From the IMG/VR virus record IMGVR_UViG_3300037245_002365: a stretch of DNA of 64,000 nucleotides; one strand, 5' to 3'. The stretch's first letter is position 1. Each line of letters starts with the position of its first letter. Positions 1 through 64,000 of this stretch are shown piece after piece. The notes beneath the pieces were generated by a model. The model searched no databases and was not told where the DNA came from. It saw only the letters and a list, made by a program, of their open reading frames with translations. The translations under genes and the position numbers were made by a program. Source of the DNA: a virus (taxonomy: Duplodnaviria > Heunggongvirae > Uroviricota > Caudoviricetes).

Positions 1-1434
1 CTTCTCCAACCGCATAAATATGGCATTGCCAGGAACATAGAAAGCATACTTCTCTGTTTCATGTGCTGTAAAGCCATCACTTTCAGGATTAATTGGATAG
101 TAAACAATATTCTTTCTACCATCCCAAGCTTTCATCTCCCATCCACCTACTGAAGCAACTTTAGTTGTCTCCATGATATCAAATGGTTCTGAAACTTTAC
201 CATTAATACACCAAACACCATAATCACCTAAATTTGGATGATCTCCTTCTGGCTCAAATGATTCTGCTGTTTTCTCTGTAATCTCATCAGCAATATGCCA
301 TTCGCCAAGTTTATCGATGTACATAGTACGTGGCTCACCCAACATTGGGTAAACATTAGTCATCTCACCATTTGGTAGATATTCTTTGAGACTAGATAAT
401 TTAGTTATCGTAAATGGAGTAGTCATCGTTTTACCAGTTAAAAATGTTCCATGTTCACCAACTTGTGGCATATCACCCTCAATCTCTTCAAATGTAGCTA
501 CTTTCTCTAGATCAGCATCTCCTGCTGTGCTATAAGTTTTATCGCTGTGTACTGTAAGTATACAGTCATCTAGTATAAACTCTCCAAAATCAGGAGCACT
601 CGCAACTTTCTCGAAGCTAGCAGGTGCTTCACCTACGGTTAACATTCCAAACTCTTCTGCTTCACTCTCTGTTACGGGAACTTTCCAAACAAAGTCAACT
701 TTAGCGTTTGCTTGCTTTATTGTATAGTTGCCATGACTATCTTTAAACGTTGCTTGTCTGTCGATATCAAGGTCTCTCACTAGAGCGTCCATTGAATCTT
801 GGAAAGTGCCAACTTCTTTGCTGGCAAGTTTGTGTAGTACCTCAATTGTATCATTTTCAACAAATGCATTCTTTAACACTGGATCGTTTTCGACTTGAGC
901 AATTATCTTATCTGCGGCTGTCTTGTCTATATTTTCTAGTGAATCTATAATTGATGCGTATTTGTGTCCCATGTAACCATAAGGTTGACGTAATGCAGCG
1001 TAAGGGTAACCTGAGCTAGCATTTGGGTTAGGTGTGTGTTGTATCTGATTATGGAACAACAGAGTTGAGCCTTTAACTGGTGATCTTTGTACGCCTTTGA
1101 ATGGGCTCTCACTAGTTGTGACTTCTTTCAGCGTTTCATGTGTAAGTGGAAGCACAGTATCTCCGACGATCATTACGTCTCGGGGTGCTAATATAAATTC
1201 TTTTACGACTAATGGTACTTTTACTCCACCTACATCTAGTGAACCAACAGCGTATCCTTTTGAAAAGTCTTTTTCTTTCCATCTAACTAATAGGGGCATT
1301 TGTTGAAGATATGGATAACTCTCCATGAAATCATGAATAATTTGTTTCGACCATTTTGTACTATCTGTATCTAAGACCAGTACAGCGTGTGTCGCGGTTT
1401 TATTAAATTCAACTGTGCCAAATAAATTGCTCAT
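1..1434 (-). CDS. Hypothetical virion or structural protein; 3' end of the gene (C-terminus) runs past the window's left edge
   Basis: ATG at 1434 on the minus strand with a GGAG RBS 8 nt upstream. Open reading frame continues to position 1. It sits in the minus-strand block with the putative tail gene. The ORF track omits it because there is no stop in the window. Confidence 0.6.
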   Translation of the reverse strand, partial: MSNLFGTVEFNKTATHAVLVLDTDSTKWSKQIIHDFMESYPYLQQMPLLVRWKEKDFSKGYAVGSLDVGGVKVPLVVKEFILAPRDVMIVGDTVLPLTHETLKEVTTSESPFKGVQRSPVKGSTLLFHNQIQHTPNPNASSGYPYAALRQPYGYMGHKYASIIDSLENIDKTAADKIIAQVENDPVLKNAFVENDTIEVLHKLASKEVGTFQDSMDALVRDLDIDRQATFKDSHGNYTIKQANAKVDFVWKVPVTESEAEEFGMLTVGEAPASFEKVASAPDFGEFILDDCILTVHSDKTYSTAGDADLEKVATFEEIEGDMPQVGEHGTFLTGKTMTTPFTITKLSSLKEYLPNGEMTNVYPMLGEPRTMYIDKLGEWHIADEITEKTAESFEPEGDHPNLGDYGVWCINGKVSEPFDIMETTKVASVGGWEMKAWDGRKNIVYYPINPESDGFTAHETEKYAFYVPGNAIFMRLEK

Positions 1435-1511
1435 CTTTTTTCTCCGTTTTGATAAGATTTGTTCTTACTGTAATATAGGAACTTTTAATCTTTTAGTCAA
1501 GACATTTCTAA

Positions 1512-1790
1512 TTACTCTGAAACAGGAAACGCTATGTTTAGCTCTTCAAACATTTTATCCATTACAGCATTTATAACTGTATTGGCTATGTTTGCTATTG
1601 CGTCTGTGTATTCAGCTGGAGTTCTAGTTGGAGCACTTTTGTCTTCTTCATACTCCCCACTCAGGTCATTCTCATCAACCGGCACGAGTGGGAAAGTGAC
1701 AATTTCAAGAGTTTTCCATTCTGTCTCAAATAGAGAGTGTGCAGCTTCTTTGGCTGTAGTAATTGTTGTTTGTTCAAATCTATTAGGCAT
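1512..1790 (-). CDS. Small acidic hypothetical protein, coupled to the upstream structural gene
   Basis: 92-aa ORF on the same strand as its neighbours. Its start overlaps the stop of the 1783..3567 gene. Confidence 0.5.
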   Translation of the reverse strand: MPNRFEQTTITTAKEAAHSLFETEWKTLEIVTFPLVPVDENDLSGEYEEDKSAPTRTPAEYTDAIANIANTVINAVMDKMFEELNIAFPVSE

Positions 1791-3567
1791 CGTAATTTAA
1801 TGTTCCTGTTGCTATTGTTGCTTCTATTTGTGTTATTTGTGTTTGTGCTGCAAGTATTTGTGTCTGCATTTGTATTCCTGGTGATATAATTGCTAATTTT
1901 AAAGATGCTCCTCCATCCATAGGTACTGGTGTCCAAAAAGGTAGTCCATTTAATCCAGTAAATATATTAATGAATGCACCCATCTTTTCAGTTAGTGCTG
2001 TTATTATACCAGTTAACTCTAGCATCTGTTCTCTAACCGTATCAATAAAGTTAGCTGTTGCTGATACTTGTAGGGTCTCACCACTATTTGTACTAGTGAA
2101 TGCAGACTCTTGTGCGCTCGTATTAAATTCGCCATCAATTACAAGCTCTTTGCCTAACGCTATTGTTTCTGACTTCCACACGCTATTGTCTGTTGTGTAA
2201 TATACTCCATACAATATCTGACCAAGAGAACGAGCTTCAATTGTATCACTATACAATAAGCTGCCACCTAGAATTTGTGTTCTAGAGTATCCACCACCAA
2301 TATTAATTGGGGCTGTGTTAAATCCATGTACATGTTTACGCCAAATTGTGTCACGCATACCAATTGGTGCATCACTACTTTTTAATATACCAAAACTTTC
2401 AACATAGTGCTGTTTGGCAGAGTAGTTTGGTAACTTAAAGTCATAACCCTTACCTTCACCCATATTATCTAACAATAATCCTTTAACTGAAGGAGTTATC
2501 CCAGTGTAAATCTGATGTCTGAATATCTCGCCCTTCACACCATCAATAACTGATCCAGGAGTTAAGCCAGCACGAACAGTAATATCATCTTCATACTCAC
2601 CTTGTCTAAACAAATATGTGTCTGTAGAGGCTTCATGTATTCTTTTTGATGATATTTCAAATACAGTGCCACGAGGATAGAAATCATTATTACTAAATCT
2701 ATATGAACCTGCATTCTGTCCCGCAGGGTCACCAAAGCGCATCATAGTCACAAGATTCTTCTTCGTATCATCAGTAGCTTGTCTTGTTTCTATTTGATAT
2801 GGATGTTGTCCGAACAGTTCTGTATTTTTCTTGGGGTTAGTAATAGCGCCAGCACGTACAATTGCTTTATCTGTATACTGACTAGTAGCAGTCAGCAATG
2901 TTGTTTCGCTTAATTCTGTTATTGCATCTGCATCGCCTGGAGATTCCTGTGACTTAAGATATACTTCTGTATGTGGTGTTAAATTGGCGAGACCAGAATA
3001 TGGGTCTATTGCAAAGTAATCATTAATTACTTTTCCACCTGTAAATGTCTGCACACTAGAAACAGAGGTAGTTTTAACAGCTTTTGACTTTCCATCAATC
3101 TCGATGTTAGCAAGTGGTCCACAGTATAAAGAACCAAGTCCTTCAGGTGTAAGTAACAACGAAGCTGGTGTCTCTATGCCTACTTTAGCAAAAACACTTC
3201 CTCTACTCAATATCTCTGGTGACCAAATACCGAACGGAGTACCATTTATAGCGTTTGCTGTCCTCACATATGTAAGTATTTGCACCTTCTGATCAAATTT
3301 TGTTTCCATCACAATACATTCTGTATTTTTTGGTGGGTGTGATATCATCCCTTCACCAAAATCACCAACTGGTAATGGTGATGGTGGGTATGCTTCCTTT
3401 ACTCCCCCGTTAGCACGATCAGTAGAAGCCTTGGCTTCCTTAACATAGATACGAAATGTTTTATCATCTGGATTTATATCCGGATCTTCTACTACTATGG
3501 CTCTATATATCTCATATGTGTCGGACCCGACATCATTTGATGCGAATCCTATATTATTTTTTCTCAT
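1783..3567 (-). CDS. Putative baseplate or tail structural protein (594 aa)
   Basis: Long ORF. N-terminus YEIYRAIVVEDPDINPDDKTFRIYVKE resembles the OB-fold N-terminus of baseplate hub or spike proteins, but this is a weak motif-level similarity only. Confidence 0.45.
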   Translation of the reverse strand: MRKNNIGFASNDVGSDTYEIYRAIVVEDPDINPDDKTFRIYVKEAKASTDRANGGVKEAYPPSPLPVGDFGEGMISHPPKNTECIVMETKFDQKVQILTYVRTANAINGTPFGIWSPEILSRGSVFAKVGIETPASLLLTPEGLGSLYCGPLANIEIDGKSKAVKTTSVSSVQTFTGGKVINDYFAIDPYSGLANLTPHTEVYLKSQESPGDADAITELSETTLLTATSQYTDKAIVRAGAITNPKKNTELFGQHPYQIETRQATDDTKKNLVTMMRFGDPAGQNAGSYRFSNNDFYPRGTVFEISSKRIHEASTDTYLFRQGEYEDDITVRAGLTPGSVIDGVKGEIFRHQIYTGITPSVKGLLLDNMGEGKGYDFKLPNYSAKQHYVESFGILKSSDAPIGMRDTIWRKHVHGFNTAPINIGGGYSRTQILGGSLLYSDTIEARSLGQILYGVYYTTDNSVWKSETIALGKELVIDGEFNTSAQESAFTSTNSGETLQVSATANFIDTVREQMLELTGIITALTEKMGAFINIFTGLNGLPFWTPVPMDGGASLKLAIISPGIQMQTQILAAQTQITQIEATIATGTLNYDA

Positions 3568-3570
3568 AGC

Positions 3571-3591
3571 TTAATGTAGTCACTACATTAA
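3571..3591. repeat. Inverted repeat TTAATGTAG-CAC-CTACATTAA in the divergent intergenic region
   Basis: Perfect 9-bp arms seen directly. It lies between the minus-strand structural genes and the plus-strand array. The related ACTACATTAAGA motif recurs at 6168-6185. Confidence 0.6.
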
Positions 3592-3606
3592 GATTAATCA
3601 AGCGTT

Positions 3607-3619
3607 TTTGGTATAAGAT
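3607..3619 (+). promoter_or_regulatory. Phage promoter-like motif TTGGTATAAGAT
   Basis: One copy of the recurring (A/T)TGGTATAAGAA motif found 25-70 nt upstream of ORFs. Resembles a TATAAATA-type late promoter. Confidence 0.45.
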
Positions 3620-3659
3620 TTTTATGGTTAACCTATTATTCTAAATTAAGGAGGACATT

Positions 3660-4103
3660 ATGGAGACTATCAACGTAGATTGGAGTAGAGAGAGGTATGA
3701 CATAACAAAATGGTTTCAGCTACCTACAGCAGCAGATGGATTAATAAAAATTGTTGACTTCGATCCAACTGCTCCACCACATCGAATTAGATTTCGTGAG
3801 AACTGGGACACCAAAAAGAAACCAACTCATTCAGGTCAGCTATTCTATAAAGATTTTTTTAACTTAGAACCTGATGCAGAACTAGTATTGCATGTGGATG
3901 GCCTTATGAAGCCTATACAATTTATAGGCCTTAAGATAGACCATTGGGGTGCGCAAAAATGCTGGTGTATGACTTACAGAAATAAAGATGGTTCAGAACT
4001 ATCAGCATCATTACATTATTTAGGAGCAGCAAAATCACGACCAACAGGCGGCTGGGCCGTACTTCGGTGGGTAACATTGAAGGAACAAGACAATGATAGA
4101 TAA
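3660..4103 (+). CDS. Tandem paralog family member 1 (unknown function)
   Basis: AAGGAGG RBS. Has the family motifs KP-x-HSGQLFYKDFFNLEPDAEL and C-terminal WVTLKE. Its N-terminus is longer than in the other members. Confidence 0.8.
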   Translation: METINVDWSRERYDITKWFQLPTAADGLIKIVDFDPTAPPHRIRFRENWDTKKKPTHSGQLFYKDFFNLEPDAELVLHVDGLMKPIQFIGLKIDHWGAQKCWCMTYRNKDGSELSASLHYLGAAKSRPTGGWAVLRWVTLKEQDNDR

Positions 4104-4461
4104 TTATAGTAATATGTACTGTTTCAGAGATAAATATGACTTTACAAAGTGTTGTAATAAGCTGGTATGTAAACCAGACAACCCTGATCAATTATTTTTC
4201 AGAGATTTCTTCAAATTAACAGAAAACACAGAGCTAATTGTTGTTAGTCCTCTAGCAAATGAAGAAGATATGATTAAAATACCCGTTCAATTCATCAAAA
4301 CTTATCTGTATAGAAACCCCGTGAGTCCCTCTAGATGGCATATAGCATTCAGAGACCAAGACGGAGTAGAATACATGGCAGATATATATGAGGTTGGTGC
4401 TTTATTTCATGAAGGAATTTGGAGTTGTAATCAATGGATAACATTGAAGGAGACATCATGA
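4093..4461 (+). CDS. Tandem paralog family member 2
   Basis: DQLFFRDFFKLTENTELIV ... WITLKE. Its start overlaps the 3' end of the previous gene. Confidence 0.8.
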   Translation: MIDNYSNMYCFRDKYDFTKCCNKLVCKPDNPDQLFFRDFFKLTENTELIVVSPLANEEDMIKIPVQFIKTYLYRNPVSPSRWHIAFRDQDGVEYMADIYEVGALFHEGIWSCNQWITLKETS

Positions 4462-4802
4462 CACATTGGACAGATGTGAAACCAATGCGCAAAGGACAAC
4501 TATTCTTTAGAGATTTCTTTAAACTTGATATAGATACAGAGCTAGAGATTTATAGCAATGATCGCCATTCCGCCATTTATGATAACAGAGATTATAAGAG
4601 CACTGATAACACAGAGATCATATATGTACAATTTGTTAAAGCAATCCTAGAGAGAATTGAAGGGGACAAAGATTTTTGGAGCATTAAAGTCAGAAATGCG
4701 GATGGTGAGTATCTTCTGTTAGACCTAGGATTATATGGTGGCACACGCATTGATGGCAACTGGAATGCAGATGCATGGATAAAATTAAAGGAGATAGAAT
4801 GA
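4458..4802 (+). CDS. Tandem paralog family member 3 (start moved to the ATG after AAGGAG)
   Basis: GQLFFRDFFKLDIDTEL ... WIKLKE. The upstream WITLKE codons TTGAAGGAG supply its RBS. Confidence 0.75.
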   Translation: MTHWTDVKPMRKGQLFFRDFFKLDIDTELEIYSNDRHSAIYDNRDYKSTDNTEIIYVQFVKAILERIEGDKDFWSIKVRNADGEYLLLDLGLYGGTRIDGNWNADAWIKLKEIE

Positions 4803-5158
4803 GTGATAGGTATTGGACAAAAACAAAACCAGACAATAGTGGTCAGTTGTATCTTAAGGACATATTGAAATTGCCTGAAAATACAGAACTAGTTGCTCAC
4901 ATCAATCCAGTGTTCCAGCAATGTATTTATTATCTTAATGGGAATAATTTTCTGAAAGATATTGACAACAGAGCAATGCAAATACAATTTATCAAAGCAG
5001 AGATATTGAGTGTTGCTCATGATGACAAATATTGGCATATTCATTTTAGAACTTTAGATGGAGAGGAACTTGTTATAGATTTAGGTATCTATGGAGCAGT
5101 ATGTTGGCAAGGTAAATATAACAAATGTAGGTGGCTAACACTAAAGGAGATAACATGA
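4799..5158 (+). CDS. Tandem paralog family member 4
   Basis: GQLYLKDILKLPENTEL ... WLTLKE. AAGGAG lies 6 nt upstream of the ATG. Confidence 0.75.
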   Translation: MSDRYWTKTKPDNSGQLYLKDILKLPENTELVAHINPVFQQCIYYLNGNNFLKDIDNRAMQIQFIKAEILSVAHDDKYWHIHFRTLDGEELVIDLGIYGAVCWQGKYNKCRWLTLKEIT

Positions 5159-5508
5159 GTTCTAGTGATTACTGGACAAAAGTAAAACCAATCCGTTCGG
5201 GTCAATTATATCTCAGGGATATACAGAAATTGCCTGAAAACACAGAACTAATTGCCCATGCAAAGCCTAATTTTGGGCAAATTATGTATGAGGATATTTC
5301 TGAAGAAATAGCTAATAGTAAAGCATTACCTATACAATTTATTAAAGCAAGAATATTAGACCATGGAAATGGTGATAAATACTGGCACATACGATTTAGA
5401 ACTTTAGATGGAACAGAACATACTTTAGATCTAGGTAATTATGGAGCAGTACGTTGGCAAGGTAAGTATGGTACATGTAGATGGTTAACATTAAAGGAGC
5501 AATTATGA
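5155..5508 (+). CDS. Tandem paralog family member 5
   Basis: GQLYLRDIQKLPENTEL ... WLTLKE. Very similar to member 4. Confidence 0.75.
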   Translation: MSSSDYWTKVKPIRSGQLYLRDIQKLPENTELIAHAKPNFGQIMYEDISEEIANSKALPIQFIKARILDHGNGDKYWHIRFRTLDGTEHTLDLGNYGAVRWQGKYGTCRWLTLKEQL

Positions 5509-5855
5509 GCATATCTGACGGAAGTTGGAGTAAAAAGAAACCAACAAGAGATAATCAACTATTTTTCAAAGATTTACGGAAATTAAGAGAAAATGATGAA
5601 TTACTTGCATTTGTAGAAGGAAACAATCCTCATGACTTTTACACACTAGATGAAAATGAAGAGGTTGATGCAAGGTTGGAGGGAGTCAAGCCAGAACCAC
5701 TACAATTTATTAAATTAAAAATATTGGATACATATTGGCATTTAATCGCTAGAAATATGGAGGGTGCCATAATAACTTTAGACCTAGGTACATACGGCGC
5801 AGTATGTTGGAGAAATAAGTATCATCAAAAGAAATGGCTCACATTAAAGGAATAG
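5505..5855 (+). CDS. Tandem paralog family member 6
   Basis: NQLFFKDLRKLRENDEL ... WLTLKE. Confidence 0.75.
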   Translation: MSISDGSWSKKKPTRDNQLFFKDLRKLRENDELLAFVEGNNPHDFYTLDENEEVDARLEGVKPEPLQFIKLKILDTYWHLIARNMEGAIITLDLGTYGAVCWRNKYHQKKWLTLKE

Positions 5856-5858
5856 TAA

Positions 5859-6149
5859 ATGAAGAACTTATTTAATACCCGCCTATTACTAAAAGATATG
5901 CGTCAACTACAACCACGAGATAGATTAATCTTTCACATACGTGATGGTGCACACAGAGAAGATGTTCCAGTAGAATTCCTCAATCTAGAGTTAGGTGGAA
6001 CCTATAGTCAAGGTGATTATAAATACTGGTGTGTCCGTTTTATATCTATGATGGGCAATGAGCGCGTAATGGGACTAAGAGTACTTAACGCAGTTAAGTA
6101 CAAGAATAACATGTACAGAGGCTACCATTACTTAACACGGGATATTTAG
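5859..6149 (+). CDS. Divergent or truncated member of the tandem family
   Basis: LLLKDMRQLQPRDRLIFH matches the family core. It lacks the TLKE tail. Confidence 0.6.
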   Translation: MKNLFNTRLLLKDMRQLQPRDRLIFHIRDGAHREDVPVEFLNLELGGTYSQGDYKYWCVRFISMMGNERVMGLRVLNAVKYKNNMYRGYHYLTRDI

Positions 6150-6158
6150 GTATAAGAA
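6149..6158 (+). promoter_or_regulatory. GGTATAAGAA promoter-like motif
   Basis: Exact motif about 50 nt upstream of the 6211 ORF. Confidence 0.45.
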
Positions 6159-6210
6159 CACTATGAGCACACAATATAACTCATAACTACATTAAGAATT
6201 AAGGAGAGAT

Positions 6211-6687
6211 ATGGACATTCGAACAATAAATTCATATGAATTTATTACCAATCAAAATTATACAGAAAATTTTACTCACAAGTATTTCTCAAAGGATTCC
6301 CGGCGAACAAGAACTGTTATGCGTAATCCAGACCGACCAGGACAACTATTCTATAAAGACGGATTTAAGCTTGAGCCCGGAGTAGAGTTATGTTTGCACA
6401 GAGATGTGTTTAGAGACTCAGGACTCATCAAAGTACAGTTTGTACAATTTATTACAATGCAACAACATGAACGTAATTGGAAATTGGGAGCAGTTGATGA
6501 AGAAGGTAATCCGGTATCAATGTACTGTATAGGTTATGCTATGTCACCTTATGCGGAGGCTACCAAAAAATATTGGGACCCATATAATTGGATAACACTT
6601 AAATCAAGTGTTGATCATAGCAAATTGACATTATTAACTATTGATGAGAAAGAGGGACATTACGAGGAGAATTTAAATGCCAACTAA
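6211..6687 (+). CDS. Tandem paralog family member (longer N-terminus)
   Basis: RPGQLFYKDGFKLEPGVEL ... NWITLKS. AAGGAGAG RBS. Confidence 0.75.
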   Translation: MDIRTINSYEFITNQNYTENFTHKYFSKDSRRTRTVMRNPDRPGQLFYKDGFKLEPGVELCLHRDVFRDSGLIKVQFVQFITMQQHERNWKLGAVDEEGNPVSMYCIGYAMSPYAEATKKYWDPYNWITLKSSVDHSKLTLLTIDEKEGHYEENLNAN

Positions 6688-7096
6688 AGAAATGTTCACA
6701 TTAAAAGATATTAGAGGAGAGCAGGTAGAGTTTGAAGATACATACAAAAGACCAACAAATACTGGTCGACTTTCCTTCAAAGATTTTTTTAAATTAGAGG
6801 AAGGTCAGGAGCTGACCATTCATTCTGAAGGACTGCAAGGTTCAAATCCAGACAGACCAAACGAAGAAAATGTTCAATTCATTTCTATACGTCAGGGAGA
6901 GTTTGGCTTCGGTCCTAAAACTTGGGGTATTAACTTTAGAATGCCTGATGGTGAAAAGTTAGGAATAGACTTACATTTCTTAGGGGTTACCAAATGTGGT
7001 CACAACTGGAAAGATAAGATATGGGTATCCCACAAAATAACAAAAGATAACAACAGTTATCTCAAATGGGTAGAGAGGCAGAAATTTTATGGGTAA
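6677..7096 (+). CDS. Tandem paralog family member
   Basis: NTGRLSFKDFFKLEEGQELTIH, then a conserved DG-E-LGIDL core. Confidence 0.7.
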   Translation: MPTKEMFTLKDIRGEQVEFEDTYKRPTNTGRLSFKDFFKLEEGQELTIHSEGLQGSNPDRPNEENVQFISIRQGEFGFGPKTWGINFRMPDGEKLGIDLHFLGVTKCGHNWKDKIWVSHKITKDNNSYLKWVERQKFYG

Positions 7097-7114
7097 ACCT
7101 ACAGTTAGCAAACC

Positions 7115-7139
7115 CGAAAAAGCTGGACAGCTTTTTTAA
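7115..7139 (+). terminator. Rho-independent terminator after the first array
   Basis: Stem AAAGCTG/CAGCTTT followed by a T run. Confidence 0.6.
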
Positions 7140-7223
7140 TCTTGGTGTTTCCAAATGGGGTAAAGACTGGAGGAGCAGAGTATGGTTAACAAAGAAAGTC
7201 ATTTAGCTTTCTTTCCAGAAATG

Positions 7224-7233
7224 GGTATAAGAA
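7224..7233 (+). promoter_or_regulatory. GGTATAAGAA promoter-like motif
   Basis: Exact motif upstream of the 7317 ORF. Confidence 0.45.
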
Positions 7234-7316
7234 AGCTATGGGTAATCATGTCCTAGATATTAGGCGGCCCAAAAATAACAAACAAGTGTTTTTTTAAATT
7301 ACAAGGAGAATACAAT

Positions 7317-7601
7317 ATGCATATGAGAATGCAGATAGCTGCAGTGACACAATTAGATGGCTCAGTTATAGCGAGAATCTTTTCAGAGAATCGCACTGAA
7401 CCAGTAATAACGTCAAGGCCTTGCGAATCTGATATAAAAGCTATGATTGACGCTGTTGACCAGTTGAGATCTACGCTTTCAGCTATGGATATTGCAATTG
7501 GGACTAGAAAAGCTTTCCAAAAAAGGTTTAAGACCGATTTGGTAGGCCACAGATCTATTGATATTGGTAGTCACACCACTATCATAGGTGAGAGAGTATA
7601 G
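7317..7601 (+). CDS. Hypothetical protein
   Basis: 94-aa ORF with an AAGGAG RBS. Confidence 0.6.
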   Translation: MHMRMQIAAVTQLDGSVIARIFSENRTEPVITSRPCESDIKAMIDAVDQLRSTLSAMDIAIGTRKAFQKRFKTDLVGHRSIDIGSHTTIIGERV

Positions 7602-8055
7602 AAAACACGCAACACAGCACTCACCACAAGGTGAGTGTAATGAGATTAAAGAAATGATACAAGAAAATGTAAATGATGAATATCTAAGGCAAGCTAGAGC
7701 CAGAGGTATCAGAGCAGGTGACACCGTATTGGTAGTCAAGGGATTCGACGAAGAAGCCCACCAAAAATTAGCAGGTAGAGCCCTTTCGTACGCAGCCGTA
7801 ATGAATGGGACCGTTGGAAGAACATGTGAAGTAATTGAAGTAAAGAATGGTAATTACCTAGTCAGAGAGTCAGGTAACTCTGAAATGTGGTGGTTCCCTT
7901 ATTATTGCCTAGAACTAGTCAACAGCGATATCGTTATTGACGGGCATAAAATCAAATTTTATGAAGACTATATCACAGTCGGCTGCAAAATTATTCCTCA
8001 TAGCAAAGTTATAAGGATTTACAACCGAATCACTGCTGAAAAGACTAATGACTAA
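7588..8055 (+). CDS. Hypothetical protein, paralog of 8048..8605
   Basis: Shares ...GD-(V/I)-...-DG-Y-V-E...W-PYYC-ELE/V with the next gene. Confidence 0.65.
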   Translation: MREYRKHATQHSPQGECNEIKEMIQENVNDEYLRQARARGIRAGDTVLVVKGFDEEAHQKLAGRALSYAAVMNGTVGRTCEVIEVKNGNYLVRESGNSEMWWFPYYCLELVNSDIVIDGHKIKFYEDYITVGCKIIPHSKVIRIYNRITAEKTND

Positions 8056-8605
8056 GAACGAGGTATATAAGCTTCAGTCAGCAGCTACTGACATTGAAAC
8101 TGGTGACAGTATTAGAATACTTCGAGACTTTGATCCCTCTGCGCATAGAGCTATCTCTGATGCTCCGCTTGGTTACACAGATGTTATGGATGGTTACATT
8201 GGTGACTGTTACACAGTCTTGGAAGTAAGAGATGGTAACTTTATAGTAGAATCTATAGATACTTTTGGCTTTGGATCAATTGCGTGGCCATGGTATTGTG
8301 TTGAGTTGGAGGAAAAGGCACAACCAGGCCCCACTCCAATATATGTAGGATTAGATAAAGACGTAGAAATATTCTTTTATGATGATTATATTTGCGTTAA
8401 TGATATTCTTATTTACAAAGATACTCTTGATGAAATTATCATCAGACTTGATGAAGACACAAATGAAACTCCTCAGCAACAGTATGAACCCGTACAACGT
8501 ACATTGAACATGCCACAAGGTACCGCTGTACCAGTGGAAGAAAAGAAAGAGATCATATGCGATTGTGACTATTGTACACAATTTGATAGCAAAATACATA
8601 GATAA
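8048..8605 (+). CDS. Hypothetical protein, paralog of 7588..8055
   Basis: Same conserved core. The two are translationally coupled. Confidence 0.65.
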   Translation: MTKNEVYKLQSAATDIETGDSIRILRDFDPSAHRAISDAPLGYTDVMDGYIGDCYTVLEVRDGNFIVESIDTFGFGSIAWPWYCVELEEKAQPGPTPIYVGLDKDVEIFFYDDYICVNDILIYKDTLDEIIIRLDEDTNETPQQQYEPVQRTLNMPQGTAVPVEEKKEIICDCDYCTQFDSKIHR

Positions 8606-9234
8606 TGCCTAATACAATATTAGATTGGCCCGAAGTAGCAGCAATCAGAAGAAAATATGCTTTGGGCCAAATTACTTTCAAAAAGCTAGGCGAAGATTTT
8701 GGTGTTGCAGAAACCACAGTTGCTGATGTTATACATGACAGGACTTGGAATTTATCTACTAAGATAAGTAATGATAGAGCAATAGATAATAGTGATGTTA
8801 TAACCTCAGGTGACCTCACTTGGGAAGAAGTTGGAGATATACGAGACAGAAGGCGTGGACATGCTAATGCCTCTGTTGCATCATATTTAATGTCTAAATA
8901 TAATATTTGTTATAAAACAATTTGTGATATAGAAGCATTTAAAATCTGGAGAAGTTCAGATGAGTATGATGGATACAAAGCTAAGAAAGCTTTACTTCCA
9001 CCAAAAACTAAACCTGAAGTAATAGTTTCTAAACCTGAAGATACGCCCAAAAGAAAATATGTTAGTAGTGTTACTAAGTTAACATGGCAAGATATTCTAG
9101 CAATTCGAAGAAAGGCTAAAAACAAGTATGTGTACAACGTACGCAAACTCGCAAAAGAATATAAAGTAAGTGATCAGACAATGAGAAACATCATTAACAA
9201 GAAAACTTGGAAGAAAAAGCCAAAAGGTTTATAA
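8605..9234 (+). CDS. DNA-binding protein with three NUMOD1-like helix-turn-helix repeats and no nuclease domain
   Basis: Three repeats of the form KY-x-(L/V)-x5-LA/G-x-(F/Y)-x-VS/A-x-T-(V/M)-x-(D/N)-(V/I)-I-x3-TW. These resemble the nuclease-associated DNA-binding modules of homing endonucleases. Confidence 0.5.
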   Translation: MPNTILDWPEVAAIRRKYALGQITFKKLGEDFGVAETTVADVIHDRTWNLSTKISNDRAIDNSDVITSGDLTWEEVGDIRDRRRGHANASVASYLMSKYNICYKTICDIEAFKIWRSSDEYDGYKAKKALLPPKTKPEVIVSKPEDTPKRKYVSSVTKLTWQDILAIRRKAKNKYVYNVRKLAKEYKVSDQTMRNIINKKTWKKKPKGL

Positions 9235-9375
9235 TGTAAGGTTAATTTTGTCATTTATCAGTATTTTGACACATCAGCTCTAAACTTGACCAATAGAGTC
9301 AAGTTCATAGCCAAAAAAGCCAAAAATAAGCCCAAAATAGGCAAATATGGGCCATGCTACATGGAACCCCTTTTT

Positions 9376-9830
9376 CTTGTAGCATGAAACACGGTTTCGG
9401 TGTATTTTTATTAATTTAATAAAATCAACACTTTAGCAAATAGGTACCAAAACTTTTATTATTCGAGGATACAGCGTGCTACAAGAAAAAAGACGTTTTG
9501 TAGCATGGAATAACTTGTTTAAAAACAGTTGTTTAGTAAATAAATAAGTGTGAAAATTCGAGTTAGCTACACGATTTCTGTGTATGATAGGACCCTAGGA
9601 GATTTTTTCACCTACCCCCTACCTCAAGAAATCTCCTGACCCCCTCTTATACAAAGAATTCTTGTAGCTAACTCAATAAAACACATTATATATTATATTA
9701 AACTCATTATAAACATATACTTAGAGTATGCTACAAAGACATTATTTAACATTATTATATTAACTATGTAAGTCCTTTAAAAATAAGTATTTAATACGTG
9801 CTACAAAACCGTGTAGCATGCTTGTAGCAG
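9376..9830. repeat. Cluster of at least 8 TTGTAGC(A) or GCTACAA motifs, plus GAAACCGTG repeats, in non-coding DNA
   Basis: Seen at 9376, 9476, 9498, 9563, 9661, 9729, 9798, 9811 and 9821 in both orientations. Three copies fall within 35 bp at 9798-9830. Confidence 0.7.
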
Positions 9831-9959
9831 CCGTGTAACAGGAATTGAAATCACCATATCATTTAACATAGTTAAATGCAATAAAAACAACATCAACCTC
9901 TGCAAGCTACGAAACCGTGGACGAAGCTCGACAATAGTCGAGATTTGTCCAAATTAGGC

Positions 9960-10130
9960 CAAAATCAGACCAAACTGATCACTTTTTGGCCGAAACTGAA
10001 CGTTTTTCGTCCAATTCTGAACAAAACTGAACGAAAAATAACGAGTTTGATTTGGAAAATAGTTTGAAACTATTTAATTGTGAAGGGTTGATGAAGATTG
10101 TGTGAAGATTCGATGAAGAACACAAAACAC
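9960..10130. repeat. Direct repeats AAACTGAACG (x3) and GATGAAGA(TT) (x3), iteron-like
   Basis: Seen directly: cgaaactgaacg, caaaactgaacg, ttctgaac, then gatgaagattg, gtgaagattc, gatgaagaac. Confidence 0.6.
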
Positions 10131-10169
10131 TCATGTATACACAGACTATACAAAAATAGATAGGTTAGT

Positions 10170-10550
10170 ATGGAATTAATTAAAATAGAACAACAGGTAG
10201 AAACAATAAAAAGACTATATAAAGCAGGTAATGCATTTGGACCAGTTAACCCAAATCACCCAAATCAGCTCTCTTTAAAAGATCTACGATCTCTTGAACC
10301 TGATACTGAGCTACTATTTCATAAATTTTATGTACATCCTACTCCATTTAAACTAAGAACGGAAAAAAGACAATTTATTAAACTAGAGTTAACTCCCAAA
10401 TACAGCGCTACAACACCATATACTTGGGCTATTATTAGTAGAGATGTTAATGGTGATATTAACTCTCATCCATTAAGAGCTTATTGTGCAGTAAAATGTG
10501 TTAGAAATAGAGGTTGGAGACAGGATGCTTGGATTGCACTTAATATATAA
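10170..10550 (+). CDS. Tandem paralog family member (array B)
   Basis: NQLSLKDLRSLEPDTELLFH ... RQFIKLEL ... GWRQDAWIALNI. This subfamily is shared with the 10855 ORF. Confidence 0.75.
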   Translation: MELIKIEQQVETIKRLYKAGNAFGPVNPNHPNQLSLKDLRSLEPDTELLFHKFYVHPTPFKLRTEKRQFIKLELTPKYSATTPYTWAIISRDVNGDINSHPLRAYCAVKCVRNRGWRQDAWIALNI

Positions 10551-10567
10551 TAAGGCGAATTTAAATA

Positions 10568-10858
10568 ATGAACTATTATCATTTACTATATCTTTACGAC
10601 ACTTGGGCAAAGCTGGTTGGCAATATCGAGATCGATATTACCAATCATTACCGACACAGCCGATACTCAAAGGACCACTATGGTGAAAGAGTTACAGTGT
10701 GTCCACCCATATTTACTGACAAATTTGTTATGTCTCTAATACCCGTCTGGTATGCGAGAAAGTTCTTAAGGAGTGTCATGTATAAATATAACACACCAAA
10801 TATCACTAGAGAACATTTAATAATAGAGTTTTTTGAAATACATAGAAGGGTAACATGA
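10568..10858 (+). CDS. Hypothetical protein
   Basis: 96-aa ORF between two family members. Weak. Confidence 0.4.
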   Translation: MNYYHLLYLYDTWAKLVGNIEIDITNHYRHSRYSKDHYGERVTVCPPIFTDKFVMSLIPVWYARKFLRSVMYKYNTPNITREHLIIEFFEIHRRVT

Positions 10859-11229
10859 CTCATATAGAAGAACGTGCAAGAAAAGTCCATAACATACGCT
10901 TTAAATGGAATTCGATTAGACCAAATTATCCTAATCAAGTTTTTCTTAAAGATTTAAGATTAATGAGAGAAAATACAGAATTACTTTTTTACAGGGTTGA
11001 ACTAGTAGGGGCGTTTGAGCTAGAAATAAAAAAGAGACAATTTATTAAAATACAGTTATCTGGTAAATTTATCACAGATACTGGAAGAGATGTCTGGACT
11101 ATTACTACCAGAGATTTAGATGGACTAGAGCATGAGGACGCATTACGAGCTAACGGAGCTGTAAGAAGCCGTAGACATAAAGGTTGGCGACAAGATAAAT
11201 GGATTGCACTTAATACTGAAATAGTCTAA
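10855..11229 (+). CDS. Tandem paralog family member (array B)
   Basis: NQVFLKDLRLMRENTELLFY ... KRQFIKIQL ... GWRQDKWIALNTE. Confidence 0.75.
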   Translation: MTHIEERARKVHNIRFKWNSIRPNYPNQVFLKDLRLMRENTELLFYRVELVGAFELEIKKRQFIKIQLSGKFITDTGRDVWTITTRDLDGLEHEDALRANGAVRSRRHKGWRQDKWIALNTEIV

Positions 11230-11282
11230 AGAGGTATGTGATAATATGACACCGAAAGAACAGAAAGAAGGAGAACAGAAAT

Positions 11283-11522
11283 ATGTGGTTAAGTTTTAAT
11301 AAAGACGAGGAATTATATGAGTTATGGGAAAAAGAGCCCATCGTTGCTACATGCACAACTGCTAGATACTTTTATCTGCCAAACGATATAGAGATAGCTC
11401 GTTTCACATATAATGAGGTAGATGATGATGAATTGAAGTTATGCCAGTTCATGTCATTCCCTGAAATGGAAGATATGACTAGCGTTCAACTGGACAGTAT
11501 TATATTTAAAGCAAGAGAATAG
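11283..11522 (+). CDS. Hypothetical acidic protein
   Basis: 79-aa ORF. Confidence 0.5.
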   Translation: MWLSFNKDEELYELWEKEPIVATCTTARYFYLPNDIEIARFTYNEVDDDELKLCQFMSFPEMEDMTSVQLDSIIFKARE

Positions 11523-11540
11523 CATGGAAAGATTTATGAA

Positions 11541-11984
11541 ATGATTTTACATCCACTATGCCTAGATAAGAGTGGCAAGAGAGTACTAACAATACTTCTC
11601 AGAAGCTATTCTAATAATGAAAAGATGCGTGATATTCATGCAGTGTTTGCACCTACAGGAATTGCTTTAAACAAACATATTCAAGAAACTATGACTGAGC
11701 TTATGTCCTCCAACCAAGAACGGGATAATGCCGTTAAAGAGCTGAAGACTCTCAAGGACGCAAGCGGACAAGACTGGATAAAAGTGGAAGATAGACTTCC
11801 ACAAAAAGATGATACCTTATTTGGTATAGAATACAGAGTATTCAGTGAAACCAGTGACGAAGTAACTCTAGAACGTCACGCTCGTTATAAGAATGGTAAA
11901 TGGTATGAAGATGGTTCTGATGAACCGTTGGAAGAAATTACTCATTGGCAAGTAATCATAGTACCGGAGAGGTTAAACAAATGA
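11541..11984 (+). CDS. Hypothetical protein
   Basis: 147-aa ORF. Confidence 0.55.
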   Translation: MILHPLCLDKSGKRVLTILLRSYSNNEKMRDIHAVFAPTGIALNKHIQETMTELMSSNQERDNAVKELKTLKDASGQDWIKVEDRLPQKDDTLFGIEYRVFSETSDEVTLERHARYKNGKWYEDGSDEPLEEITHWQVIIVPERLNK

Positions 11985-12352
11985 AGTTAACAAACGTGGA
12001 TTGGCTAGAAGACGGCAGTCATCAAAATGATTATAGACCTATAAAACCTACTCATCTCAATCAATTATTTCTTAAAAACCTCCGAAAGTTAGAACCTTTA
12101 ACAGAGTTAATACTTCATCGAGGCAGAGAAAACACCATTGAGATACAATTACAGTATATTAAGTTTCATAAGTATAAAAGCCTTAATGACATTGTTCCGG
12201 TAAATCGTGCCTATATGTGTTATATACAAAAAGATGGCCGAAAAGTGGAGACATTATGTCCCACACTAGGTTTAGTACCATTTTCCAAAAAATATATATT
12301 AGGTATAGCAGGATTTTGGATACACCAAACTTGGTTGACATTAAAGGAGTAA
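11981..12352 (+). CDS. Tandem paralog family member (start moved to the ATG after GGAG)
   Basis: NQLFLKNLRKLEPLTELILH ... WLTLKE. Confidence 0.7.
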   Translation: MKLTNVDWLEDGSHQNDYRPIKPTHLNQLFLKNLRKLEPLTELILHRGRENTIEIQLQYIKFHKYKSLNDIVPVNRAYMCYIQKDGRKVETLCPTLGLVPFSKKYILGIAGFWIHQTWLTLKE

Positions 12353-12355
12353 CAA

Positions 12356-12538
12356 ATGTATTGGGGAATAATAAGAGAAGTATTATTTGGATTGTTTATT
12401 ATAGCTGCTTTGGTGATAGAAATGCTCATAACTGACAGCATAGGATTAATATTAATCACAGGTATTGGTTGTTTCTTGTGTCTAGGATATACAATTGAAG
12501 CCATAAAAGGCGAAATAATATATAAGGATTTAAAATGA
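12356..12538 (+). CDS. Small membrane protein
   Basis: 60 aa with two hydrophobic helices. Confidence 0.5.
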   Translation: MYWGIIREVLFGLFIIAALVIEMLITDSIGLILITGIGCFLCLGYTIEAIKGEIIYKDLK

Positions 12539-12710
12539 CTAAAGCACCTAAAATTTCTGATCCGCTAATAAATACTTTATTAAAGCAAAAAGATGTACAC
12601 AAACAAAGAGTGAAAAACCTAAAATTTCAGGTTTATAAATTAAATCAACATATTAGAAATGTAGATAAAGAACTAGCCCGGTTATTTAAAATTAAGAAAA
12701 GTAAAATACA

Positions 12711-12911
12711 ATGAGTAAAGATTTATTAACACTGATCGATGAAGTCAATGAGTGCATGTCCAGTATGACACCTGTCGAGGTAGCTGAAGTTGAGTGCAAA
12801 ATATGGAAAGTAACACCATCAGTACCAGCAGATGAAACACCTGAACAAGACAGGCGCATTCGTATAGCTGTTGCACTCAAACATGTAGCATATGCCACTA
12901 AAAAGGATTAA
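12711..12911 (+). CDS. Hypothetical protein
   Basis: 66-aa ORF. Confidence 0.5.
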   Translation: MSKDLLTLIDEVNECMSSMTPVEVAEVECKIWKVTPSVPADETPEQDRRIRIAVALKHVAYATKKD

Positions 12912-12913
12912 AA

Positions 12914-13153
12914 ATGAAGTATAGAATATTACCAGAAGACTTTGATCCAGAAACATCTGCACCATTAGAGGTAACAGACCCGGATATCTTATATCTAAGA
13001 TTACGTGATATGGGCGGTAGCCTACATGTAGATGTTTATAATGCTGATGGCTCTTACAAAGGTAAAGCTTTTTGGCTTATGGATAATAATGAAGGTATTT
13101 TCGCTAGCGATGCTTATTTATGTCGATGTGGGCTTCCATTAAGGATAGAATAA
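12914..13153 (+). CDS. Hypothetical protein
   Basis: 79-aa ORF. Confidence 0.5.
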   Translation: MKYRILPEDFDPETSAPLEVTDPDILYLRLRDMGGSLHVDVYNADGSYKGKAFWLMDNNEGIFASDAYLCRCGLPLRIE

Positions 13154-13279
13154 AATGTATACAACAATAGCAATAATGGCTTGCCTAACCATATTAGGCT
13201 TAGGAGGCACATATCTTACCAAAGAGGGTGGGTTCGTAGGTTGGGCTATGTTTATTCTTATTGTATATTGGATATTCTA

Positions 13280-13492
13280 ATGACACAATTAGCCTTTCCA
13301 AAATTCCCAACAGTTAGCAACATACCTGTTATTAACCTTTGGCCAATGGAGACTGAGTGTACTTTATGTAATATACATCTCTGGCCACCAAGATATGCCC
13401 TTCCAATGTTTGAGGGAAAAGTTATTGAATCAGGAAACACATTCTTTAATGTATGTGAAGACTGCTATGATAAGCATGAGGATATAAAATGA
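13280..13492 (+). CDS. Cys-rich small protein (probable zinc-binding)
   Basis: CTLCN...CEDCYDKH. Start moved to the internal ATG that follows a small membrane ORF. Confidence 0.45.
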   Translation: MTQLAFPKFPTVSNIPVINLWPMETECTLCNIHLWPPRYALPMFEGKVIESGNTFFNVCEDCYDKHEDIK

Positions 13493-13707
13493 GCAGAAAC
13501 CCAAAAGTTAAGAAAAGTGCAGCTACCGAGCAACGCTTAGAAGACTTAGAGATTAAGAAACAGCAGCTAATGAAGATGATATCAGAGAAGCAAAAAGAGT
13601 TAAACAAACTCAACGATGAATTTAGAGAATGTTATACTGAGATGGATAAGCTAGAAGGCTGGGAACCTTGGGAACTTGAAATGCCCACTTATAGGGATAG
13701 GAACTAA
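13489..13707 (+). CDS. Coiled-coil small protein
   Basis: 72 aa, heptad-rich. Confidence 0.5.
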   Translation: MSRNPKVKKSAATEQRLEDLEIKKQQLMKMISEKQKELNKLNDEFRECYTEMDKLEGWEPWELEMPTYRDRN

Positions 13708-14072
13708 TGAGCAGACCACATAAAACCATGGGAAATTACTCAACCAAGAAACCTGACCATGTAGGTCAGCTTTTTCTTAAGGACTTAAAAAAGCTCCCCT
13801 ACAATACAGAGTTAATAGCTCATAATCCAGACGAACTTGTTAACATACAGTTAATAGGAATGAGATATGAGCCTTATGATGAAGTGGTATTTGGTGTTGA
13901 AGCACCTAAAAGCTCTAATAATTGGTTCATACACTTCAGACGCTTAGACGGAACAGAAGGCGCTAGATTGTCTTACTCTGCAGGGTTATCACGAGCAGGT
14001 AAGAACGCGAATGGCACTCTTGTTGGCAAATGGATACAAGACAGATGGATAACATTGAAGGATAACACATGA
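13707..14072 (+). CDS. Tandem paralog family member
   Basis: GQLFLKDLKKLPYNTELIAH ... WITLKD. Confidence 0.75.
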   Translation: MSRPHKTMGNYSTKKPDHVGQLFLKDLKKLPYNTELIAHNPDELVNIQLIGMRYEPYDEVVFGVEAPKSSNNWFIHFRRLDGTEGARLSYSAGLSRAGKNANGTLVGKWIQDRWITLKDNT

Positions 14073-14389
14073 GTATATTAGAACGTCAAAGATCCATTTA
14101 TAAAACTAGTAAACCAAATCATCCAGGCCAACTAACCCTGAAAGATATAAAAAATCTTCCATATAACACTGAATTAACATGGAATCATCCATCAGGTGTT
14201 ACACATATACAATTTATGGAAATTGAATTTGTACAAAAACATGGTTGGAAAGTGTACTTTAGGTATGAAGATGGTAAAAGAGACAGCAGAAAACTGGACT
14301 CTCTTGGAGCAGCACGAGTACTTAAAAAAGGATCAAGCAGTCGTGCAGGCAAATACTTACAAAACGGTTGGATAACATTGAAGGAATAA
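14069..14389 (+). CDS. Tandem paralog family member
   Basis: GQLTLKDIKNLPYNTELTW ... WITLKE. The upstream TLKD codons (AAGGAT) supply its RBS. Confidence 0.75.
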   Translation: MSILERQRSIYKTSKPNHPGQLTLKDIKNLPYNTELTWNHPSGVTHIQFMEIEFVQKHGWKVYFRYEDGKRDSRKLDSLGAARVLKKGSSSRAGKYLQNGWITLKE

Positions 14390-14393
14390 AAAT

Positions 14394-15008
14394 ATGAAAT
14401 GGTTTATAGTATCAATAAACTCAATGGACGTGCGTGAAGGTAAAGCAGACATGCATATTACCAACTACAAAGTAGTTCCGAAGGAACTATTAGTAAAAAG
14501 ATTTGACTCAGAAATTTCAGATTTGCGATGGATAGAAACAAAAGATTATACAGCAGGCGGTGGCCAAGCATCTGGAACTATGATAATGTCCGATGGGAAA
14601 GAATTTATCATCACGTATAACTGGAAGGGCGTAAGTCAGCCTGAAAATTTCCGTGCTCATAAAACCTATACGATATTGGTTAAGGGTGAGGGAATTGAAG
14701 AATATATGAAGAAGTATATTAAACAGATTATTGCCGATGAAGGTAAACCCGAAACTGGTATTGTATTTGATTTTGCAAAAGAGATAGAACCGTGGAGATG
14801 TTTAGAGCACCCCTTCAGGACTTTTTGGCGTGGAATAAGAAATGACTTCAATACGTTAATATGGGGATATTCTTACCGATTTAAACACTATTGGCGAGGT
14901 ACTTTACCGAATGAGAGTTATGTGCGGTCGCTAGGAATGAAAACATATTCCTTTGTCATAGCGCGAATGAAAAGAAAGCAATCAGCCAAAGAAGGAGAAT
15001 TATCATGA
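14394..15008 (+). CDS. Hypothetical protein (204 aa)
   Basis: Follows the TLKE-encoded AAGGAA RBS. Confidence 0.6.
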   Translation: MKWFIVSINSMDVREGKADMHITNYKVVPKELLVKRFDSEISDLRWIETKDYTAGGGQASGTMIMSDGKEFIITYNWKGVSQPENFRAHKTYTILVKGEGIEEYMKKYIKQIIADEGKPETGIVFDFAKEIEPWRCLEHPFRTFWRGIRNDFNTLIWGYSYRFKHYWRGTLPNESYVRSLGMKTYSFVIARMKRKQSAKEGELS

Positions 15009-15190
15009 GAAGAAGACATAGCATACGGGACAGAAACGCTTACACACCAACACATGAACTAGTAATGGGCCCACCTTCCACAAGATATTGTGATAAATGT
15101 GGGGAACCGCTGCCATGGGGACCGAATGTAAAGAAACATGACTGCTCATCTACATTCTTAAAAAGACTTATGAAAAACTTTAAGAGGTAA
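15005..15190 (+). CDS. Small zinc-ribbon protein
   Basis: CDKCGEPLPWG ... HDC. Confidence 0.45.
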   Translation: MRRRHSIRDRNAYTPTHELVMGPPSTRYCDKCGEPLPWGPNVKKHDCSSTFLKRLMKNFKR

Positions 15191-15191
15191 C

Positions 15192-15383
15192 ATGAAGCAC
15201 CATAAAACAAGGATATTACAAATTACGACTCAAGTAATTAAAGGGGTACAAGAAGAAACAATCTCTAAATTTCTTGATGAGGAATCTAAAGATGGTTGGA
15301 ACCTCATTGGGACTACTGCTGTATATCTACCCTTTGCATTAAAAAATGTATATACTTTTATGTTTAGTAAGGAAGCAATATAA
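15192..15383 (+). CDS. Hypothetical small protein
   Basis: ORF in the gene-dense plus-strand block. Confidence 0.45.
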   Translation: MKHHKTRILQITTQVIKGVQEETISKFLDEESKDGWNLIGTTAVYLPFALKNVYTFMFSKEAI

Positions 15384-15598
15384 TGAATGAAAAAACAGTA
15401 GGCTGCTTTGTTAGAACCCCTGATGGCGTTGGCACACTGCGCATGATTGAAGGACATCCTTACAGAATTGGTTGGGTAGAACTTGATTGTGGTGCTGTAG
15501 GCGGCTACAGCTATTACACTGTTTACAACGAACAAACTAAAGCTTCCGAGCTTCTTATTCTAAACCCATATAATTTTGAAACTTTGGAGGCAGCATAA
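15383..15598 (+). CDS. Hypothetical small protein
   Basis: ORF coupled to its neighbours. Confidence 0.45.
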   Translation: MNEKTVGCFVRTPDGVGTLRMIEGHPYRIGWVELDCGAVGGYSYYTVYNEQTKASELLILNPYNFETLEAA

Positions 15599-15601
15599 CA
15601 G

Positions 15602-15868
15602 ATGAATATTACAGATAAGTTACAATTAAGCATATTAGGAGTGTTGTACGATTTGGCACCTCAAGGGTCGACAAATAGTGACACATCAATAGGAAGAACA
15701 CCTAGAACTCGGGTTGTCAAAGAAATATGTAAAGTATTAGAAAATGAGGAACAACAACGCATTGATGAGCTCGAAGCTGTTTTCAGAGAGATACGTGAGA
15801 CACATCAGTTTTACTTAGAACACGATCAAGCAATACTTGCAAAAATTAATGAGTTAGGAATAAAATGA
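15602..15868 (+). CDS. Hypothetical protein
   Basis: 88-aa ORF. Confidence 0.5.
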   Translation: MNITDKLQLSILGVLYDLAPQGSTNSDTSIGRTPRTRVVKEICKVLENEEQQRIDELEAVFREIRETHQFYLEHDQAILAKINELGIK

Positions 15869-16227
15869 CTAGACTAACACCACAACAGCAAAAGATTAAA
15901 GAACAAGAAAATGAAGTACGTATAGCTGAACTAGACTTAAAGAGCGCTAAAAATACCGTATGGTATGCAGAACGAAGGGTTGAAGAACAAAAAGAAAAAC
16001 TAAAAGTAATGAAAGCAGAAGAGCTGACTGAAGATGAAGAACTATTCATCCTTAGGCACTATGATGGCTTTGATAACATTTGGATTGATGTCACTTCACC
16101 AGCCTCAAAGAAAGCCACACAATTTGAGTATAATCAGCATACTGATAATGGCTCTAAAAATACCTGCTATGAAGATATAGACTATTATAAAATCTTCCCG
16201 GAAAACACTAGAATGCTTAGAAGTTAA
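15865..16227 (+). CDS. Hypothetical coiled-coil protein
   Basis: 120-aa ORF. Confidence 0.5.
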   Translation: MTRLTPQQQKIKEQENEVRIAELDLKSAKNTVWYAERRVEEQKEKLKVMKAEELTEDEELFILRHYDGFDNIWIDVTSPASKKATQFEYNQHTDNGSKNTCYEDIDYYKIFPENTRMLRS

Positions 16228-16239
16228 AGGAACTAAATT

Positions 16240-16509
16240 ATGAATGAAACAAAACCCTCAGCGAACACGTTAAAGACGTTTGCTGATGCTCTAAAAGATA
16301 TTACCACTTACAGAGAGTCTGATGGTTATTATAAATTATCAAATCGACTAATTTTTAAGATTCCTTCAGCTCCTGAAGAAGAAGGGTTTTACCACTTAAT
16401 TGCATTGGCTGAAAATGGCGGAACAACACAAGTTATTGTGCTAACAGACATAGAAGCAAGCACTTTACTTAAACTACTGCTATTAACTGATTCAATATGT
16501 TCTATATAA
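16240..16509 (+). CDS. Hypothetical protein
   Basis: 89-aa ORF. Confidence 0.5.
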   Translation: MNETKPSANTLKTFADALKDITTYRESDGYYKLSNRLIFKIPSAPEEEGFYHLIALAENGGTTQVIVLTDIEASTLLKLLLLTDSICSI

Positions 16510-16694
16510 ATGATAATTACATAAGAGGCCTCAAAGACGACAAAGAGTTTTTACGTAAACAGTTGTTTGACCTAATAACTAAGATGAATAGTACATTATC
16601 TGCCATCAGAAAGAATAATAAAGAAATAGGTAGACAAGAGAAAATAAGAACTGAACACCTGAAGGAAGAGTATGGAAGAGCGCCGAACAAATAA
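16497..16694 (+). CDS. Hypothetical small basic protein
   Basis: 65-aa ORF. Confidence 0.4.
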   Translation: MFYINDNYIRGLKDDKEFLRKQLFDLITKMNSTLSAIRKNNKEIGRQEKIRTEHLKEEYGRAPNK

Positions 16695-16916
16695 AGAATG
16701 AATAACATTTAGTTTAGTAGAGCACAATCCATGTTTTATGCTACTCGACACACATGCATTTCACCCATTTGAATTAAAACGTAAAACCGATTACTTAACT
16801 ATTAAAGATGACCCAATGTATGCTGAATGGCGATTCCGTGTTGATGGTTATTATAAAGGTGAATATTACTCAGACTTTGAGATATTAGGACATTATTAAA
16901 AATACAGGAGAAAGAA

Positions 16917-17231
16917 ATGGAAGAACGAAGAGTTAACATTATGACACATGATCAAAAAATCAAAAATGCTATATGTCCTACATGTGTTACATCTAAACCT
17001 ATGACAAAAATCACAGGAGAAACCCACGGGGGTTTCTACTGTTTTGAGTGTGGTGTACAATATCGTCCACCAGTATGTGAGTCACAAGACATGTCTGGAC
17101 AACGTTGGTTTAGAACTGATATAGTTGGTGGACCTAGGTGGGTAAAGAAACAAAATATAGAGATAACCACACTCCAATTACAAATGAAAGTTGCACTAGC
17201 AGCTTACATGGATTTAAAATACGGTAAATAA
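16917..17231 (+). CDS. Zinc-ribbon protein
   Basis: CPTCV...CFECG. GGAG RBS. Confidence 0.55.
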   Translation: MEERRVNIMTHDQKIKNAICPTCVTSKPMTKITGETHGGFYCFECGVQYRPPVCESQDMSGQRWFRTDIVGGPRWVKKQNIEITTLQLQMKVALAAYMDLKYGK

Positions 17232-17232
17232 T

Positions 17233-17601
17233 ATGTTTAGATGGAATAGAGAAAAAAATGAACAAGTAATCTCCATGAACTTTGGCTTCATACCAGAAGA
17301 CCCGTTCAAACTGCTGCGCAGTTTGTCCAAGTCAGGACGCCGTAGATTTAGAGACAGACATCATTATCGGTTCTCTACGATATGGAACATGTCTAATGAA
17401 GAACTCAAAGACGTTAAGCCCAGAGTATCCATTTGGAAGCACGGAGAAGAGGCTTACACCATTCAAGTACGTGTGATAGAAAAGAATGAAGCGAACGCTT
17501 TATTGGCAGCTGAAATAATATATCGAAATTGGTATAAGAACACTGAAACTAAAGAAGCATTCCATACTGTTAAGAAGGAATTCGTGGAGATTATAATATG
17601 A
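17233..17601 (+). CDS. Hypothetical protein
   Basis: 122-aa ORF. Confidence 0.55.
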   Translation: MFRWNREKNEQVISMNFGFIPEDPFKLLRSLSKSGRRRFRDRHHYRFSTIWNMSNEELKDVKPRVSIWKHGEEAYTIQVRVIEKNEANALLAAEIIYRNWYKNTETKEAFHTVKKEFVEIII

Positions 17602-17930
17602 CAACTTACCCACATCCCATATGTTTTGGTACAGGTGTACTGCCTAACATGCCCTCAGACAATAATATGTGTTGGGAATGTTATGGTAGTGGACAGGTCG
17701 AGGATCGAAGGTTCTCACCCAGGCATCAGAGAAGACAGGCAGAACCTGTAGAAGTAATTCAATTAAGTATTAAAAATCGTGGAATTTGGAAACCGTGGTT
17801 ACCATGTTTTAAAACAAAAGATGGATTTATCCGTGTTCAGCAACGTGAAGCATTACTTCAACGCAGAACTGAAGACATGGATGCTCGAATTGAAATAGTA
17901 ATGGAATTAGTAGATGTAGATAAGGAATAA
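17598..17930 (+). CDS. Small protein with a DnaJ-type CxxCxGxG zinc finger
   Basis: CFGTGV...CWECYGSGQ. Confidence 0.5.
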   Translation: MTTYPHPICFGTGVLPNMPSDNNMCWECYGSGQVEDRRFSPRHQRRQAEPVEVIQLSIKNRGIWKPWLPCFKTKDGFIRVQQREALLQRRTEDMDARIEIVMELVDVDKE

Positions 17931-17943
17931 TAGGAAAAATATA

Positions 17944-18435
17944 ATGAATCTTTCCGAAGAAACAATAATTGAGAAAATCGTAGAACGGCTTTCAGAGTCA
18001 GAATCTATGGACTTTCCAGACCTATCTGAGAGAAGAATAATAGAATATAGTAAATGGCTCGGTGAACCAGTATTAACATACTTAAATATACCAGTACTAA
18101 ACGCTACAAAAGAAGTTAATATGTTACGCGGTTTGCTTACATATCGTAGCCATCATGAGATGTTTATCTTCGTACACGAAAAAGGTATACTTAGAACAGA
18201 GGCTATAATTGGCCCTGACACACTAATCTCCTTTAGAAATATACACTCTGCAGGTGATTCAGATAACTACCGCTATGAGTTTACATTACATACTAAAGAG
18301 CTTGACGTAATCAACACGTTCACTATAAAAGGTATAAATGAAGCTGAAGAGATGGGGAAGAGATTAGTAGCAATACGTACACAAATACGTAAGAATGAAA
18401 TAGAAGCCGGCAGAAGAAGTAGCTGGTGCATATAA
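17944..18435 (+). CDS. Hypothetical protein
   Basis: 163-aa ORF. Confidence 0.55.
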   Translation: MNLSEETIIEKIVERLSESESMDFPDLSERRIIEYSKWLGEPVLTYLNIPVLNATKEVNMLRGLLTYRSHHEMFIFVHEKGILRTEAIIGPDTLISFRNIHSAGDSDNYRYEFTLHTKELDVINTFTIKGINEAEEMGKRLVAIRTQIRKNEIEAGRRSSWCI

Positions 18436-18495
18436 AGATTAAGCTATCCGCTTAATGTTGACGTTTCGAAACACACAACAACAAAGGAATACTCG

Positions 18496-19389
18496 ATGAG
18501 TAACGACAAGAACAACACCCTCAGCCAACGGTTGAGTAATGGATTAAGTGCCTTTGCACATATCCTATTTAATAAGGGCGCTGAGGTAAGCGTCAAAAAA
18601 CAGGGCGAACCGGTCCAACGATTTGGCCACCCATTAACAGTTAATGGACTCCCAATGAGCTCGGACTTGCTCCCAAATGAGCCGATCCAGAAATTGCTCA
18701 CAGAACCCATTTTATATGACAGACCAACCCATAGGGCGTTGAGCTCTGGCTTCAATATGAAGAATTTCTTCAGTGTTATGAAAGAATATTACAAGTTAGT
18801 ATCCAAACGTACCGAGAGTCGTGGTGGAAGCCGTGATGTCTATGTGTATGCGTTTAGGTCTATGCTTGTGGAAGTGGCTGTTGGATCAAGTAGAGAAGAC
18901 AACGTTTATTCAAACGTTTTTATTTGTAATGATCCAAACACCGATGCAGAATTAAGCACATCAATTCTAGAGCGCATGGCTGGCATGCCGGAATACAAAG
19001 ATAAAACGCTTGACTTTACCGGTTATACCCATGTATGGTCAGATGGTGATTGGACCGAAGTAGGTCCATGGTCCAGATTGATCAGTGAATATTTTTACGA
19101 GCTTGATGACTTACTGCAAGAGCAGTTAGACATGAAAGAAGCTGCAGAAGAAGCGGATAGACTCCGCAAAATTCAGGACCGCGAGGACTCCCTGAAACCA
19201 AGATTAGATAAATGGCAGACAGCGCTTGAAGAGCGTTATCCTCAGCTAGGACCTGCAGCTGCCTCTGCCCAAGACGGGCCTACTCCAGTAGACGACTTCA
19301 AAACTACCGCCGCTACAAAACCAGCAGCAAAGCCAACGGCTAAAACTACAACAGTTAAGCCCAGAAGCAAAAGCACAAAAACTGGTTAA
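18496..19389 (+). CDS. Hypothetical protein with a Lys/Thr/Pro-rich basic tail. Its region is noticeably GC-richer than the surroundings.
   Basis: 297-aa ORF. C-terminus TTAATKPAAKPTAKTTTVKPRSKSTKTG. Confidence 0.6.
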   Translation: MSNDKNNTLSQRLSNGLSAFAHILFNKGAEVSVKKQGEPVQRFGHPLTVNGLPMSSDLLPNEPIQKLLTEPILYDRPTHRALSSGFNMKNFFSVMKEYYKLVSKRTESRGGSRDVYVYAFRSMLVEVAVGSSREDNVYSNVFICNDPNTDAELSTSILERMAGMPEYKDKTLDFTGYTHVWSDGDWTEVGPWSRLISEYFYELDDLLQEQLDMKEAAEEADRLRKIQDREDSLKPRLDKWQTALEERYPQLGPAAASAQDGPTPVDDFKTTAATKPAAKPTAKTTTVKPRSKSTKTG

Positions 19390-19523
19390 AGTATCGGAAT
19401 GTCCCCGGTATATCGTTGAGTAAACCTCAGGGTACGCAGACCTGTGGTACTGCAGTTCATTAACACATTCGAGATTCGAATGTAAAATGAAATTGGTACC
19501 TAAAAGAAAAGACAGTAAAGAAT

Positions 19524-19570
19524 AGGTACGAGGGTAATATTACTCTCGTACCTATTTCTCATTTCTTTTA
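19524..19570 (+). terminator. Strong rho-independent terminator
   Basis: Perfect 9-bp stem AGGTACGAG/CTCGTACCT followed by a T-rich tract. Confidence 0.75.
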
Positions 19571-19610
19571 CTTAACTATTGAAACTCTTAAATTAGGAAT
19601 AATATAAAAT

Positions 19611-20510
19611 ATGATTGATTTATCTATAGATGGCCGATTGTTGGGATATCAGACAGGGCCACTTGTGTTTCTTAGTGATTATAAAGACGCGATTGGTTAT
19701 GCAAATCTTAGAATAGGTGATGACGAATATACTCCTCATAGTAGGGGACGTTCAGGACCTAAAGAAACCTTTATGTCATATAGTATAAAAGATATATGGA
19801 AAGTAGCGTCTGTATCGGAATTAAGATTAAATAATCGAGATCTACATTATACTAGCACGGACGCTGATTATAATCTAAGATGCACTTCAAAAGCTTTTGC
19901 AGCCTTTTTCAATTTTCTAAGGCAGATCTCATATTTAGATGAAAAAGCAGATAGACATCGTTGTGCATTATCAAACTTTCTTACAATGAGATTTAAACAA
20001 AAAACCATTGAGATGTATATACCAAATATACCTGTTTGGGGAGAATTTGAACAGAATATACAAATGCTCTTGCAGGAATATATGGCATGTATAACGTACG
20101 CCATGAAAAGACCTCGTATATATGCTGGTTACAGTCCATACTATGGTAATGAGTCTTTAGGTAAAGATATGGTTTATTTGGAAAATAGGGCAAGGAAGGC
20201 ATATGAGGCAGAAAGAAAATTAGGCACAACAAAAAGTTTTAAAGAAGCTAAACTTAAACATGCAGTTGCATTGCAGTTTATTTCCAACAATCCTTGGAAC
20301 TCATATAACGCATTTGATAGCCTTATTAGACAACATCTTGATTTATACCACATGGATGAGAATACCAAATGGGTAATGGATATAGAGGATGTAGCAGAGC
20401 TTGGTGAAGAAAAAGGGACTGCAAGAAAAGTACGCAATTTACGCGTTAATAACTTCATGGCTGAAGTCATCACCACAATGCTCCAAGAAGCAGAAGAATG
20501 GACTTGGTAG
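19611..20510 (+). CDS. Hypothetical protein (299 aa)
   Basis: Long ORF. No motif recognised. Confidence 0.65.
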   Translation: MIDLSIDGRLLGYQTGPLVFLSDYKDAIGYANLRIGDDEYTPHSRGRSGPKETFMSYSIKDIWKVASVSELRLNNRDLHYTSTDADYNLRCTSKAFAAFFNFLRQISYLDEKADRHRCALSNFLTMRFKQKTIEMYIPNIPVWGEFEQNIQMLLQEYMACITYAMKRPRIYAGYSPYYGNESLGKDMVYLENRARKAYEAERKLGTTKSFKEAKLKHAVALQFISNNPWNSYNAFDSLIRQHLDLYHMDENTKWVMDIEDVAELGEEKGTARKVRNLRVNNFMAEVITTMLQEAEEWTW

Positions 20511-20570
20511 CGCACAAAAATTAAATAAGTAAAATAATATAACACAACTTTCCCTGAAAGGAAAAGTAGA

Positions 20571-20996
20571 ATGAGTAAATTAAGAGTCACAGACGCAGTA
20601 TTCCTGCAATGGGTAACGTCTATACTAAAAGTATACAGCGATAAACCATTTGATAGTATAAAGATGTCCTCACCGGACAGCTATGAGTTTGACCTCATAT
20701 TGAACACACCACATCCACACACAACAGATGTAGTGGAGCTCAATTCAAAATTTCTAACGAAATTTAACAAAGAGCAATTCACTGAAGAAGAGCGGAAGCT
20801 TTACATGAATGTCCTTATCTACGCTATTAGTTTGGACACGGAGAGTCCAAACGACGAAGAACAAAAGGGTGTAACAGCTAGTGATCTTATGTCAATACAT
20901 GATGCATCAAAGACAGCGAGAATCTATACCGCACACACAGTGCTCTTTAATAGAGACCAATTAGACGCAGAAGCTGCAGCACAGAAGGACGTTTAA
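20571..20996 (+). CDS. Hypothetical protein
   Basis: 141-aa ORF with a GGAAAAG RBS. Confidence 0.6.
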   Translation: MSKLRVTDAVFLQWVTSILKVYSDKPFDSIKMSSPDSYEFDLILNTPHPHTTDVVELNSKFLTKFNKEQFTEEERKLYMNVLIYAISLDTESPNDEEQKGVTASDLMSIHDASKTARIYTAHTVLFNRDQLDAEAAAQKDV

Positions 20997-20997
20997 C

Positions 20998-21255
20998 ATG
21001 GCAACATATTATAGGCGTAAAGTAGTAATAGAGAATGAAAAAGGCGACCGTATCGATCCTGAAACAGCGCACGGTATATTAAAAAAACGTGTGTGGGATG
21101 CATTTCTGGAGTATGCTAAAGTTTCCAGCACATTGTCAGGAATGGATGAATGTTTCGCAATTGAGTGTGGTGATGAAATTCTGGACCTCGATGAGTTCGA
21201 GGGTATCACAATGACGGACCTAATAGAGATTGCTGGGCTCGATAATCCAGCTTAA
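20998..21255 (+). CDS. Hypothetical acidic protein
   Basis: 85-aa ORF. Confidence 0.5.
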   Translation: MATYYRRKVVIENEKGDRIDPETAHGILKKRVWDAFLEYAKVSSTLSGMDECFAIECGDEILDLDEFEGITMTDLIEIAGLDNPA

Positions 21256-21287
21256 GTAATACAACCACGATAAAACCAGAGTAAAAA

Positions 21288-21686
21288 ATGAAAGTATATC
21301 ACATATTTAAATCCGGTTGGGATGGACGCTGGGGCAATCTTTATGCTTGGACAGAAGAGGTTGCGAGAGCACAGTTTGCTGCAATCAAACAAGAAGAGCT
21401 AGAGGGTATAGAAGAGCTCCTAGTAGATCAGAAGGAGGAACTCGCTGATAGCGAGTTCGAATACAGCAGTTTCTATGCTGATCAGATTAGAGAGACAGAG
21501 GGAGATATTGAAGGCCTGAAGGCCCTCAATTTTGATAACTGTCAAGACAAGAATGCTCGATCAAAAATATCACCAGCAATTGAAACCATCAATTGGAAAA
21601 TGATTGATGTAGTAGAATCAATTACACCTATTAAAGAAAGCGAGTCTAAATTAAATGAGAATCCTACCGAGGCGCATATCGCGTAA
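21288..21686 (+). CDS. Hypothetical protein
   Basis: 132-aa ORF. Confidence 0.55.
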   Translation: MKVYHIFKSGWDGRWGNLYAWTEEVARAQFAAIKQEELEGIEELLVDQKEELADSEFEYSSFYADQIRETEGDIEGLKALNFDNCQDKNARSKISPAIETINWKMIDVVESITPIKESESKLNENPTEAHIA

Positions 21687-21921
21687 GTTAGAAGAGATAC
21701 GAGATGAGATTGAATATCAGCTACAACCTCTTCTTCTGTGGATTGAGAAGGTTATACAACCATTCAATCCGCCTACTAACTATAGCAGTTGTGGATGTCC
21801 AGGAACATTTCATTCCTGCAACGAGAAACCCTTTGAATCAAATGGGTTTGGCTTTGATGACGCAAAGGAACGTGAACGCATTGCAATAAAAAGTATGAAA
21901 AAATACTTCAGGTCCTTGTAA
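21655..21921 (+). CDS. Hypothetical protein
   Basis: 88-aa ORF that overlaps the previous gene. Confidence 0.4.
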   Translation: MRILPRRISRKLEEIRDEIEYQLQPLLLWIEKVIQPFNPPTNYSSCGCPGTFHSCNEKPFESNGFGFDDAKERERIAIKSMKKYFRSL

Positions 21922-22119
21922 TGAAACAAATAAATAAAGCATTTTAGGTCGAAAGAAGGCCGCAGGCGCTAAACCCAGTTTTGCACTAAAGGAAGGGACA
22001 AACTATGATAGATTGGATTTTGACATATTTACCATTTGTGGCTGTAGGCATTTTCTTTGTCTTGGTCGTAATACACGCGCTGTATTTAAGATACGTAGAG
22101 AAATTGGAGTGGTATTAAG

Positions 22120-22380
22120 ATGAAACATAATTATACAGGCACTTTCTGCTTAGTAAACCATACATCTGATGGTGTGCGGGTACCAGCATGTAAACGCTGC
22201 AGATCGTGTGGACATTTTATTCCACACGATGAACAAGCGGGCGATTGCACAAATATAATTCCAGAAGATGAATGGGAACCAACATTGGAAGAAATGGAAG
22301 TGTTGATTGATAGTGGAGAACTTAACGCTAGATATAAAGCAATCAAAATAGCACGGTGGAAAAGGGAATCAGCAAAATGA
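22120..22380 (+). CDS. Cys-rich small protein
   Basis: CKRCRSCGH...GDC. Confidence 0.5.
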   Translation: MKHNYTGTFCLVNHTSDGVRVPACKRCRSCGHFIPHDEQAGDCTNIIPEDEWEPTLEEMEVLIDSGELNARYKAIKIARWKRESAK

Positions 22381-22862
22381 GTATATACAGAAATAGAGTG
22401 ATAGATGAGCTGAGAGTCTTCGTCCAAGATATTCTAGAGCGTAGAGAAAACCTAACTTCTGATGACTATGAGATAGAATATGGAATGGAAGCCGATGAGA
22501 TTACGAAGATACATCAGTGGAATAACATTGATGAGCACATGCCTACGCCAGATCTGGTGGATTCCAAAGGTGAAATGAAACTGTACTTATGCGAATATTG
22601 TTCAGTCTCTCCATTCTCCGAAGATGGGCACAAATGGTTTCAATTAAGTGGTTACGTAACACGTAATGGCAAAGTTAATTGGTCCTCAGGTGTAGCTCGC
22701 AGGGACACAGTAAGATGGATGGCTCTTCCAGAGTATGAAGCAGATAGAAGGTGGAATGAGGAAGGCAATGAAATCGATGAGGATGGAAACATAATTCTAC
22801 CAGAAGTGCCGGAAATACCAGAAGTACCAGAAGTGAAAGAAACCTCAGATGAAGTCGTATAA
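22356..22862 (+). CDS. Hypothetical protein
   Basis: 168-aa ORF. CEYC motif. C-terminal PEVPEIPEVPEV repeats. Confidence 0.55.
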   Translation: MEKGISKMSIYRNRVIDELRVFVQDILERRENLTSDDYEIEYGMEADEITKIHQWNNIDEHMPTPDLVDSKGEMKLYLCEYCSVSPFSEDGHKWFQLSGYVTRNGKVNWSSGVARRDTVRWMALPEYEADRRWNEEGNEIDEDGNIILPEVPEIPEVPEVKETSDEVV

Positions 22863-23262
22863 AGATAAGTTTATTGCAGCAATACAAGGAACTATGAAAT
22901 TACACCAAGCTATAATTGATGGAGATCGTAAGAGTTTGCCGGGTACCTATAATGGGTGTCCGGTATGTAATGTATACAGAGGTGTTAATGGCACTTGTGC
23001 TGGATGTCCTTTGACCGCTCCTGATAATGGTGAGGGTGACACAATTGGTTGTACAGAATTTGCAAGTTTTCCGTATCCCTCGTTTGGCAATTGGAGTGAA
23101 AATGACTCAAAGGCAGCACTCGACACTAGAACAGCTATAGAAGCGTCTAGAGATAGACTTGTCTTTTGGAAGAAAATTATACCAATTTTAGAGAACACAC
23201 CAGCGAAACAATTCACACCCAAAGGGTGGGAATACTTCTATGAATTGGAAAGATGGTGGTAA
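22849..23262 (+). CDS. Cys-rich hypothetical protein
   Basis: CPVCNV...CAGCP...GC. Confidence 0.55.
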   Translation: MKSYKDKFIAAIQGTMKLHQAIIDGDRKSLPGTYNGCPVCNVYRGVNGTCAGCPLTAPDNGEGDTIGCTEFASFPYPSFGNWSENDSKAALDTRTAIEASRDRLVFWKKIIPILENTPAKQFTPKGWEYFYELERWW

Positions 23263-23288
23263 CAGTAACGTAGAATTAGATCGGAAAT

Positions 23289-23298
23289 GGTATAAGAA
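23289..23298 (+). promoter_or_regulatory. GGTATAAGAA promoter-like motif
   Basis: Exact motif 10 nt upstream of the 23308 ORF. Confidence 0.45.
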
Positions 23299-23307
23299 AG
23301 ATACACT

Positions 23308-23514
23308 ATGACACTTACAGAATTACTTCTTGCAGAAATAAAGACGTATCTTGCAGAAATAAGTGGGTTAGATAATAACAGGTTACAAGACGGTGATCCT
23401 GATTGTAATCATGATTACACTGAAGTTATAGACTCAAGTAATGATCACGACGGAGATGAAGAATGGTGGATTGAAGAATGTCAAGAATGCAATTTATCAT
23501 GGTATATGCCATAA
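23308..23514 (+). CDS. Hypothetical acidic protein
   Basis: 68-aa ORF. Confidence 0.5.
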   Translation: MTLTELLLAEIKTYLAEISGLDNNRLQDGDPDCNHDYTEVIDSSNDHDGDEEWWIEECQECNLSWYMP

Positions 23515-23534
23515 ATTAATAAAAAGGAACTAAT

Positions 23535-23978
23535 ATGTTTGAATCAATTAAATTGAAAATGAAGCAATGGGATCAAATAATCCATGCAATACTCTATCCA
23601 GGAGAGCCCGATGATTATATCAAGTGGTATGATTTTGCTTTGGCTCAGTGGCGGTTACATAACGGACACGGTCCAGAGACATTCTCAAAGTGGAAAAAAT
23701 TTACGTCCAATTTTTATGGACCATTACATTATCCACCCCGCCCAACATGTGGCTACGATTTTCTAATCGAATTGCCTCAGCCTGAAGAGGGTAGGTACAT
23801 GCACACAGTTGCTGTAATGCTTATGGAAGAACGTGATGGTACAAGCAGGCAGTTCACCGCGGCAACAAGGTATGAAATACATACTGCTAAAGTATTGCTA
23901 CGCTTAGAAGCATACTATCGCACATACTGTCCAGATTATGTTCCAGAGGAGGTAGTGGACGATGCCGTATCAGATTAA
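23535..23978 (+). CDS. Hypothetical protein
   Basis: 147-aa ORF. Confidence 0.55.
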   Translation: MFESIKLKMKQWDQIIHAILYPGEPDDYIKWYDFALAQWRLHNGHGPETFSKWKKFTSNFYGPLHYPPRPTCGYDFLIELPQPEEGRYMHTVAVMLMEERDGTSRQFTAATRYEIHTAKVLLRLEAYYRTYCPDYVPEEVVDDAVSD

Positions 23979-24447
23979 ATATTGGTTATCGAGAGATAAC
24001 ACGGACTTCGGTAAGGACGCAGGTCTTTACCGGATAACAAATCACGCGGAACCAGTCATGCGAATGGGACGGTGGTATCCAGCTAATGATGGTGGGTACC
24101 AAATCTCTTTGCATGACACTGATGTCAGACTTCTTCTCGGAGAAGAGTTTGAACTAGAGCTAGGTGGTATACTGGAGCTTGCTATCAGCAAGTATGACCT
24201 CCACACTGCACTGGCACAGAAGATGAATAGTTTGGATAGTCAAATTTTTTCATTAACAACAATGTTAGGCGATTCCTTAGATATGATACTAGCTTTAGTA
24301 AGCAAACCCTTTGGAGAATCTAATTTTGGCGATAGAATTAAAAGACTTAAAAAAGCATTTACCAACGTGTTAGCAAATAAATATACACCGAAAGAAATGG
24401 ATGCTTTATTTCCAAAAGTAGCAACAGAATTAAATGAAAAAAGGTGA
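23962..24447 (+). CDS. Hypothetical protein
   Basis: 161-aa ORF. Confidence 0.55.
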   Translation: MPYQIKYWLSRDNTDFGKDAGLYRITNHAEPVMRMGRWYPANDGGYQISLHDTDVRLLLGEEFELELGGILELAISKYDLHTALAQKMNSLDSQIFSLTTMLGDSLDMILALVSKPFGESNFGDRIKRLKKAFTNVLANKYTPKEMDALFPKVATELNEKR

Positions 24448-24629
24448 AAACCCTTATGAGGAAAAACAGAATGAAACTGACGACAAAACTTAAAATAGGT
24501 GGCGGTGTGGCGATAGCTGTATCAATTATAGCGATAGTTATATCTTTGTTCACCAAATTGATTTTCATTGCAGTGGTAGCCTCAGTCTTAACGCTTGGTG
24601 GGGCATATCTTTTACATAAACTATTATGA
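24444..24629 (+). CDS. Small membrane protein
   Basis: Hydrophobic 61 aa. Confidence 0.5.
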   Translation: MKTLMRKNRMKLTTKLKIGGGVAIAVSIIAIVISLFTKLIFIAVVASVLTLGGAYLLHKLL

Positions 24630-24789
24630 GGATCTTTACACACACATCATTTACAGTGAGGGTAGTAGCAATAGCTATCACCACTTTCGCTGCAATAGTA
24701 TTAACTAAATGGGCATTGATATTAGCAGTAGGATATTTAATATTCGCTGTTAAAGGATATTTCCATATCAAAAATAAGGAAAGTAATTA

Positions 24790-25089
24790 ATGGATGCTTA
24801 CACACTTCAACATTATCGTAGAAAAACCTGGAGCTGGATTACGGAAAACTTCAAATTCCTAAAGGGACTGAGTGTGTGTATACCGCCAGTTATAGCTTTA
24901 GTAGTAAGTGGTTTTGTAGTACTTTATGCCATAATAATGGGCATTACTGCTGCAAACATGGGTAGTGATGGTATTACTATAATATACTGGGTATTACTGA
25001 AAGGCTCGTTTGTAGTGGCACTCAAATTCGCATTACCGCTGTTGCTTATGGCTGCAGGTATATTTGCAATATTTAAAATACTGGACTAA
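24790..25089 (+). CDS. Membrane protein
   Basis: 99 aa with three predicted TM helices. Confidence 0.55.
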   Translation: MDAYTLQHYRRKTWSWITENFKFLKGLSVCIPPVIALVVSGFVVLYAIIMGITAANMGSDGITIIYWVLLKGSFVVALKFALPLLLMAAGIFAIFKILD

Positions 25090-25091
25090 CT

Positions 25092-25313
25092 ATGGAAACC
25101 GGCACAGAGGCTCCTAAGAGGGCCAAAGTTATCAGATTGATACCAACGGTCATCAACATATACACAGTAGAGGGAGAGCCCCGCTGTGACTGTATGGGAG
25201 GACTGTGCGCATGTGGTGAGGTACATGAACTAGACTACGTAGAAAAGAAATACGCAGAGGCCATGGCTGCTCAAGCGCAGCCACCTCAACCACCCCCATA
25301 TTCAGCCGTCTAA
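25092..25313 (+). CDS. Hypothetical protein
   Basis: 73-aa ORF. Confidence 0.45.
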   Translation: METGTEAPKRAKVIRLIPTVINIYTVEGEPRCDCMGGLCACGEVHELDYVEKKYAEAMAAQAQPPQPPPYSAV

Positions 25314-25325
25314 CGGAGGACAAAT

Positions 25326-25742
25326 ATGAATACACAACAACACAACCCCGGCGTTCCCAATACAGATATTGACGCCGCAAAACCGGTAGAAGTAGATACT
25401 GAGCCAGACCAAAAAACAATTATAGCTGTAATGGGTTTGATTGCAAACTGGCTCGATGACGTTGAAGCCATGCTAACTGGCATGGTTCCAACTGATGACG
25501 GATATATGGAATATATCAGCCAAAAGAATAACCTGGAACAATTGCTTAATGCATACTTTGGTGGAGCAGAAGGTGCTGATAAGTACGTACTACAAGAAAC
25601 CATAAGACACGCTAAAGCAGCTATTCAGGCGTGCAAATTTCAACCAATAAGATGGTTGGAAAACAATGGAGTTCAACGTGCCATGGACGCACTTAAAGAT
25701 TCCAGAAAGGTTTGCGACGAGGCATTGCCCTCAAACCGATAA
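25326..25742 (+). CDS. Hypothetical protein
   Basis: 138-aa ORF with a GGAGGA RBS. Confidence 0.6.
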   Translation: MNTQQHNPGVPNTDIDAAKPVEVDTEPDQKTIIAVMGLIANWLDDVEAMLTGMVPTDDGYMEYISQKNNLEQLLNAYFGGAEGADKYVLQETIRHAKAAIQACKFQPIRWLENNGVQRAMDALKDSRKVCDEALPSNR

Positions 25743-25763
25743 AATCAAACACAAACACTACAG

Positions 25764-26159
25764 TTGGAGCACAATGTCATGAGTATAAAAATAGATAGGG
25801 TATATGTATCGCTGGTTTCTGATAAGGAATACAAAGTTATTCTCGGTTTGTACGAGGTTTCAAACAATAAAAGGTTGAATAAACCTTTTGTGCAGTTTTG
25901 GACACACCATACTAGAAAGGCTATCAAAAACTTACTACACACTAGTAAGATGTTTGATTACTTACAAGAGTATGGGAACTTGTTTCAAACTAAAGAAGAG
26001 GTCAATGAAATACTGGTTGACTTACTTAAAGCCATTAATATCCAAGAGTTGTCTAATAAGTGTCTTATTCAGTACATGAATAAAGATTATATATCCGACC
26101 CAAGCACCGACAGGGGTCAACTAGACGGAACACTTCCCTTCTGGCAACGCCCAGGTTAG
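25764..26159 (+). CDS. Hypothetical protein
   Basis: 131-aa ORF. Confidence 0.55.
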   Translation: MEHNVMSIKIDRVYVSLVSDKEYKVILGLYEVSNNKRLNKPFVQFWTHHTRKAIKNLLHTSKMFDYLQEYGNLFQTKEEVNEILVDLLKAINIQELSNKCLIQYMNKDYISDPSTDRGQLDGTLPFWQRPG

Positions 26160-26178
26160 GGACAAACCAACAGTATTT

Positions 26179-26188
26179 GGTATAAGGA
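26179..26188 (+). promoter_or_regulatory. GGTATAAGGA promoter-like motif
   Basis: Near-exact motif upstream of the 26233 ORF. Confidence 0.4.
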
Positions 26189-26232
26189 ATATGTAACCAG
26201 TAATTAACATAGGAATTACACCAAACAAAAAT

Positions 26233-26835
26233 ATGAAAAAAAACAACATAATAAAATGGCTGGTAATAACAACAGCGTTGTTGCTATCAGTTGGGCAATT
26301 ATCCGGAAAGACTCACTCTATAGACGGTAATACGTACGATTATAGTAAGTTGACGCTTTATCAAAAATTGAACCTCGATGAGGCATACAATTATGGTAAA
26401 TCGTTTGGGATAGGGTATGAAATGGCAACTGTGCGATGGAAAGAGACATTTGTTGGGGAAAGAATCATTGAAATAAATCTTCAAGACCCTTCAATCGGAC
26501 CATGGCACAAAAATGTATATTGGGCAGTAGAAGAGCATAAAGAAATGTTCTCGAAAAACAATGACATGACTCGAAATCTTATGGCACAGCACATGATCAA
26601 CAACCTTGACTTCATGGCTGGTATGTTCATAGATGATTTTGAGTGGCTATTAGTAGCAAAGAAAGGCAACCTTAGGGATGCTTACGCGTCCTATCCAGGT
26701 ATTGCCGATTATAAAACCGAGAAGGCTCGGAACTACGCTAGCTGTAATATGGCCGCTCGTAAAGAGCTCATACTGCACGCTAAGTTCGAGGAACGATTGG
26801 GACCCCAATCACCTCCGAAGAACACGTACAAGTAA
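26233..26835 (+). CDS. Secreted or periplasmic protein with an N-terminal signal peptide
   Basis: MKKNNIIKWLVITTALLLSVGQLSG has the signal-like n/h/c regions. Confidence 0.6.
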   Translation: MKKNNIIKWLVITTALLLSVGQLSGKTHSIDGNTYDYSKLTLYQKLNLDEAYNYGKSFGIGYEMATVRWKETFVGERIIEINLQDPSIGPWHKNVYWAVEEHKEMFSKNNDMTRNLMAQHMINNLDFMAGMFIDDFEWLLVAKKGNLRDAYASYPGIADYKTEKARNYASCNMAARKELILHAKFEERLGPQSPPKNTYK

Positions 26836-26848
26836 TAAAAATTGGGGT

Positions 26849-26878
26849 AGATAACATTCGTTATCTGCTCCTTTTTTT
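26849..26878 (+). terminator. Rho-independent terminator
   Basis: Stem AGATAAC/GTTATCT followed by CTCCTTTTTTT. Confidence 0.65.
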
Positions 26879-26906
26879 ATCTTACAATAATTAACCAGAA
26901 TATAAA

Positions 26907-27524
26907 ATGGCAACAGCATCAGCAATGGGATACGAAAATTATCCTAGACTTGAAATAGTGGAATCGCCTTTTATGGAAGAGGGCAAAGCACTATTGATGG
27001 ATACGACAAAACTCAATTATATATCAAATATGCGTAAACCCTTCGATTTCGAAAGAGAATTTATGTGTGATTGGGCAATGCCAGAAGAATCAGAACCGAA
27101 ACAAACCAGACACAGAGATATGGCAAACATAGCAGATGGGACTACTTGGAAGTATGAAGGCAGTGACCACCTTTCTTTTAATAATAGCGTTTATGCTGGA
27201 ATAGGCATAGATCCACCAGCATTTCAACTACGAGTAAATACATATAGAAGCCCAGAAGAAATAAAAGAAATAATAATTAAAGAACTTTCAGAGTTCTGGT
27301 TAGTGCACTTAATTCTTAGCATTGATCAAGATGATTATACTGAAAGACGTACAGAAGAATTGACAGCAGAAAACACTACCGAGAAGCCAACAGTGTATAA
27401 TAATACCGGGCAAATAAAAGTAGATAACATGCAAATTGGTGATTGGACTTATAAAAATGACTACATATACACCGGCAATGACAGAATTTTAATAGGTTCA
27501 GGCGCAACAACATCAACCACATAA
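26907..27524 (+). CDS. Hypothetical protein (205 aa)
   Basis: ORF only. Confidence 0.6.
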   Translation: MATASAMGYENYPRLEIVESPFMEEGKALLMDTTKLNYISNMRKPFDFEREFMCDWAMPEESEPKQTRHRDMANIADGTTWKYEGSDHLSFNNSVYAGIGIDPPAFQLRVNTYRSPEEIKEIIIKELSEFWLVHLILSIDQDDYTERRTEELTAENTTEKPTVYNNTGQIKVDNMQIGDWTYKNDYIYTGNDRILIGSGATTSTT

Positions 27525-27531
27525 AAATATA

Positions 27532-27798
27532 ATGAATCCAGGCGAACAAATAGTTCCAGGAATACTGCCACAGGCAAAAATTAACATAACACCAGAAGAT
27601 GCACAACCAATGTTGTGCCCAGGGCAAGTTCCTCATTCAGAGACAGGAAATAAAACAGAAACTTGCGGACATAATACATACATACAGGTATTCAAACTAG
27701 GAAGAGTATCTAAATTACTAACAGGCCAACCAGAAGACATAATCATGCAAGTTGTTGAACTAGCATGTCAAAAATGCGGTCACATACTAAAGGATTAA
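27532..27798 (+). CDS. Zinc-ribbon small protein
   Basis: CPGQ...CGH...CQKCGH. Confidence 0.5.
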   Translation: MNPGEQIVPGILPQAKINITPEDAQPMLCPGQVPHSETGNKTETCGHNTYIQVFKLGRVSKLLTGQPEDIIMQVVELACQKCGHILKD

Positions 27799-28124
27799 TA
27801 TCAGTGAATGAAAAATCAATTAAATTTAAACATGAAGACTATGAAGTAGAGGTAAGGCCTAACGGAGAGAAGGACTACATAGTAGTACTCACATATTACG
27901 TTAAGAGATTTTTCTTTTTTGGAATAGCAAATAAGGTTACGCTTCGTTACACAGGTGGTCGTACCACATGGGAAACTTTCCCTGACCTTAAACCAGTAAA
28001 AGGATACACACAAACACTTCTGTATGATATTTGGAGAGAAGCAAGACACATTAGAAGAGAAAACGAGGAAGCGCTAGAGCGCTCCCATACTAATGGCGTA
28101 GATACATACACGCCAGGGAAATAA
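27765..28124 (+). CDS. Hypothetical protein
   Basis: 119-aa ORF. Confidence 0.5.
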   Translation: MSKMRSHTKGLISVNEKSIKFKHEDYEVEVRPNGEKDYIVVLTYYVKRFFFFGIANKVTLRYTGGRTTWETFPDLKPVKGYTQTLLYDIWREARHIRRENEEALERSHTNGVDTYTPGK

Positions 28125-28126
28125 TC

Positions 28127-28534
28127 ATGAGTTTATTTGAAACGAATAAAAAGTTTATAAAAGATGAGGCCGAAAAAGCCCAAAAAACATTAGAAAAATG
28201 TGGTTTTGACACACCAGAAAAACTACGGAGAAGGCATATGGAATTGTTTACATATGTTGGAGATGTGAAACTCAATATTATATTACATAGAGATTCATGG
28301 ACAAGCATAGATGTTGTGCTCGAATGTCCACATTGTGGAGAAGCAGTAGAAATAAATACTAGCAATCCAGAGGAAACTGGTATACTTATGAATACAGAGC
28401 ATACCTGCCCAGCGGCCAGATATCGCTATGATTCTGATAGTAGGTGTGAATGTACATTTGGTTGGGATATTGAATTGGGAAAAACAACTCATATTTTTAA
28501 ATGTCTTAAATACAAAGAGGAACATAATGACTAA
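28127..28534 (+). CDS. Hypothetical protein with a CPHCG motif
   Basis: 135-aa ORF. Confidence 0.55.
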   Translation: MSLFETNKKFIKDEAEKAQKTLEKCGFDTPEKLRRRHMELFTYVGDVKLNIILHRDSWTSIDVVLECPHCGEAVEINTSNPEETGILMNTEHTCPAARYRYDSDSRCECTFGWDIELGKTTHIFKCLKYKEEHND

Positions 28535-29040
28535 TGTCACTATCAACATTTCCCGAATTTGCAAGAATGGTACAAGATGGTTTAGACCGGGACCGGGAAG
28601 AAATATATCGTACCCGACCAATGGTTAGCGGGCCGTTACCACCTATGGGATATCCAGTAAAACCACCACCACCAACACTAAGAACACTTAGAAGAAGAGA
28701 GAGTAAAGAAATGGTAAACTCAGCACCTTATAATACCACATGCCCAAAATGCGAAATGACTAAAGCTAGAAAAGCTAGGCATGCCACAGCAGAAGTAAAT
28801 AATGCATATGGTAAAGTTTCTAAAGATGCCTTCTTTATTTTAATGAAGAAAGAAACTGATGCCAAAGAGAAAACAAATAGGGCAGTTAAAACATTAGTAC
28901 AGAGCCCACAAACACTACATTTAGATGTTAATGGTGTACTTAAGATTAGTTTTACTGCATATTGTTCTGTGTGTGGTTTAAAAATCAAGCATGAACAAGA
29001 AGTAAAATTCCCCGCAATAGAAGATGAAGCTTACGAGTAG
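28534..29040 (+). CDS. Zinc-ribbon hypothetical protein
   Basis: CPKCE...CSVCG. Confidence 0.55.
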   Translation: MSLSTFPEFARMVQDGLDRDREEIYRTRPMVSGPLPPMGYPVKPPPPTLRTLRRRESKEMVNSAPYNTTCPKCEMTKARKARHATAEVNNAYGKVSKDAFFILMKKETDAKEKTNRAVKTLVQSPQTLHLDVNGVLKISFTAYCSVCGLKIKHEQEVKFPAIEDEAYE

Positions 29041-29488
29041 GGTTCGTCGCGCTAAATATAAAAAGCGAGGCAATAACCCAGACAACAAAAATAAAAATCT
29101 ATGTAATTTAGAAGTAGCTACAAGACTTGGTGTGTCAGAGAACACCAAATACTTGCATACCAAAGAAGACGTATTACGAGCACTCAGACAGGCATACACA
29201 GTACGAAGCTGTAAAGCTCGTCTGGGGACGAGCCTAACTGTTGGTTCAGCAAGAAAGAAACTAATAGCTATCGCCAAAGGCGATACCAAAGCAATAGGTT
29301 TCTTAGTTATAGTATCTGGCAAAGTGTGGCATTCATTATTCCTATTGACTGATGGGTCAACAGAAATTGATACAAACCCAAAGAAAAATGATAGAAGAAA
29401 AATAGAGCATTGCTATCTAGTTAGGATCACAGATTTAAATAAATTTAAATCCAACACAGATGACAAGTGCTTTATAAGGATTACGTAA
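29024..29488 (+). CDS. Hypothetical basic protein
   Basis: 154-aa ORF. Confidence 0.5.
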   Translation: MKLTSRVRRAKYKKRGNNPDNKNKNLCNLEVATRLGVSENTKYLHTKEDVLRALRQAYTVRSCKARLGTSLTVGSARKKLIAIAKGDTKAIGFLVIVSGKVWHSLFLLTDGSTEIDTNPKKNDRRKIEHCYLVRITDLNKFKSNTDDKCFIRIT

Positions 29489-29844
29489 TGGAAATTAACA
29501 GAACTGTCCTCGAAGGTAACACCGCCGCATACTATCCAAACGCGCCTTTGGATGATAAGTGGTACATAGTTAAAGCACCTACGAAAAGATTCAGATTGCT
29601 TGAATGGTTAATACATGAGCCTGAAAGAAAGTTTAAACCTCTATGGGATTTATATAAATACCTAGGAGGACAGACCTCCTTAACCGGAAGAAACTTTAAA
29701 CATTTATGGCGCATATATAAATGTTCTACCGACAAAACGCCCGACAAACATATTGACAGCCACATAAACTTAAAGAAAGCAATAGAGTGGGTAGAGTTTC
29801 ATGAACAAATTAGAGTACAGAGAGAATTAAATGCAAAACCATGA
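29467..29844 (+). CDS. Hypothetical protein
   Basis: 125-aa ORF. Confidence 0.5.
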   Translation: MLYKDYVMEINRTVLEGNTAAYYPNAPLDDKWYIVKAPTKRFRLLEWLIHEPERKFKPLWDLYKYLGGQTSLTGRNFKHLWRIYKCSTDKTPDKHIDSHINLKKAIEWVEFHEQIRVQRELNAKP

Positions 29845-30037
29845 TGAAAAAGATATTCAAGAGGATATGCCAGAACTACGTATATGTAGTAAATGCAAAT
29901 CATTAGTTAATAAACTGTATGGTTTGATGGTCCCGCACTTGTGTAAACAGTGCTATGACAAAATGGTGCAATATCAAGAACAAGTTGATTATAGATGCAG
30001 CTTATGTAAACAAATTTATGCAAAATGTTGCTGTTAA
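29831..30037 (+). CDS. Cys-rich small protein
   Basis: CSKCK...CKQCYDK...CSLCK. Confidence 0.45.
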   Translation: MQNHDEKDIQEDMPELRICSKCKSLVNKLYGLMVPHLCKQCYDKMVQYQEQVDYRCSLCKQIYAKCCC

Positions 30038-30065
30038 TATAGAAGAAGTATTAGAGGATAAAAAA

Positions 30066-30863
30066 ATGAGTGATAAAACGTCTCTCGGAGACAGAATGAA
30101 AATATATGAGAAACTTAACGCTACAGCGTTGATGCCTCATTTACCAGTAATAGCAAGGATTGATGGCCGGGCATTCCATACATTTTGTAGGGGCTTTGAT
30201 AAGCCTTTCGATATGAGAATGGTAGCAGCCATGCAATCAACAACGGAATTTATATTTAATGAATTCAATCCTATGTTTGCACATACATTCAGTGATGAAA
30301 TAAACCTAATGTGGTATTATCCAGAACCTGAACAACAAATGGTGTTTGGTGGAAAAATACAAAAACTTTGCTCAGTGCTAGCTTCAGCAGCTACACTTAG
30401 GTTCAATGAAGCAAAACTGGAACTCTTTGAGGGTAATCCAATTGCTGAAAGAAAAGCAATGTTTGATTGTAGAGTATGGAATGTACCTACAACAGATGAA
30501 GTAGCTAACTACTTTGTATGGCGTGAACAAGATGCAGCTCGTAATAGTTTACAGATGCTTTCAAGAGCACATTATTCACACCATGAGTTGGAAGGCAAGA
30601 AACAGGCTGACATGCACGAGATGTTATATAAGAAAGCCATTAATTGGAATGAACAGCCGATGATATTAAAAGCCGGTAGTTATTACAGACCGAACCCAAC
30701 AACTCCTGCGGAACTTGTAAAATCTCGATATCCAATGCTTGATGGAAGCTTACTGAACCTGCCATATAGTACGGATGGTAAAACTCCACATGAGCAACGA
30801 CTAAGATTCATATTTAGACCAGAAGAAAGGGAATACGATGGCACAGAAAAGAAAGCTGAGTGA
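30066..30863 (+). CDS. Thg1-like protein (tRNA-His guanylyltransferase family, 3'-5' nucleotide addition)
   Basis: VIARIDGRAFHTFCRGFDKPFDMRMVAAMQ...FAHTFSDEINLMWYY matches the Thg1 core VVVRLDGRNFHRF...YGQSDEYSFVF. Start placed at the ATG after a GAGGA RBS. The ORF track shows an upstream extension. Confidence 0.6.
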   Translation: MSDKTSLGDRMKIYEKLNATALMPHLPVIARIDGRAFHTFCRGFDKPFDMRMVAAMQSTTEFIFNEFNPMFAHTFSDEINLMWYYPEPEQQMVFGGKIQKLCSVLASAATLRFNEAKLELFEGNPIAERKAMFDCRVWNVPTTDEVANYFVWREQDAARNSLQMLSRAHYSHHELEGKKQADMHEMLYKKAINWNEQPMILKAGSYYRPNPTTPAELVKSRYPMLDGSLLNLPYSTDGKTPHEQRLRFIFRPEEREYDGTEKKAE

Positions 30864-31041
30864 TGAAGAATATATTGCAGACGATGGGGTATCTTGTCCT
30901 TACTGCGGTAAACCGGGCACACAAAATGATGGATCCTTTGAAATGGATGGGCCAACCGTGTGGCAAAACAACAGTTGTAATCTTTGTGGGGCAGAGTGGG
31001 AAGATTGGTATCAATTGGTCTTCATACAACCAAGGTCTTAG
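30838..31041 (+). CDS. Zinc-ribbon small protein
   Basis: CPYCGKPG...CNLCGAEW. Confidence 0.45.
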   Translation: MAQKRKLSDEEYIADDGVSCPYCGKPGTQNDGSFEMDGPTVWQNNSCNLCGAEWEDWYQLVFIQPRS

Positions 31042-31063
31042 ATAAACTTTATAAGTAGATCTT

Positions 31064-31073
31064 GGTATAAGAA
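31064..31073 (+). promoter_or_regulatory. GGTATAAGAA promoter-like motif
   Basis: Exact motif 35 nt upstream of the 31108 ORF. Confidence 0.45.
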
Positions 31074-31107
31074 CAATAGTAAATTTAAATTACAAGGTAA
31101 AAAGAAA

Positions 31108-31389
31108 ATGAATATTTTTCCGTGGATACTATTAATTATTCTTAGTGTCCTAATAATCAAATTTGGAAAAAGGGCTTTAAATTGGTTAGGCGACTTCATC
31201 GATAATACTAATGCTCCTTCGTCAGAAATGACGGATAGAGTTAAAGTAGCAAAGGGTGAAGTATCTGATCTCAAGGTTGAAAAGAAAACTCTTTCAACTG
31301 AAGTAAGTTCGGCAGGAAAGGCTAGTGATCTAAAGGCGGACATTGGCAAACTCAAAGGTAAACTAAAAACAAAGGAAGATAATGATTAA
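31108..31389 (+). CDS. Single-pass membrane coiled-coil protein, partner of the SPFH protein
   Basis: N-terminal TM helix, then a charged coiled coil. Its stop overlaps the next start. Confidence 0.55.
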   Translation: MNIFPWILLIILSVLIIKFGKRALNWLGDFIDNTNAPSSEMTDRVKVAKGEVSDLKVEKKTLSTEVSSAGKASDLKADIGKLKGKLKTKEDND

Positions 31390-32638
31390 AACATTATTGA
31401 CTAGATTCGCACCAGCATTGCTCCTAGTAGCAATTGTTGTTCTGGCTGTGTTCAGCCAACAGATTCTTGAAACAAACTCACGCGGCCAGTATCAAATTAA
31501 GCAGGCGGCTGTCACCGGTGACATGAGCGCACGCTTAGAACCCGGTATGTACGGCCAATGGTTTGGTGATATTGACACTTGGAACAAAGCGGAGACGTTT
31601 TATTTCACAGCTGACTTTGACGGCGAAGGTGATACTAAAGCAGATAAATCAATTGAAGTACGCTTCAATGATGGTTCTATCGCTAAAATATCCGGCACAG
31701 CTCGAATCACATTACCATACACTGAAGCTGAAGCAGTCGCTTTGGTTGCTGATCATGGTTATAAAAGTTACAAGGAACTAGCACAGAAATTGGTTCTTCC
31801 TTCGGTTCGAAATGCATTACGATCCAGCGCTAACTTGATGTCAGTACGTGAAAGTTATTCTGAAAACAGACTTGATTTTATTAACTGGTCCCGAGATCAG
31901 CTGCAAAACGGTTTGTATAATACAGAAGAGATTACGAAGAAAGTTACTGATATATTAAGTGGTGAACAGGTTACCAGGACATTCAAAACGATACAGAAAG
32001 ATGCCAGCGGTACTCCAGTTTATCAGTTCAATCCTTTTGATGGTAAGGGAATAACAATTTCAAACTTTGAAATTAAGTCATTCAATTACTCTCCGAAGGT
32101 ACGTGAGCAGATTGCGGCTCAACAAGCAGCTTTGATGGCTGTTCAGACCGCACGAGCATTAGCGAAAGAAGCTGAGCAAAAAGCACTTACTACAGAGGCT
32201 GAGGGAAAAGCTGAGGTTATGCGCGTTAAATATGAAAACGAGCAAAACAAAATCGCGGCTATCATCAAAGGCGAACAAAGGCGTGATGTTGCTGAGTTAG
32301 CAAAAGCTGAAGCCGGGTTCACCAAGGAAGCTCAAATCCTAATCGCAGACGGTGAGGCTTATCGTAAGAGAGAAGTCATGGCCGCCGATGGTGCATTGGA
32401 TAAAAAGCTAGCAGCATTAGTTACAATTAATGGAGCTTTTGCCAAGGCTGTTGAAAATCATGTTGGTGCTTGGGTACCATCCATCGTATTTGGTGGGGGT
32501 GGATCAGGAGGATCGTCTGATTTGACTAATGGTATGAACGGCGTTCAAAACATGGTTGATTTGTTGACTCTTGCAGCAGCAAAAAACCTGTCTCTTGATA
32601 TGACGCTACCAACAACGTCGAAAACGGCTGTTCAATAG
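31382..32638 (+). CDS. SPFH/band-7 (stomatin/prohibitin/HflKC-like) membrane protein
   Basis: N-terminal TM helix, then an SPFH-like domain. Ala/Glu/Lys-rich coiled coil (EAEQKALTTEAEGKAEV...AKAEAGF) and a Gly-rich C-terminus. Confidence 0.55.
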   Translation: MIKTLLTRFAPALLLVAIVVLAVFSQQILETNSRGQYQIKQAAVTGDMSARLEPGMYGQWFGDIDTWNKAETFYFTADFDGEGDTKADKSIEVRFNDGSIAKISGTARITLPYTEAEAVALVADHGYKSYKELAQKLVLPSVRNALRSSANLMSVRESYSENRLDFINWSRDQLQNGLYNTEEITKKVTDILSGEQVTRTFKTIQKDASGTPVYQFNPFDGKGITISNFEIKSFNYSPKVREQIAAQQAALMAVQTARALAKEAEQKALTTEAEGKAEVMRVKYENEQNKIAAIIKGEQRRDVAELAKAEAGFTKEAQILIADGEAYRKREVMAADGALDKKLAALVTINGAFAKAVENHVGAWVPSIVFGGGGSGGSSDLTNGMNGVQNMVDLLTLAAAKNLSLDMTLPTTSKTAVQ

Positions 32639-32870
32639 CCAGTTGACAAACGAGGATATATTCCTCACGAATGAATTGCGATGCCGGGCCCATTCGGGTC
32701 CGGCATTGTCATATGAGGAACTTTTTTTATTATGTTAATGGCAATTAAACTGTTAGGTGTTTTCATACTCATGTGTATGTCAATAACAGCAGCAGTATAC
32801 TTTACATGGAAATACGAGCATGTCATATTTGATGATGTGCTACCACCCTTAGACCCACAGGAGAATAACG

Positions 32871-33182
32871 ATGAAACAGACAAAGATATTTGAGTTAGTA
32901 AATACCACAACAGATAAAGTACTAACCACAGAAACTTTCTGTGAAAATAAATCATTGGATGACTTAAATGATTTTTACAAATCAAGTTGTACAGACATTC
33001 GTTGGAGACTGGCTGAGAATCAACTAATGGCTCCAATGGAATTTGAAAATAGAATGATAGCTGCGACTAGAACAACTAATCCACAATCCAATGGTGATTA
33101 TCTAATGATGGAACTTTTAAGATCATTAGGTTATGGCGATGGTGTAAGTGTTTTCTTGAATATAGAAAGGAATTATGAGTGA
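32871..33182 (+). CDS. Hypothetical protein
   Basis: 103-aa ORF. Confidence 0.5.
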   Translation: MKQTKIFELVNTTTDKVLTTETFCENKSLDDLNDFYKSSCTDIRWRLAENQLMAPMEFENRMIAATRTTNPQSNGDYLMMELLRSLGYGDGVSVFLNIERNYE

Positions 33183-33397
33183 TGGCAACCTATTCAGCAG
33201 AACCTTGGACAATTAGAAGACATGGAGGAGATGGAAGATTTAAAAATGCACTCACTAGCGTTATGGATAGCGATGGTATTGAAGTGTGTGATACTTTAAG
33301 TCTTGCCCTGCCTATTGAAACGTGTGAAGCTAACGCAAAAATAATAATAGCAAAAAGAATAGTAATTATGAACGCAATTAAAGAGGATATGAAATGA
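33179..33397 (+). CDS. Hypothetical protein
   Basis: 72-aa ORF. Confidence 0.45.
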   Translation: MMATYSAEPWTIRRHGGDGRFKNALTSVMDSDGIEVCDTLSLALPIETCEANAKIIIAKRIVIMNAIKEDMK

Positions 33398-33398
33398 A

Positions 33399-33683
33399 AT
33401 GGCAACTGATGAAAAAATTGAAGAAAAAGAATTAACGATAGACGAGAAAATAGAAAAGTTCTACATCGAGTCTATAGAAGCGATTGAAAAATATAGAGGA
33501 AAGTCGTGGTATGCATATTACCTACGTAAAAGCATACTAGGTAAATATGGCGAACACGAAAATTTAGTTGATTGGGCATCTCTATTAGAAAACCCTGCAA
33601 GATCAAAAGCACTTAGTACTCTTAGAAACCTTAAGATAGAATTAGGTGATGTTATCACTGAAGTAACGGGATATAGGGACTAA
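33399..33683 (+). CDS. Hypothetical protein
   Basis: 94-aa ORF. Confidence 0.5.
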   Translation: MATDEKIEEKELTIDEKIEKFYIESIEAIEKYRGKSWYAYYLRKSILGKYGEHENLVDWASLLENPARSKALSTLRNLKIELGDVITEVTGYRD

Positions 33684-33687
33684 TAAT

Positions 33688-33927
33688 ATGACTACAGCAG
33701 CAGAAGCACCAAATTTTACTTTAGAGGTAATTGAAACAGAACAGAACTGTCCATCATGCGAACAACCTTTGACTATCACAAAGATTAGAGATGCTATCTG
33801 CAATAGAAAAAAATGTCATGTAAGACTCTATGATATGAATGGTACATGGGTCATGCGTAAGGTGTGGTTCGATGAATATATCATGCCTATGATGGAAGAG
33901 ACTCTACCAGAGAATGCGGGAGCATAA
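33688..33927 (+). CDS. Zinc-ribbon small protein
   Basis: CPSCEQ...CNRKKCH. Confidence 0.45.
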   Translation: MTTAAEAPNFTLEVIETEQNCPSCEQPLTITKIRDAICNRKKCHVRLYDMNGTWVMRKVWFDEYIMPMMEETLPENAGA

Positions 33928-33929
33928 AA

Positions 33930-34397
33930 ATGTTAAATGAATCAAACGTAATAAATAGCTTTAGAGGTAAATATTTCTTTCTAAGTAACTTTTACGTTGT
34001 GTCACTTACCATGGATGATGGCAAAGAATATGCAACATCCGAGCACGCTTATCAAGCGGCAAAAATGGAAAGTAAAAAAGACGCAGAGAAAGTTAGGTTA
34101 GCTGCTAGTCCGAGTGTAGCTAAAAAATTAGGAAATGAATTAACAGCCAAAGAAGGTTGGGATTTCATTAAAATCGATATGATGAAAGATATCGTCGAAG
34201 TAAAGTTTTTCCAAAATGTTGAGATATACAAGAAATTATTAGAAACAGGTAAGGCCCACTTAGTAGAGGGCAACACTTGGAAGGATGATTTCTGGGGCGT
34301 GTATCAAGGCGTTGGGGATAACCACCTCGGAAAAATTTTAATGGAAATAAGAGAAGAAGCAAGTGATTGGGATATAGCTATCCTAACAACTAAGTAA
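33930..34397 (+). CDS. NADAR (YbiA/DUF1768) domain protein
   Basis: FRGKYFFLSNFY ... SEHAYQAAK ... DFWG ... LGKILMEIR match NADAR signature motifs (F-x-FYS-x-FSNF, EHYFQA-K, WG). Confidence 0.6.
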   Translation: MLNESNVINSFRGKYFFLSNFYVVSLTMDDGKEYATSEHAYQAAKMESKKDAEKVRLAASPSVAKKLGNELTAKEGWDFIKIDMMKDIVEVKFFQNVEIYKKLLETGKAHLVEGNTWKDDFWGVYQGVGDNHLGKILMEIREEASDWDIAILTTK

Positions 34398-34405
34398 GGA
34401 AAAAA

Positions 34406-34726
34406 ATGACAGCCGCAGTAGCCTCAATAGTAAAAATTGCTTATTTTATAACATACTTAGATGCTTTATATAGATCACCATTGTATACTTTTGGGCTAGG
34501 TTTAAAGGACAAAATTAAAAATGCGGAATCTCCAGTATTTATGACTTGGAGAAAAAAAGCAAAAATATTATATAATAATGGTGTATGTATAAAGTGCAGT
34601 GAAAATACAGATGAAACTATTTATTGGTCTTGGGTATCAGGGTCAGTTAGTATGAAAAGTAATCAAAAATATAAATGCAACTTATGTGAGAGCACCGTAA
34701 TGGTGCACTTTAAAGATGCTTTTTAG
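34406..34726 (+). CDS. Cys-rich hypothetical protein
   Basis: CIKCSEN...CNLCES. Confidence 0.5.
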   Translation: MTAAVASIVKIAYFITYLDALYRSPLYTFGLGLKDKIKNAESPVFMTWRKKAKILYNNGVCIKCSENTDETIYWSWVSGSVSMKSNQKYKCNLCESTVMVHFKDAF

Positions 34727-34885
34727 GGAAAACAATGAGTGAAGAAAAAGAATTTAATCTTTTAGTCAAAACAGATAAAGAGATCAAGTTTCGCAGTAAA
34801 GACTACAATTTTTACTTTAAGTTTGGAATACCAGTAGAAGATGTTCGACTCTACCACGGAGAGTACATGGACTAAGGATTGAATA

Positions 34886-35341
34886 ATGAAGAAAAGACTA
34901 GGATTTGTGAGCAACTCAAGTAGCTCAAGTTTTATTTTGGCATTCAAAGAGAAGCCAGAAACAATAGAGGACTTAAGATTACTCCTCTTCCCAGACAATG
35001 AATTAAATGAAACGTACCATGAGAGTGACTACTCGTGGTATCCGGAAGCCCAGAGATATCTTAGAATAACTATAGGTGAAGCATTATCATGCCTTCTACG
35101 TGATTTATTGGAAGAAAGGGGCACAAGAAATCTTAAAGCAGTAGAACAATTATTTAGCTGTGGATGGTCTGGTGATCATGATATGGACCAAGAAGCCAAA
35201 GAATTCCTAGAAAAGCACGCAGACTGTAAAATATACAGCGTCGGCTATTCTGATGAAGATGGGCGTTTTTATAGTGCTATGGAGCATGAAGGATTATTTA
35301 ATAATCTAGGATCACACGTATATACAATTAGTCAACACTAA
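34886..35341 (+). CDS. Hypothetical protein, paralog of 35352
   Basis: Shares the first 16 aa, [16 protein letters not shown], and about 50 nt of DNA with the next gene. Confidence 0.6.
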   Translation: MKKRLGFVSNSSSSSFILAFKEKPETIEDLRLLLFPDNELNETYHESDYSWYPEAQRYLRITIGEALSCLLRDLLEERGTRNLKAVEQLFSCGWSGDHDMDQEAKEFLEKHADCKIYSVGYSDEDGRFYSAMEHEGLFNNLGSHVYTISQH

Positions 35342-35351
35342 GGAGAATAAA

Positions 35352-35630
35352 ATGAAGAAAAGATTAGGATTTGTGAGTAACTCAAGTAGCTCAAGCTTTG
35401 TTATTCCCCTAGAGGATATAAATGCAAAGCAGCTACGGCAAATACAGCATCATGATGGCCTTGCCAATAAAGGTAAGGGTAAAAATGACCCCAGTGATGC
35501 TTGGAGTATAGAAATAGATGATGAAGATGAAGTCGTTCGCGGCTCAGTCTTTATGGATAATTTTGATATGTATAACTATCTGAAGAAGAGAGTTAAAGTT
35601 GACATGGACTTAATAGAGTGGGGCGAATAA
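35352..35630 (+). CDS. Hypothetical protein, paralog of 34886
   Basis: Same N-terminus. Confidence 0.6.
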
Positions 35631-35631
35631 A

Positions 35632-35997
35632 ATGATAACATATGGAATAATAACAGCAATCGTGCTTATGCACTTCTTTGCTGATTTCTTTTTTCAAAAC
35701 AATAAGATGGCGACAAACAAAAGTTCAAGTAATTTTTGGTTAGGCGTGCATACAAGTGTGTATGCACTAATCTTCTTTATTGGTAGTTTATTCTTCCTGC
35801 CTATTTCCGCAGCATTCGCAGCGATATATGCAGTGATCAATGGAGTCTTTCACTTTATGGTGGATTATATGTCTTCACGGATAACCTCGCGTTTATACAA
35901 AGCAAAAGAAATGCACTGGTTTTTCACAGTAATAGGAGCCGATCAAGCAATACATATGTTAGTCCTATTTGGCTCGTACATATTATTAATGGGATAA
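35632..35997 (+). CDS. Membrane protein (DUF3307-like, HFxADF motif)
   Basis: Three TM helices. [10 protein letters not shown] motif. Confidence 0.5.
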
Positions 35998-36000
35998 ATT

Positions 36001-36504
36001 ATGAAGGAAAATAAAGATAGAAACGCATTTCCAGGATCAACCACTGAAATATACTGGAAAGGTATGACTAAAAGAGAATACATGGCGACTAAAGCGCCAC
36101 CAAGACCTCATTGGTTCCAACCAGAAGAGTTAGGAAGTAAACCGGAAAAGCCGGAAGCTTCATTTGAGTATAACAAAAAGATGTACCATAGAAATCACTT
36201 CGATCATGTTGGTGTGCTAACAGAAATGAATACAGGCCAATTAAAAGATGCCCATGTAGATAGTGATGGAAATTGGTGGACCTTTTCTGAGAAAACTAAA
36301 GATGATAAAGAACAAAAATCGATTACTCCACACTCGCATCTTTGGGACGACATAATGTTTGATGAAAAGAAATGTGCAGAGTATAATAATGACTTACGTA
36401 TATGGAATGAAAGAAACCATTTACACGGAGATATCCAATGGGCATACTATTGGGCTGACGCAATGTTAGGAGAATCTCTAGTTGTAGAAAACCAGGAAGA
36501 ATAA
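36001..36504 (+). CDS. Hypothetical protein
   Basis: 167-aa ORF. Confidence 0.55.
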   Translation: MKENKDRNAFPGSTTEIYWKGMTKREYMATKAPPRPHWFQPEELGSKPEKPEASFEYNKKMYHRNHFDHVGVLTEMNTGQLKDAHVDSDGNWWTFSEKTKDDKEQKSITPHSHLWDDIMFDEKKCAEYNNDLRIWNERNHLHGDIQWAYYWADAMLGESLVVENQEE

Positions 36505-36941
36505 TGATTACTAATAAAGAAAGCACAACACACGGTGCTGGATATCCAATACATTTTTGTAATGCATGTCAGCAGTATGTCAATGAAGAAGGTAAATGCA
36601 GATGCACAACCGTAGGAAAACCCTATAATCCAAACATGACACTACCACCGGATATTTCTCTCCCTTCTATAGCTGATGAATACTTACCAGCTATGGTAGA
36701 AATAAACAATGAAGATACAATTAATATTTGTGATAAAGTTAATATTATATTAGCTTTACCAACAAAAGAGACCAAAGCTGTAATGGTTACTGGTACAGTA
36801 CTTGATATGCCGAGTAGTCCAGGTGGCTGTTGGCACATCAGATCAGAAAATGGTAAACTTGTTTACGTAGATACCTTCTTTTCAATGACTTTACTAGAGA
36901 AATTTGTGTCGGAGACTTGCGATGAAGTGGATACCGATTGA
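36504..36941 (+). CDS. Hypothetical protein
   Basis: 145-aa ORF. Confidence 0.55.
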   Translation: MITNKESTTHGAGYPIHFCNACQQYVNEEGKCRCTTVGKPYNPNMTLPPDISLPSIADEYLPAMVEINNEDTINICDKVNIILALPTKETKAVMVTGTVLDMPSSPGGCWHIRSENGKLVYVDTFFSMTLLEKFVSETCDEVDTD

Positions 36942-37392
36942 ACAGGAAAAACCTAAAGAAGGTGAAGTAGTACTATTACAATACAAAACTCCAACGAGCC
37001 TTGGATGTATGGGTACTGGCATGGCTGTAGGACCATTTATAGATGACGAGTTTAACAACGTTATAGTATGGCAAAGAATAACTCCTTATCAGAAAGTTGA
37101 AGAACATATGAGTGATTTAAAATTCGAATGGAAAAAACGGTATCGCAAATTAGGCGATAAAGAGAAGATCACTATGGCCGTTATAGGTGATCCATTCTCT
37201 CAAAGATTAATGGAAGCAACGATACATAAAGAAACAAAAGATCTTTGGGTATGTGCTGTTTACGGGATGAAAGGTATTATGTTTATGAGTGGCGGTAAAA
37301 ACGAATATGAAGCAAAATTAGTTGCTGAAACTCATATAGTAAATGTACTTAACACCATGGTCAGAAACTATGAACACATTATAGGTAAATAA
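36922..37392 (+). CDS. Hypothetical protein
   Basis: ORF. Start moved to MKWIPIEQ. Confidence 0.5.
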   Translation: MKWIPIEQEKPKEGEVVLLQYKTPTSLGCMGTGMAVGPFIDDEFNNVIVWQRITPYQKVEEHMSDLKFEWKKRYRKLGDKEKITMAVIGDPFSQRLMEATIHKETKDLWVCAVYGMKGIMFMSGGKNEYEAKLVAETHIVNVLNTMVRNYEHIIGK

Positions 37393-37393
37393 A

Positions 37394-37741
37394 ATGGAAA
37401 TAAAACAAAATAAAATACTTCAAGAAATAGTTGAATTAGATGAAGAACAACAGGAAGAAGTAGTCAAAACTGGTTATGAATGTCCTGATTGTAAAGGAAT
37501 AGGTAAAGTATACTATATCCCAGAAGGTTCTGTAGGTTGGGGTAGTAGAGAATTCCCTTGCGGTAGGTGCGGTGGTTTAGGTAAAATTCTTACAAGAAGG
37601 ATTTTTGATAGAAGGCTCGCCCCACAAGTTGAATACCTAGACCCAAACGCTATAGTAGGACAAGTCTTATTGTTTGCAAAAGAGGGCATAGTACGTGTTG
37701 AAAGACGTAATCACGCACAAAGAAAGGTGGATGTAAACTAA
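37394..37741 (+). CDS. DnaJ-type zinc-finger small protein
   Basis: CPDCKGIGKV...CGRCGGLGKI. Confidence 0.5.
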   Translation: MEIKQNKILQEIVELDEEQQEEVVKTGYECPDCKGIGKVYYIPEGSVGWGSREFPCGRCGGLGKILTRRIFDRRLAPQVEYLDPNAIVGQVLLFAKEGIVRVERRNHAQRKVDVN

Positions 37742-38199
37742 TGCTTCTCATAGATCCAGCCTTTGCAGGCACGCTAACTTCAAAAATGATAAATTGCATA
37801 CATTGTAATTGCTATATATTTGAGGGTGACATAAATTATCACACCATAGAACCTCCTAGAAACCCCGAACACTTTCCTGTGGCCGAGAGACCACCTATAT
37901 GCGAAAGCTGTAAGGTAGGAATGGAACACCCAAACAGGGTGCTTCCAATGGTATTCAAAGTAGACGAACTTCCTGGATGGATTATCGCTTCAGACACTGC
38001 AGCGTTCTCTCCTAAACATCATCCTACTAGTCCAAATGTTATTTGGATTCGTAATGGTATTACTGGGTACAAGTATTTTACTACAATGCTTCATGAAGTA
38101 GGACATTGGGTAATAGATAAAACTGGTGGAGACATTCATGATAAGGATGTACGTCAAGAAAAGTATGATGCATTATGCGTCAAGTATCTAACCAAATAA
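37741..38199 (+). CDS. Putative zinc metallopeptidase (HExxH)
   Basis: MLHEVGHWV is a HEVGH zincin motif. No other support. Confidence 0.4.
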   Translation: MLLIDPAFAGTLTSKMINCIHCNCYIFEGDINYHTIEPPRNPEHFPVAERPPICESCKVGMEHPNRVLPMVFKVDELPGWIIASDTAAFSPKHHPTSPNVIWIRNGITGYKYFTTMLHEVGHWVIDKTGGDIHDKDVRQEKYDALCVKYLTK

Positions 38200-38200
38200 T

Positions 38201-38210
38201 GGTATAAGAA
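38201..38210 (+). promoter_or_regulatory. GGTATAAGAA promoter-like motif
   Basis: Exact motif upstream of the 38238 ORF. Confidence 0.45.
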
Positions 38211-38237
38211 GGTAAATAAACATTTACTGGAGAAAGC

Positions 38238-38447
38238 ATGAACATGTCTTTGGATGAGCGAGAGATAAAAGTATTGAAATTATTTTCAGTATTTAGCTCT
38301 ATTATCATAATAGCTTTTGTAGGAGCAATAGTCCTGATTAGGTTATTATGGGGAGACGCCTCTACTGTAGCAGAAGCATGGACCGGTGCCACATCATCAC
38401 TGCTCTTTGGATTTACATATGGAATAATAAGGAGCTTCAACAAATAA
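38238..38447 (+). CDS. Small membrane protein
   Basis: 69 aa, hydrophobic. Confidence 0.5.
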   Translation: MNMSLDEREIKVLKLFSVFSSIIIIAFVGAIVLIRLLWGDASTVAEAWTGATSSLLFGFTYGIIRSFNK

Positions 38448-38459
38448 CCATAATAAGGA

Positions 38460-38750
38460 ATGAATGAGTATTACATAGTGACCACTAATCATGATGGTCG
38501 CAAACAGTTTCTTGTTGATAGAAAGAAAATTAGATATAAACGATTTTGGTCACCACGTTTGAGTATTGCGCAGCCTTTTGATATAAGAGAGGAGGCAGAA
38601 GAACGTATGGCAAAATTGAAATATAATTCTCCTGAAATTGTCAATAAAAAAGAAGCTATAAAAATTGCTCAAGTTCTGAAAGCAGAATTAGGTGTTAAAT
38701 ATGAACAGTTTCAACCAGTTAAAACTCTGGCGCAACTCAGGCATAAATAA
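38460..38750 (+). CDS. Hypothetical protein
   Basis: 96-aa ORF. Confidence 0.5.
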   Translation: MNEYYIVTTNHDGRKQFLVDRKKIRYKRFWSPRLSIAQPFDIREEAEERMAKLKYNSPEIVNKKEAIKIAQVLKAELGVKYEQFQPVKTLAQLRHK

Positions 38751-38842
38751 CAGCAAAGAATTACTGGGCACTAGGTATACCACAACAGATCGTGGCTCAG
38801 TAACTACACAATAACAAAAAAAGAAAGTAAGGTTAACATTAC

Positions 38843-39202
38843 ATGGATAATTATGTAAAGGACTTCTGGGACTGGTTCGCGGGTTTACTAGGTCAAAGGA
38901 CCACCGAGAAAAAACTGGCGAAAGCGGGCAAGAAAGTTGATAAGGCATTGGGAGCCTTTGATAAGGTTGCTACTACCCTAGAAGGTGTTGCCACGGAATT
39001 CACCGCAGTTTCTGATGATCTCCAAACCGAGATTGCAGAGGCCGAAGAAGAGTTAAGACTCAAACGTGAATCCCTCAAGGACACCGACGCACGGGTTGCC
39101 GAAGCCAAGAATACTGCCTCCAGGGTACGTGAAGTATTTGGCCTCGTCAGCGCATCCGAAACCCCCGCCGAAGCTACCGACGATACCAACACATCTGACT
39201 AA
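38843..39202 (+). CDS. Coiled-coil hypothetical protein, GC-richer than its surroundings
   Basis: 119-aa ORF. Confidence 0.55.
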   Translation: MDNYVKDFWDWFAGLLGQRTTEKKLAKAGKKVDKALGAFDKVATTLEGVATEFTAVSDDLQTEIAEAEEELRLKRESLKDTDARVAEAKNTASRVREVFGLVSASETPAEATDDTNTSD

Positions 39203-39204
39203 AG

Positions 39205-39864
39205 ATGTTTCGCAAGTATGAGAAAACATATCGCATACTTGTTCCTCAGATTAACGTCAAAGGAAAGCACTTCCTTTCCAAAGACGAGATGCGCGCATTA
39301 CTTGGCGGGGAGGTAACCCTTCTCGAAAAGTTAGACGGCGCTAACACTGGCATTATCCCAACGCGAGACTGGTTCCGTTTGCAAAAACGGGGCTCTCTCG
39401 TGGATGCCAGTGAACATCATCAATTTAATTTTTTTAAAGCATGGTCTGAGCAGAACTATGAAAAGCTGATCGATATACCAAAACATTATAGGGTGTATGG
39501 GGAGCTTATGCGCTGTGTACACACAGTAAACTATAATAAACTTCCAGATTGGTTTGTAGTATTTGGTATCTTTGATACTAAATTAATGCAATACTTAAGC
39601 TGGAATAATGTGATAGCACTTTGTGATGGATGGGGACTTAGTACAGTACCAACCATAGCAAATGGTGTTCACGTAGAAAAAATGGACCTTTTCAACCTAA
39701 TACCAGATGTATCAGGTTATGGGGACGAGGCTGCGGAGGGCCTTGTAGTATGGAACTACAGAAGACAGATGAGAGGCAAACTTGTAAGAGAAGAATTTGT
39801 TAAACATATGGATAACTCCGGTCACTGGATGACCAAGGAGTTGAAATTTAACTCTTTGATTTAG
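39205..39864 (+). CDS. Rnl2-like RNA ligase, nucleotidyltransferase domain only
   Basis: N-terminus MFRKYEKTY matches the T4 Rnl2 N-terminus MFKKYSSLENHY. Motif I is EKLDGAN (KxDGxN). At 219 aa it lacks a C-terminal domain. Confidence 0.55.
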   Translation: MFRKYEKTYRILVPQINVKGKHFLSKDEMRALLGGEVTLLEKLDGANTGIIPTRDWFRLQKRGSLVDASEHHQFNFFKAWSEQNYEKLIDIPKHYRVYGELMRCVHTVNYNKLPDWFVVFGIFDTKLMQYLSWNNVIALCDGWGLSTVPTIANGVHVEKMDLFNLIPDVSGYGDEAAEGLVVWNYRRQMRGKLVREEFVKHMDNSGHWMTKELKFNSLI

Positions 39865-39888
39865 TTTAAAATTTAACCAAACAAAATT

Positions 39889-40632
39889 TTGGAATTATTA
39901 ATAAATGCTGGCGATTTTGAGTTACTCACACCGCCAGACGAATTGCGGGCACAAATGCGCCGTATGGAAAGAGCAGGTAGAACCTGCTATCAGTCAGAGA
40001 TCGGTGAAATCACCGATGTCACTGCTGAAAACTTTGTAAGAAAAATATTGCATCAGTTCCACCATGAGAGTGTAATTGAACATAGCTCTTTAACAGTGAA
40101 ATTTACAGGTGTATGCCGTGGATTCACTCATGAATTAGTACGTCACAGATTAGCGTCTTTCTCTCAGGAAAGCACACGATATGTAGACTATGCTAAATCT
40201 GAAACTAAGGGTGCTGCAGACATAGTAGACCTTGATAGATTTGAATTACGTTGTGTTGCACCACCACACAGAGATGTGGATGAAAAATTTCAAGTCCATG
40301 ACAATTTCACTGGGCATGTAATGAAGTCTTACAGAGATATGCTTGAAGAAATGGAAGCCAACTACAAAGCTTTACGTAAAGCTGGTTGGGTACCACAAGA
40401 TGCAAGGCAAATACTGCCAATAGCAACTGAAAGTGATATTGTTGTTACGGCTAACTGGAGAGAATGGAGACACATTCTTACAATGAGAACGGGTAAACCT
40501 GCTCATTGGGAAATTAGGCGTGTAATGTGCAACTTACTGCAAGTATTACAGGAAACTATCCCAGTAATATTTGAAGATTTTGTAGAAGCAGGTACTAGCG
40601 ATGGTGTTCTATATTATTCAAGATTCAAGTAA
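39889..40632 (+). CDS. thyX: Flavin-dependent thymidylate synthase ThyX
   Basis: ELVRHRLASFSQESTRY is the ThyX RHRxxSxxxxSxRY signature. The start appears to be TTG. Confidence 0.75.
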   Translation: MELLINAGDFELLTPPDELRAQMRRMERAGRTCYQSEIGEITDVTAENFVRKILHQFHHESVIEHSSLTVKFTGVCRGFTHELVRHRLASFSQESTRYVDYAKSETKGAADIVDLDRFELRCVAPPHRDVDEKFQVHDNFTGHVMKSYRDMLEEMEANYKALRKAGWVPQDARQILPIATESDIVVTANWREWRHILTMRTGKPAHWEIRRVMCNLLQVLQETIPVIFEDFVEAGTSDGVLYYSRFK

Positions 40633-40676
40633 ACACCTTTGTCGCCTTAAAAATTAACCACAAATATGAGTAATAT

Positions 40677-41222
40677 ATGACTGATAAGAAAATTTACTAC
40701 ACAGGAATCGGATCACGCTCAACACCCGCAGCTTATATGCTCTTGATGGAGAATTTTGCTGAAAGGCTATCAAGGCTAGATATAATTTTAAGATCTGGTG
40801 GTGCAGATGGAGCAGACAGTGCATTTGAAAAGGGAGTAATAGGAGATTTAAAAGAAATCTTTCTCCCATGGCCAAATTTTAATCATAATAAATCTGATTT
40901 ATGTAATATAAGCGTAGAAGCATACAAACTTGCTTGGGAACATCACCCACATTGGGCAGCCTTAAAGCAATCAGTTAGAAAATTACATGCAAGAAACGTT
41001 CATCAGATTTTAGGTAAGGACTTGAAGACTCCGTCTTCAGCAGTTATTTGCTGGACACAAGATGGTGCAAACACAGCTAAAGATTGTACTAGATTAACTG
41101 GCGGTACAGGGATGGCTATCAGAATAGCACATGAGCACAAAGTGCCTGTCTATAATATAAAGAACAGAGAAGACTACTCTAAATGCATAGAGTGGATTAC
41201 TAATTTAGGGGACCAAAAATGA
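40677..41222 (+). CDS. DprA/Smf-like SLOG-family Rossmann-fold protein
   Basis: YYTGIGSRSTP...ILRSGGADGADSAFEKGV matches the DprA pattern vGsR-x-P...SG-A-GiD-aAH. Confidence 0.5.
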   Translation: MTDKKIYYTGIGSRSTPAAYMLLMENFAERLSRLDIILRSGGADGADSAFEKGVIGDLKEIFLPWPNFNHNKSDLCNISVEAYKLAWEHHPHWAALKQSVRKLHARNVHQILGKDLKTPSSAVICWTQDGANTAKDCTRLTGGTGMAIRIAHEHKVPVYNIKNREDYSKCIEWITNLGDQK

Positions 41223-41404
41223 TTTCAAAGATTAAAAAAGTTATTCTAATATATGACTGTGAATATTTAGAAGAAGAGGTAGAAGTTGAAATTACTGATA
41301 ACATTGTATTGTCAGAGTATACTCGTGGATTAGATGTGATTGCTGAAGTGTATTGTTCGTGTATGCGTTTACACAAATTCATACTAAAAAAAGAAGAACG
41401 ATGA
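41219..41404 (+). CDS. Hypothetical small protein
   Basis: 61-aa ORF coupled to its neighbours. Confidence 0.4.
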   Translation: MISKIKKVILIYDCEYLEEEVEVEITDNIVLSEYTRGLDVIAEVYCSCMRLHKFILKKEER

Positions 41405-42564
41405 AATTTACACACGACAAATTACAAGAGTATATAGATAAGAAAATGCTGATGCGACAGAAGCATCCAGTATTCGATTACTATATCTATAACTATACTC
41501 CAGAGGTACAATTTAAGAAACTCTGGAACCCTACGCTTATGGCATGTAGAGGCCTAATTTTGGATGGAGACAGCAATGTTATTGCTCGACCATTTACTAA
41601 GTTCTTTAATTACTCTGAATTAGGACCATCTGCAAGAGGAACACTCAATAGACGGGTTAGTGAAGTCTACGAAAAAATGGACGGTAGCTTGGGTATAATG
41701 TACCCCCACCCTGGTTTTGAAGAGTTTAGTATTGCAAGCAGAGGAAGTTTTACCTCTCCGCAGGCACTATTCGGTACTGATTTATTGAATAATAAATACA
41801 GGAAGTGGACTAAACATTTTAGATATGAACCAGAAAATTTCCCAGAGAACAGTATTTTTCTAGCAGAAAAAACAGTAATTTTTGAGATAATTTATCCCGA
41901 AAACAGAATAGTAGTTAACTATGGCGATATGGAAGATATGGTTTATCTAGGTGTTGTTGAAAACAGTACCGGAAACGATCTTTATCCAGTAATAGAAAAA
42001 GACTGGCCCTTTCCTGTTGTTCGTAGATACACAGAATTAGAAAACCTCACTATGGATGAATTGGTAGAGCGTGTTAACAACCACGAAGATTACGGTAATA
42101 ACCGTGAAGGTTACGTGGTAAAATTTAAGAACGGCTCTCGAACCAAATTGAAATATCCTGATTATATCAGGTTACATCGAATAATGACTGATATGAGTGA
42201 GAAACGAATTCTTGAAGCAGTGATCCAAGGACCGCTGTCTGAAGAATTCTTGGATGGTGTTCCAGATGAATGCTATGATTGGCTGAAAGATGTAGAGAAA
42301 CGATTCAGAGCTGAATACGAAACAATCAAATTATCTTGCCAGCTATTCTATCAACAGTGCCAATTAAAACAGATAGGGGACGCACCAAAGTTCACCAGAA
42401 AAGATTGGGCATTAGCATTTCTTAAGACGCCTTACCCAGCAGTGCTATTTAATATGCTAGATGGAAATGATTATTCACCAGCGATTTGGGCCAAAATTGA
42501 GCCTAAACCCGGAAAACAAACCTTTCAGACGTCTGGATATAATAGAACTAAAGAAAAGACTTGA
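41401..42564 (+). CDS. rnlA: RNA ligase 1 (T4 Rnl1 family)
   Basis: LMACRGLILDGDSNVIARPFTKFFN ... EKMDGSLG ... IASRGSFTSPQA aligns with T4 Rnl1 [27 protein letters not shown] ... KEDGSL ... KSKGSIKSEQA. Start placed at the ATGA overlap. Confidence 0.7.
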   Translation: MKFTHDKLQEYIDKKMLMRQKHPVFDYYIYNYTPEVQFKKLWNPTLMACRGLILDGDSNVIARPFTKFFNYSELGPSARGTLNRRVSEVYEKMDGSLGIMYPHPGFEEFSIASRGSFTSPQALFGTDLLNNKYRKWTKHFRYEPENFPENSIFLAEKTVIFEIIYPENRIVVNYGDMEDMVYLGVVENSTGNDLYPVIEKDWPFPVVRRYTELENLTMDELVERVNNHEDYGNNREGYVVKFKNGSRTKLKYPDYIRLHRIMTDMSEKRILEAVIQGPLSEEFLDGVPDECYDWLKDVEKRFRAEYETIKLSCQLFYQQCQLKQIGDAPKFTRKDWALAFLKTPYPAVLFNMLDGNDYSPAIWAKIEPKPGKQTFQTSGYNRTKEKT

Positions 42565-42707
42565 CAAAATACTTAATATATAGCTATATTAAAATATGGT
42601 AACAAATGAACATAAATACGCCTCAGCGAATTTAACGCAAGATTTTAGTGGGAGAGACCCACTAGGAGTTTTGGTTACCTAAGTTTATACTTATTATTTT
42701 GTTAAAC

Positions 42708-42741
42708 AACCCCGGTAACCTCAAAAGTTCCGGGGTTTTTG
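42708..42741 (+). terminator. Rho-independent terminator just before the first tRNA
   Basis: Stem AACCCCGG/CCGGGGTT followed by a T run. Confidence 0.65.
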
Positions 42742-42763
42742 ATTTTTGACATCGCGTATTATT

Positions 42764-42837
42764 GTCTCAGTAGCTCAGTCTGGTAGAGCGCCGTCCCTCC
42801 AAGTCGGATGTCGCAGGTTCAAATCCTGTCTGGGACT
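42764..42837 (+). tRNA. tRNA, most likely Gly (anticodon TCC); an alternative reading of the loop gives Trp (CCA)
   Basis: Hand-folded. Acceptor GTCTCAG/CTGGGAC (one G-U), D-arm GCTC/GAGC, T-arm GCAGG-TTCAAAT-CCTGT. Anticodon stem CCGTC/GTCGG has one T-T mismatch. Loop is CCTCCAA. Confidence 0.65.
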
Positions 42838-42863
42838 CACAATTAGGAAAACCAAATATTAAT

Positions 42864-43346
42864 ATGATTGATTTACAACAGTTTGTAAGATTTATACAAA
42901 GCGGCGGTGCTGCATATGATGGCTATGCTTATGGCTATGGTCGTGAACAACGTGGCCAAGCCATATATGAAATAAGAATCCATCCAGAAGATTTTGAAAC
43001 GCTTCGAGAGCAGCTTGCTAGAGCTTACGGAGGTATGCCTATGTATCAACATGACCCTTATGGACGTCAAGATACCTACAGACAAATTATGGGCCAAAAC
43101 TTCCAAATAGATAATAATATAGCTATCGGAAGTATAGGTGTTTTTTTTCGACCGCCACAACAAATAGAATTGAGTGGTCCAACAGAAAAACCGAAGGAAC
43201 CACCAGTATCTATGAAAGAGGTTTGTGATAGTATGATACAGACTTTAACAGAAGAAACAAAAGACATGAACTACCTGAAAACGACAGTAGCTGATGTACA
43301 GCCTATAAGAGGAAGGATGCCGAACGATGAAGAGAGGGTATTTTGA
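42864..43346 (+). CDS. Hypothetical protein
   Basis: 160-aa ORF directly after the tRNA. Confidence 0.55.
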   Translation: MIDLQQFVRFIQSGGAAYDGYAYGYGREQRGQAIYEIRIHPEDFETLREQLARAYGGMPMYQHDPYGRQDTYRQIMGQNFQIDNNIAIGSIGVFFRPPQQIELSGPTEKPKEPPVSMKEVCDSMIQTLTEETKDMNYLKTTVADVQPIRGRMPNDEERVF

Positions 43347-43764
43347 AATAGGGATTATAAATGGCAAAGATAAGGCTAATATAGGTACTCTATGGCGCTC
43401 TGCATATCAATTAGGGGCATCGGGTATTTTCACAATAGGTGCTAGATACTCACACCAAAAAAGCGACACAACAAAAGCTATAAAACACATACCATTAAGA
43501 CAGTACGAGACGTTTGAAGAATTTATGAAGATCAAACCGAAGGAAGCACGCTTAATCTGTGTAGAAACGGGAGGCTCACCACTAAAAAGGTTTGTACATC
43601 CTACTTCTGCAATATACTTATTAGGCGCGGAAGATACAGGTATACCAGAGTATATACAAGTCGAGAGCGACTACATTATTTCACTACAATCTGTAAATAT
43701 ATCATCATATAATGTATCTGTAGCAGGAACCTTAGTTATGTATGACAGGATGTTTAATAAATAA
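43327..43764 (+). CDS. SpoU/TrmH-family RNA 2'-O-methyltransferase
   Basis: IGIINGKDKANIGTLWRSAYQLGASGIF matches the SPOUT motif (PEN-GN-GTL-RSA-AFGA) and is followed by LLGAEDTGI. Confidence 0.6.
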   Translation: MKRGYFEIGIINGKDKANIGTLWRSAYQLGASGIFTIGARYSHQKSDTTKAIKHIPLRQYETFEEFMKIKPKEARLICVETGGSPLKRFVHPTSAIYLLGAEDTGIPEYIQVESDYIISLQSVNISSYNVSVAGTLVMYDRMFNK

Positions 43765-43776
43765 CCAAAAATTAAA

Positions 43777-44211
43777 ATGATTAAAGATCATTATGTTGCA
43801 GGCTTTGTCTTTGACAAAGAACTAGAACATATCTATTTAATTAGAAAAAACAGACCAAGTTGGCAGGAAGGCTTGCTAAATGGAATCGGCGGACACATAG
43901 AGGCTAATGAGTCTCCACTATCCGCAGTGGTTAGAGAGTTTATAGAAGAAACTGCCACTAAAGTAAATGCAGAAGATTGGCATCATATTGCTACCATATC
44001 CAGCAAACCAGATAAAACTTCTGGATTCCCATGGGAATGCTGGTTTTTCATGGCAGTTACTGGACAGACTCCAGTAACCAATACAGATGAAGAAGTTGTT
44101 AAAGTTAGATTAACTGACTTACATGATGGGGACGTAATACCAAATTTAAACTGGTTAATACCTTTAGCACTGCATGGTGAGAAAAGTTGGCCAGTGATAG
44201 CAAATGAGTAA
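43777..44211 (+). CDS. Nudix hydrolase
   Basis: Nudix box GGHIEANESPLSAVVREFIEETA (Gx5Ex7REUxEExGU). Confidence 0.7.
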   Translation: MIKDHYVAGFVFDKELEHIYLIRKNRPSWQEGLLNGIGGHIEANESPLSAVVREFIEETATKVNAEDWHHIATISSKPDKTSGFPWECWFFMAVTGQTPVTNTDEEVVKVRLTDLHDGDVIPNLNWLIPLALHGEKSWPVIANE

Positions 44212-44221
44212 AGGAACATAA

Positions 44222-44653
44222 ATGATATTTTCAGCAGGTGTGATGATCAGAAGAACATCCGATAATAACGTTTTAATATGTCGACCCCTCATGGGTAAGA
44301 CAGCACGCTCTTTTCCAAAGGGAGAAGTTGATGACGGAGAAACTTACGCCCAAACAGCAAAAAGAGAAACTTTTGAAGAAACAAATATAGACCTTCCATT
44401 AGAATCTCTAAAGTATATGGGTCAGTTTAAATATGTTAAGAGAAATAAAACTATCGTTCTATTCTCTGCAACAATAGATGACAAGGATTTACCGGATGAG
44501 CTTATTTGCTCATCAACGTTCCAGCTAAAGGGCAAAGGCCCTCAGTTACCAGAAGTAGATAAATTTGAATGGGTAACCATTTCAGATGCTATCGAACTTG
44601 TGCATGAAGCACAATCAAGGGTCGTTAAGAATTACGTGACAGAAAAAATGTAA
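44222..44653 (+). CDS. Nudix hydrolase (second copy)
   Basis: Nudix box GEVDDGETYAQTAKRETFEETNI. Confidence 0.7.
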   Translation: MIFSAGVMIRRTSDNNVLICRPLMGKTARSFPKGEVDDGETYAQTAKRETFEETNIDLPLESLKYMGQFKYVKRNKTIVLFSATIDDKDLPDELICSSTFQLKGKGPQLPEVDKFEWVTISDAIELVHEAQSRVVKNYVTEKM

Positions 44654-44661
44654 GGAACCGA

Positions 44662-44961
44662 ATGAAAGTTGTATATGATACTGCAGGTATGGAAGAAATG
44701 ATAGACAGTGCAGGTAAAAGGGTATTACACCATCCGAAAGGAAGCTGTAAAAACCAAGAAGCTGGCTGTCCAGTACATAACCCATCAGAGCACAAATTAA
44801 ATGAGGCACCCTTGTTTTTTGCTGATGAGTTATTGTTTCCAGTATTCTTTAGAGTATGCGAACATGGACATAGACATCCAGATCCAGACTCTTTACGTTA
44901 TTATAGAGATATGGGATATTCATTAAATGACAACCACGAATGTGATGGTTGTTGCACATAA
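44662..44961 (+). CDS. His/Cys-rich small protein (metal-binding?)
   Basis: HHPKGSCKNQEAGCPVHNPSEH...CEHGHRH...CDGCC. Confidence 0.5.
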   Translation: MKVVYDTAGMEEMIDSAGKRVLHHPKGSCKNQEAGCPVHNPSEHKLNEAPLFFADELLFPVFFRVCEHGHRHPDPDSLRYYRDMGYSLNDNHECDGCCT

Positions 44962-45062
44962 AAATTATGGAGGGAGTGTAAGGATGTCTAAGTACGTACT
45001 AGAGATACCTTACTACGAGAGGATGACTCAACTCCCTCCGTCACTTTAAAAAAGGAAATTAA

Positions 45063-45335
45063 ATGAGAGATATAAAAGAAGTTATTAGCAGAATGCTTGA
45101 AGTAATTAATGAGCAATCAGAAATAAGCGTTTACATTGAATCGCTTATTGCCGGACTGGAAGATATTCGACTTAGGGTTGATAAAAACCAATCCAACGAC
45201 TTGGCTTGGGGAGGTATAGGACATTATCTTTCAACTTATATGCTCAACTCAAACGATCCAGAATCACCGGAGTGGACAAGAGAGGTTGCCGCATTATTTG
45301 TTGGCAAAACCTACATAGCTCCAGTAACGGAATAG
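45063..45335 (+). CDS. Hypothetical protein
   Basis: 90-aa ORF with a GGAAAT RBS. Confidence 0.5.
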   Translation: MRDIKEVISRMLEVINEQSEISVYIESLIAGLEDIRLRVDKNQSNDLAWGGIGHYLSTYMLNSNDPESPEWTREVAALFVGKTYIAPVTE

Positions 45336-45337
45336 AA

Positions 45338-45577
45338 ATGCTTGACAACAAAAACTTCACAACAATAGTCTATTATGCAGAAGACATAAAAAAGTGGGAA
45401 TATAAACTTACTACCGGCAAACTGATCCTACAAGATGGACGATGGTTTGTTGAAGGTGGGTTTACTATTTCTGGTGGAGCTACTACAGCTGCAAAAGCTT
45501 ATCGCTCAGCAAGAATAAGTTTAGGGCTCAGTAAGTTATATAATTTGCTTATATGGCTTTTGGACAAATACAGATAG
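45338..45577 (+). CDS. Hypothetical protein
   Basis: Starts at the ATG right after the previous stop. The upstream extension shown in the ORF track (from 45206) is not trusted. Confidence 0.45.
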   Translation: MLDNKNFTTIVYYAEDIKKWEYKLTTGKLILQDGRWFVEGGFTISGGATTAAKAYRSARISLGLSKLYNLLIWLLDKYR

Positions 45578-46056
45578 ATAAGAAAGATATGGACGAACAA
45601 AACACAAGATCGTACGATAGCACGAAAGACACCGTTGATCATATAAACAATGTACAAGAGTACCTTCTTTTGATGGCTACTAAATTGCTTGATCGAGGAT
45701 TAAATCATGATAGGTCAAAATTAGATGACCCTGAATTGGAAATATTCAATGAGTTTACTCCAAAGTTAAAGCAATTAACATTCGATAGTGATGAATATAA
45801 GAAATGTCGTGAAGAAATGGCACCAGCGTTAAACCACCATTATGCAAAGAACAGGCATCACCCTGAACACTTTGCTGAAGGGATAAATGATATGACGTTG
45901 ATTGACATTTTAGAGATGCTGTGTGACTGGAAAGCAGCCACACTTCGCCAAAATGATGGCAATCTTAGAAAGAGTCTTGATTCGGCTTCAAAACGATTTA
46001 ATATAGACACACAACTTAAGAAAATACTGTTAAATAGTATTGGGTTGTTTGACTAA
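45553..46056 (+). CDS. HD-domain phosphohydrolase
   Basis: H...NHDRSKL...HHYAKNRHHPEH...D gives the H/HD/H/H/D metal-ligand pattern. Confidence 0.5.
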   Translation: MAFGQIQIDKKDMDEQNTRSYDSTKDTVDHINNVQEYLLLMATKLLDRGLNHDRSKLDDPELEIFNEFTPKLKQLTFDSDEYKKCREEMAPALNHHYAKNRHHPEHFAEGINDMTLIDILEMLCDWKAATLRQNDGNLRKSLDSASKRFNIDTQLKKILLNSIGLFD

Positions 46057-46063
46057 GGTTTGA

Positions 46064-46104
46064 GAAGCAAGCAAAGTTTATTAATTATTTTGCTTGCTTT
46101 TCGA
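46064..46104 (+). terminator. Rho-independent terminator
   Basis: GAAGCAAGCAAAG...TTTGCTTGCTTTT. It overlaps the -35 region of the HNH promoter. Confidence 0.6.
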
Positions 46105-46122
46105 TTCACAATTGTTTATATT
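46094..46122 (+). promoter_or_regulatory. sigma70-like promoter of an HNH gene (TTGCTT-17-TATATT). The ATG lies 6 nt after the -10, so the mRNA is probably leaderless.
   Basis: The same architecture sits upstream of all four HNH paralogs. Confidence 0.55.
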
Positions 46123-46127
46123 TAAGT

Positions 46128-46709
46128 ATGAAAGTTAAATGTAAATACTGTGAAATAGAATTCGACAAGAGACCGGATCAAGTTAAAAAATACAAAAATC
46201 ATTTTTGTAGTAGATCACACGCCGCGTCTTATAATAATAAGATTCACCCAAAATGTAGTTTCGACGGTATTAAAAATGTCTACTGTTTAGATTGTGAAAA
46301 ACCACTTAAGCATAAAACTCACCCTAGAAAAAAATATTGCAATCAGCAGTGCCAAATGAGTTTTCAACACAAAGAGTACATCAGAAGATGGCTCATTGGG
46401 GAAGAAACGGGTAATAGGTGTAAGACTGAGGTATCGATTTCGAAACATGTACGTAGATGGATTTTTGAAAAATATGACAACAAATGTTGTAAATGTGGTT
46501 GGGATAAGATTAACACAACTACGAATAAAATACCACTACAAGTAAGTCATATTGATGGGAACCCTTATAATACAATACCAGAAAATTTAGAACTTATATG
46601 CCCAAATTGCCATTCTTTAACTCCTACGTTTGGAGGACTGAATACAGGTAACGGCAGAAAATTAGAGAGCAATAAGGAAAAATATAGAGCATCGGGCCAC
46701 TGGGTGTAG
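46128..46709 (+). CDS. HNH homing endonuclease (free-standing)
   Basis: Cys-rich CxxC pairs. HNH core ...HIDGNPYNT...NLELICPNCH. The last ~8 codons overlap tRNA-Asp. Confidence 0.7.
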   Translation: MKVKCKYCEIEFDKRPDQVKKYKNHFCSRSHAASYNNKIHPKCSFDGIKNVYCLDCEKPLKHKTHPRKKYCNQQCQMSFQHKEYIRRWLIGEETGNRCKTEVSISKHVRRWIFEKYDNKCCKCGWDKINTTTNKIPLQVSHIDGNPYNTIPENLELICPNCHSLTPTFGGLNTGNGRKLESNKEKYRASGHWV

Positions 46710-46761
46710 CCACCTCCCTGTCACGGAGGATATCAGGCCGGTTCGAACCCGGTATGCTCTG
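46686..46761 (+). tRNA. tRNA-Asp (GTC)
   Basis: Perfect acceptor AGAGCAT/ATGCTCT. Anticodon stem CCTCC/GGAGG with loop CTGTCAC. T-arm GCCGG-TTCGAAC-CCGGT. Short 3-bp D-stem and a 7-nt variable loop. Confidence 0.65.
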
Positions 46762-46803
46762 CGGGGTTGGCCGGTTACCCGTTGAATCGAAAAACGGCAT
46801 TTT

Positions 46804-46878
46804 GGGGATATAGTTTAAATGGGAAAACATTGCCCTTGCAAGGCAAAATTTCGAGTTCGAGCCTCGATTTCTCCACCA
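46804..46878 (+). tRNA. tRNA-Ala (TGC), with encoded CCA
   Basis: D-arm GTTT/AAAC. Anticodon stem TTGCC/GGCAA with loop CTTGCAA. T-arm TCGAG-TTCGAGC-CTCGA. Acceptor GGGGATA/TTTCTCC has one U-U mismatch. Confidence 0.65.
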
Positions 46879-46914
46879 AATTCAATAAAAACAATAATTT
46901 ATGAAGGAGATACT

Positions 46915-47091
46915 ATGTTTGTAAATTTAAATGCAATGACAGATGAAGCGTATCAAGCCTTCATGGAAAAGTATCAAGAAAAAGTATTCGGAATTATCAT
47001 TGAAGCAGAATTTGAAATGGTTGAGAAGAAAGAAACATTTAGAGATAAGATAGGAAAATTGGTAGAAACAATAAAATCAATTAGAAAGTAA
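46915..47091 (+). CDS. Small hypothetical protein
   Basis: AAGGAG RBS 7 nt upstream. The longer ORF starting at 46819 overlaps tRNA-Ala. Confidence 0.5.
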   Translation: MFVNLNAMTDEAYQAFMEKYQEKVFGIIIEAEFEMVEKKETFRDKIGKLVETIKSIRK

Positions 47092-47747
47092 TGAAGATTG
47101 TAGCGATTGCAGATACACATATGCTCCATAATGACTTGATGGTCCCCGAGGGTGACCTACTTATCCACGCAGGAGACATGTGTACATATGGTAGAGAAAA
47201 TGAAGCTAGAGAAACTGCCAAATGGTGGAAATCCTTACCCCACCCTCATAAAATCTATGTTCCAGGAAATCATGATGTATCAATATATGAAAATCGTAGT
47301 TTAAGAGAATTATATGAGGATGAAAATAGCCACGTCTTAATTGACGAGGCTCTAGAAATTGATGGGATTAAGTTTTGGGGTAGCCCATGGACGCCAGAGT
47401 TTTGTGGATGGGCATTTATGCTACAAAGGGGCGGAGACGTACTAGCAAACAATTGGGCTGCTATTCCTGATGACACTGACGTGTTAATTACCCATGGCCC
47501 ACGCTTTGGGTATGGAGATAGAAACGAAGAAAATCTTCCAGTTGGGTGTGAAGCACTAGCTTGGCGGCTAGAGCAAATGCCTGATTTGAAGTACCATATC
47601 TTCGGACACATCCATACAGATTATGGTATAAGAAGATTCAATAACACCTCTGTTATAAACGCTTCTATACATGAGGGTACGTGGAAACACCACGACTTTA
47701 CCCCACCTATTGTTTTTGAGTATGGAGAAGAACCCCATTATGGGTAA
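47091..47747 (+). CDS. Calcineurin-like metallophosphoesterase
   Basis: Motifs IADTH, GDMCTYG, GNHD, GH-H. Confidence 0.7.
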   Translation: MKIVAIADTHMLHNDLMVPEGDLLIHAGDMCTYGRENEARETAKWWKSLPHPHKIYVPGNHDVSIYENRSLRELYEDENSHVLIDEALEIDGIKFWGSPWTPEFCGWAFMLQRGGDVLANNWAAIPDDTDVLITHGPRFGYGDRNEENLPVGCEALAWRLEQMPDLKYHIFGHIHTDYGIRRFNNTSVINASIHEGTWKHHDFTPPIVFEYGEEPHYG

Positions 47748-47898
47748 GAAAAAAATAAAACCGCCTAAGTCAAAATCTTTGACTAAATATCCGATACCAC
47801 CTACTACAAGAGAGGAAGATACCTCGAAACACACTAAAAAAGAGCGGCGGGAAAATAAAAAAGATATGAAGAATATTGAAATTGATTCAGAATAATTG

Positions 47899-47981
47899 GC
47901 CCTGCAGCATTGTGGCATAAATGCGCTAAACTAAGCATGCCCATGGTTTAGAGATATCGGTTCGAGTCCGTTCAGGGTTCA
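47899..47981 (+). ncRNA. tRNA-like element with canonical acceptor, D and T arms but an oversized anticodon region
   Basis: Acceptor GGCCCTG/CAGGGTT. D-arm GCAT-x10-ATGC. T-arm ATCGG-TTCGAGT-CCGTT. A 6-bp stem CTAAAC/GTTTAG encloses a 14-nt loop. Confidence 0.35.
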
Positions 47982-47984
47982 AAA

Positions 47985-48292
47985 TTACCAGGGGACACAC
48001 AATGCATCTGAGTATGGATGGTAATTAACATACAAAAGGATGTAGCGCCCCACCTAACACCCGCAACGGGTGTCGAAGACGCCACGTTACCCACAGTGGC
48101 GCAACTATCTCAGCCGGACCGGGTCTAAGGCCCGGATAGCAGAGATAGATTCTCAGGCCGATATTGCCTGAAAGAAAGTAAAGGGTCAGCAACTGGCAAA
48201 CGGATGATATGGTTAACGCTCGACGTTATTAAAGTTTTGGATCGCTAAGACGCCTATCAGCCCGCCGGTTGTTGACCCTCACTACCTCTATT
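47985..48292 (+). ncRNA. Candidate structured non-coding RNA (GC-rich, many hairpins)
   Basis: No ORF. Hairpins ACACCCG-CAA-CGGGTGT, CGCCAC-x10-GTGGCG, CCGGG-TCTAAGG-CCCGG, and AATTACCA...TGGTAATT. GC content clearly above the flanks. Confidence 0.3.
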
Positions 48293-48365
48293 GAGCTGTA
48301 GCATAACTGGCAATGCACCGGTCTGTTAAACCGGGTTATAGGAGTTCGAAGCTCTTCGGCTCAGC
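48293..48365 (+). tRNA. tRNA-Asn (GTT)
   Basis: Acceptor TGAGCTG/CGGCTCA. D-arm GCAT-AACTGGCA-ATGC. Anticodon stem CCGGT/ACCGG with loop CTGTTAA. T-arm AGGAG-TTCGAAG-CTCTT. Confidence 0.7.
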
Positions 48366-48395
48366 AATAATTTTAACTTAAAAAATGGTGAAATA

Positions 48396-48671
48396 ATGGA
48401 AATAAACAGTACGAAAGACGGAAAATTTTATGTCAGGGATACAGAAACCGGCAGACTATTCCTAGTAGAACCACTAGGGTTTGACAAAGTAGGTTGGGGT
48501 GACATTGACCCTGCTACGAAAAAGGTTCAAGGTGATTACGGTCAGAAACATATAGGCTCAGTATCTGAGAAAAATAGTGTTGTAACAGAAGATAACGGAT
48601 TCAAAAATATTATAGACGTTGGTCCCGGCGAAAGCCCATTTGCAGCGATTGAAAAATTGCTAAAGAAATAA
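48396..48671 (+). CDS. Hypothetical protein
   Basis: 91-aa ORF. Confidence 0.55.
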   Translation: MEINSTKDGKFYVRDTETGRLFLVEPLGFDKVGWGDIDPATKKVQGDYGQKHIGSVSEKNSVVTEDNGFKNIIDVGPGESPFAAIEKLLKK

Positions 48672-48722
48672 AATTTGCGTTCACCTTAAATATGGTGTAT
48701 AATATATAGGGAGCGATAATAT

Positions 48723-49217
48723 ATGAAAAATTTAGATTTTACAAAGTTAGAAGTAAACTGTGATATGGACGGTGTACTAACAAACTTCGCTGGTTCATTT
48801 TTGAAGATATCAAATGACATTGAATGCGACGTTTATGAAAACACACAAGGCTCAGAGAAATTTTGGGAACTTATAGACAAAGAAGGGCTCGACTGGTGGG
48901 CTAATATGCCTTGGATGTCGGATGGAAAACTGCTTTGGTACTATATAGAAAATCTGAGACCCCATATTCTCTCTGCACCCGCAAAGAGATTGCCACAGAG
49001 TAGAGAAGGAAAAAAGATTTGGGTAAAACGTGAGTTAGGTAAAGTACCAGTTAGACTGGGAAAAGCCAAAGACAAACAACAATTCGCTCACGCGAATTGC
49101 ATACTTATAGATGATATGCAACGTAACATCAATCAGTGGCGCGATTCCGGAGGAGTTGGGATACTCCATACTTCAGCAGAAGATACCATAAGACAATTAA
49201 AAGCTTTGGGCCTTTAA
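48723..49217 (+). CDS. HAD-superfamily 5'(3')-nucleotidase-like protein
   Basis: HAD motif I, CDMDGVLTNF. Confidence 0.5.
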   Translation: MKNLDFTKLEVNCDMDGVLTNFAGSFLKISNDIECDVYENTQGSEKFWELIDKEGLDWWANMPWMSDGKLLWYYIENLRPHILSAPAKRLPQSREGKKIWVKRELGKVPVRLGKAKDKQQFAHANCILIDDMQRNINQWRDSGGVGILHTSAEDTIRQLKALGL

Positions 49218-49303
49218 GTAGAAGAAATAAGTCCTATGGGAATGACTATAAGCGAAACCGCCCTAAAGAGTTGAACAACGGATTCAAATATTGAAATAAT
49301 ATA

Positions 49304-49332
49304 TTGACTTTCGAGTCATTCTTGTTTATATT
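49304..49332 (+). promoter_or_regulatory. sigma70-like promoter of an HNH gene (TTGACT-17-TATATT), leaderless start
   Basis: Seen directly. The ATG at 49338 lies 6 nt after the -10. Confidence 0.6.
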
Positions 49333-49337
49333 TAAAT

Positions 49338-49832
49338 ATGAAAGTTAAATGTAAACATTGTGAAATAGAATTTGATAAAAAACCTAATCAAATAAAAAAA
49401 GATAAGAATAATTTTTGCTGCAGATCTCATGCTGCAATTTATAATAATAAGATGTACCAGAAGAGGGCACCAACTAAGTGGCGTTGTATGGATTGTGATA
49501 AAAAAGTAAGCCACGGATCAAAACGCTGCCAAGGCTGTAAACGAATAGATGCTCTTAAAATTTATAATTCTCACACTATAGAAGAAAAAGTATATAAAAA
49601 AGGCGATGCTTCTTTAAAATTTGTATATATACGCAAGCATGCGGGAATAGTTCTTGAGTTAGAAAATAGAAAAAAGAAGTGTGAGGCGTGTGAATGGGAT
49701 AAACATGTCCATGTAGCACATATAAAAGCATTAAGCAGTTTTGATCTAACAACAAAAATTGGTGTAGTAAATGCACCAGAAAATTTAAAGTATCTATGTC
49801 CCAATTGTCATTGGGAATTTGATCATAATTAG
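49338..49832 (+). CDS. HNH homing endonuclease (paralog of 46128)
   Basis: First ~50 nt about 90% identical to the 46128 gene (MKVKCKHCEIEFDK). HNH core CPNCHWEFDHN. Confidence 0.7.
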   Translation: MKVKCKHCEIEFDKKPNQIKKDKNNFCCRSHAAIYNNKMYQKRAPTKWRCMDCDKKVSHGSKRCQGCKRIDALKIYNSHTIEEKVYKKGDASLKFVYIRKHAGIVLELENRKKKCEACEWDKHVHVAHIKALSSFDLTTKIGVVNAPENLKYLCPNCHWEFDHN

Positions 49833-49835
49833 TAT

Positions 49836-49910
49836 GCTCGGTTCGTCTAGACAGGACTAGGACACCGGGTTTTCATCCCGGCAACACGGGATCGTAGCCC
49901 GTACCGAGTA
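49836..49910 (+). tRNA. tRNA-Glu (TTC)
   Basis: Acceptor GCTCGGT/ACCGAGT. Anticodon stem CCGGG/CCCGG with loop TTTTCAT. T-arm ACGGG-ATCGTAG-CCCGT. D-loop is long at 11 nt. Confidence 0.6.
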
Positions 49911-49932
49911 CAAATTCCAACCAACAAGTAAT

Positions 49933-50397
49933 ATGAGTAAAAAGGTAACTACCACTACGGTAGAAAAAGAAAGAACATCAGGATATAAATGGTCTTATGA
50001 AGTTTGGGAAAACCTCCCTGAAAATCAGATCGTTACAAAAAAAGACATTGGCAGCAAAATACAAGTTGCCGGACATTTACATCCTGATCCATATAAACTT
50101 AAAAAGATCGTAGAAGCAAACAAGAAAACACCATATAAAGAAAAGAGCATCATTGCCATGGATAACTATGGTACTGAAAGAACTTTCTATTATACTATGT
50201 GCAGACGGCACCCAAAAGTACTGGCTGAAGAGGCTAGACTAGCCAAAAAGAAGATGAAGAAAAGAAAAGTCAGATGCAAATTATGTGATGAACTTTTTCT
50301 TCGTATCAATGCACATTTAAAGAAAACTCATAAAATGACTCCAGAGGAGTATCAAATTGAATGTAAGACAAGAAATAAAAAGCACACAGATAAATAA
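49933..50397 (+). CDS. Basic hypothetical protein
   Basis: 154-aa Lys-rich ORF. Confidence 0.55.
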   Translation: MSKKVTTTTVEKERTSGYKWSYEVWENLPENQIVTKKDIGSKIQVAGHLHPDPYKLKKIVEANKKTPYKEKSIIAMDNYGTERTFYYTMCRRHPKVLAEEARLAKKKMKKRKVRCKLCDELFLRINAHLKKTHKMTPEEYQIECKTRNKKHTDK

Positions 50398-50650
50398 TTC
50401 TGTGCAAGAATTAAGTTCCAAAATAAAGTCCAGATTAATTGAAAAAGGACGTGGAGCTTTTGTGAGTACTCATGAAATTCTAGGTATCATAACTGAAGAA
50501 TATTATGAATTAGTGGATGCAGTGAGATCAGATGTCGTAGATGATGTCCGATCAGAGTTATTAGATATAGCCGTAGGTTGTATTTTTGGCATAGCCTGTA
50601 TCAACGAAAACACCATGAAACAGCAAAACGAAGAGGAAGTGGGTAAGTAA
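50357..50650 (+). CDS. MazG-like NTP pyrophosphohydrolase domain protein
   Basis: ILGIITEEYYELVDAVRSD...DELLDIA has the EExxE...D pattern of MazG. Confidence 0.45.
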   Translation: MNVRQEIKSTQINNSVQELSSKIKSRLIEKGRGAFVSTHEILGIITEEYYELVDAVRSDVVDDVRSELLDIAVGCIFGIACINENTMKQQNEEEVGK

Positions 50651-51133
50651 ATGGCAGATAAGTTTAAATTAAAAGATCCAGTAAAACTGGTAAGCACCAG
50701 AGGTAAACCTATAACAAAGGAAAATACTGGAACTATTACTAGGGTAAGGTCTGTGAGTAGTGGTTACTACACATCAAACCGTGAATATACAGTAACATTC
50801 AATTCAGGTAAAGCAAACACTTATAAAGCGGGACAACTGGATTTATTAATTACTAAAGACAAAGGTGATATAGCAAGTATCAGTAGAAAAGAAGTTACGG
50901 ATGGATTAAATACCGTAATGATAAAAATAAAAGAGAAAACTGATGAAATGAAGATAATTCAAGATCAGATTGCTTTTATGGATTTATCCAATGTTGATGA
51001 ATTAAATCTAAATTTGTACAAATCTTATAAAATAGCACAAATGCTTTCTCAGAAAGAAGAGTGCAGTGAGTTAGAAATGGCATCCGCTATACAAGATCTA
51101 ATGTATAACGAACAAAGCCCATACACTGACTAA
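50651..51133 (+). CDS. Hypothetical protein
   Basis: 160-aa ORF. Confidence 0.55.
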   Translation: MADKFKLKDPVKLVSTRGKPITKENTGTITRVRSVSSGYYTSNREYTVTFNSGKANTYKAGQLDLLITKDKGDIASISRKEVTDGLNTVMIKIKEKTDEMKIIQDQIAFMDLSNVDELNLNLYKSYKIAQMLSQKEECSELEMASAIQDLMYNEQSPYTD

Positions 51134-51171
51134 AAAATTAGTCTCGCTCAGAAAGCTGGGCGAGATAAATA

Positions 51172-51348
51172 CGGCGGGTAGCTCAAATTGGAGAGCAGCC
51201 ACTAAAGGAGCTTACTGAACGGATCGTTAATAACGAGGGCGATCTAAGGGTAGGGGTTACCGAATATACGGACGGATGTCCAAAACTCGTGGTAACTTTA
51301 AGCAGAGATTAGTGAGCACGGATGCTGGTTCGAGTCCAGCCCCGGCGA
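51172..51348 (+). ncRNA. tRNA-like element: 5' acceptor plus D-arm, and 3' T-arm plus acceptor, separated by about 120 nt
   Basis: CGGCGGG-TA-GCTC-AAATTGGA-GAGC at 51172-51197. GCTGG-TTCGAGT-CCAGC-CCCGGCG-A at 51324-51348. Confidence 0.3.
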
Positions 51349-51420
51349 CAAGTTCCCAAAGTACCTCTCCGCGGCTCAGTGTGAGGACTAGCGATGGAAG
51401 TTCGCTCTTTGGGATAATTA

Positions 51421-51541
51421 GGGCCTAATAGCATAACGGATAATGCACTTGATCAGCGTTGAGCCAGAAGTCTGAAATTGTGTACAAAGTTTAGAATAAA
51501 CTTCTGAGGGAAATAGATGGGTTCGACTCCCATTGGGTCCA
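51421..51541 (+). ncRNA. tRNA-like element with an enlarged anticodon region
   Basis: Acceptor GGGCCTA/TGGGTCC. D-arm GCAT-x8-ATGC. T-arm ATGGG-TTCGACT-CCCAT. The internal 7-bp stem CAGAAGT/ACTTCTG encloses a 28-nt loop. Confidence 0.3.
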
Positions 51542-51961
51542 CAAATTACAAGCGGTAGGCTTAGAAGTAGCCATCCTTAATAAGTGAGGTAGCGTACCGA
51601 TGGTGGCCTTGCGCTGCTTGAGGGATGCATTGCGCTTTGCTTCTTGGGTGTAACAACATGCTTGTTAAAATTGGATTAAATAATGTCAGGTAGGGGCCTG
51701 ACGGATACATATAGCACCGGTATGGTGAATAGGAACGCCCGAACGATCAGTAAATATCCGGTATCCCCGGAGGCGTACAAAATGCCTATCAATCGGTTGA
51801 AAGTCTAAGGAAGTGAACTAACGAATAGATCTTCTGGGATGTCGGCGGAAACTGAAAAGTTAGTAGTCAGGTTGTAAATAAAACGTTAATATAAAATACA
51901 ACTGAACGAGTTATATGTCAAAATGTCGTCTTTAGGCATTATTTAATCTGATTAAAATTGA

Positions 51962-52035
51962 CGCGGGGTAGGGCAGTTTGGTAGCCCGCCAGCCTCATAA
52001 GCTGGAGGTCGCCGGTTCAAATCCGGCCCCCGCTA
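51962..52035 (+). tRNA. tRNA-Met (CAT)
   Basis: D-arm GGGC/GCCC. Anticodon stem CCAGC/GCTGG with loop CTCATAA. T-arm GCCGG-TTCAAAT-CCGGC. Acceptor has a C1-U72 mismatch. CCA is encoded. Confidence 0.7.
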
Positions 52036-52061
52036 CCAAGTAGTAAATAGATTCAAACAAT

Positions 52062-52135
52062 AGCGGGGTAGAGCAGTCCAGTAGCTCGTCAGTCTCATAA
52101 ACTGAAGGTCGTGGGAGCGAAGCCCACCCCCGCTA
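52062..52135 (+). tRNA. tRNA with anticodon CAT (Met, or Ile2 by lysidine)
   Basis: Perfect acceptor AGCGGGG/CCCCGCT. Anticodon stem TCAGT/ACTGA with loop CTCATAA. T-arm GTGGG-AGCGAAG-CCCAC has an unusual T-loop. Confidence 0.7.
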
Positions 52136-52157
52136 CTAAATTAATAAAGAGGTAGAT

Positions 52158-52838
52158 ATGACAAAACGTAGAAGCAAAGCATTACGCCTTAAAAAGAAAC
52201 AGAAAGAAGTACTGGATTTTGACCGTCAACTCACAGAGATATACAAAAGGCAAAACAATCCTAGAAGAGTCAAATTAGATAAACCACATAATGTTGGCTG
52301 GCAAAAAATATGGCATATTCGTAAAGATCGTGGATTGCTTGAAGAAGAAATAGACGCTATCCAAAATTACTTGGACACCTGCACCTATTTACACTGGGCA
52401 AGAAAAAAATCAAGATTGACGGCGGAAGTACCAAGGGTTAAAATCTATCTGACTAAAAAAGACTTAAAAGCTTTACCAACAAAAAAGGTTAAATTACTTT
52501 TTGATACAGACTGGATGGCATTCCTTGCAAACAAACGTTATCGAATAAGTGACTATGCTTACAGACAATATTTCTGGACAGAGATAATACATTACCGAGT
52601 TAATGAAGCTGCCGAGTTTGATCCAAGGCTCGAAAGTAGGAAGTACTTTTTGCATAAGAGGCTCTATGGCGAAGGCCAGTGGAGAAAGTTCGCCGGTCGA
52701 GACAATGGCGGCGGTAAAGACCACCACTGTTTAGGCGAAAGCCGTTGTGCAGAGCACTACCATAGAAAGGCTGATAAAAAAATAGCTAGAGTAGAAATTA
52801 ACGAAGCAGTACAAGATATAATCGCACCGATTGAATAG
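52158..52838 (+). CDS. Hypothetical basic protein (226 aa)
   Basis: ORF with a GAGG RBS. Confidence 0.6.
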   Translation: MTKRRSKALRLKKKQKEVLDFDRQLTEIYKRQNNPRRVKLDKPHNVGWQKIWHIRKDRGLLEEEIDAIQNYLDTCTYLHWARKKSRLTAEVPRVKIYLTKKDLKALPTKKVKLLFDTDWMAFLANKRYRISDYAYRQYFWTEIIHYRVNEAAEFDPRLESRKYFLHKRLYGEGQWRKFAGRDNGGGKDHHCLGESRCAEHYHRKADKKIARVEINEAVQDIIAPIE

Positions 52839-52859
52839 GTGATGGCTTGCAGTAATAAT

Positions 52860-53185
52860 GGATCGTACCCCGAGCTAACAAGGTTAGCATGGCCCTGTAC
52901 TACGATGATTATTACACCACTTGTGGGCAAACTAGATAGCAAAACAGGGCCAAAGAATTAAACATGACAGTAGGACATATTCGCAGATAATGCTGAGGCT
53001 CAGGATGTCTATATAATCCCGTCCGCTGGCAGTAGCAATTAAAAATAGGTGACACTCCTTTGGCAAGGGGTGGTGTACTAGTAAACGGTGGAATAACATA
53101 TCTCGCGGGGTCTTATGCCACCCCGAGGCAACGGATTAGGAGTGCCAACTCTATGCCCTGCCTCGGCTTGATGCCACAATTAAAT
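52860..53185 (+). ncRNA. Candidate structured non-coding region
   Basis: No convincing ORF. Hairpins GCTAAC-AAG-GTTAGC, GGCCCTG...CAGGGCC, CTGAGG-CTCAG, GGGGTGG...CCACCCC, CCGAGGCA...TGCCTCGG. Confidence 0.25.
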
Positions 53186-53260
53186 GCCCTCGTAGCTTTA
53201 ATTGGACAGAGCGCCGCGCTACGGACGCGGAGGTTGGGAGTTCGAATCTCTCCGAGGGTG
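53186..53260 (+). tRNA. tRNA-Arg (ACG)
   Basis: Acceptor GCCCTCG/CGAGGGT. Anticodon stem CCGCG/CGCGG with loop CTACGGA. T-arm GGGAG-TTCGAAT-CTCTC. Confidence 0.8.
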
Positions 53261-53274
53261 CAAAAGAATTAAGG

Positions 53275-53397
53275 GGAACGCTGGCAAGGAGTTAATATTA
53301 ATAAACCTCTACATTATCAGAATGTGGCGAGCCGGGCGATCTGATCACTCGCTGTCCGATGGACTATTGGGAGTTCGACTCTCTTCTTCCCCACCAA
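53275..53397 (+). ncRNA. tRNA-like 3' end (GGGAG-TTCGACT-CTCTT-CTTCCCC-A-CCA) with a possible far-upstream acceptor GGGGAAC
   Basis: T-arm and 3' CCA seen directly. 122 nt is too long for a canonical tRNA. Confidence 0.25.
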
Positions 53398-53424
53398 TTA
53401 TTATAGACTTAAAATTATAAGACT

Positions 53425-53452
53425 TGATTTTAAGTCTAAATATGTTTATATT
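53425..53452 (+). promoter_or_regulatory. sigma70-like promoter of an HNH gene (TTGATT-16-TATATT), leaderless start
   Basis: Seen directly. ATG at 53458. Confidence 0.55.
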
Positions 53453-53457
53453 TAGGT

Positions 53458-53973
53458 ATGAATACAAAAATATGTACAAAATGTACCAAAGAAAAGTCTC
53501 TAGAAGACTTCAACTTTAAAAATAAAACAAAAGGTATTAAACAGGCACAGTGTAAAGAATGTCAATCCATATACTTTAAAAAACACTATAGCAAAAACGT
53601 AGAAAAATACTGTAAGCGAGCCAGAACCTCTAATCCAGCAGCAAAAAAAAGAAATAGAGAGTTTATTATATCCTATTTGCTAGAACACTCCTGTGTAGAT
53701 TGTGAAGAAACTGATATTGTTGTATTGGATTTTGATCACGTTATTGGTGAAAAGCGTGAAACGGTTTCTACTATGGCAAGATCGCCTTATAGTATTAAAT
53801 CCATAAAAGAAGAAATAGGTAAATGTGAGATTCGTTGTGCAAATTGTCACCGAAGAAGACATTCCAAAGAAAATGGTTTTTACAAAGAAGGCGTCGTAGC
53901 TCCAAAGGTAGAGCGAAAGTCTGAAAAACTTTGCGTTGGTGGTTCGAATCCGCCCGATGCCACAAACCAATAA
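53458..53973 (+). CDS. HNH homing endonuclease. Its last ~28 codons read through tRNA-Phe.
   Basis: CTKCTKEK...CKECQ...DHVIGEKRET...CANCHRRRH. Confidence 0.7.
   Translation: MNTKICTKCTKEKSLEDFNFKNKTKGIKQAQCKECQSIYFKKHYSKNVEKYCKRARTSNPAAKKRNREFIISYLLEHSCVDCEETDIVVLDFDHVIGEKRETVSTMARSPYSIKSIKEEIGKCEIRCANCHRRRHSKENGFYKEGVVAPKVERKSEKLCVGGSNPPDATNQ
53890..53962 (+). tRNA. tRNA-Phe (GAA), lying inside the 3' end of the HNH ORF
   Basis: Acceptor GGCGTCG/CGATGCC. D-arm GCTC/GAGC. Anticodon stem AAAGT/ACTTT with loop CTGAAAA. T-arm GGTGG-TTCGAAT-CCGCC. Confidence 0.8.
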
Positions 53974-53978
53974 ATAAA

Positions 53979-54586
53979 ATGACAGATGAAATAAAAAGAT
54001 CGAATTATATGTGGTTGGGAGAATTACGGTCCTGGAATAAACCTGGACTAAAGTTAAACCAATTACAAGGCACCCCTATAAGGAAGTCCTTAGAGAGGGT
54101 GTAAGATTAGTAGAATCCTTAGGCATATTCACTTGGCTCTCAGCAGGCACCGCTTTAGGAATTTATAGAGACGGTGGCCCAATAGAAGTAGGAGATTGGG
54201 ATTTAGACATAGGTATTTATGGTCATGACTTTACTGACGATATTGAATTGTTGCTTAATAAGCATGGATTTGATACAGTAAGAGCTGTTGATAAAATTAA
54301 ACCTATGCAGAGATGCTACCAGAAAAACAATGTAATATTAGACATAATGTGCTACCACAAAGATACTGATGGTACATATGTTAATTATGTTGATTGGTCT
54401 GAAGTTCGCAAACCTGCAAAATTACTAGAAAACTTTGATGATATTGATTACGATGGCAAGACCTATAACCTTCCTTTGGCTCCAGATTATTTTGAATGGA
54501 GATATGGAAAAGACTGGGAAACACCCAAAGACGGTTTCAAAGGTATATATGGTGAAGCCATGAGTGTGACAGAAGAAACTAATTAA
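53979..54586 (+). pseudogene. LicD/fukutin-like nucleotidyltransferase-fold gene, split between two reading frames (frameshifted or pseudogene)
   Basis: ATG at 53979 gives a 41-aa frame-0 piece that ends at 54104. The -1 frame is open from 54041 to 54586 with no ATG or GTG before the TTG at 54248. That frame encodes GTALGIYRDGGPIEVGDWDLDIGIY, which is like the LicD GxLLGAVRHGGFIPWDDDID motif. Confidence 0.45.
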
Positions 54587-54601
54587 AAAAGAAACGAGAT
54601 A

Positions 54602-54826
54602 TTGATGTGTGACGCACAAAAAGAACTTATGGAACAAATTCATGGAATACAGCCTTGTGATGTTAATGTGTGTAATAATCCAGTACGAAAATTTTCTCCT
54701 AAAGTTAAAGCTGGAATTGGCAGAAAAGGTAAAAGATGGAGCCGAGTATGTGGAGAATGCTACAAAGAAATAAGTCAGCGACAACTTTATATATCTTTAG
54801 CAAACTTGGTTAAACGCAGATTTTAA
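54602..54826 (+). CDS. Cys-rich small protein
   Basis: MCDAQKE...CDVNVCNN...CGECY. Confidence 0.45.
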   Translation: MMCDAQKELMEQIHGIQPCDVNVCNNPVRKFSPKVKAGIGRKGKRWSRVCGECYKEISQRQLYISLANLVKRRF

Positions 54827-54835
54827 TAGTAAGCC

Positions 54836-54863
54836 CCTGTAGCTGAGTCCGGTTTAGCGCTTT
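54836..54863 (+). pseudogene. 5' fragment of a tRNA (acceptor plus D-arm), a partial duplicate of tRNA-Thr
   Basis: GCCCCTGTAGCTGAGTCCGGTTTAGCGC versus tRNA-Thr GCCCCTGTAACTCAGTCCGGTTAGAGTAGC at 55471. Confidence 0.5.
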
Positions 54864-54877
54864 TAATATAAAAGTAC

Positions 54878-54906
54878 TTGACAAATGAGCTATATATGTC
54901 TATATT
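54878..54906 (+). promoter_or_regulatory. Consensus sigma70 promoter TTGACA-17-TATATT for an HNH gene
   Basis: Seen directly. ATG 5 nt after the -10. Confidence 0.65.
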
Positions 54907-54911
54907 TAAGT

Positions 54912-55469
54912 ATGGATAAAAAAATACTTGAAATATATATAGAGCAGGGTATGTCAACATATCAAATTGCTAAAGAAGAAAATTGCGGACAAACCAACGT
55001 AAGGCATTGGCTGAATAAATATGATCTTTCTACTAAATATGTTAGAAAGAAAACTATTAGACCGATTCATATTTGTAAAAACTGCGACAAAACATTAGAT
55101 CACAATATTAGAAGTCAAAGGGTTTACTGCTCTACAAATTGTCATCAAAAATATATGGCAAAAGAAAGAGATAAGCGTATAGAAACTGCTGGGGGTTTGC
55201 CAGATAATATGGCTATTAGAACTCTTAAAACCTATATGTTAAAAAAACGCGGAGTTGTCTGTCAAATTTGTGAACTAACAGAATGGAATAATAAACCAAT
55301 ACCTCTAGTTTTAGATCATATAAATGGAGATTCAACTAATAGTAGTTTTGAAAATTTACGATTAGTTTGTGGAAATTGTGATATGCAATTACCAACATAT
55401 AAGGGTAAAAATGCAGGAAACGGAAGACATAGTCGAAGACAACGATATAAAGACGGAAAATCTTATTAA
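54912..55469 (+). CDS. HNH homing endonuclease (inserted beside tRNA-Thr)
   Basis: MDKKILE... (ATG follows the conserved TATATTTAAGT). CKNC...CSTNCHQKY...DHINGDSTN...CGNCD. Confidence 0.7.
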   Translation: MDKKILEIYIEQGMSTYQIAKEENCGQTNVRHWLNKYDLSTKYVRKKTIRPIHICKNCDKTLDHNIRSQRVYCSTNCHQKYMAKERDKRIETAGGLPDNMAIRTLKTYMLKKRGVVCQICELTEWNNKPIPLVLDHINGDSTNSSFENLRLVCGNCDMQLPTYKGKNAGNGRHSRRQRYKDGKSY

Positions 55470-55470
55470 T

Positions 55471-55545
55471 GCCCCTGTAACTCAGTCCGGTTAGAGTAGC
55501 TGATTTGTAATCAGCCTGTCGTTGGTTCGAATCCAATCGGGGGCT
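55471..55545 (+). tRNA. tRNA-Thr (TGT)
   Basis: Acceptor GCCCCTG/CGGGGGC. D-arm ACTC/GAGT. Anticodon stem GCTGA/TCAGC with loop TTTGTAA. T-arm GTTGG-TTCGAAT-CCAAT. Confidence 0.8.
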
Positions 55546-55564
55546 CAAATAAAGGAAAAGAAAA

Positions 55565-55834
55565 ATGAGTTATACACCAGCAGAACAACAACAAATACTT
55601 GAAGATGCTAAAAAAGTGGTAGATGTTTTAAAGAAAGCTGTTGATCTATTTAAAGATAACACACCTCTAACTGACGAAGAAAAAGATGCAGTTAATAAAA
55701 AATTGATAGAAGATTGTGTTAGTCCAGAACACAGTCCACCCATGCATAGAGTATATGAAGTTGGAACACACGAGCATGTATGCCCATCTTGCAGACAAGT
55801 AACCAAGTTTTTTGTACCAATGGTAAGATGTTAA
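55565..55834 (+). CDS. Hypothetical protein with a CPSC motif
   Basis: 89-aa ORF with a GGAAAAG RBS. Confidence 0.5.
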   Translation: MSYTPAEQQQILEDAKKVVDVLKKAVDLFKDNTPLTDEEKDAVNKKLIEDCVSPEHSPPMHRVYEVGTHEHVCPSCRQVTKFFVPMVRC

Positions 55835-55851
55835 ATAACCAAAAATAAATA

Positions 55852-56067
55852 ATGAAAAGATGTGATAGGCTCGGATGTGGAAGAACCATTTTCCCTTCGA
55901 GGGGCTGGGGAAGAATAGCCCTAAAGATAACTGATAAACTACTAATTTTAGAGCTATGTAATTCATGCTACAATGAAATAACTCCCGAAGACTTTGGAGT
56001 AGAAGTAATTTTAAAACAAGGTAAAAATGGCGAAGAAGATATCGCAGTTTACGAAAAAAATGTATAA
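55852..56067 (+). CDS. Small Cys-containing protein
   Basis: 71-aa ORF. Confidence 0.4.
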   Translation: MKRCDRLGCGRTIFPSRGWGRIALKITDKLLILELCNSCYNEITPEDFGVEVILKQGKNGEEDIAVYEKNV

Positions 56068-56328
56068 ATATATAATTAAAGTGTGCTTCAGCACAACAAA
56101 TGATCAGCACCCACTTAAGAGTGCGGAAGATGCAATAAAAGAAATCTTGTCGGGCGACAAAATATTAGTAAAGCCAACAGTGAACATAGCAGAACTTGAC
56201 GTAGAAAACCTCATGACATTTAAGGAAGAAAAACTAGTCAAGACTGAAATTAAAAGAATTTTTAACACTATATACCCGGAGACAGAGATCATACATGTGA
56301 AAATTGAAAGAGCACATTAGGAGATACC

Positions 56329-56538
56329 ATGATATTTGACATGCAGGAATGGATGTACGAGTGGGTGGAAGAACACAAAGACAAACAAGATGATGGAACC
56401 ATCAAAGTAAGCATCTTCGGAGAAGACGCTGTAATATTTGATGACGGGGAAGATGCAGATGACTTCCTATGGAATTTAGCACCAGATGAATACCATGAGT
56501 ATATGTCTGGTTATGGAGAGGATTTAAAAGATGAGTGA
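56329..56538 (+). CDS. Acidic small protein
   Basis: 69-aa ORF with a GGAGAT RBS. Confidence 0.45.
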   Translation: MIFDMQEWMYEWVEEHKDKQDDGTIKVSIFGEDAVIFDDGEDADDFLWNLAPDEYHEYMSGYGEDLKDE

Positions 56539-56839
56539 AGAAGAAAAAGAAATGACGACAGATGAGTTTTCAGAAATCGTTAAGGAAGGTATAACACTAG
56601 TAGATTTTTATGCTGATTGGTGTGGACCTTGTAAACAGATTGCACCAATATTAGAAGAACTTACTGATGTTAGAGTTCTAAAAGTTAATGTAGATGAGCA
56701 CAAAGATGTGACAACACTGCACGGGGTACGTAGTATTCCAACAGTATTTTTATATAAAGACGGTATAGTAGTTAAGTCACTTTTGGGTGCAAACTCAAAA
56801 GAAACCTACCAAAAAGCAATTGATGCATTAATCGAATAA
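56531..56839 (+). CDS. trx: Thioredoxin
   Basis: WCGPC active site, about 100 aa. Confidence 0.8.
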   Translation: MSEEEKEMTTDEFSEIVKEGITLVDFYADWCGPCKQIAPILEELTDVRVLKVNVDEHKDVTTLHGVRSIPTVFLYKDGIVVKSLLGANSKETYQKAIDALIE

Positions 56840-56843
56840 TGTT

Positions 56844-57098
56844 ATGGACGACAACAAAGTTGAAAAATATCATGAGATAGATTACACTATCTTAAAAGTA
56901 TGTGGTACTTGTATCCATGCTCGCTTTAAACCAAGAAATGTTTGGGGTACGTGTTCAAAATACGCATATGACCATATGAAACATACAGATTCCCATAGGC
57001 AATTAAGTATATATAAGTTTGGGACATGCCCAAGTGCAGAGGTCGATAATGCAATTAGAGATGCTTTAGGTAAGTATGCAATTTTGATAAAGAAATAA
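56844..57098 (+). CDS. Cys/His-containing small protein
   Basis: 84-aa ORF. Confidence 0.45.
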   Translation: MDDNKVEKYHEIDYTILKVCGTCIHARFKPRNVWGTCSKYAYDHMKHTDSHRQLSIYKFGTCPSAEVDNAIRDALGKYAILIKK

Positions 57099-57103
57099 AA
57101 TTC

Positions 57104-57169
57104 TGTAATGTAGCTCAGCGGACAGAGTCCCCGGCGGGGGAGACACGAGTTCGAATCTCGTCATTACGG
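57104..57169 (+). ncRNA. tRNA-like element with a truncated anticodon arm (66 nt)
   Basis: Acceptor TGTAATG/CATTACG. D-arm GCTC/GAGT. T-arm ACGAG-TTCGAAT-CTCGT. Only a TCCCC-GGCG-GGGGA hairpin where the anticodon arm should be. Confidence 0.35.
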
Positions 57170-57175
57170 AAGATA

Positions 57176-57249
57176 CGGGGTATGGCGCAGTCCGGTAGCG
57201 CACTCGCTTTGGGAGCGAGGGGCCGCAGGTTCGAATCTTGCTACTCCGA
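57176..57249 (+). tRNA. tRNA-Pro (TGG)
   Basis: Acceptor CGGGGTA/TACTCCG. D-arm GCGC/GCGC. Anticodon stem CTCGC/GCGAG with loop TTTGGGA. T-arm GCAGG-TTCGAAT-CTTGC. Confidence 0.8.
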
Positions 57250-57255
57250 CATTAT

Positions 57256-57331
57256 GGTGATTGTAGCTCAGTGGTAGAGCGCTCGGTTGTGGCCCGAGAG
57301 GTCGAGGGTTCGAGACCCTCCTTTCACCCCA
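57256..57331 (+). tRNA. tRNA-His (GTG) with a genomically encoded G-1 and encoded CCA
   Basis: Extra 5' G opposite discriminator C73. Anticodon stem CTCGG/CCGAG with loop TTGTGGC. T-arm GAGGG-TTCGAGA-CCCTC. Acceptor has two U-U mismatches. Confidence 0.7.
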
Positions 57332-57471
57332 AAGAAAAATGAGGAGTAAGTGCAGACATGGGAGGCACTATAAAAAGATCGAGGGTAGCAACCTCTTGGC
57401 CCCGCAGAGCACGTAAATCTGTGAGAAATTCGCTTCCTCATTAAAAATTAACAAAAACCAATAAATAAATA

Positions 57472-57729
57472 ATGGTATACAATCCAGACGTAACAACGGC
57501 AAAACCAGCAACACCACTGAAATCAAAAAAGATAGAAGTGAAAAGAATACAGTCTAACAATGATGTTGTAGACATAATTGAGAATGAAGGGATGGGCTAT
57601 GCAGTAATGAACTACATGGATTCCAGCCAGATTATGGATTTAGAACTAGCAGAGTTGTGGGACGAAGCAGCTACAGCATTAGGTGCTTTAGAATCATATC
57701 TTAGAGCAAATTCAAAATATGAATATTAA
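57472..57729 (+). CDS. Hypothetical protein
   Basis: 85-aa ORF. Confidence 0.5.
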   Translation: MVYNPDVTTAKPATPLKSKKIEVKRIQSNNDVVDIIENEGMGYAVMNYMDSSQIMDLELAELWDEAATALGALESYLRANSKYEY

Positions 57730-57731
57730 TC

Positions 57732-58289
57732 ATGTTAGAATTAGAAATGAACTCAGTAGACTTGGAACCTAGGTTGCGACAAGTACAAGAAGTAGACATG
57801 ACCCGTACAGTGTGTACCTCCTGTGGTGAGGGAACTTATAGGGAAACTTTATTTTTTGATGATATGGATGGTGTTTTACACTGCGAAATATGTAATCATG
57901 AAACTAAAAGATGGCAAAAACCAATCACAACTGGTGAGCCCGTTTATGTAACTAGCTTTGATTTAACTAAAGTAGTGGTTGCAGACGATTTGATTTATAA
58001 AGAACCACCACGAGTAGTACACCTCAAAGTGGAACCTTATGACGTGTATATAGGCAGGCCCTCAATTTGGGGTAACCCCTACTCACACAAGAGTGACACA
58101 TTAGCAGAATTTAAAGTGTCCAGTAGAGAAGAAGCTGTAGAATGTTACAGAACTTGGTTTCCTAAACAAGAAGGCGCTTTAGAAGCGGTAAAGGATTTGA
58201 GAGGACAAATACTAGGTTGCTGGTGTAAGCCTAAAGCTTGCCACGGCGACGTATTACTAGAATTAGCAAACGCAGAAAAGGAAGAGTAA
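57732..58289 (+). CDS. Zn-ribbon plus DUF4326-like protein
   Basis: CTSCGEG...CEICNH, then VYIGRPSIWGNPYSH...CWCKPKACHGD, which is typical of DUF4326. Confidence 0.5.
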   Translation: MLELEMNSVDLEPRLRQVQEVDMTRTVCTSCGEGTYRETLFFDDMDGVLHCEICNHETKRWQKPITTGEPVYVTSFDLTKVVVADDLIYKEPPRVVHLKVEPYDVYIGRPSIWGNPYSHKSDTLAEFKVSSREEAVECYRTWFPKQEGALEAVKDLRGQILGCWCKPKACHGDVLLELANAEKEE

Positions 58290-58462
58290 ATGCCAGAAAC
58301 AGAAGAAACTTGTATATGGTTAGAAAAGTGGTGGGCAGCAGATAACTTTCATGACGAATATTATTATACAACTTGCTCGACTAATGTAGAATATAATGAT
58401 GCAAAAGAATACAAATATTGTCCATTTTGTGGAAAACTAATAATGAAAATCAAGGAATAAAA

Positions 58463-58840
58463 ATGTTATTAAAAATAACTAGAGAATTTCTTAGAGCACA
58501 TCCAAATTATATATTTGTGTTCGGAGACAATTTATTAAGACGCGGAACTGGTGGAGCAGCCGCATTACGTGATGTGCCCAATACATATGGATTCATTACC
58601 AAAAAGACCCCCACCCACGATGACGCAGCCTATTTTACTCCTGAAGAATACGCAGACGTATTCAAAGAAGAGTATGGTAAATTGGCGGTTGCCATAGATT
58701 ATAATGGTGACACAAATACTAAGTATTTCATATCGAAACTTGGATCAGGCTTAGCGAATAAGTTTGGAATTTTTGAGCAAGTAATAAATCCAAGAATCTT
58801 GGATTTAGACAAATACCCTAATGTAACACTTTTATGGTAA
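58463..58840 (+). CDS. Rossmann-like (LOG/SLOG-like?) hypothetical protein
   Basis: IFVFGDNLLRRGTGGAAALR is a Gly-rich loop after a beta strand. Start placed at the ATG after AAGGAA. Confidence 0.35.
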   Translation: MLLKITREFLRAHPNYIFVFGDNLLRRGTGGAAALRDVPNTYGFITKKTPTHDDAAYFTPEEYADVFKEEYGKLAVAIDYNGDTNTKYFISKLGSGLANKFGIFEQVINPRILDLDKYPNVTLLW

Positions 58841-58852
58841 AGGATTAAAAAT

Positions 58853-59068
58853 ATGATACTAGAAGTTATATTTGTAGTATATCTGCTAATTGTACTAGCC
58901 ATGCTTGCAACAATATTGCCATTAGTTAAAGGTTTACCAGCAAAAAATAAATTAATAGCTTTATTTATAGCTATGGGTTGGCCATATTTACTAGCCGATG
59001 CTTATTTTATGCTTGCGTCACCACACATAAAGTCTTATATCGTAGGTAGATGGAAACACTATTGTTAA
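58853..59068 (+). CDS. Small membrane protein
   Basis: Two TM helices. Confidence 0.5.
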   Translation: MILEVIFVVYLLIVLAMLATILPLVKGLPAKNKLIALFIAMGWPYLLADAYFMLASPHIKSYIVGRWKHYC

Positions 59069-59085
59069 AAATGAAGAGGTAATTT

Positions 59086-59095
59086 GGTATAAGAA
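59086..59095 (+). promoter_or_regulatory. GGTATAAGAA promoter-like motif
   Basis: Exact motif 45 nt upstream of 59140. Confidence 0.45.
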
Positions 59096-59139
59096 ACCTA
59101 GAAGACTTTATTAAATAACAATCCGAAAGGAAACAAACA

Positions 59140-59940
59140 ATGTCAAAAGACGTTCGTTTAGTACTTATCGATATCCAGAATGACTTCTGCGATCCTATTG
59201 GATCACTGTATGTCGCTGGTGCAGAAGAAGACGCTTCAAGAGTGGCGACTATGATAGGGCGATTAGGCTCTAGAATTAGTAAAATCCATTTAACCATGGA
59301 TTCTCACCGCCCATTTGATGTGGCGCATCCAATTTTTTGGACAAATAGTGATGGTAAACACCCAGACCCATATACTCCGATTTCCGTCGATGACGTGAAA
59401 AACGGCGTATGGCTCACATCTATTCCTGGCCTACAAAAATACGTCTTGGGATACGTAGAGGCTTTAGCCTCTAAGGGTAAGTATGGCTTGTTTATCTGGC
59501 CAGAGCATTGTTGCATTGGTACATGGGGACATGGAATTTTCCCAGTAGTATCAGAAGCAGTAATGGATTGGGAACGTGATTTGGTCACGATGTCAGATAT
59601 TGTAACTAAAGGGAGCAATCCTTTTACGGAGCATTATTCGGCTATTGAGGCAGAAGTTCCCAGTGACAATGACCCCACCACTCAATTAAACACCGCATTT
59701 ATCGATACTCTGCAAGATGCAGATATTGTGGCAATTGCCGGTGAAGCCTTGAGCCACTGTGTTGCAAATACTGTTAATGACATCATTAAGAAATTTGGTG
59801 ATGACCATACTAAGAAAATAGTATTGTTGACAGATGCTTGCAGTAACGTTACTAACTTTGAAGGCCTGGGCGATACCTTTGTAGCAGAAGCTACAGCCAA
59901 AGGTATGCAGGTTTCAACCACAATCGAATTCTTAAAATAA
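59140..59940 (+). CDS. Isochorismatase-family cysteine hydrolase (nicotinamidase/PncA-like)
   Basis: VLIDIQNDF carries the catalytic Asp motif. ...ALSHCVANTV contains the Cys. Confidence 0.6.
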   Translation: MSKDVRLVLIDIQNDFCDPIGSLYVAGAEEDASRVATMIGRLGSRISKIHLTMDSHRPFDVAHPIFWTNSDGKHPDPYTPISVDDVKNGVWLTSIPGLQKYVLGYVEALASKGKYGLFIWPEHCCIGTWGHGIFPVVSEAVMDWERDLVTMSDIVTKGSNPFTEHYSAIEAEVPSDNDPTTQLNTAFIDTLQDADIVAIAGEALSHCVANTVNDIIKKFGDDHTKKIVLLTDACSNVTNFEGLGDTFVAEATAKGMQVSTTIEFLK

Positions 59941-59951
59941 GGAAGCACTAC

Positions 59952-60695
59952 ATGTCAGAACATGAAGACGTTATGGCGCAAATGACCACAGGTTCAAACT
60001 ATGGTTTCAGTGCCGTCAATCTTGACAATATTGAAGCAACGGAAATTACCTTGGTGACTATCGTTGTGGATACGTCATATTCCTTAGATGGTCAGGCAAA
60101 ATCATTGGAAGATATGATTAAAGCAGCCATCGGCTCTTGTCAGAAAAGCCCACGGGCTGAAAATGTGATGATAAGGTTAGTTACCTTTAATCGCACTGAG
60201 CATGAAGAGCATGGTTTCAAACTGTTGAGCACAATTGACCTTGCTGATTATGATGGCATGATCACCATTCAAGGCAATACACTGCTCTTTGATACAGCCG
60301 CGCACTCCTTGGAAGCAATACAAAAGTATGGTAAAGACCTTAACGATAATCGTTATCTTACCAATGCAATTGTGTTCTTCATCACTGATGGTGCGGATAC
60401 GCATTCAACTTACACGCCGAATACAATCAAGAATTTGATTGCAGAGATTCGTCGGTCGGAAGACCTCGATTCGCTTGCAACTGTCTTGATCGGCATGAAC
60501 AAAGAAGCGTATGTTCAGCAATATCTTGATACCTTCAAGAATGATGCTGGCCTTGACCATTATCATGAAATGGGTGATGTTACTCCAGAGAAACTGGCTA
60601 TATTGGCCGGTTACATCAGTACCAGCATTCAGTCATCTTCACAAGCAATAACGACTGGTGGTCCCTCAAAGACCCTGGGCGATTTGAAGTTCTAG
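59952..60695 (+). CDS. vWA-domain protein (TerY-like)
   Basis: MIDAS motif DTSYSL...T...ITDGAD. Confidence 0.65.
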   Translation: MSEHEDVMAQMTTGSNYGFSAVNLDNIEATEITLVTIVVDTSYSLDGQAKSLEDMIKAAIGSCQKSPRAENVMIRLVTFNRTEHEEHGFKLLSTIDLADYDGMITIQGNTLLFDTAAHSLEAIQKYGKDLNDNRYLTNAIVFFITDGADTHSTYTPNTIKNLIAEIRRSEDLDSLATVLIGMNKEAYVQQYLDTFKNDAGLDHYHEMGDVTPEKLAILAGYISTSIQSSSQAITTGGPSKTLGDLKF

Positions 60696-61523
60696 GTGCA
60701 TTCAGATAGTCATTTCCTAATTGGGCATAGTCACCGTGTATGCGAGGACTATGCCCTTTCTGGGATTACCGAAGACGGTTTTACTCATTACGCAATAATA
60801 TCTGATGGATGTTCAGATTCCAAGAAGCATCATTCAAAAGCTAAAACAGACCTCGGAGCAAGAATTCTTGCTCATTGTGCTGTGCGTGCTATAAACAATA
60901 TCTTTACGGAGTTGTTTGATGTAAGTAATTTACACCGTATCATGGGAAAAATTATCATTAACAATGCACAAAGAGTAATAAGAGACCTTGGTTTACCTGA
61001 GGCTTCTTTGGACGCAACTTTAATAATTAGTATAGTAACTCGTGATGGTAGTTCATTCGTGTTTTTTTACGGTGACGGTACAGTCGCTTATAGAAAAGAC
61101 GATCTTGAAACACTGTACACAATATCCTATCCTTCAAATGCACCTTATTATTTATCATATCTTTTGAACAATGATAGAAATACGGCATACTTTGAAGAAT
61201 TTGGTAATACCTATACTATAGAAAGGCACAGTCTGAATGAGAAACTTGTTGTAGAAAACACAGTAGATGAATATGCAATAAGTTGTAAAGATGTTTGTAT
61301 TTGCGATGTAGGTGATATCATAACTATAATGTCGGATGGTGTGGACACGTTTGAGAAATTAGACGGGTCTGAATTACCACACAACGTTGTTGCAGATATA
61401 ACCGACTTCAAACGTACAGCAGGTGAGTATGTTACACGTCAAATGATTTGGTTAGCGAATAGAAACACTAAACAAGACATTGTACATAAAGACGATTTCT
61501 CAATGGCATCTATATGCCTTTAA
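60696..61523 (+). CDS. PP2C-family Ser/Thr phosphatase
   Basis: GHSHRVCEDYA...YAIISDGCSDS...YGDGT are PP2C-like metal-binding Asp motifs. GTG start abuts the vWA stop. Confidence 0.55.
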   Translation: MHSDSHFLIGHSHRVCEDYALSGITEDGFTHYAIISDGCSDSKKHHSKAKTDLGARILAHCAVRAINNIFTELFDVSNLHRIMGKIIINNAQRVIRDLGLPEASLDATLIISIVTRDGSSFVFFYGDGTVAYRKDDLETLYTISYPSNAPYYLSYLLNNDRNTAYFEEFGNTYTIERHSLNEKLVVENTVDEYAISCKDVCICDVGDIITIMSDGVDTFEKLDGSELPHNVVADITDFKRTAGEYVTRQMIWLANRNTKQDIVHKDDFSMASICL

Positions 61524-61541
61524 AAAGCAGAAGGGGTTGCC

Positions 61542-63242
61542 ATGTCGAGACAAGTACTCATTAAAAATGTTGGAAATGTGACATTGACAGATAATAACTT
61601 TGTAGGTGCTGGCGGCGAAGCTGCTGTGCATAGACAAGGTAATCATGCAATAAAGGTTTATCATGACGAAGGCAAAACATTACCTGAAAAGAAAATAATC
61701 GAATTAGGTAATATTAGGGCTACAAATGTATTAAAGCCTTTACATTCTGTATACGATACCAAGACTAATAATCTTATCGGATACGCAATGCAGTATGTTG
61801 ATGGTACACATCCAATATGTAAACTGTTTACAAAATCGTTCAGAAACAAATACAATATAGATCACAGAATGATATACAAGTTAGTCAACTCTATACAGGA
61901 GACTGCTGCTAGTATTCATTTCGATAAGTGTTTAATAGTAGACTTCAATGAAATGAACCTACTAACTTCCAGTGACTTCAAAATACCATACTTTATTGAT
62001 GTGGATAGTTATCAGACTCCCTCATTCCCGGCAACGGCTTTGATGGAATCAATACGAGACCACACTTCCCCTCTGGGGAAGTTCAGTATTTATACTGATT
62101 GGTTTGCCTTCGGTATCTTGGCATTCCAGCTATATATTGGTATCCACCCCTTCAAGGGTAGACATCCAAACTATAAACCTGGAGATTGGCAGCAACGGAT
62201 GGAAGACGGTATATCTGTGTTTAACAAAGATGTACAACTTCCGCCAGTATGCAATCCCTTTGCTATAATACCCCCACGACATAAAGATTGGTTTGAAGAT
62301 ATGTTCGTTAATAATAACCGTAGTGAACCACCACGGATGGACTCAAGCGAACCAATAACCATGGAAGTAAAACGTGTTGTAATAAATTCAACAAATCTAT
62401 TTGACATCAAAGAGATTGTTGAGTTGGAATCGAAGTTCGATATAGTTACTTCTGCTTACAGCTTTGTAGGACAGAAGCACTATGTTACGCAGGATCGAAT
62501 CTATGCGGGTAAACGTCTCATACAGGACGGTTTGGCCAAAGAGAAAAACGATAAGATACTGCTAGCTTCGTCACCAACCAGTAGACCTGTCATATGCAAA
62601 TTAAAAGACAAATTCCTATCCATGTATGAAATGGACGGTGGATATCTTGGAAAAATACCTTGCAAAGGTGCAACGGTAATTTCCGGACGGCTCCTTGCTG
62701 TATCAACCATGGGTTTGACTGAAGTTGAGTTTAAAGAATATGGCGGTAAACTGACTTATTTTGAAAAGGTGGGGTCAGGAGCTGGTGAGCATTCTAGGTT
62801 ATTTGACGGAGTACTCTGTCAAAATCTATTAGGCAAACCATTCCTAACTGTACCCACAGAAAGCGGGTTCGCTTCCTACAAAACAGTAGAGTTAGAAGAC
62901 TATAGAGTCATAGACATGAAACTGGAACGGAACATCTGTGTTCTAATGGCTGAAAAGAAAGGAATCTATTATAGGTTCGTATTCATTTTCGACCATAAAA
63001 AACACACCTATGATCTAAGAATTACAAAAGACGTTCCTTTTGACGCAATTAACTTTACAGTTACTAGGAAAGGTATCTGCATTCTATCGACTGAAAACAA
63101 CCAATTGGAACTCTTTAGAGATAACCGCGCCGTTAAGGTTGTGGAGAACTCTCCAATAGATTCTTCAATGACATTGTTTAGTTTTGACAATACTGTGTAT
63201 TTCGCACATGAAAACAAAGTAATGTCAATTACAATGAAATGA
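61542..63242 (+). CDS. Ser/Thr protein kinase-like protein with a C-terminal extension (566 aa)
   Basis: Gly loop VGAGGEAAVH, then AIKVY (VAIK Lys). HFDKCLIVDFNEMN looks like the catalytic loop and IDVDSY is DFG-like. The C-terminal ~280 aa is unassigned. Confidence 0.55.
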   Translation: MSRQVLIKNVGNVTLTDNNFVGAGGEAAVHRQGNHAIKVYHDEGKTLPEKKIIELGNIRATNVLKPLHSVYDTKTNNLIGYAMQYVDGTHPICKLFTKSFRNKYNIDHRMIYKLVNSIQETAASIHFDKCLIVDFNEMNLLTSSDFKIPYFIDVDSYQTPSFPATALMESIRDHTSPLGKFSIYTDWFAFGILAFQLYIGIHPFKGRHPNYKPGDWQQRMEDGISVFNKDVQLPPVCNPFAIIPPRHKDWFEDMFVNNNRSEPPRMDSSEPITMEVKRVVINSTNLFDIKEIVELESKFDIVTSAYSFVGQKHYVTQDRIYAGKRLIQDGLAKEKNDKILLASSPTSRPVICKLKDKFLSMYEMDGGYLGKIPCKGATVISGRLLAVSTMGLTEVEFKEYGGKLTYFEKVGSGAGEHSRLFDGVLCQNLLGKPFLTVPTESGFASYKTVELEDYRVIDMKLERNICVLMAEKKGIYYRFVFIFDHKKHTYDLRITKDVPFDAINFTVTRKGICILSTENNQLELFRDNRAVKVVENSPIDSSMTLFSFDNTVYFAHENKVMSITMK

Positions 63243-63364
63243 TGGCAGGCGGGGTGATGAGGTATTTGATGGTTTCGACCATTCTCATATGATGTTAATC
63301 AAAATTAAAGCCACTGGAACCCCGCTTATCATTACCAAGCATATAAATATAAGGAACAAAAATA

Positions 63365-64000
63365 TTGAGTATACCAGAAGAAAAATCTACCGCACCAGAA
63401 AAAACTCTCACACCACTAAACGCAGATTTCGAAGAAGATTTAGATAATGGTGTTGAAGACCAAAAAGTGGACCCTGAGCATCAGTCTAATTTAAGTCCTT
63501 GGGAAAATGAAGAAGACAACGCATTATACATGGCACCCCCTGCTGATCACCGTAACATAGTAAGAAATATAACTAGGGGAATGCAACAACATAATGAAGG
63601 AACAACCGTTGTTCAAGCCAATCAATACTCTAATGCCGTAAGCACTGCCCTAAAGGGTAATAGGCTTAGATGGTTAAGAGATAAATTGAATGGGCTCTCA
63701 TTATCTAGTGCGGAGACAATAGAATTTACAATAGATCGAAGCGAGAGAGAAAAAGTTAAGAAAATACTTACCTCTCTTGGAGAAATATTATTGAGTGCGC
63801 CAACACTTGTTAATACTTTATATAAAGACTCTTTATTGACTTCTAAGATTGTATCCAGAAGTCAGCATGTTGATATTTCTATCACTGCTTTCTCGGACAC
63901 ACCAGAAAAAACAGAAGCGATATTAGATGAATTAAGAAAATTGACTGAATTCGCGGTCACAGAAGCATTATTGGTGGATATAAATTGGTATTTTAGAGGC
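63365..64000 (+). CDS. Hypothetical acidic protein, truncated at the window end
   Basis: ORF open to position 64000. TTG or internal ATG start. Confidence 0.45.
   Translation, partial: MSIPEEKSTAPEKTLTPLNADFEEDLDNGVEDQKVDPEHQSNLSPWENEEDNALYMAPPADHRNIVRNITRGMQQHNEGTTVVQANQYSNAVSTALKGNRLRWLRDKLNGLSLSSAETIEFTIDRSEREKVKKILTSLGEILLSAPTLVNTLYKDSLLTSKIVSRSQHVDISITAFSDTPEKTEAILDELRKLTEFAVTEALLVDINWYFRG

Follow-up and report, generated by a model that had tools for sequence, protein, structure and literature searches.

The stretch of viral DNA analysed here (64,000 nucleotides, hereafter the window) has a G+C content of 37.7% and consists almost wholly of small, co-directional open reading frames (ORFs). 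It forms part of a 70,180-bp Logan contig from run SRR11832402. The window lacks structural genes, and its gene content suggests that the source is a large lytic phage. The gene at the centre of this analysis is the following.

30066-30863, plus strand: Thg1-like protein (TLP), 265 amino acids, with matches to PF04446, PHROG 4717 and PDB 4kgk

The ORF ends at 30863, and its longest frame opens at 29955. The ATG at 30066 is preceded by a GAGG ribosome-binding site 8 nt upstream and agrees with the N-termini of the aligned homologues. An alternative start at 30018 is computed from the 281-residue version of the protein (P0001), which the gene caller picked on the source contig. A scan of positions 27500-33500 for promoters and terminators gave counts that are not above those of shuffled sequence. 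The 3' end of the TLP gene is overlapped by 26 nt by a 67-residue ORF (30838-31041), which contains two CxxC pairs and resembles a zinc ribbon, with weak Pfam matches under the cut-off.

Assignment to the Thg1 family

The initial annotation had placed a Thg1-family ORF at this position and named a search with the Pfam Thg1 profile PF04446 as the check. When this search was run with the 265-residue protein, the profile scored 102 bits (E 2.9e-29) over profile positions 2-130 of 130, well over the curated cut-off of 29.2 bits. PHROG 4717 ("tRNA-His guanylyltransferase") matches with an E-value of 2.5e-76. Of the proteins with a solved structure, the Bacillus thuringiensis TLP (BtTLP, PDB 4kgk; E 5.5e-40, residues 6-204) matches best; the Methanosarcina TLP 5axk (2.8e-14) ranks second, ahead of the Candida, human and yeast Thg1 proteins. 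PF14413 (Thg1C) reaches 20.7 bits against a cut-off of 26.3 and aligns over profile positions 3-76 of 116 only, and a search of NCBIfam with the window TLP gave no match. The strength of the matches is far beyond chance and, together with the fold match described below, bears out the family membership: positions 30066-30863 encode a Thg1-like protein. The Thg1 motif that had been spelled out for this protein is only approximately literal, as VIARIDGRAFHTF fits, whereas the sequence near SDE reads FAHTFSDEINLMW.

Active site and overall fold

The active-site residues were mapped by alignment to BtTLP (PDB 4kgk), with the roles of the BtTLP residues taken from the published description (PMC3701042). 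The corresponding residues of the window TLP are as follows.

D33, D77 and E78 (BtTLP D30, D75 and E76): metal ligands
K46 (BtTLP K43): ATP-activation lysine
H38 (BtTLP H35): contact to the ribose 3'-OH
K100 and R136 (BtTLP K99 and R131): triphosphate contacts
Ala19 (BtTLP R16): triphosphate contact, not kept in the window TLP
M164 (BtTLP M158): position occupied by Asn in eukaryotic Thg1

The catalytic carboxylates, on whose presence in an alignment the initial annotation had made its assignment depend, are thus all found, as D33, D77 and E78; these three residues, together with K100 and R136, are invariant across the 27 aligned homologues. We take the three BtTLP carboxylates to correspond to D29, D76 and E77 of the human enzyme.

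The HINNLYN motif is eukaryote-specific and serves anticodon recognition (PMC6471195). At its position, the window TLP has AARNSLQ and BtTLP has ASKNSIS, while Candida Thg1 has HINNLYN itself. Since the motif is replaced much as in BtTLP, the window protein is a TLP-type rather than a Thg1-type enzyme, and its E-values are 5.5e-40 and 2.8e-14 against the TLPs and 1.8e-12 to 5e-07 against the eukaryotic Thg1 proteins. On this alignment, the window protein is classed as a bacterial-type TLP that is predicted to be catalytically competent, with an active site that is intact save for the R16 equivalent.

An AF2 model of the window TLP, built with 27 homologues, has a pLDDT of 85.7 and a pTM of 0.83. 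When it was searched against the PDB with Foldseek, the top 32 matches were all Thg1/TLP chains (E 4e-18 to 1e-10), with BtTLP in first place (4e-18). The final ~55 residues are divergent, and the model is of low confidence at residues 215-235 and 255-265. The window TLP also lacks ~20 residues of the LPxKHxARxNP...PPLxKVxNR segment, which is conserved in most of the close homologues.

Genes surrounding the TLP gene

The other protein-coding genes recognised in the window that bear on the context of the TLP gene are listed below.

8605-9234, 46128-46709, 49338-49832 and 54885-55469: HNH endonuclease genes
31382-32638: SPFH/Band-7 protein
33930-34397: protein with a NADAR domain (PF08719, E 8.6e-28), encoded 3 kb downstream of the TLP
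39205-39864, plus strand: Rnl2-family RNA ligase nucleotidyltransferase domain protein, 219 amino acids, with a KLDG motif (PF09414, E 2.3e-24; PHROG 24030 and 548, "RNA ligase")
39889-40632: thymidylate synthase-like gene
40677-41222: DprA-like gene
41353-42564, plus strand: Rnl1-family RNA ligase (T4 gp63-like), 403 amino acids, with a KMDG motif (PHROG 562, E 1.2e-69; PF09511, E 1e-18)
43777-44653: two NUDIX genes
47091-47747, plus strand: calcineurin-like metallophosphoesterase (PF00149, E 2.2e-12; PHROG 1649)
48723-49217: HAD-type 5'-3' deoxyribonucleotidase

The presence of two RNA ligases in the window, as proposed initially, is confirmed by their Pfam and PHROG matches and by a KxDG motif in both. 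Both are found downstream, at distances of 8.3 and 10.5 kb from the TLP gene and near the tRNA array, and the metallophosphoesterase is a possible RNA 3'-end healing enzyme. The genes immediately beside the TLP gene are without a recognisable function, no RNA-repair domain was recognised in the ORFs flanking it within ~3 kb, and no Walker-A kinase was found in the window. Thus, the TLP gene of the window does not stand next to a kinase, phosphoesterase, ligase or RlaP gene.

NADAR enzymes reverse the ADP-ribosylation of guanine bases, and the NADAR gene may therefore be a counter-defence gene of the anti-DarT type. At the right end of the window, three consecutive genes (59952-63242) code for a protein with a VWA domain, a PP2C-like phosphatase and a weakly kinase-like protein (PF00069, E 0.0069, under the cut-off); this trio could form a signalling module.

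The tRNA array and tRNA-His

Downstream of the ligases, the window carries a tRNA region with the following features.

42764-57331, plus strand: tRNA region with 12 tRNAs (ARAGORN), two tRNA-like elements and interspersed HNH genes
47906-47980: tRNA-like element (Rfam tRNA, 31 bits)
57104-57169: tRNA-like element (Rfam tRNA, 40.9 bits) with normal acceptor and T arms and a stunted anticodon arm, 6 nt upstream of tRNA-Pro
57257-57331, with G-1 at 57256, plus strand: tRNA-His(GTG) (ARAGORN; Rfam, 60.9 bits) with C73 and an encoded CCA

The tRNA region of phage T5 has a similar layout, with HNH genes interspersed. The HNH ORF at 46128-46709 of the window overlaps the start of tRNA-Asp (46686), and the HNH genes and this overlap suggest a turnover of the tRNA array by homing endonucleases, as in T5.

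Both tRNA-like elements were missed by ARAGORN and are similar to what the T5 annotation calls "tRNA-like stable RNAs". The initial annotation had offered the maturation of such aberrant genes as one job for the TLP, an idea that the analysis does not support. The elements at 57104-57169 and 47906-47980 encode whole 5' acceptor strands, and no 5'-truncated tRNA-like gene was found. Nothing in the sequence demands a 5'-adding enzyme for maturation.

Direct reading of the sequence confirmed that tRNA-His has a genomic G-1 opposite C73. Because G-1 is encoded in this way, non-templated addition of the eukaryotic type is not needed, and to this extent the enzyme is indeed dispensable for canonical G-1, as had been claimed. 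However, C73 can also template a G-1, and the TLP could therefore restore a G-1 that had been lost, which makes a role on tRNA-His possible. The TLP would then re-add G-1 opposite C73 on the phage or host tRNA-His after +1 cleavage by RNase P or after loss of G-1, securing histidine charging during infection. As C73 makes the addition templated, it would fall within TLP chemistry, and BtTLP does add N-1 to tRNA-His in a template-dependent manner (PMC3061083). In addition, the computed pairs of the acceptor stem of the window tRNA-His include two mismatches, U5.U68 and U6.U67, which could make the choice of site by RNase P less reliable. The weighing of this reading is taken up below with the neighbourhoods of other TLP genes.

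The acceptor stem GUGAUUG/CUUUCAC of the window tRNA-His is identical in the tRNA-His (8985-9057) of L165, an otherwise different IMG/VR contig of 508 kb, while these tRNAs differ from each other in the anticodon and T stems; the double U.U mismatch therefore looks conserved rather than accidental. In phage T5 (L083, AY543070), tRNA-His (10206-10283) has the stem GTGGCTA/TAGCCAC and C73, and its genomic -1 base is T and not G. The annotation of this tRNA in the T5 record takes in the extra -1 base.

In the 12 window tRNAs, positions 1-3 depart from regular pairing only by G1.U72 in tRNA-Glu and tRNA-Arg (49836-49911 and 53186-53261), C1xU72 in an initiator-like tRNA-Met and the expected G3.U70 in tRNA-Ala. 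The window contains two tRNA-Met(CAT) genes, at 51962-52038 and 52062-52136, separated by 23 nt. The first has the acceptor strand CGCGGGG, which is that of the E. coli initiator tRNA, together with the C1xU72 mismatch and an encoded CCA. In the second, the stem is the same except for A1-U72, and the T loop, AGCGAAG, is aberrant in that the usual TTC is missing.

The three deviations at 1:72 (tRNA-Glu, tRNA-Arg and tRNA-Met) bring up tRNA 5' editing of the mitochondrial style, by which encoded 5' mismatches would be removed and then rewritten by the TLP. Near viral TLP genes, G1.U72 is frequent: it occurs in 37 of 197 unique tRNAs (loci L009-L080), chiefly for Glu, Arg and Leu and usually with A73, and G.U at acceptor positions 2-7 of such tRNAs amounts to 3-7%. 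Nevertheless, G.U is a stable pair, and G1.U72 is also present in one of the eight tRNAs of T4 (tRNA-Arg) and in two of the 23 tRNAs of T5 (tRNA-Val and tRNA-Tyr). T4 and T5 are not known to carry a TLP gene. G1.U72 is therefore not specific to TLP-encoding phages, and as the counts are also phylogenetically non-independent, we dropped it as a TLP-linked signal. A mismatch at 1:72 is a normal feature of bacterial initiator tRNAs, and the annotated initiator of T5 has U1.U72. An editing nuclease is not apparent. Real mismatches at positions 1-3 hardly occur in about 190-197 TLP-adjacent tRNAs, and the 12 window tRNAs show no concentration of mismatches there; editing is thereby largely refuted and, as the role of the TLP, highly improbable.

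Relatives in phages and bacteria

TLP relatives were found in 162 GenBank phage records, all at less than 60% identity and usually annotated as tRNA-His guanylyltransferase. These phages are mostly large or jumbo phages, with Bacillus, Caulobacter, Erwinia, Pseudomonas, Mycobacterium and Prevotella (Lak) among the hosts or types represented, and they include Pseudomonas phage 201phi2-1, Pectobacterium phage CBB, Cronobacter phage GAP32 and Bacillus phage Bc431v3. Large and jumbo phage genomes with a TLP also bear tRNAs and RNA-repair genes (PMC7824862). The best identity of the window TLP to a protein of an isolated phage is at most 46% among the matches listed.

In IMG/VR, 362 stretches carry TLP relatives, the best at 53% identity, and a search with a single-protein query returned only one locus, which was weak. 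Relatives also occur in the genomes of more than 547 species; at the head of these stand Gemmata, Nannocystis and other Myxococcota, with identities of 45-49%. A large protein database yielded 1,165 relatives at E <= 1e-10; among the matches listed, full-length relatives reach at most ~51% identity, save for the identical P0001, and a 189-residue fragment shares 75% identity with the window TLP over half of the query. In a neighbour-joining tree of 154 leaves, the viral and cellular TLPs are thoroughly mixed, with 24 inferred switches, and the window TLP sits on a long branch nearest to viral loci.

When positions 29000-32000 were compared with GenBank phages by megablast, there was no match, and the identity of the SPFH and Rnl1 proteins of the window to any sequence in these phages does not exceed 36%. 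By these comparisons, the surrounding genome appears to have no close isolated relative among GenBank phages.

Neighbourhoods of TLP genes in other phages

We sampled 80 viral loci with 10 kb on each side of the TLP gene, which fell into 61 groups after dereplication at 90% TLP identity. The resulting counts, which are descriptive because they are drawn from TLP loci alone without a matched background, place tRNA genes within 10 kb of the TLP gene in 25 of the 61 groups, a calcineurin-like phosphoesterase, PF09414 RNA ligase, AAA_33 P-loop kinase or RlaP gene (Pfam-verified) in 18, and either tRNA genes or an RNA-repair family in 36. The directly adjoining arrangements that recur are TLP-phosphoesterase-x-kinase, ligase-TLP, RlaP-TLP and phosphoesterase-TLP; NAD-salvage and NUDIX genes are other frequent neighbours. 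Shared local synteny of the window with other TLP phages was considered and dropped, as the phosphoesterase, ligase, kinase and RlaP clusters that recur near the TLP genes of other phages had no tblastn match in the window.

These neighbourhoods bear on the upkeep of G-1 in tRNA-His. A tRNA-His gene does lie ~320 nt upstream of the TLP gene at one locus (L023). However, tRNA-His accounts for only 4 of the ~220 tRNAs near viral TLP genes and is not enriched, every one of these tRNA-His genes already encodes G-1, and the recurrent partners of the TLP are end-healing and sealing enzymes rather than tRNA-His genes. We therefore regard the upkeep of G-1 as an unlikely main role.

The recurrent partners are also what a different activity would call for, in which the TLP closes gaps within broken RNA stems or works on RNAs other than tRNA. 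A kinase would supply the 5' phosphate, the TLP would lengthen the 3' fragment at its 5' end with the opposite strand as template, and a ligase would seal the nick; the TLP would thereby be the 5'-end counterpart of RlaP, with its predicted role in restoring lost nucleotides. In several phage lineages, TLP genes adjoin those for AAA_33 kinases, phosphoesterases, ligases and RlaP. Substrates other than tRNA are used by some eukaryotic TLPs, Dictyostelium TLP4 among them, in keeping with the second form of this proposal. The neighbourhoods also agree with earlier predictions that tied Thg1 to polynucleotide kinases (PMC2904730), a link that favours gap filling, and phage copies to RNA repair (PMC7824862). 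On the other hand, no kinase was found in the window, and we consider gap filling at internal nicks or a non-tRNA substrate to be quite unlikely here.

Proposed role in the repair of tRNA 5' ends

On balance, the TLP probably serves mainly to repair the 5' ends of tRNAs in general while the phage infects its host, by templated 3'-5' addition, a reading that we hold with modest confidence. The enzyme would use ATP or GTP to activate an RNA end that bears a 5' monophosphate (adenylylation or guanylylation), add a nucleotide that forms a Watson-Crick pair with the opposite 3' strand of the recessed helix, and release pyrophosphate. The missing 5' nucleotides of the tRNA acceptor stem would thus be rebuilt, so that 5'-nibbled or truncated tRNAs of the host or the phage would be restored during infection. 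The TLP would be part of an accessory RNA toolkit that comprises the tRNA array, the Rnl1 and Rnl2-like ligases, the phosphoesterase and the NUDIX enzymes.

We infer all three elements of this proposal, namely the enzyme activity (by homology), the use of tRNA as substrate in vivo and the origin of the damage. Template-dependent addition by the window TLP is expected from its homology to BtTLP and MaTLP (PMC3061083, PMC4820378). BtTLP kinetically prefers 5'-truncated tRNAs of any identity over -1 or G-1 addition (PMC3061083), which argues against the upkeep of G-1, and general repair of tRNA 5' ends is therefore favoured. This role is made plausible by the protein family, the intact active site, the TLP-type features and the RNA-repair context in related phages. 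Against it stand the window itself, where the neighbours of the TLP gene carry no recognised RNA-repair domain, no Walker-A kinase was found and the ligases are 8-11 kb away, and above all the source of the damage. The phage-defence nucleases covered by the literature search attack tRNAs in the anticodon loop or stem, in the D-loop, on the 3' side of the acceptor stem (retron Eco2, PMC12916289) or at the 3' tail (Cas12a3), and not one of them is reported to shorten tRNA 5' ends. The lesions made by these described nucleases cannot be mended by a 3'-5' polymerase, which is the main weakness of the repair reading.

As a more tentative and rather doubtful proposition, phage TLPs may be a counter-defence against a yet-undescribed host nuclease that removes 5' nucleotides of the tRNA stem or leaves gapped nicks. 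A kinase or phosphoesterase would heal the ends, the TLP would replace the lost 5' nucleotides with the complementary strand as its template, and a ligase would seal the break. If this is true, the TLP would represent a third arm of phage tRNA repair, beside anticodon-loop religation and CCA re-addition.

Relation to earlier work

The TLP gene class, its presence in phages and the idea of repair versus host defence are already published (2010 and 2021; PMC2904730, PMC7824862), and phage genome papers mention the TLP merely as an annotation (PMC3601020, PMC6292376). A literature search found no experimental study of any phage TLP and no demonstrated natural job for 3'-5' RNA polymerases in bacteria or their viruses. 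What is new here is one divergent TLP example and the neighbourhood statistics from the 61 dereplicated viral loci; the annotation of the window TLP is solid but ordinary. Reverse-direction (3'-5') RNA polymerases are rare enzymes, yet phage copies are common. If phage TLPs repair tRNA 5' ends in infection, this would point to a host attack on tRNA that is absent from the defences described in the literature searched, a question that the window gene alone does not open.

Comparison with known Thg1 and TLP systems

By both sequence and fold, BtTLP (4kgk/4kgm) is the closest solved structure to the window TLP, with 34-39% identity over ~207 aligned columns in the Foldseek comparison. The two proteins have in common the metal carboxylates, the activation lysine, the absence of HINNLYN and a Met where eukaryotic Thg1 has Asn, and their triphosphate-binding residues are the same, except that R16 of BtTLP is Ala19 in the window TLP. 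Unlike BtTLP, the window TLP is phage-encoded, and its C-terminal ~55 residues are divergent. The eukaryotic Thg1 enzymes (yeast, human and Candida) share the palm fold and the two-metal active site with the window TLP, at 22-25% identity over the structural alignments, but the window TLP lacks their HINNLYN motif. Whereas eukaryotic Thg1 adds G-1 opposite A73 in a non-templated manner, G-1 is encoded here and position 73 is C.

Dictyostelium TLP3, which acts in amoebozoan mitochondrial tRNA 5' editing, repairs acceptor stems by templated 3'-5' addition, the chemistry that is also expected of the window TLP (PMC6471195). In contrast to the setting of that enzyme, the window phage tRNAs do not have mismatches at positions 1-3 that would call for editing. 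Finally, although the local gene order of the window phage differs from that of the phages represented in PHROG 4717 (201phi2-1, CBB, GAP32 and Bc431v3), the window TLP belongs to the same protein family as theirs.

Follow-up and report, generated by a model that had tools for sequence, protein, structure and literature searches.

The window analyzed here, a stretch of 64,000 nucleotides of phage DNA, encodes a NADAR-domain protein whose closest experimentally tested relative, as judged by sequence comparison, is AdfN of phage Bas32. We propose, with about even confidence, that this protein functions as an AdfN-like (Bas32-type) orphan antitoxin, which would cleave guanine-linked ADP-ribose on phage DNA that has been modified by a DarT1-type toxin. 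The analysis itself established which domain and fold the protein has, which residues are conserved, to which clade it belongs and that a partner gene is absent. The original prediction that the gene is a candidate eraser of ADP-ribosylation with a plausible role in counter-defense gains support from the similarity to AdfN-Bas32 (43% identity; PMC11825919) and from the retention of the predicted catalytic residues.

Phage NADARs were catalogued between 2012 and 2022 and are carried by 48% of medium and jumbo phages (Iyer et al. 2022), the demonstration that they act on guanine-linked ADP-ribose followed in 2023-2024 (including PMC11543638), and in 2025 phage NADARs, those of the Bas32 clade included, were shown to counter DarTG1 (PMC11825919). 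The window gene is a further, fairly divergent example of a known counter-defense, an idea already published for its clade, and it opens no new question, given that publications of 2023-2025 cover the concept and the biochemistry as well as the role in phages. If active, it would add one more divergent sequence, from a jumbo phage of ~228 kb, to the clade of Bas32-type orphan NADARs, which also holds many bacterial and archaeal stand-alone NADARs, and it would hint at guanine-directed ADP-ribosylation defenses in the host of this phage.

Sequence, fold and predicted active site

The open reading frame of the NADAR protein was confirmed as predicted with respect to its coordinates, strand, start and stop codons, and length (Table 1), and is the only NADAR copy within the 64-kb window. 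The stop codon of the upstream ORF is located between a putative Shine-Dalgarno-like element and the NADAR start codon, with a gap of 2 nt to the ATG, and the downstream ORF starts 8 nt past the NADAR stop codon. Given these short gaps, the NADAR gene can be considered one unit of a dense block of small genes on the same strand. A scan for promoter-like sites was uninformative because the number of sites observed (27) was at the chance level (28.4 expected).

The YbiA/DUF1768 motifs that had been noticed in the sequence are borne out by matches to Pfam PF08719 (DUF1768; residues 14-143, E 8.6e-28, 98.1 bits with a gathering score of 35.1), to TIGR02464, an equivalog-domain model of NCBIfam named "riboflavin biosynthesis intermediates N-glycosidase" (83.5 bits, cutoff 73.7), to PHROG 1017 (E 3.4e-42) and to the PDB sequences of E. 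coli YbiA (2b3w, E 1.2e-19) and the Phytophthora NADAR (8bau, E 2.5e-12). The profile of the T4-type NADARs, PF08010 (Phage_30_3), did not match the protein at E <= 1, the score with the model of the DS32_2 NADAR-family anti-phage protein (NF053876) was 68.3 bits, under the cutoff of 240, and a PADLOC search yielded no DarG match and a weak match to the candidate PDC-M42C only. The AlphaFold model built from 120 homologs has a mean pLDDT of 94.6 and a pTM of 0.88, and the sole significant Foldseek matches of this model in the PDB are E. coli YbiA (2b3w; TM 0.80, rmsd 1.9 A, 36-37% identity), with which it shares a common core fold, and the NADAR of Phytophthora nicotianae in complex with ADP-ribose (8bau; TM 0.79, 27% identity). 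Together, AlphaFold and Foldseek delineate a single domain with the NADAR fold, in which small beta-sheets flank a helical core; the NADAR core begins at about residue 7-14 of 155, and there is no extra domain.

In the Phytophthora NADAR, ADP-ribose is contacted by E43, K50, R79, W89, R93, E125, D130 and W133 (Schuller et al. 2023, PMC11543638), and the respective positions of the window protein are occupied by E38, K45, N69, W77, K81, E113, D119 and W122. Thus, of the eight residues that bind ADP-ribose or take part in catalysis, seven (all except for N69) are kept, and these seven show little or no variation in the set of 120 nearest homologs, E113 being invariant; E38 and K45 correspond to E36 and K43, the residues that were mutated in AdfN-T4. 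The position of N69, which is that of the pyrophosphate ligand R79 of Phytophthora, is variable, with R in 65, K in 23, N in 11 and Q in 9 of the 120 homologs. The position of E125 is a subfamily marker that contains Glu in the YbiA family, Asp in the DarT1-linked NADARs and His in the T4-like phage NADARs (PMC11543638), and the Glu found there (E113) assigns the window protein to the YbiA family in the broad sense. Considering the conservation of the residues implicated in ADP-ribose binding and catalysis, the window NADAR looks catalytically competent.

Relationship to AdfN-Bas32 and other NADARs

AdfN-Bas32 (bas32_0066, QXV80247.1) is a protein of Escherichia phage IrisVonRoten (Bas32 in the BASEL collection), where it is the product of the T5-like "swarming motility protein YbiA" gene. 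It aligns with the window protein over 139 aa (43% identity, E 7e-38). Against the profile of the 120 nearest homologs of the window protein, AdfN-Bas32 scores 179.5 bits, compared with 130.8 bits for E. coli YbiA (36% identity), 22.7 bits for the AdfN-Bas60 type (bas61_0107; BLASTP E 0.002) and 16.8 bits for AdfN-T4 (gp30.3; BLASTP E 0.01). In a neighbor-joining tree without bootstrap support, Bas32 is placed inside the set of 120 homologs and YbiA outside of it, and the clade motif EGNxW.D.[FY]WG is present in Bas32 and absent from YbiA. AdfN-Bas32 has been shown to neutralize DarT1 in E. coli and to let RB69, T5 and Bas25 form plaques again on DarTG1 hosts; it is not effective against DarTG2, which modifies thymidine, and it groups with archaeal NADARs (Johannesman et al. 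2025, PMC11825919).

The two proteins have much in common. Each is an orphan NADAR of about 150 aa encoded by a phage, with neither an N-terminal extension nor an adjoining toxin gene, and each contains the EGNTW.D.[FY]WG motif, with Glu as the residue that defines the subfamily. The NADAR cores are also equally acidic, with a pI of 5.98 for the window protein and 5.94 for Bas32, so charge provides no argument against a DNA substrate; the acidity of the whole window protein (pI 5.45) had been considered as such an argument and was rejected for this reason. The differences include the position of Phytophthora R79, which is Arg in AdfN-Bas32 and Asn (N69) in the window protein, and the gene context, which in Bas32 consists of nucleotide-metabolism genes (nrdB, DHFR, thyA, RNase H) and in the window, unlike Bas32, of small genes of no known family inside a region of RNA-repair and tRNA genes. 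Furthermore, of the two proteins, only AdfN-Bas32 has been validated by experiment (PMC11825919).

E. coli YbiA shares with the window protein the catalytic Glu, Lys, Glu, Asp and Trp, and both pass TIGR02464, but YbiA lacks the G-N-x-W signature and contains E-HTEND in its place. The ybiA gene is chromosomal and belongs to a LexA-controlled operon together with dinG and rhlE. The DarG1 proteins, the NADAR antitoxins associated with DarT1 (the BC4488 family; those of E. coli C7 and Geobacter lovleyi), are members of the same superfamily and presumably perform the same chemistry on guanine-linked ADP-ribose. They are characterized by a basic N-terminal extension with a presumed role in DNA binding, by Asp at the defining position and by an adjoining darT1 gene (PMC11543638), and the window protein lacks all three features, having no such extension, Glu in place of Asp and no darT1 gene next to it; a search of the PDB with the clade profile reached no DarG1 structure at E <= 1. 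The AdfN-T4 (gp30.3; PF08010) and AdfN-Bas60 types are phage orphan NADARs with demonstrated anti-DarTG1 activity (PMC11825919) whose relationship to the window protein is remote, and the T4 type, in addition, contains His at the defining position and depends on a T-even phage factor. By these comparisons, the DarG1, T4-type and Bas60-type NADARs are all far more distant from the window protein than Bas32 is.

Gene neighborhood, proposed function and alternatives

The coordinates of the NADAR gene and of the other features of the window that are discussed below are given in Table 1.

Table 1. Location of the NADAR gene and other features in the 64-kb window
Feature	Position	Strand	Remarks
Tandem array of paralogs	3660-6149		six to seven diverged genes, ~96-147 aa
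RNA-repair/translation block	29955-47747		together with the tRNA genes at 42764-57331
Thg1-like tRNA 5'-end enzyme	29955-30863
SPFH/Band-7 membrane protein	31382-32638		418 aa
Putative Shine-Dalgarno-like GGGAG	33918-33922	+	7 nt before the NADAR ATG; read from the sequence
Stop codon of the upstream ORF	33925-33927
NADAR gene	33930-34397	+	ATG start, TAA stop, 155 aa
Four-gene block	34406-35630		starts with the ORF downstream of NADAR (start 34406)
Small gene of the four-gene block	34886-35341
Small gene of the four-gene block	35352-35630
Rnl2-type RNA ligase	39205-39864
ThyX	39889-40632
Rnl1	41353-42564
tRNA genes	42764-57331		12 genes
SpoU 2'-O-methyltransferase	43327-43764
Nudix protein	43777-44211
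Nudix protein	44222-44653
Metallophosphoesterase	47091-47747
DUF4326 protein	57732-58289		185 aa
Nicotinamidase-like protein	59140-59940		266 aa
VWA protein	59952-60695		directly after the nicotinamidase-like gene
PP2C phosphatase	60696-61523
Kinase-like protein	61542-63242		566 aa; 33-34% identical to two uncultured huge-phage proteins (LR756511, LR745208)

Both genes flanking the NADAR gene encode small proteins with Cys-x-x-Cys motifs and weak, sub-threshold matches to zinc-ribbon Pfam families. When the small flanking genes were scanned directly against Pfam and PHROG, these searches revealed no confident family, nothing DarT-like and no ADP-ribosyltransferase, and DarT and other ADP-ribosyltransferase families are also absent among the annotated neighbors of NADAR. 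At a larger scale, the region is a dense RNA-repair/translation block which, including the start of the tRNA array, lies within ~15 kb of the NADAR gene. In a related phage contig encoding a NADAR protein that is 76% identical to that of the window, the gene order from the RNA ligase through to the metallophosphoesterase is kept, with NADAR upstream, and the SPFH gene is also kept upstream of NADAR, whereas neither Thg1 nor ThyX is shown at this locus. The SPFH protein itself is 29% identical to the SPFH proteins of crAss001-like Bacteroides phages and 36% identical to that of an uncultured huge phage (LR756500). The four-gene block between the NADAR gene and a DUF3307 gene is missing at that position in the related contig, which implies either an insertion in the window or a deletion in the related contig; two of the genes of this block (Table 1) encode proteins that share an N-terminus of 16 residues and are otherwise dissimilar.

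In three distant phage contigs with NADARs that are 44-52% identical to the window protein, the order of the block is not kept, no RNA-repair gene is found within 8 kb and there is no recurrent neighbor. Similarly, clustering of the neighbors in 80 cellular loci identified no recurrent partner, be it a toxin, a rib gene or an RNA ligase; the largest non-NADAR cluster, with representatives in 10 of the 80 loci, proved to be an antisense ORF artifact. Given this lack of recurrent partners, the NADAR gene is best described as a stand-alone accessory gene, the context of which does not settle the substrate. The lack of an adjoining toxin gene and of a conserved partner also makes it reasonable to view the protein as an eraser.

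With respect to the AdfN-like function, we infer an enzymatic activity, a substrate (guanine-linked ADP-ribose on DNA) and a biological role. Most likely, the phage makes a single-domain NADAR N-glycohydrolase alongside its other small accessory proteins. The conserved pocket formed by E38, K45, W77, K81, E113, D119 and W122 would bind the ADP-ribose moiety, and the enzyme would cleave the N-glycosidic bond between ADP-ribose and the guanine base. The mark of a host DarT1-type toxin on the phage DNA would be reversed in this manner, such that replication could proceed, with the protein acting as an orphan "antitoxin" in counter-defense. Every NADAR subfamily tested so far removes ADP-ribose from guanine in vitro, and the tested NADARs reverse guanine (DarT1-type) and not thymidine (DarT2-type) ADP-ribosylation. 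The anti-DarTG role originally suggested for the protein therefore holds for DarTG1-type systems and not for those of the DarT2 type, and should be rephrased as anti-DarTG1-type. Because the in vitro activity on guanine is common to the subfamilies and the specificity in vivo differs, homology does not fix the physiological target. In particular, YbiA and T4 gp30.3 are active in vitro and yet do not rescue E. coli from DarT1, so 43% identity to AdfN-Bas32 does not guarantee the same specificity in vivo. Several other observations count against the AdfN-like function, namely, the presence of N69 at the R79 position, the match to TIGR02464, the abundance of RNA-repair and tRNA genes rather than DNA-metabolism genes in the neighborhood, and the wide spread of the clade among bacteria and archaea without a conserved partner gene.

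The neighborhood could alternatively be taken to indicate that the protein erases ADP-ribose not from DNA but from guanosine or cytidine of tRNA, mRNA or rRNA, where a host ADP-ribosyltransferase that targets RNA would have placed it, as part of a region dedicated to RNA repair and protection of translation, which we consider unlikely. NADARs of every subfamily can free guanosine in RNA of ADP-ribose, with some acting on cytidine as well; the gene is embedded among those for a Thg1-like enzyme, two RNA ligases, SpoU, two Nudix proteins, a metallophosphoesterase and 12 tRNAs, in the same order as in the related contig, and an association between NADARs and RNA repair has been noted before (Iyer et al. 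2022). However, the two contigs are close relatives, so that the conserved order is weak evidence of a functional link, none of the three distant contigs has an RNA-repair gene within 8 kb of NADAR, and in the window itself NADAR is separated from the ligases by 5-10 kb and about ten unrelated small genes. Moreover, a guanine- or cytidine-directed RNA ADP-ribosyltransferase has not been reported as an anti-phage defense, and CmdT, which modifies adenine, is listed as being reversed by CmdA. A more specific version, under which NADAR would be the "base-repair" arm of a conserved phage RNA-repair/tRNA block that counteracts an undescribed host defense based on an RNA-targeting ADP-ribosyltransferase, appears decidedly unlikely. 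There is also a low probability that the protein acts on or sequesters small ADP-ribose derivatives, such as N-glycosidic immune signals derived from NAD, or binds an ADP-ribosylated effector without catalysis. It has been argued that low-molecular-weight derivatives of ADP-ribose are the targets of most NADAR, Macro, SLOG and Nudix domains of phages (Iyer et al. 2022), and another phage NADAR, from the Retron-Eco1 study as cited in PMC11825919, is described there as requiring no enzymatic activity. The window also encodes Nudix, DUF4326 and nicotinamidase-like proteins, which belong to NAD/ADP-ribose metabolism, but 10-25 kb separate them from NADAR, and other contigs show no such linkage. 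The NADAR of the Retron-Eco1 study is reportedly U56, an ADP-ribose-binding inhibitor of Retron-Eco1. Hydrolysis of an immune signaling molecule has been shown for no NADAR, and the window protein keeps the full catalytic set, which a pure binder would not need.

Two further explanations involve metabolism and self-regulation. That the protein is a YbiA-like damage-control N-glycosidase acting on reactive intermediates of the riboflavin pathway, i.e., the product of an auxiliary metabolic gene without a role in defense, is improbable. The score above the TIGR02464 cutoff, the identity to E. coli YbiA, the Glu typical of the YbiA family (E113) and the "ribA/ribD-fused uncharacterized protein" labels of many database relatives are all compatible with such a function. 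Nevertheless, the NADAR is fused to neither RibA nor RibD, the Pfam annotation on record for the window includes no riboflavin genes, no rib gene recurs beside members of the clade in the cellular loci, and riboflavin damage control is of no obvious use to a lytic jumbo phage. The protein is also closer to AdfN-Bas32 than to YbiA, and TIGR02464 effectively spans a large part of the superfamily. The original prediction named, as one part of what would speak against an eraser, a profile search that places the protein among riboflavin-intermediate N-glycosidases only. The protein does match the respective model, but this check does not discriminate between the two functions because YbiA, too, can take ADP-ribose off guanine in vitro. 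Finally, the protein might antagonize or tune an ADP-ribosyltransferase of the phage itself, for self-immunity or temporal control, which we regard as highly improbable. The precedent comes from T4, where the NADAR gene 30.3 is located ~2.8 kb from alt; NADARs are co-expressed with ADP-ribosyltransferases in T4-like phages (Iyer et al. 2022), and in myxobacteria the YarT toxin has a YbiA-type NADAR as its antitoxin. The recorded Pfam annotation, which covers genes at 4.4-64 kb of the window, includes no ADP-ribosyltransferase family, and none was detected among the directly scanned flanking genes, although divergent transferases could escape detection and the window covers 64 of ~228 kb; again, no neighbor recurs in any related locus.

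Source phage and other genes of the window

An identical NADAR protein is encoded on a metagenomic contig of ~228 kb (JGI 3300043172). The size of this contig, the 12 tRNAs and the phage-type genes are phage-like, and the window has a G+C content of 37.7%, with nearly all genes on one strand. The source is an uncultured jumbo phage of ~228 kb. A megablast search with 5 kb around the NADAR gene against 50,697 phage records detected no relative at the nucleotide level, a few window proteins are ~34-48% identical to proteins of uncultured huge phages, and tBLASTn searches with the SPFH, Rnl1 and kinase-like proteins retrieved only matches of 28-36% identity, to unrelated or uncultured huge phages.

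Homologs of the NADAR protein were detected in 462 phage records, all with identity of at most 49%, and a scan of 185,579 species genomes identified no NADAR that is more than 49% identical to the window protein. The clade is common in cellular genomes, and its cellular members, with 41-49% identity, include those of Planctomycetota, Clostridia and Anaerolineae and, among the archaea, those of Nitrosotalea and Methanobrevibacter; this wide spread, which includes archaea, fits the published grouping of AdfN-Bas32 with archaeal NADARs (PMC11825919). In many public phage records, members of the clade bear names such as "GTP cyclohydrolase II", "swarming motility protein" and "putative riboflavin biosynthesis protein", which are probably misleading and appear to have been carried over from RibA-fused plant and bacterial homologs or from the swarming phenotype of ybiA.

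The two Nudix hydrolases and the nicotinamidase-like hydrolase that were originally noted as possible processors of ADP-ribose or NAD breakdown products were all recovered as such. The two Nudix ORFs match Pfam NUDIX with E 1.5e-11 and 3.3e-15, respectively, and among families and PDB entries the best matches are scattered across MutT, RppH, Ap4A hydrolase, Dcp2 and NudE, all far under the curated cutoffs. Located directly after the SpoU and Rnl1 genes, the Nudix pair is no less compatible with processing of RNA 5' ends than with hydrolysis of ADP-ribose. The nicotinamidase-like protein matches PDB 2h0r (E 1.7e-7) and the PncA model NF008623 (E 1.1e-9), and contains intact QNDF, WPEHC, KG and xCV motifs along with an insertion of ~40 aa. 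The recorded Pfam annotation of the window lists no NAD-rebuilding genes of the Nampt, NMNAT, Adps or Namat type, and a pathway that would join NADAR with the Nudix and nicotinamidase-like proteins is a matter of speculation. The location of a phage nicotinamidase gene beside a kinase/phosphatase/VWA trio is unusual, and this cluster may be related to the handling of NAD or nicotinamide.

The DUF4326 protein (PHROG 464, E 4e-36) is a stand-alone protein encoded ~24 kb from NADAR. DUF4326 has been proposed to process phosphates on ADP-ribose breakdown products, and its viral fusions often involve SLOG, Macro and NADAR domains (Iyer et al. 2022). At the other end of the window, the paralogs of the tandem array, for which no family match is on record, show 24-63% mutual identity; the start of each gene in this array overlaps the end of the previous one, and many of the copies end with WxTLKE.

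Follow-up and report, generated by a model that had tools for sequence, protein, structure and literature searches.

HNH endonuclease cassettes with promoters of their own at tRNA gene junctions in the tRNA island of an uncultured jumbo phage

[quoted passage not shown] 2004 according to its citation in PMC2330249 and PMC10644984. In phage T4, the tRNA cluster carries SegB, a GIY-YIG homing endonuclease whose homing co-converts the flanking tRNA genes; segB has no promoter near its 5ʹ end and is made from a long tRNA precursor transcript, and maturation of the next tRNA has been proposed to cut its mRNA between the last sense codon and the stop codon, limiting expression (PMC2330249). The T4 genes I-TevI, I-TevII, I-TevIII and mobE are immediately preceded by a late or middle promoter, which is part of a hairpin that masks the ribosome binding site (PMC2330249). 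As that promoter lies right at the ORF, only the transcript starting from it can be translated.

The 64,000-nucleotide window analysed here (IMG/VR record IMGVR_UViG_3300037245_002365) carries four HNH ORFs, HNH1 (46128–46709, 193 aa), HNH2 (49338–49832, 164 aa), HNH3 (53458–53973, 171 aa) and HNH4 (54912–55469, 185 aa), which, like all window features given below, are on the plus strand. A first-pass annotation had placed the insertions at tRNA genes, and all four adjoin one, with the stop codon at most 3 nt from the tRNA start or the ORF running into the tRNA: HNH1 overlaps a tRNA-Asp by 24 nt, HNH2 ends 3 nt before tRNA-Glu(UUC) (49836–49911), HNH3 passes through the whole of tRNA-Phe(GAA) (53890–53963) and stops 10 nt beyond it, and HNH4 ends 1 nt before an intact tRNA-Thr(UGU) (55471–55546). 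Our explanation, likely when taken as a whole, is that the tRNA island of this ~228-kb uncultured jumbo phage holds four free-standing homing-type HNH cassettes in the spacers immediately 5ʹ of tRNA genes; that they are mobile cassettes at tRNA junctions, each with its own promoter, we regard as very likely. The kind is already known from phages T5 and T4, and the jumbo-phage cassettes are a clear new example of it. The sequence features in the first-pass annotation are real; its observation was confirmed in part, and its interpretation found partial support.

The ORFs carry the HNH (His-Me finger) motif, CxxC...H...N...CxxCH, in conserved form. In the HNH1 family alignment C120, C123, H141, N153, C158 and C161 are invariant and H162 is nearly so; the motif is also readable in HNH2 and HNH3, and HNH4 has D for the last H. 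PHROG 'HNH endonuclease' profiles matched HNH1 (3e-16), HNH4 (4e-21), HNH3 (1e-34, phrog_2255) and, at only 1.7e-5, HNH2. All matches to Pfam HNH, HNH_2 and HNH_3 were below gathering scores, and a sequence search of the PDB gave nothing significant. HNH1 consists of two Zn-ribbon modules and an HNH domain, and its AlphaFold model (pLDDT 83.9) found its best PDB matches in the HNH domains of ScoMcrA, EcoKMcrA and Cap5 (probability 0.99–1.0, E 0.006–0.05). Motif, PHROG profiles and model together bear out the earlier assignment of the genes as HNH-type nucleases. They had also been called paralogous, which is wrong for HNH3: the similarity between HNH1 and HNH3 was not significant (E 0.029) and HNH3 matches another PHROG family, so that, judged from its sequence, HNH3 is of a different family from the other HNH genes.

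A tblastn search with HNH1 gave homologues in phage records of Escherichia (78) and Salmonella (25), and the matches listed are T5-like. tRNAs were present in 82 of 93 homologous loci of the HNH family; in 36 of those loci the stop codon lies −37 to +14 nt from the start of a same-strand tRNA, and about 31 family loci are directly beside tRNA-Thr(UGU). The T5 heg genes are likewise free-standing HNH genes that lie within the tRNA cluster of the phage and share its strand, and in T5 (NC_005859) the 3ʹ ends of hegC, hegD and T5.069 overlap the next tRNA by 14–24 nt. In T5-like phages the HNH1 homologues show about 35% identity, the HdH2 CDS ends at the first base of tRNA-Thr, and heg presence is variable. 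Both homology and a tRNA-cluster site at which the ORF adjoins or overlaps the next tRNA place the window cassettes with the T5 heg/F-Tfl genes. They differ in that their host is an unrelated jumbo phage, and in that the T5 annotation has no promoter directly before the heg starts, whereas the window cassettes have −35/−10 elements 5 nt from the ATG and no Shine-Dalgarno motif. With T4 SegB they share the tRNA-cluster location and the proposed limit that tRNA processing sets on expression, but SegB has a GIY-YIG rather than an HNH fold and no near promoter of its own. For annotation, ORFs running into tRNAs are a recurrent real feature of phage tRNA islands.

The 18-mer TGTTTATATTTAAGTATG occurs four times in the window with one mismatch or fewer (at 46113, 49323, 53443 and 54897), and every copy ends in the ATG of an HNH ORF; the sites are limited to the four HNH starts, with a chance expectation of 0.29 even when three mismatches are allowed. 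The HNH1 promoter (46094–46127) consists of a −35 TTGCTT (46094–46099), a 17-nt spacer, a −10 TATATT (46117–46122) and the 5-nt discriminator TAAGT, and the HNH4 promoter (54878–54911), with 11 of 12 consensus matches, of TTGACA (54878–54883), a 17-nt spacer, TATATT (54901–54906) and TAAGT. The corresponding −35 and −10 hexamers are TTGACT (49304–49309) and TATATT (49327–49332) for HNH2, and TTGATT (53424–53429) and TATATT (53447–53452) for HNH3. The conserved upstream block with TATATT and TTGnnn that had been described before was thus present at all four starts, always with a spacer of exactly 17 nt and the ATG exactly 5 nt further on. There was no Shine-Dalgarno motif at any of the four starts, and about 59% of the plus-strand ORFs in the window have one.

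Six further cassettes with an identical layout were found in five related metagenomic phage contigs (L151, L152, L153a, L153b, L238 and L239). TTG at −35, the exact 17-nt spacer, the invariant TATATT and the 5 nt to the ATG were present in 10/10 cassettes, and the mean pairwise identity was highest in the −10 (1.00), followed by the discriminator (0.81), the −35 (0.77) and the spacer (0.50). A −10 that is 100% identical, against only 50% in the spacer, points to a selected promoter that is locked to the ATG. HNH3 and HNH4 have unrelated N-termini behind one promoter type, and the L238 cassette, which is antisense to all its neighbours, needs a promoter of its own. Across the wider HNH family, a −10-like hexamer 4–8 nt before the ATG without a Shine-Dalgarno motif was found at 14 of 77 loci versus 16 of 243 control ORFs; the distance is 6 nt in the distant members L172, L190, L214, L215, L221, L230 and L232. 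T4-like members of the family (L085–L092) carry TATAAATA inside a hairpin just before the ATG. The window cassettes resemble the T4-type control of I-TevI and the other genes named above in that an endonuclease gene has its own promoter at the ORF. They differ from it in that the promoter is of the sigma-70 −35/−10 type and that the mRNA is proposed to be leaderless, where the T4 genes have a ribosome binding site to be unmasked.

We propose that each cassette has a host-type (sigma-70-like) promoter and would produce a leaderless mRNA starting at the A of the AUG. With the promoter 5 nt from the ATG and no Shine-Dalgarno motif, the sole translatable transcript from this promoter would be one that starts at that A, and the combination that marks leaderless genes, no Shine-Dalgarno motif and a −10 at 5–7 nt before the start codon, was found here. 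The cI gene of phage lambda is expressed from PRM as a leaderless mRNA, with TAGATT-N6-ATG and no Shine-Dalgarno motif; its −10 is likewise a few nt before the ATG, but the window spacing is N5 and the gene class is that of homing endonucleases. E. coli RNA polymerase usually prefers to start 7–8 nt from the −10. With the 5-nt discriminator the A of the ATG is only 6 nt from the −10, so the polymerase could start at the G of the ATG and make an RNA that cannot be translated. Leaderless HNH mRNAs are plausible on this geometry, and we lean slightly towards them; the strict promoter-to-ATG distance makes the cassettes simple candidates for selfish nuclease genes that are expressed without a leader.

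The same geometry could also be read as a promoter that serves the downstream tRNA, with the transcript starting at or after the G of the ATG and HNH protein, if any, made from read-through of upstream genes, with the AU-rich block serving as a Shine-Dalgarno-independent initiation region of the ribosomal protein S1 type. The 5 nt between the −10 and the A are indeed one under the canonical leaderless distance, which distant members show as 6 nt, a tRNA follows immediately 3ʹ of every window cassette with no terminator, and the block is AU-rich. We nevertheless consider this unlikely, as all ten cassettes have the invariant 5-nt ATG spacing, which a promoter serving the tRNA would not need to preserve. 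In addition, L151, L152, L153b, L238 and L239 retain the promoter though no tRNA is directly 3ʹ of them, and in the antisense L238 cassette sense-strand read-through from upstream is improbable.

If the promoter drives the nuclease gene, as we prefer, the absence of a terminator between the HNH ORF and the tRNA in the window cassettes means that transcription should run on into the tRNA, and the cassette would double as a tRNA promoter. Maturation of the tRNA 5ʹ end by RNase P would then cut the mRNA just past the stop codon in HNH2 and HNH4, and before the stop codon in HNH1 and HNH3, which would leave a non-stop message and low nuclease expression, with the T4 segB proposal as a precedent. 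The SegB-type arrangement, in which the stop codon comes no earlier than the RNase P site of a tRNA on the same transcript, is seen as sequence geometry only, and is doubtful for the tRNA-Asp of HNH1. This atypical tRNA-Asp(GUC) (46686–46762) is an ARAGORN call only, to which the Rfam tRNA model gave no match even at E<=10 and whose minimum-energy structure does not form a cloverleaf; the sequence that HNH1 overlaps may therefore be no processed tRNA at all. Control of nuclease expression by tRNA processing is thus a possibility that we raise tentatively; HNH3, whose ORF takes in a complete tRNA, offers an extreme case for testing the earlier view that the expression of homing endonucleases is limited by tRNA processing. 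More speculative still is a combined proposal, in which a portable sigma-70-type promoter with a leaderless start (TTGnnn-17-TATATT-5-ATG) would be common to unrelated HNH families in this jumbo-phage clade and independent of orientation and context, while RNase P would turn HNH1 and HNH3 mRNAs into non-stop messages and tie nuclease output to the maturation of the tRNA being driven. In this way the element might earn its keep by driving the tRNA and still have little of its toxic product made.

It had also been claimed that the tRNA sequence encodes the C-termini of the enzymes. The HNH1 and HNH3 ORFs do run into tRNA, but the tRNA-encoded tails are non-homologous, the HNH1 tail (residues 174–193) is predicted to be disordered in the AlphaFold model (pLDDT <50) and HNH3 homologues end before the HNH3 tail; the tRNA contributes no functional part to the enzyme. 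Such tails should not be taken as functional protein in annotation. The HNH3 homologues include Mycobacterium phage Dandelion gp160 and Streptomyces phage Mildred21 gp142 (42–44% identity), HNH/endonuclease VII-like genes in tRNA arrays. Dandelion gp160 is annotated through an entire tRNA-Trp, as HNH3 runs through tRNA-Phe, and Mildred21 gp142 has a tRNA-Leu(UAG) gene on either side, the complete form of what the window shows in part for tRNA-Thr (see below). Unlike the window phage, both are actinobacteriophages, and their promoter regions have no sequence relationship to the window cassettes; both genes are known from annotation, and we found no study of either as a homing element.

The first-pass annotation had called for a comparison with phages lacking the insertions, and had named the same HNH genes at unrelated loci as the result that would speak against it. 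The tRNA junctions of HNH2, HNH3 and HNH4 are empty in L239, L153 and L238, respectively, that is, at three of the four positions, as the proposed comparison had asked. The adverse result was not seen: the relatives' copies sit at other tRNA junctions. Relative to the empty L239 site, the HNH2 insertion spans 49218–49835; in L239 the orthologous gene, of 159 aa, has its stop codon 6 nt upstream of tRNA-Glu. At HNH3 the left border of the site is a tRNA-like element ending in CCACCA (53273–53396), at which ARAGORN and Rfam call nothing; it is 78.6% identical in nucleotides to L153 2402–2529, and in L153 it adjoins tRNA-Phe directly. The HNH3 cassette that is absent from L153 (53397–53889) contains a hairpin, the promoter and the conserved 144-aa part of the ORF, which lacks a stop codon of its own. 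For the HNH1 site, no relative with coverage was found; the ~75 nt upstream of the HNH1 ATG (46054–46127) are homologous to those before cassette L153a (75.7% nucleotide identity). The reverse case, a cassette in a relative where the window has none, was seen in L152, L153 and L239: tRNA-Pro and tRNA-His of the window (57176–57331) are 6 nt apart, and L152 and L153 have an HNH cassette between them.

Empty sites in relatives, together with cassettes at junctions that are empty in the window, are the comparative signature of free-standing homing endonuclease genes, with sporadic presence and absence between conserved genes. The presumed target of the nucleases is the HNH-less allele of the matching tRNA junction in a co-infecting relative, and repair would copy the cassette along with the linked tRNA allele. 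For an uncultured jumbo phage, the turnover of homing endonuclease genes at tRNA junctions can be followed cleanly here by comparison, with occupied and empty sites defined within a few nt. It is conceivable that the HNH genes are instead domesticated, fixed parts of the tRNA island, for example, ones that exclude competing phages or help in the upkeep or recombination of the tRNA cluster. Their link with tRNA clusters goes back very far and spans T5-like, T4-like, actinophage and jumbo phages, and marker exclusion and homing are one shared activity. However, occupancy differs at every comparable junction among close relatives (70–80% nucleotide identity), and the cassettes are mosaic in their N- and C-terminal modules, which makes domestication quite improbable.

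Modules have passed from cassette to cassette: HNH1, HNH2 and relatives' cassettes have a common promoter and N-terminal Zn-ribbon joined to different nuclease domains. The identity between HNH1 and HNH2, given before as about 90% over the first ~60 nt, was measured as 93% over 30 nt, 83% over 60 nt and 79% over 120 nt, with 70% across the 40 nt upstream. Overall, HNH1 and HNH2 are only 37% identical and their nuclease domains have diverged, so their similarity is no evidence of the recent duplication that had been suggested; by sequence, what the two have in common is a swapped 5ʹ module (promoter and N-terminal Zn-ribbon). That the upstream block was merely inherited, without function, from a recent duplication could draw on the same 5ʹ similarity but is hardly tenable, since the block is present before the unrelated coding sequences of HNH3 and HNH4, its conservation follows promoter logic (−10 100%, spacer 50%, spacing fixed), and HNH1 and HNH2 are so dissimilar overall.

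HNH4 combines an HTH-like N-terminus with an HNH1-type HNH domain, and its 3ʹ part is 77% identical in nucleotides to L153a. A 28-nt 5ʹ fragment of tRNA-Thr, comprising the 5ʹ acceptor strand and the complete D-arm, lies upstream and is truncated at the start of the HNH4 cassette; it exists as had been noted, although it starts at 54833 rather than 54836 (54833–54860). The first-pass annotation took it for a target-duplication footprint of homing. The fragment is closer to the L153 tRNA-Thr (24/28; two mismatches in 26 nt, with 0.00 expected) than to the neighbouring intact copy (20/28) or that of L238 (16/28). To our knowledge, standard homing creates no target duplication, and the fragment better fits one-sided or illegitimate repair. 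From its sequence it looks like a relic of a one-sided insertion: it is best taken for the stump of a resident tRNA-Thr, which would have remained when a module of HNH4 and tRNA-Thr came in with one-sided homology. The tRNA-Phe of the window is an allele unlike the one common to L153 and L238, with 63% identity to the L153 copy, and in the small sample of three genomes the tRNA-Phe and tRNA-Thr alleles co-vary with the presence of the cassette.

The four HNH nuclease ORFs of the window, HNH1 (46128–46709), HNH2 (49338–49832), HNH3 (53458–53973) and HNH4 (54912–55469), lie on the plus strand directly 5ʹ of tRNA genes, and each forms a cassette with its own promoter. The 18-mer TGTTTATATTTAAGTATG occurs in four copies with at most one mismatch, against 0.29 copies expected even with up to three mismatches, and each copy finishes with the ATG start codon of an HNH-like ORF. 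At each start codon, TTGCTT, TTGACT, TTGATT or TTGACA is followed by exactly 17 nt, TATATT, 5 nt and the ATG. Only three plus-strand sites in the window with a TATATT −10 scored 10–11 of 12, namely the HNH2 promoter, the HNH4 promoter and a site at 42561. A Shine-Dalgarno motif preceded none of the four HNH genes, compared to about 59% of the plus-strand ORFs. An exact match to a shorter 14-nt pattern (18077–18090, minus strand) was rejected, as it lies inside a plus-strand gene and is not followed by an ORF. When IMG/VR was scanned for exact copies of TGTYTATATTTARRTATG, 47 single matches were returned, none of them upstream of an HNH gene, and no relatives were gained. In an unrelated phage lineage (contigs L107, L114, L124 and L142), TTGGAT-17-TATATT-TAGGT-ATG, with the identical 18-mer included, precedes a 132–135-aa HExxH protein, indicating that the leaderless-looking layout occurs outside HNH genes too.

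We propose that the transcript would begin at the A of the AUG, leading to leaderless translation. The main weakness of such a start is that only 6 nt separate the A from the −10, whereas E. coli RNA polymerase usually prefers 7–8 nt, and a start at the G of the ATG is possible. Leaderless expression from the A is an interesting, predicted detail of the cassettes; a full-text literature search combining "leaderless", "homing endonuclease" and "phage" yielded only loose speculation in one mycobacteriophage paper.

By looking up the best HNH1 homologues, we obtained five related metagenomic phage contigs (L151, L152, L153, L238 and L239), in which the aligned syntenic genes and conserved non-coding stretches showed approximately 67–86% nucleotide identity to the window. 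These contigs contribute six further cassettes, giving ten in all, and every one of the ten has a −35 with TTG, a 17-nt spacer, an invariant TATATT, 5 nt and the ATG. The mean pairwise identity among them was 1.00 for the −10, 0.77 for the −35, 0.81 for the discriminator and 0.50 for the spacer, a pattern that fits selection on a promoter with a fixed distance to the ATG. Simple shared ancestry of the promoter block does not fit, because the coding sequences that follow it in HNH3 and HNH4 are unrelated. The L238 cassette is antisense to every neighbor and must therefore be expressed from its own promoter. The closest HNH3 homologues were only 43–53% identical and thus gave no independent orthologue check of the HNH3 promoter, and the HNH1 homologues in IMG/VR were distant (≤45% over long matches), being informative on the tRNA association, not on the promoter. 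Hairpins upstream of HNH1 and HNH3 were rejected as terminators, since they lack a T-run and show no conservation in L151 or L153.

The first-pass annotation regarded the four genes as paralogues, which holds only in part. HNH1 and HNH4 share a common HNH domain (31% identity over 135 aa, E 2e-18), and the N-terminal 38-aa Zn-ribbons of HNH1 and HNH2 are nearly identical, but their nuclease domains have diverged (37% overall). HNH3 belongs to a different family (phrog_2255, 1e-34) and shows no detectable paralogy to the other three. The identity of about 90% reported for the first ~60 nt of HNH1 and HNH2 was not reproduced, as we measured 93% over 30 nt, 83% over 60 nt and 79% over 120 nt. The HNH1 family comprised 1,431 matches, in whose alignment the CxxC...H...N...CxxC columns were invariant and the last H nearly so. 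The AlphaFold model of HNH1 (pLDDT 83.9) best matched the HNH domains of McrA and Cap5 in the PDB, and the Pfam and PDB sequence searches were both uninformative.

That HNH ORFs run into tRNA genes, as originally noted, was borne out. HNH1 overlaps the tRNA-Asp predicted by ARAGORN (46686–46762) by 24 nt, and HNH3, lacking a stop codon before tRNA-Phe, continues through all of this tRNA gene and ends 10 nt past it; the stops of HNH2 and HNH4 lie 3 nt before tRNA-Glu and 1 nt before tRNA-Thr, respectively. The D-stem of the tRNA-Asp has 3 bp and its variable region 7 nt. The Rfam tRNA model did not detect this tRNA even at E ≤ 10, and it gained no support from the minimum-energy fold; it is possibly degenerate or a pseudo-tRNA, resembling the T5 tRNA-Gln2 pseudogene, the one that hegD overlaps. 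HNH3 homologues stop at residue 142–143, short of the 27 residues encoded by tRNA-Phe, and HNH1 residues 174–193, including the tRNA-encoded part, were disordered in the AlphaFold model, indicating that the tRNA-encoded C-termini are incidental tails. As no terminator lies between ORF and tRNA, transcription would run on into the tRNA, and RNase P might then cut the HNH1 and HNH3 messages before their stop codons, keeping expression low. Low expression by tRNA processing has been proposed for the T4 segB and T5 F-Tfl genes (PMC2330249).

The search for empty sites in related phages succeeded for three of the cassettes. At the HNH2 site, the L239 orthologue of a 164-aa gene ends 6 nt before tRNA-Glu, and about 615 nt are inserted in the window. 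At the HNH3 site, the L153 counterpart of a tRNA-like element (53273–53396) abuts tRNA-Phe with a 4-nt spacer, where the window has a cassette of about 490 nt; at the HNH4 site, tRNA-Phe and tRNA-Thr are 5 nt apart in L238. The reverse was also found: tRNA-Pro and tRNA-His are separated by 6 nt in the window, but in both L152 and L153 a cassette and one ORF lie between them, and L239 has a cassette after tRNA-Asn. For HNH1, the neighboring DUF5662 gene (45553–46056) is widespread at ≤58% identity, and no relative with an empty site was found through it. L153a, one of the two L153 cassettes, is chimeric, with its 5ʹ 200 nt like HNH1 and HNH2 (76–82% nt) and its 3ʹ part like HNH4 (77% nt). The nucleases would cleave empty alleles, and during repair the linked tRNA would be copied along with the cassette. 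The HNH3-linked tRNA-Phe of the window is unlike the allele common to L153 and L238, and the tRNA-Thr genes of the window and L153, both HNH-linked, have common acceptor and T arms that differ from those of L238, where no HNH gene lies at this site; this pattern, from three genomes, weakly suggests co-conversion.

The 5ʹ fragment of tRNA-Thr reported upstream of HNH4 exists and lies at 54833–54860, consisting of the acceptor 5ʹ strand and the complete D-arm. It had 2 mismatches in 26 nt to the L153 tRNA-Thr (0.00 expected), matched the L153 allele at 24/28 positions, the adjacent intact copy at 20/28 and L238 at 16/28, and is the only such tRNA fragment within the window. Its earlier reading as a target duplication was abandoned, as canonical homing leaves the target unduplicated. 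The fragment may instead be the stump of a resident tRNA-Thr, with the HNH4 and tRNA-Thr module having entered with downstream-side homology only; one-sided repair of a similar kind is described for T4 intron homing. Among approximately 30 loci checked for 5ʹ tRNA fragments upstream of the nuclease, one further case was found (15 nt of tRNA-Ala in L194), so such a fragment is an occasional by-product and not a general rule. In Streptomyces phage Mildred21, complete tRNA-Leu(UAG) genes flank an HNH gene on both sides.

Across 93 loci encoding HNH1 homologues, tRNAs were present at 82, the stop codon lay −37 to +14 nt from a same-strand tRNA start at 36, and about 31 were directly beside tRNA-Thr(UGU). 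In T4-like contigs (L085–L092), HNH1/HNH4 homologues overlap tRNA-Thr(UGU) by about 8 nt, and the late-promoter motif TATAAATA, enclosed by a hairpin (GTAGACC...GGTCTAC), lies just before the ATG. This combination of late promoter and hairpin is the one classically seen at T4 homing endonuclease genes. In several other family members, TATAAT or TATACT stands 6 nt ahead of the ATG and a Shine-Dalgarno motif is missing. A −10-like hexamer 4–8 nt upstream of the ATG without a Shine-Dalgarno motif was found at 14/77 family loci compared to 16/243 control ORFs. From these hairpin promoters and counts, a promoter at the start codon seems to recur in the HNH1 family, in a form suited to each phage lineage.

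The HNH cassettes are real and well supported, with their anatomy, promoter conservation, tRNA-junction position and presence/absence polymorphism all directly observed, and the arrangement is already annotated in T5, where several heg HNH genes lie in the tRNA region and hegC, hegD and T5.069 overlap tRNAs by 14–24 nt. HNH1 homologues of T5-like phages themselves end exactly at tRNA-Thr, and the HNH3 homologue of mycobacteriophage Dandelion contains an entire tRNA-Trp. T4 SegB is an experimentally studied case of homing within a tRNA cluster (PMC2330249). What distinguishes the present cassettes is a sigma-70-type promoter that is strictly conserved, lies 5 nt from the ATG and is common to unrelated nuclease families.

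Megablast of 46000–56000 against 50,697 phage records revealed no close relative, only one 65-nt tRNA-like match, and the 566-aa protein (61542–63242) matched only huge uncultured phages (33–34% identity). The tRNA island extends from 42.7 to 57.4 kb, with 12 tRNAs found by ARAGORN and two more by Rfam, and has several GC-rich non-coding blocks between its tRNAs. Those at 47985–48290, 51550–51960 and 52840–53185 (300–400 nt) have neither an ORF nor an Rfam match, and segment 53041–53179 was 85.6% identical to L238 2079–2217, compared to about 70% for nearby coding DNA. These blocks probably correspond to stable, structured RNAs, similar to those that the annotation of the T5 tRNA region lists as "tRNA-like stable RNAs with unknown functions". 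The tRNA-like element at 53273–53396 (124 nt) has an acceptor-like stem GGGGAAG/CTTCCCC, the T-arm GGAGTTCGACTCTC and an encoded 3ʹ CCACCA; it is kept in L153 at 78.6% and was called by neither ARAGORN nor Rfam.

With introns allowed, ARAGORN predicted a tRNA-Leu(GAG) whose anticodon loop has a 98-nt insertion (51172–51349) and a tRNA-Met(CAU) with a 27-nt insertion (51421–51542), and at a lower threshold a tRNA-Met with a 9-nt insertion (47898–47980), of which 47906–47980 scored 31 bits as a tRNA in Rfam. Group I introns are longer than these insertions, and the calls may be false. At 42561–42760, a fifth promoter of the same design (TTGACA-18-TATATT-AAAAT-ATG, 11/12 matches to the consensus) precedes only a 28-aa ORF (42596–42682), followed by a strong terminator-like hairpin (~42711–42741) and tRNA-Gly at 42764; this locus may represent a small gene with a leaderless start, an sRNA or the remnant of a cassette since lost. 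The HNH2 stop codon is TAG. In L151, a tRNA with anticodon CUA (989–1064), labeled tRNA-Pyl by ARAGORN, adjoins the orthologue of the 566-aa gene; this tRNA could suppress amber codons and may hint that TAG is recoded in this phage clade.
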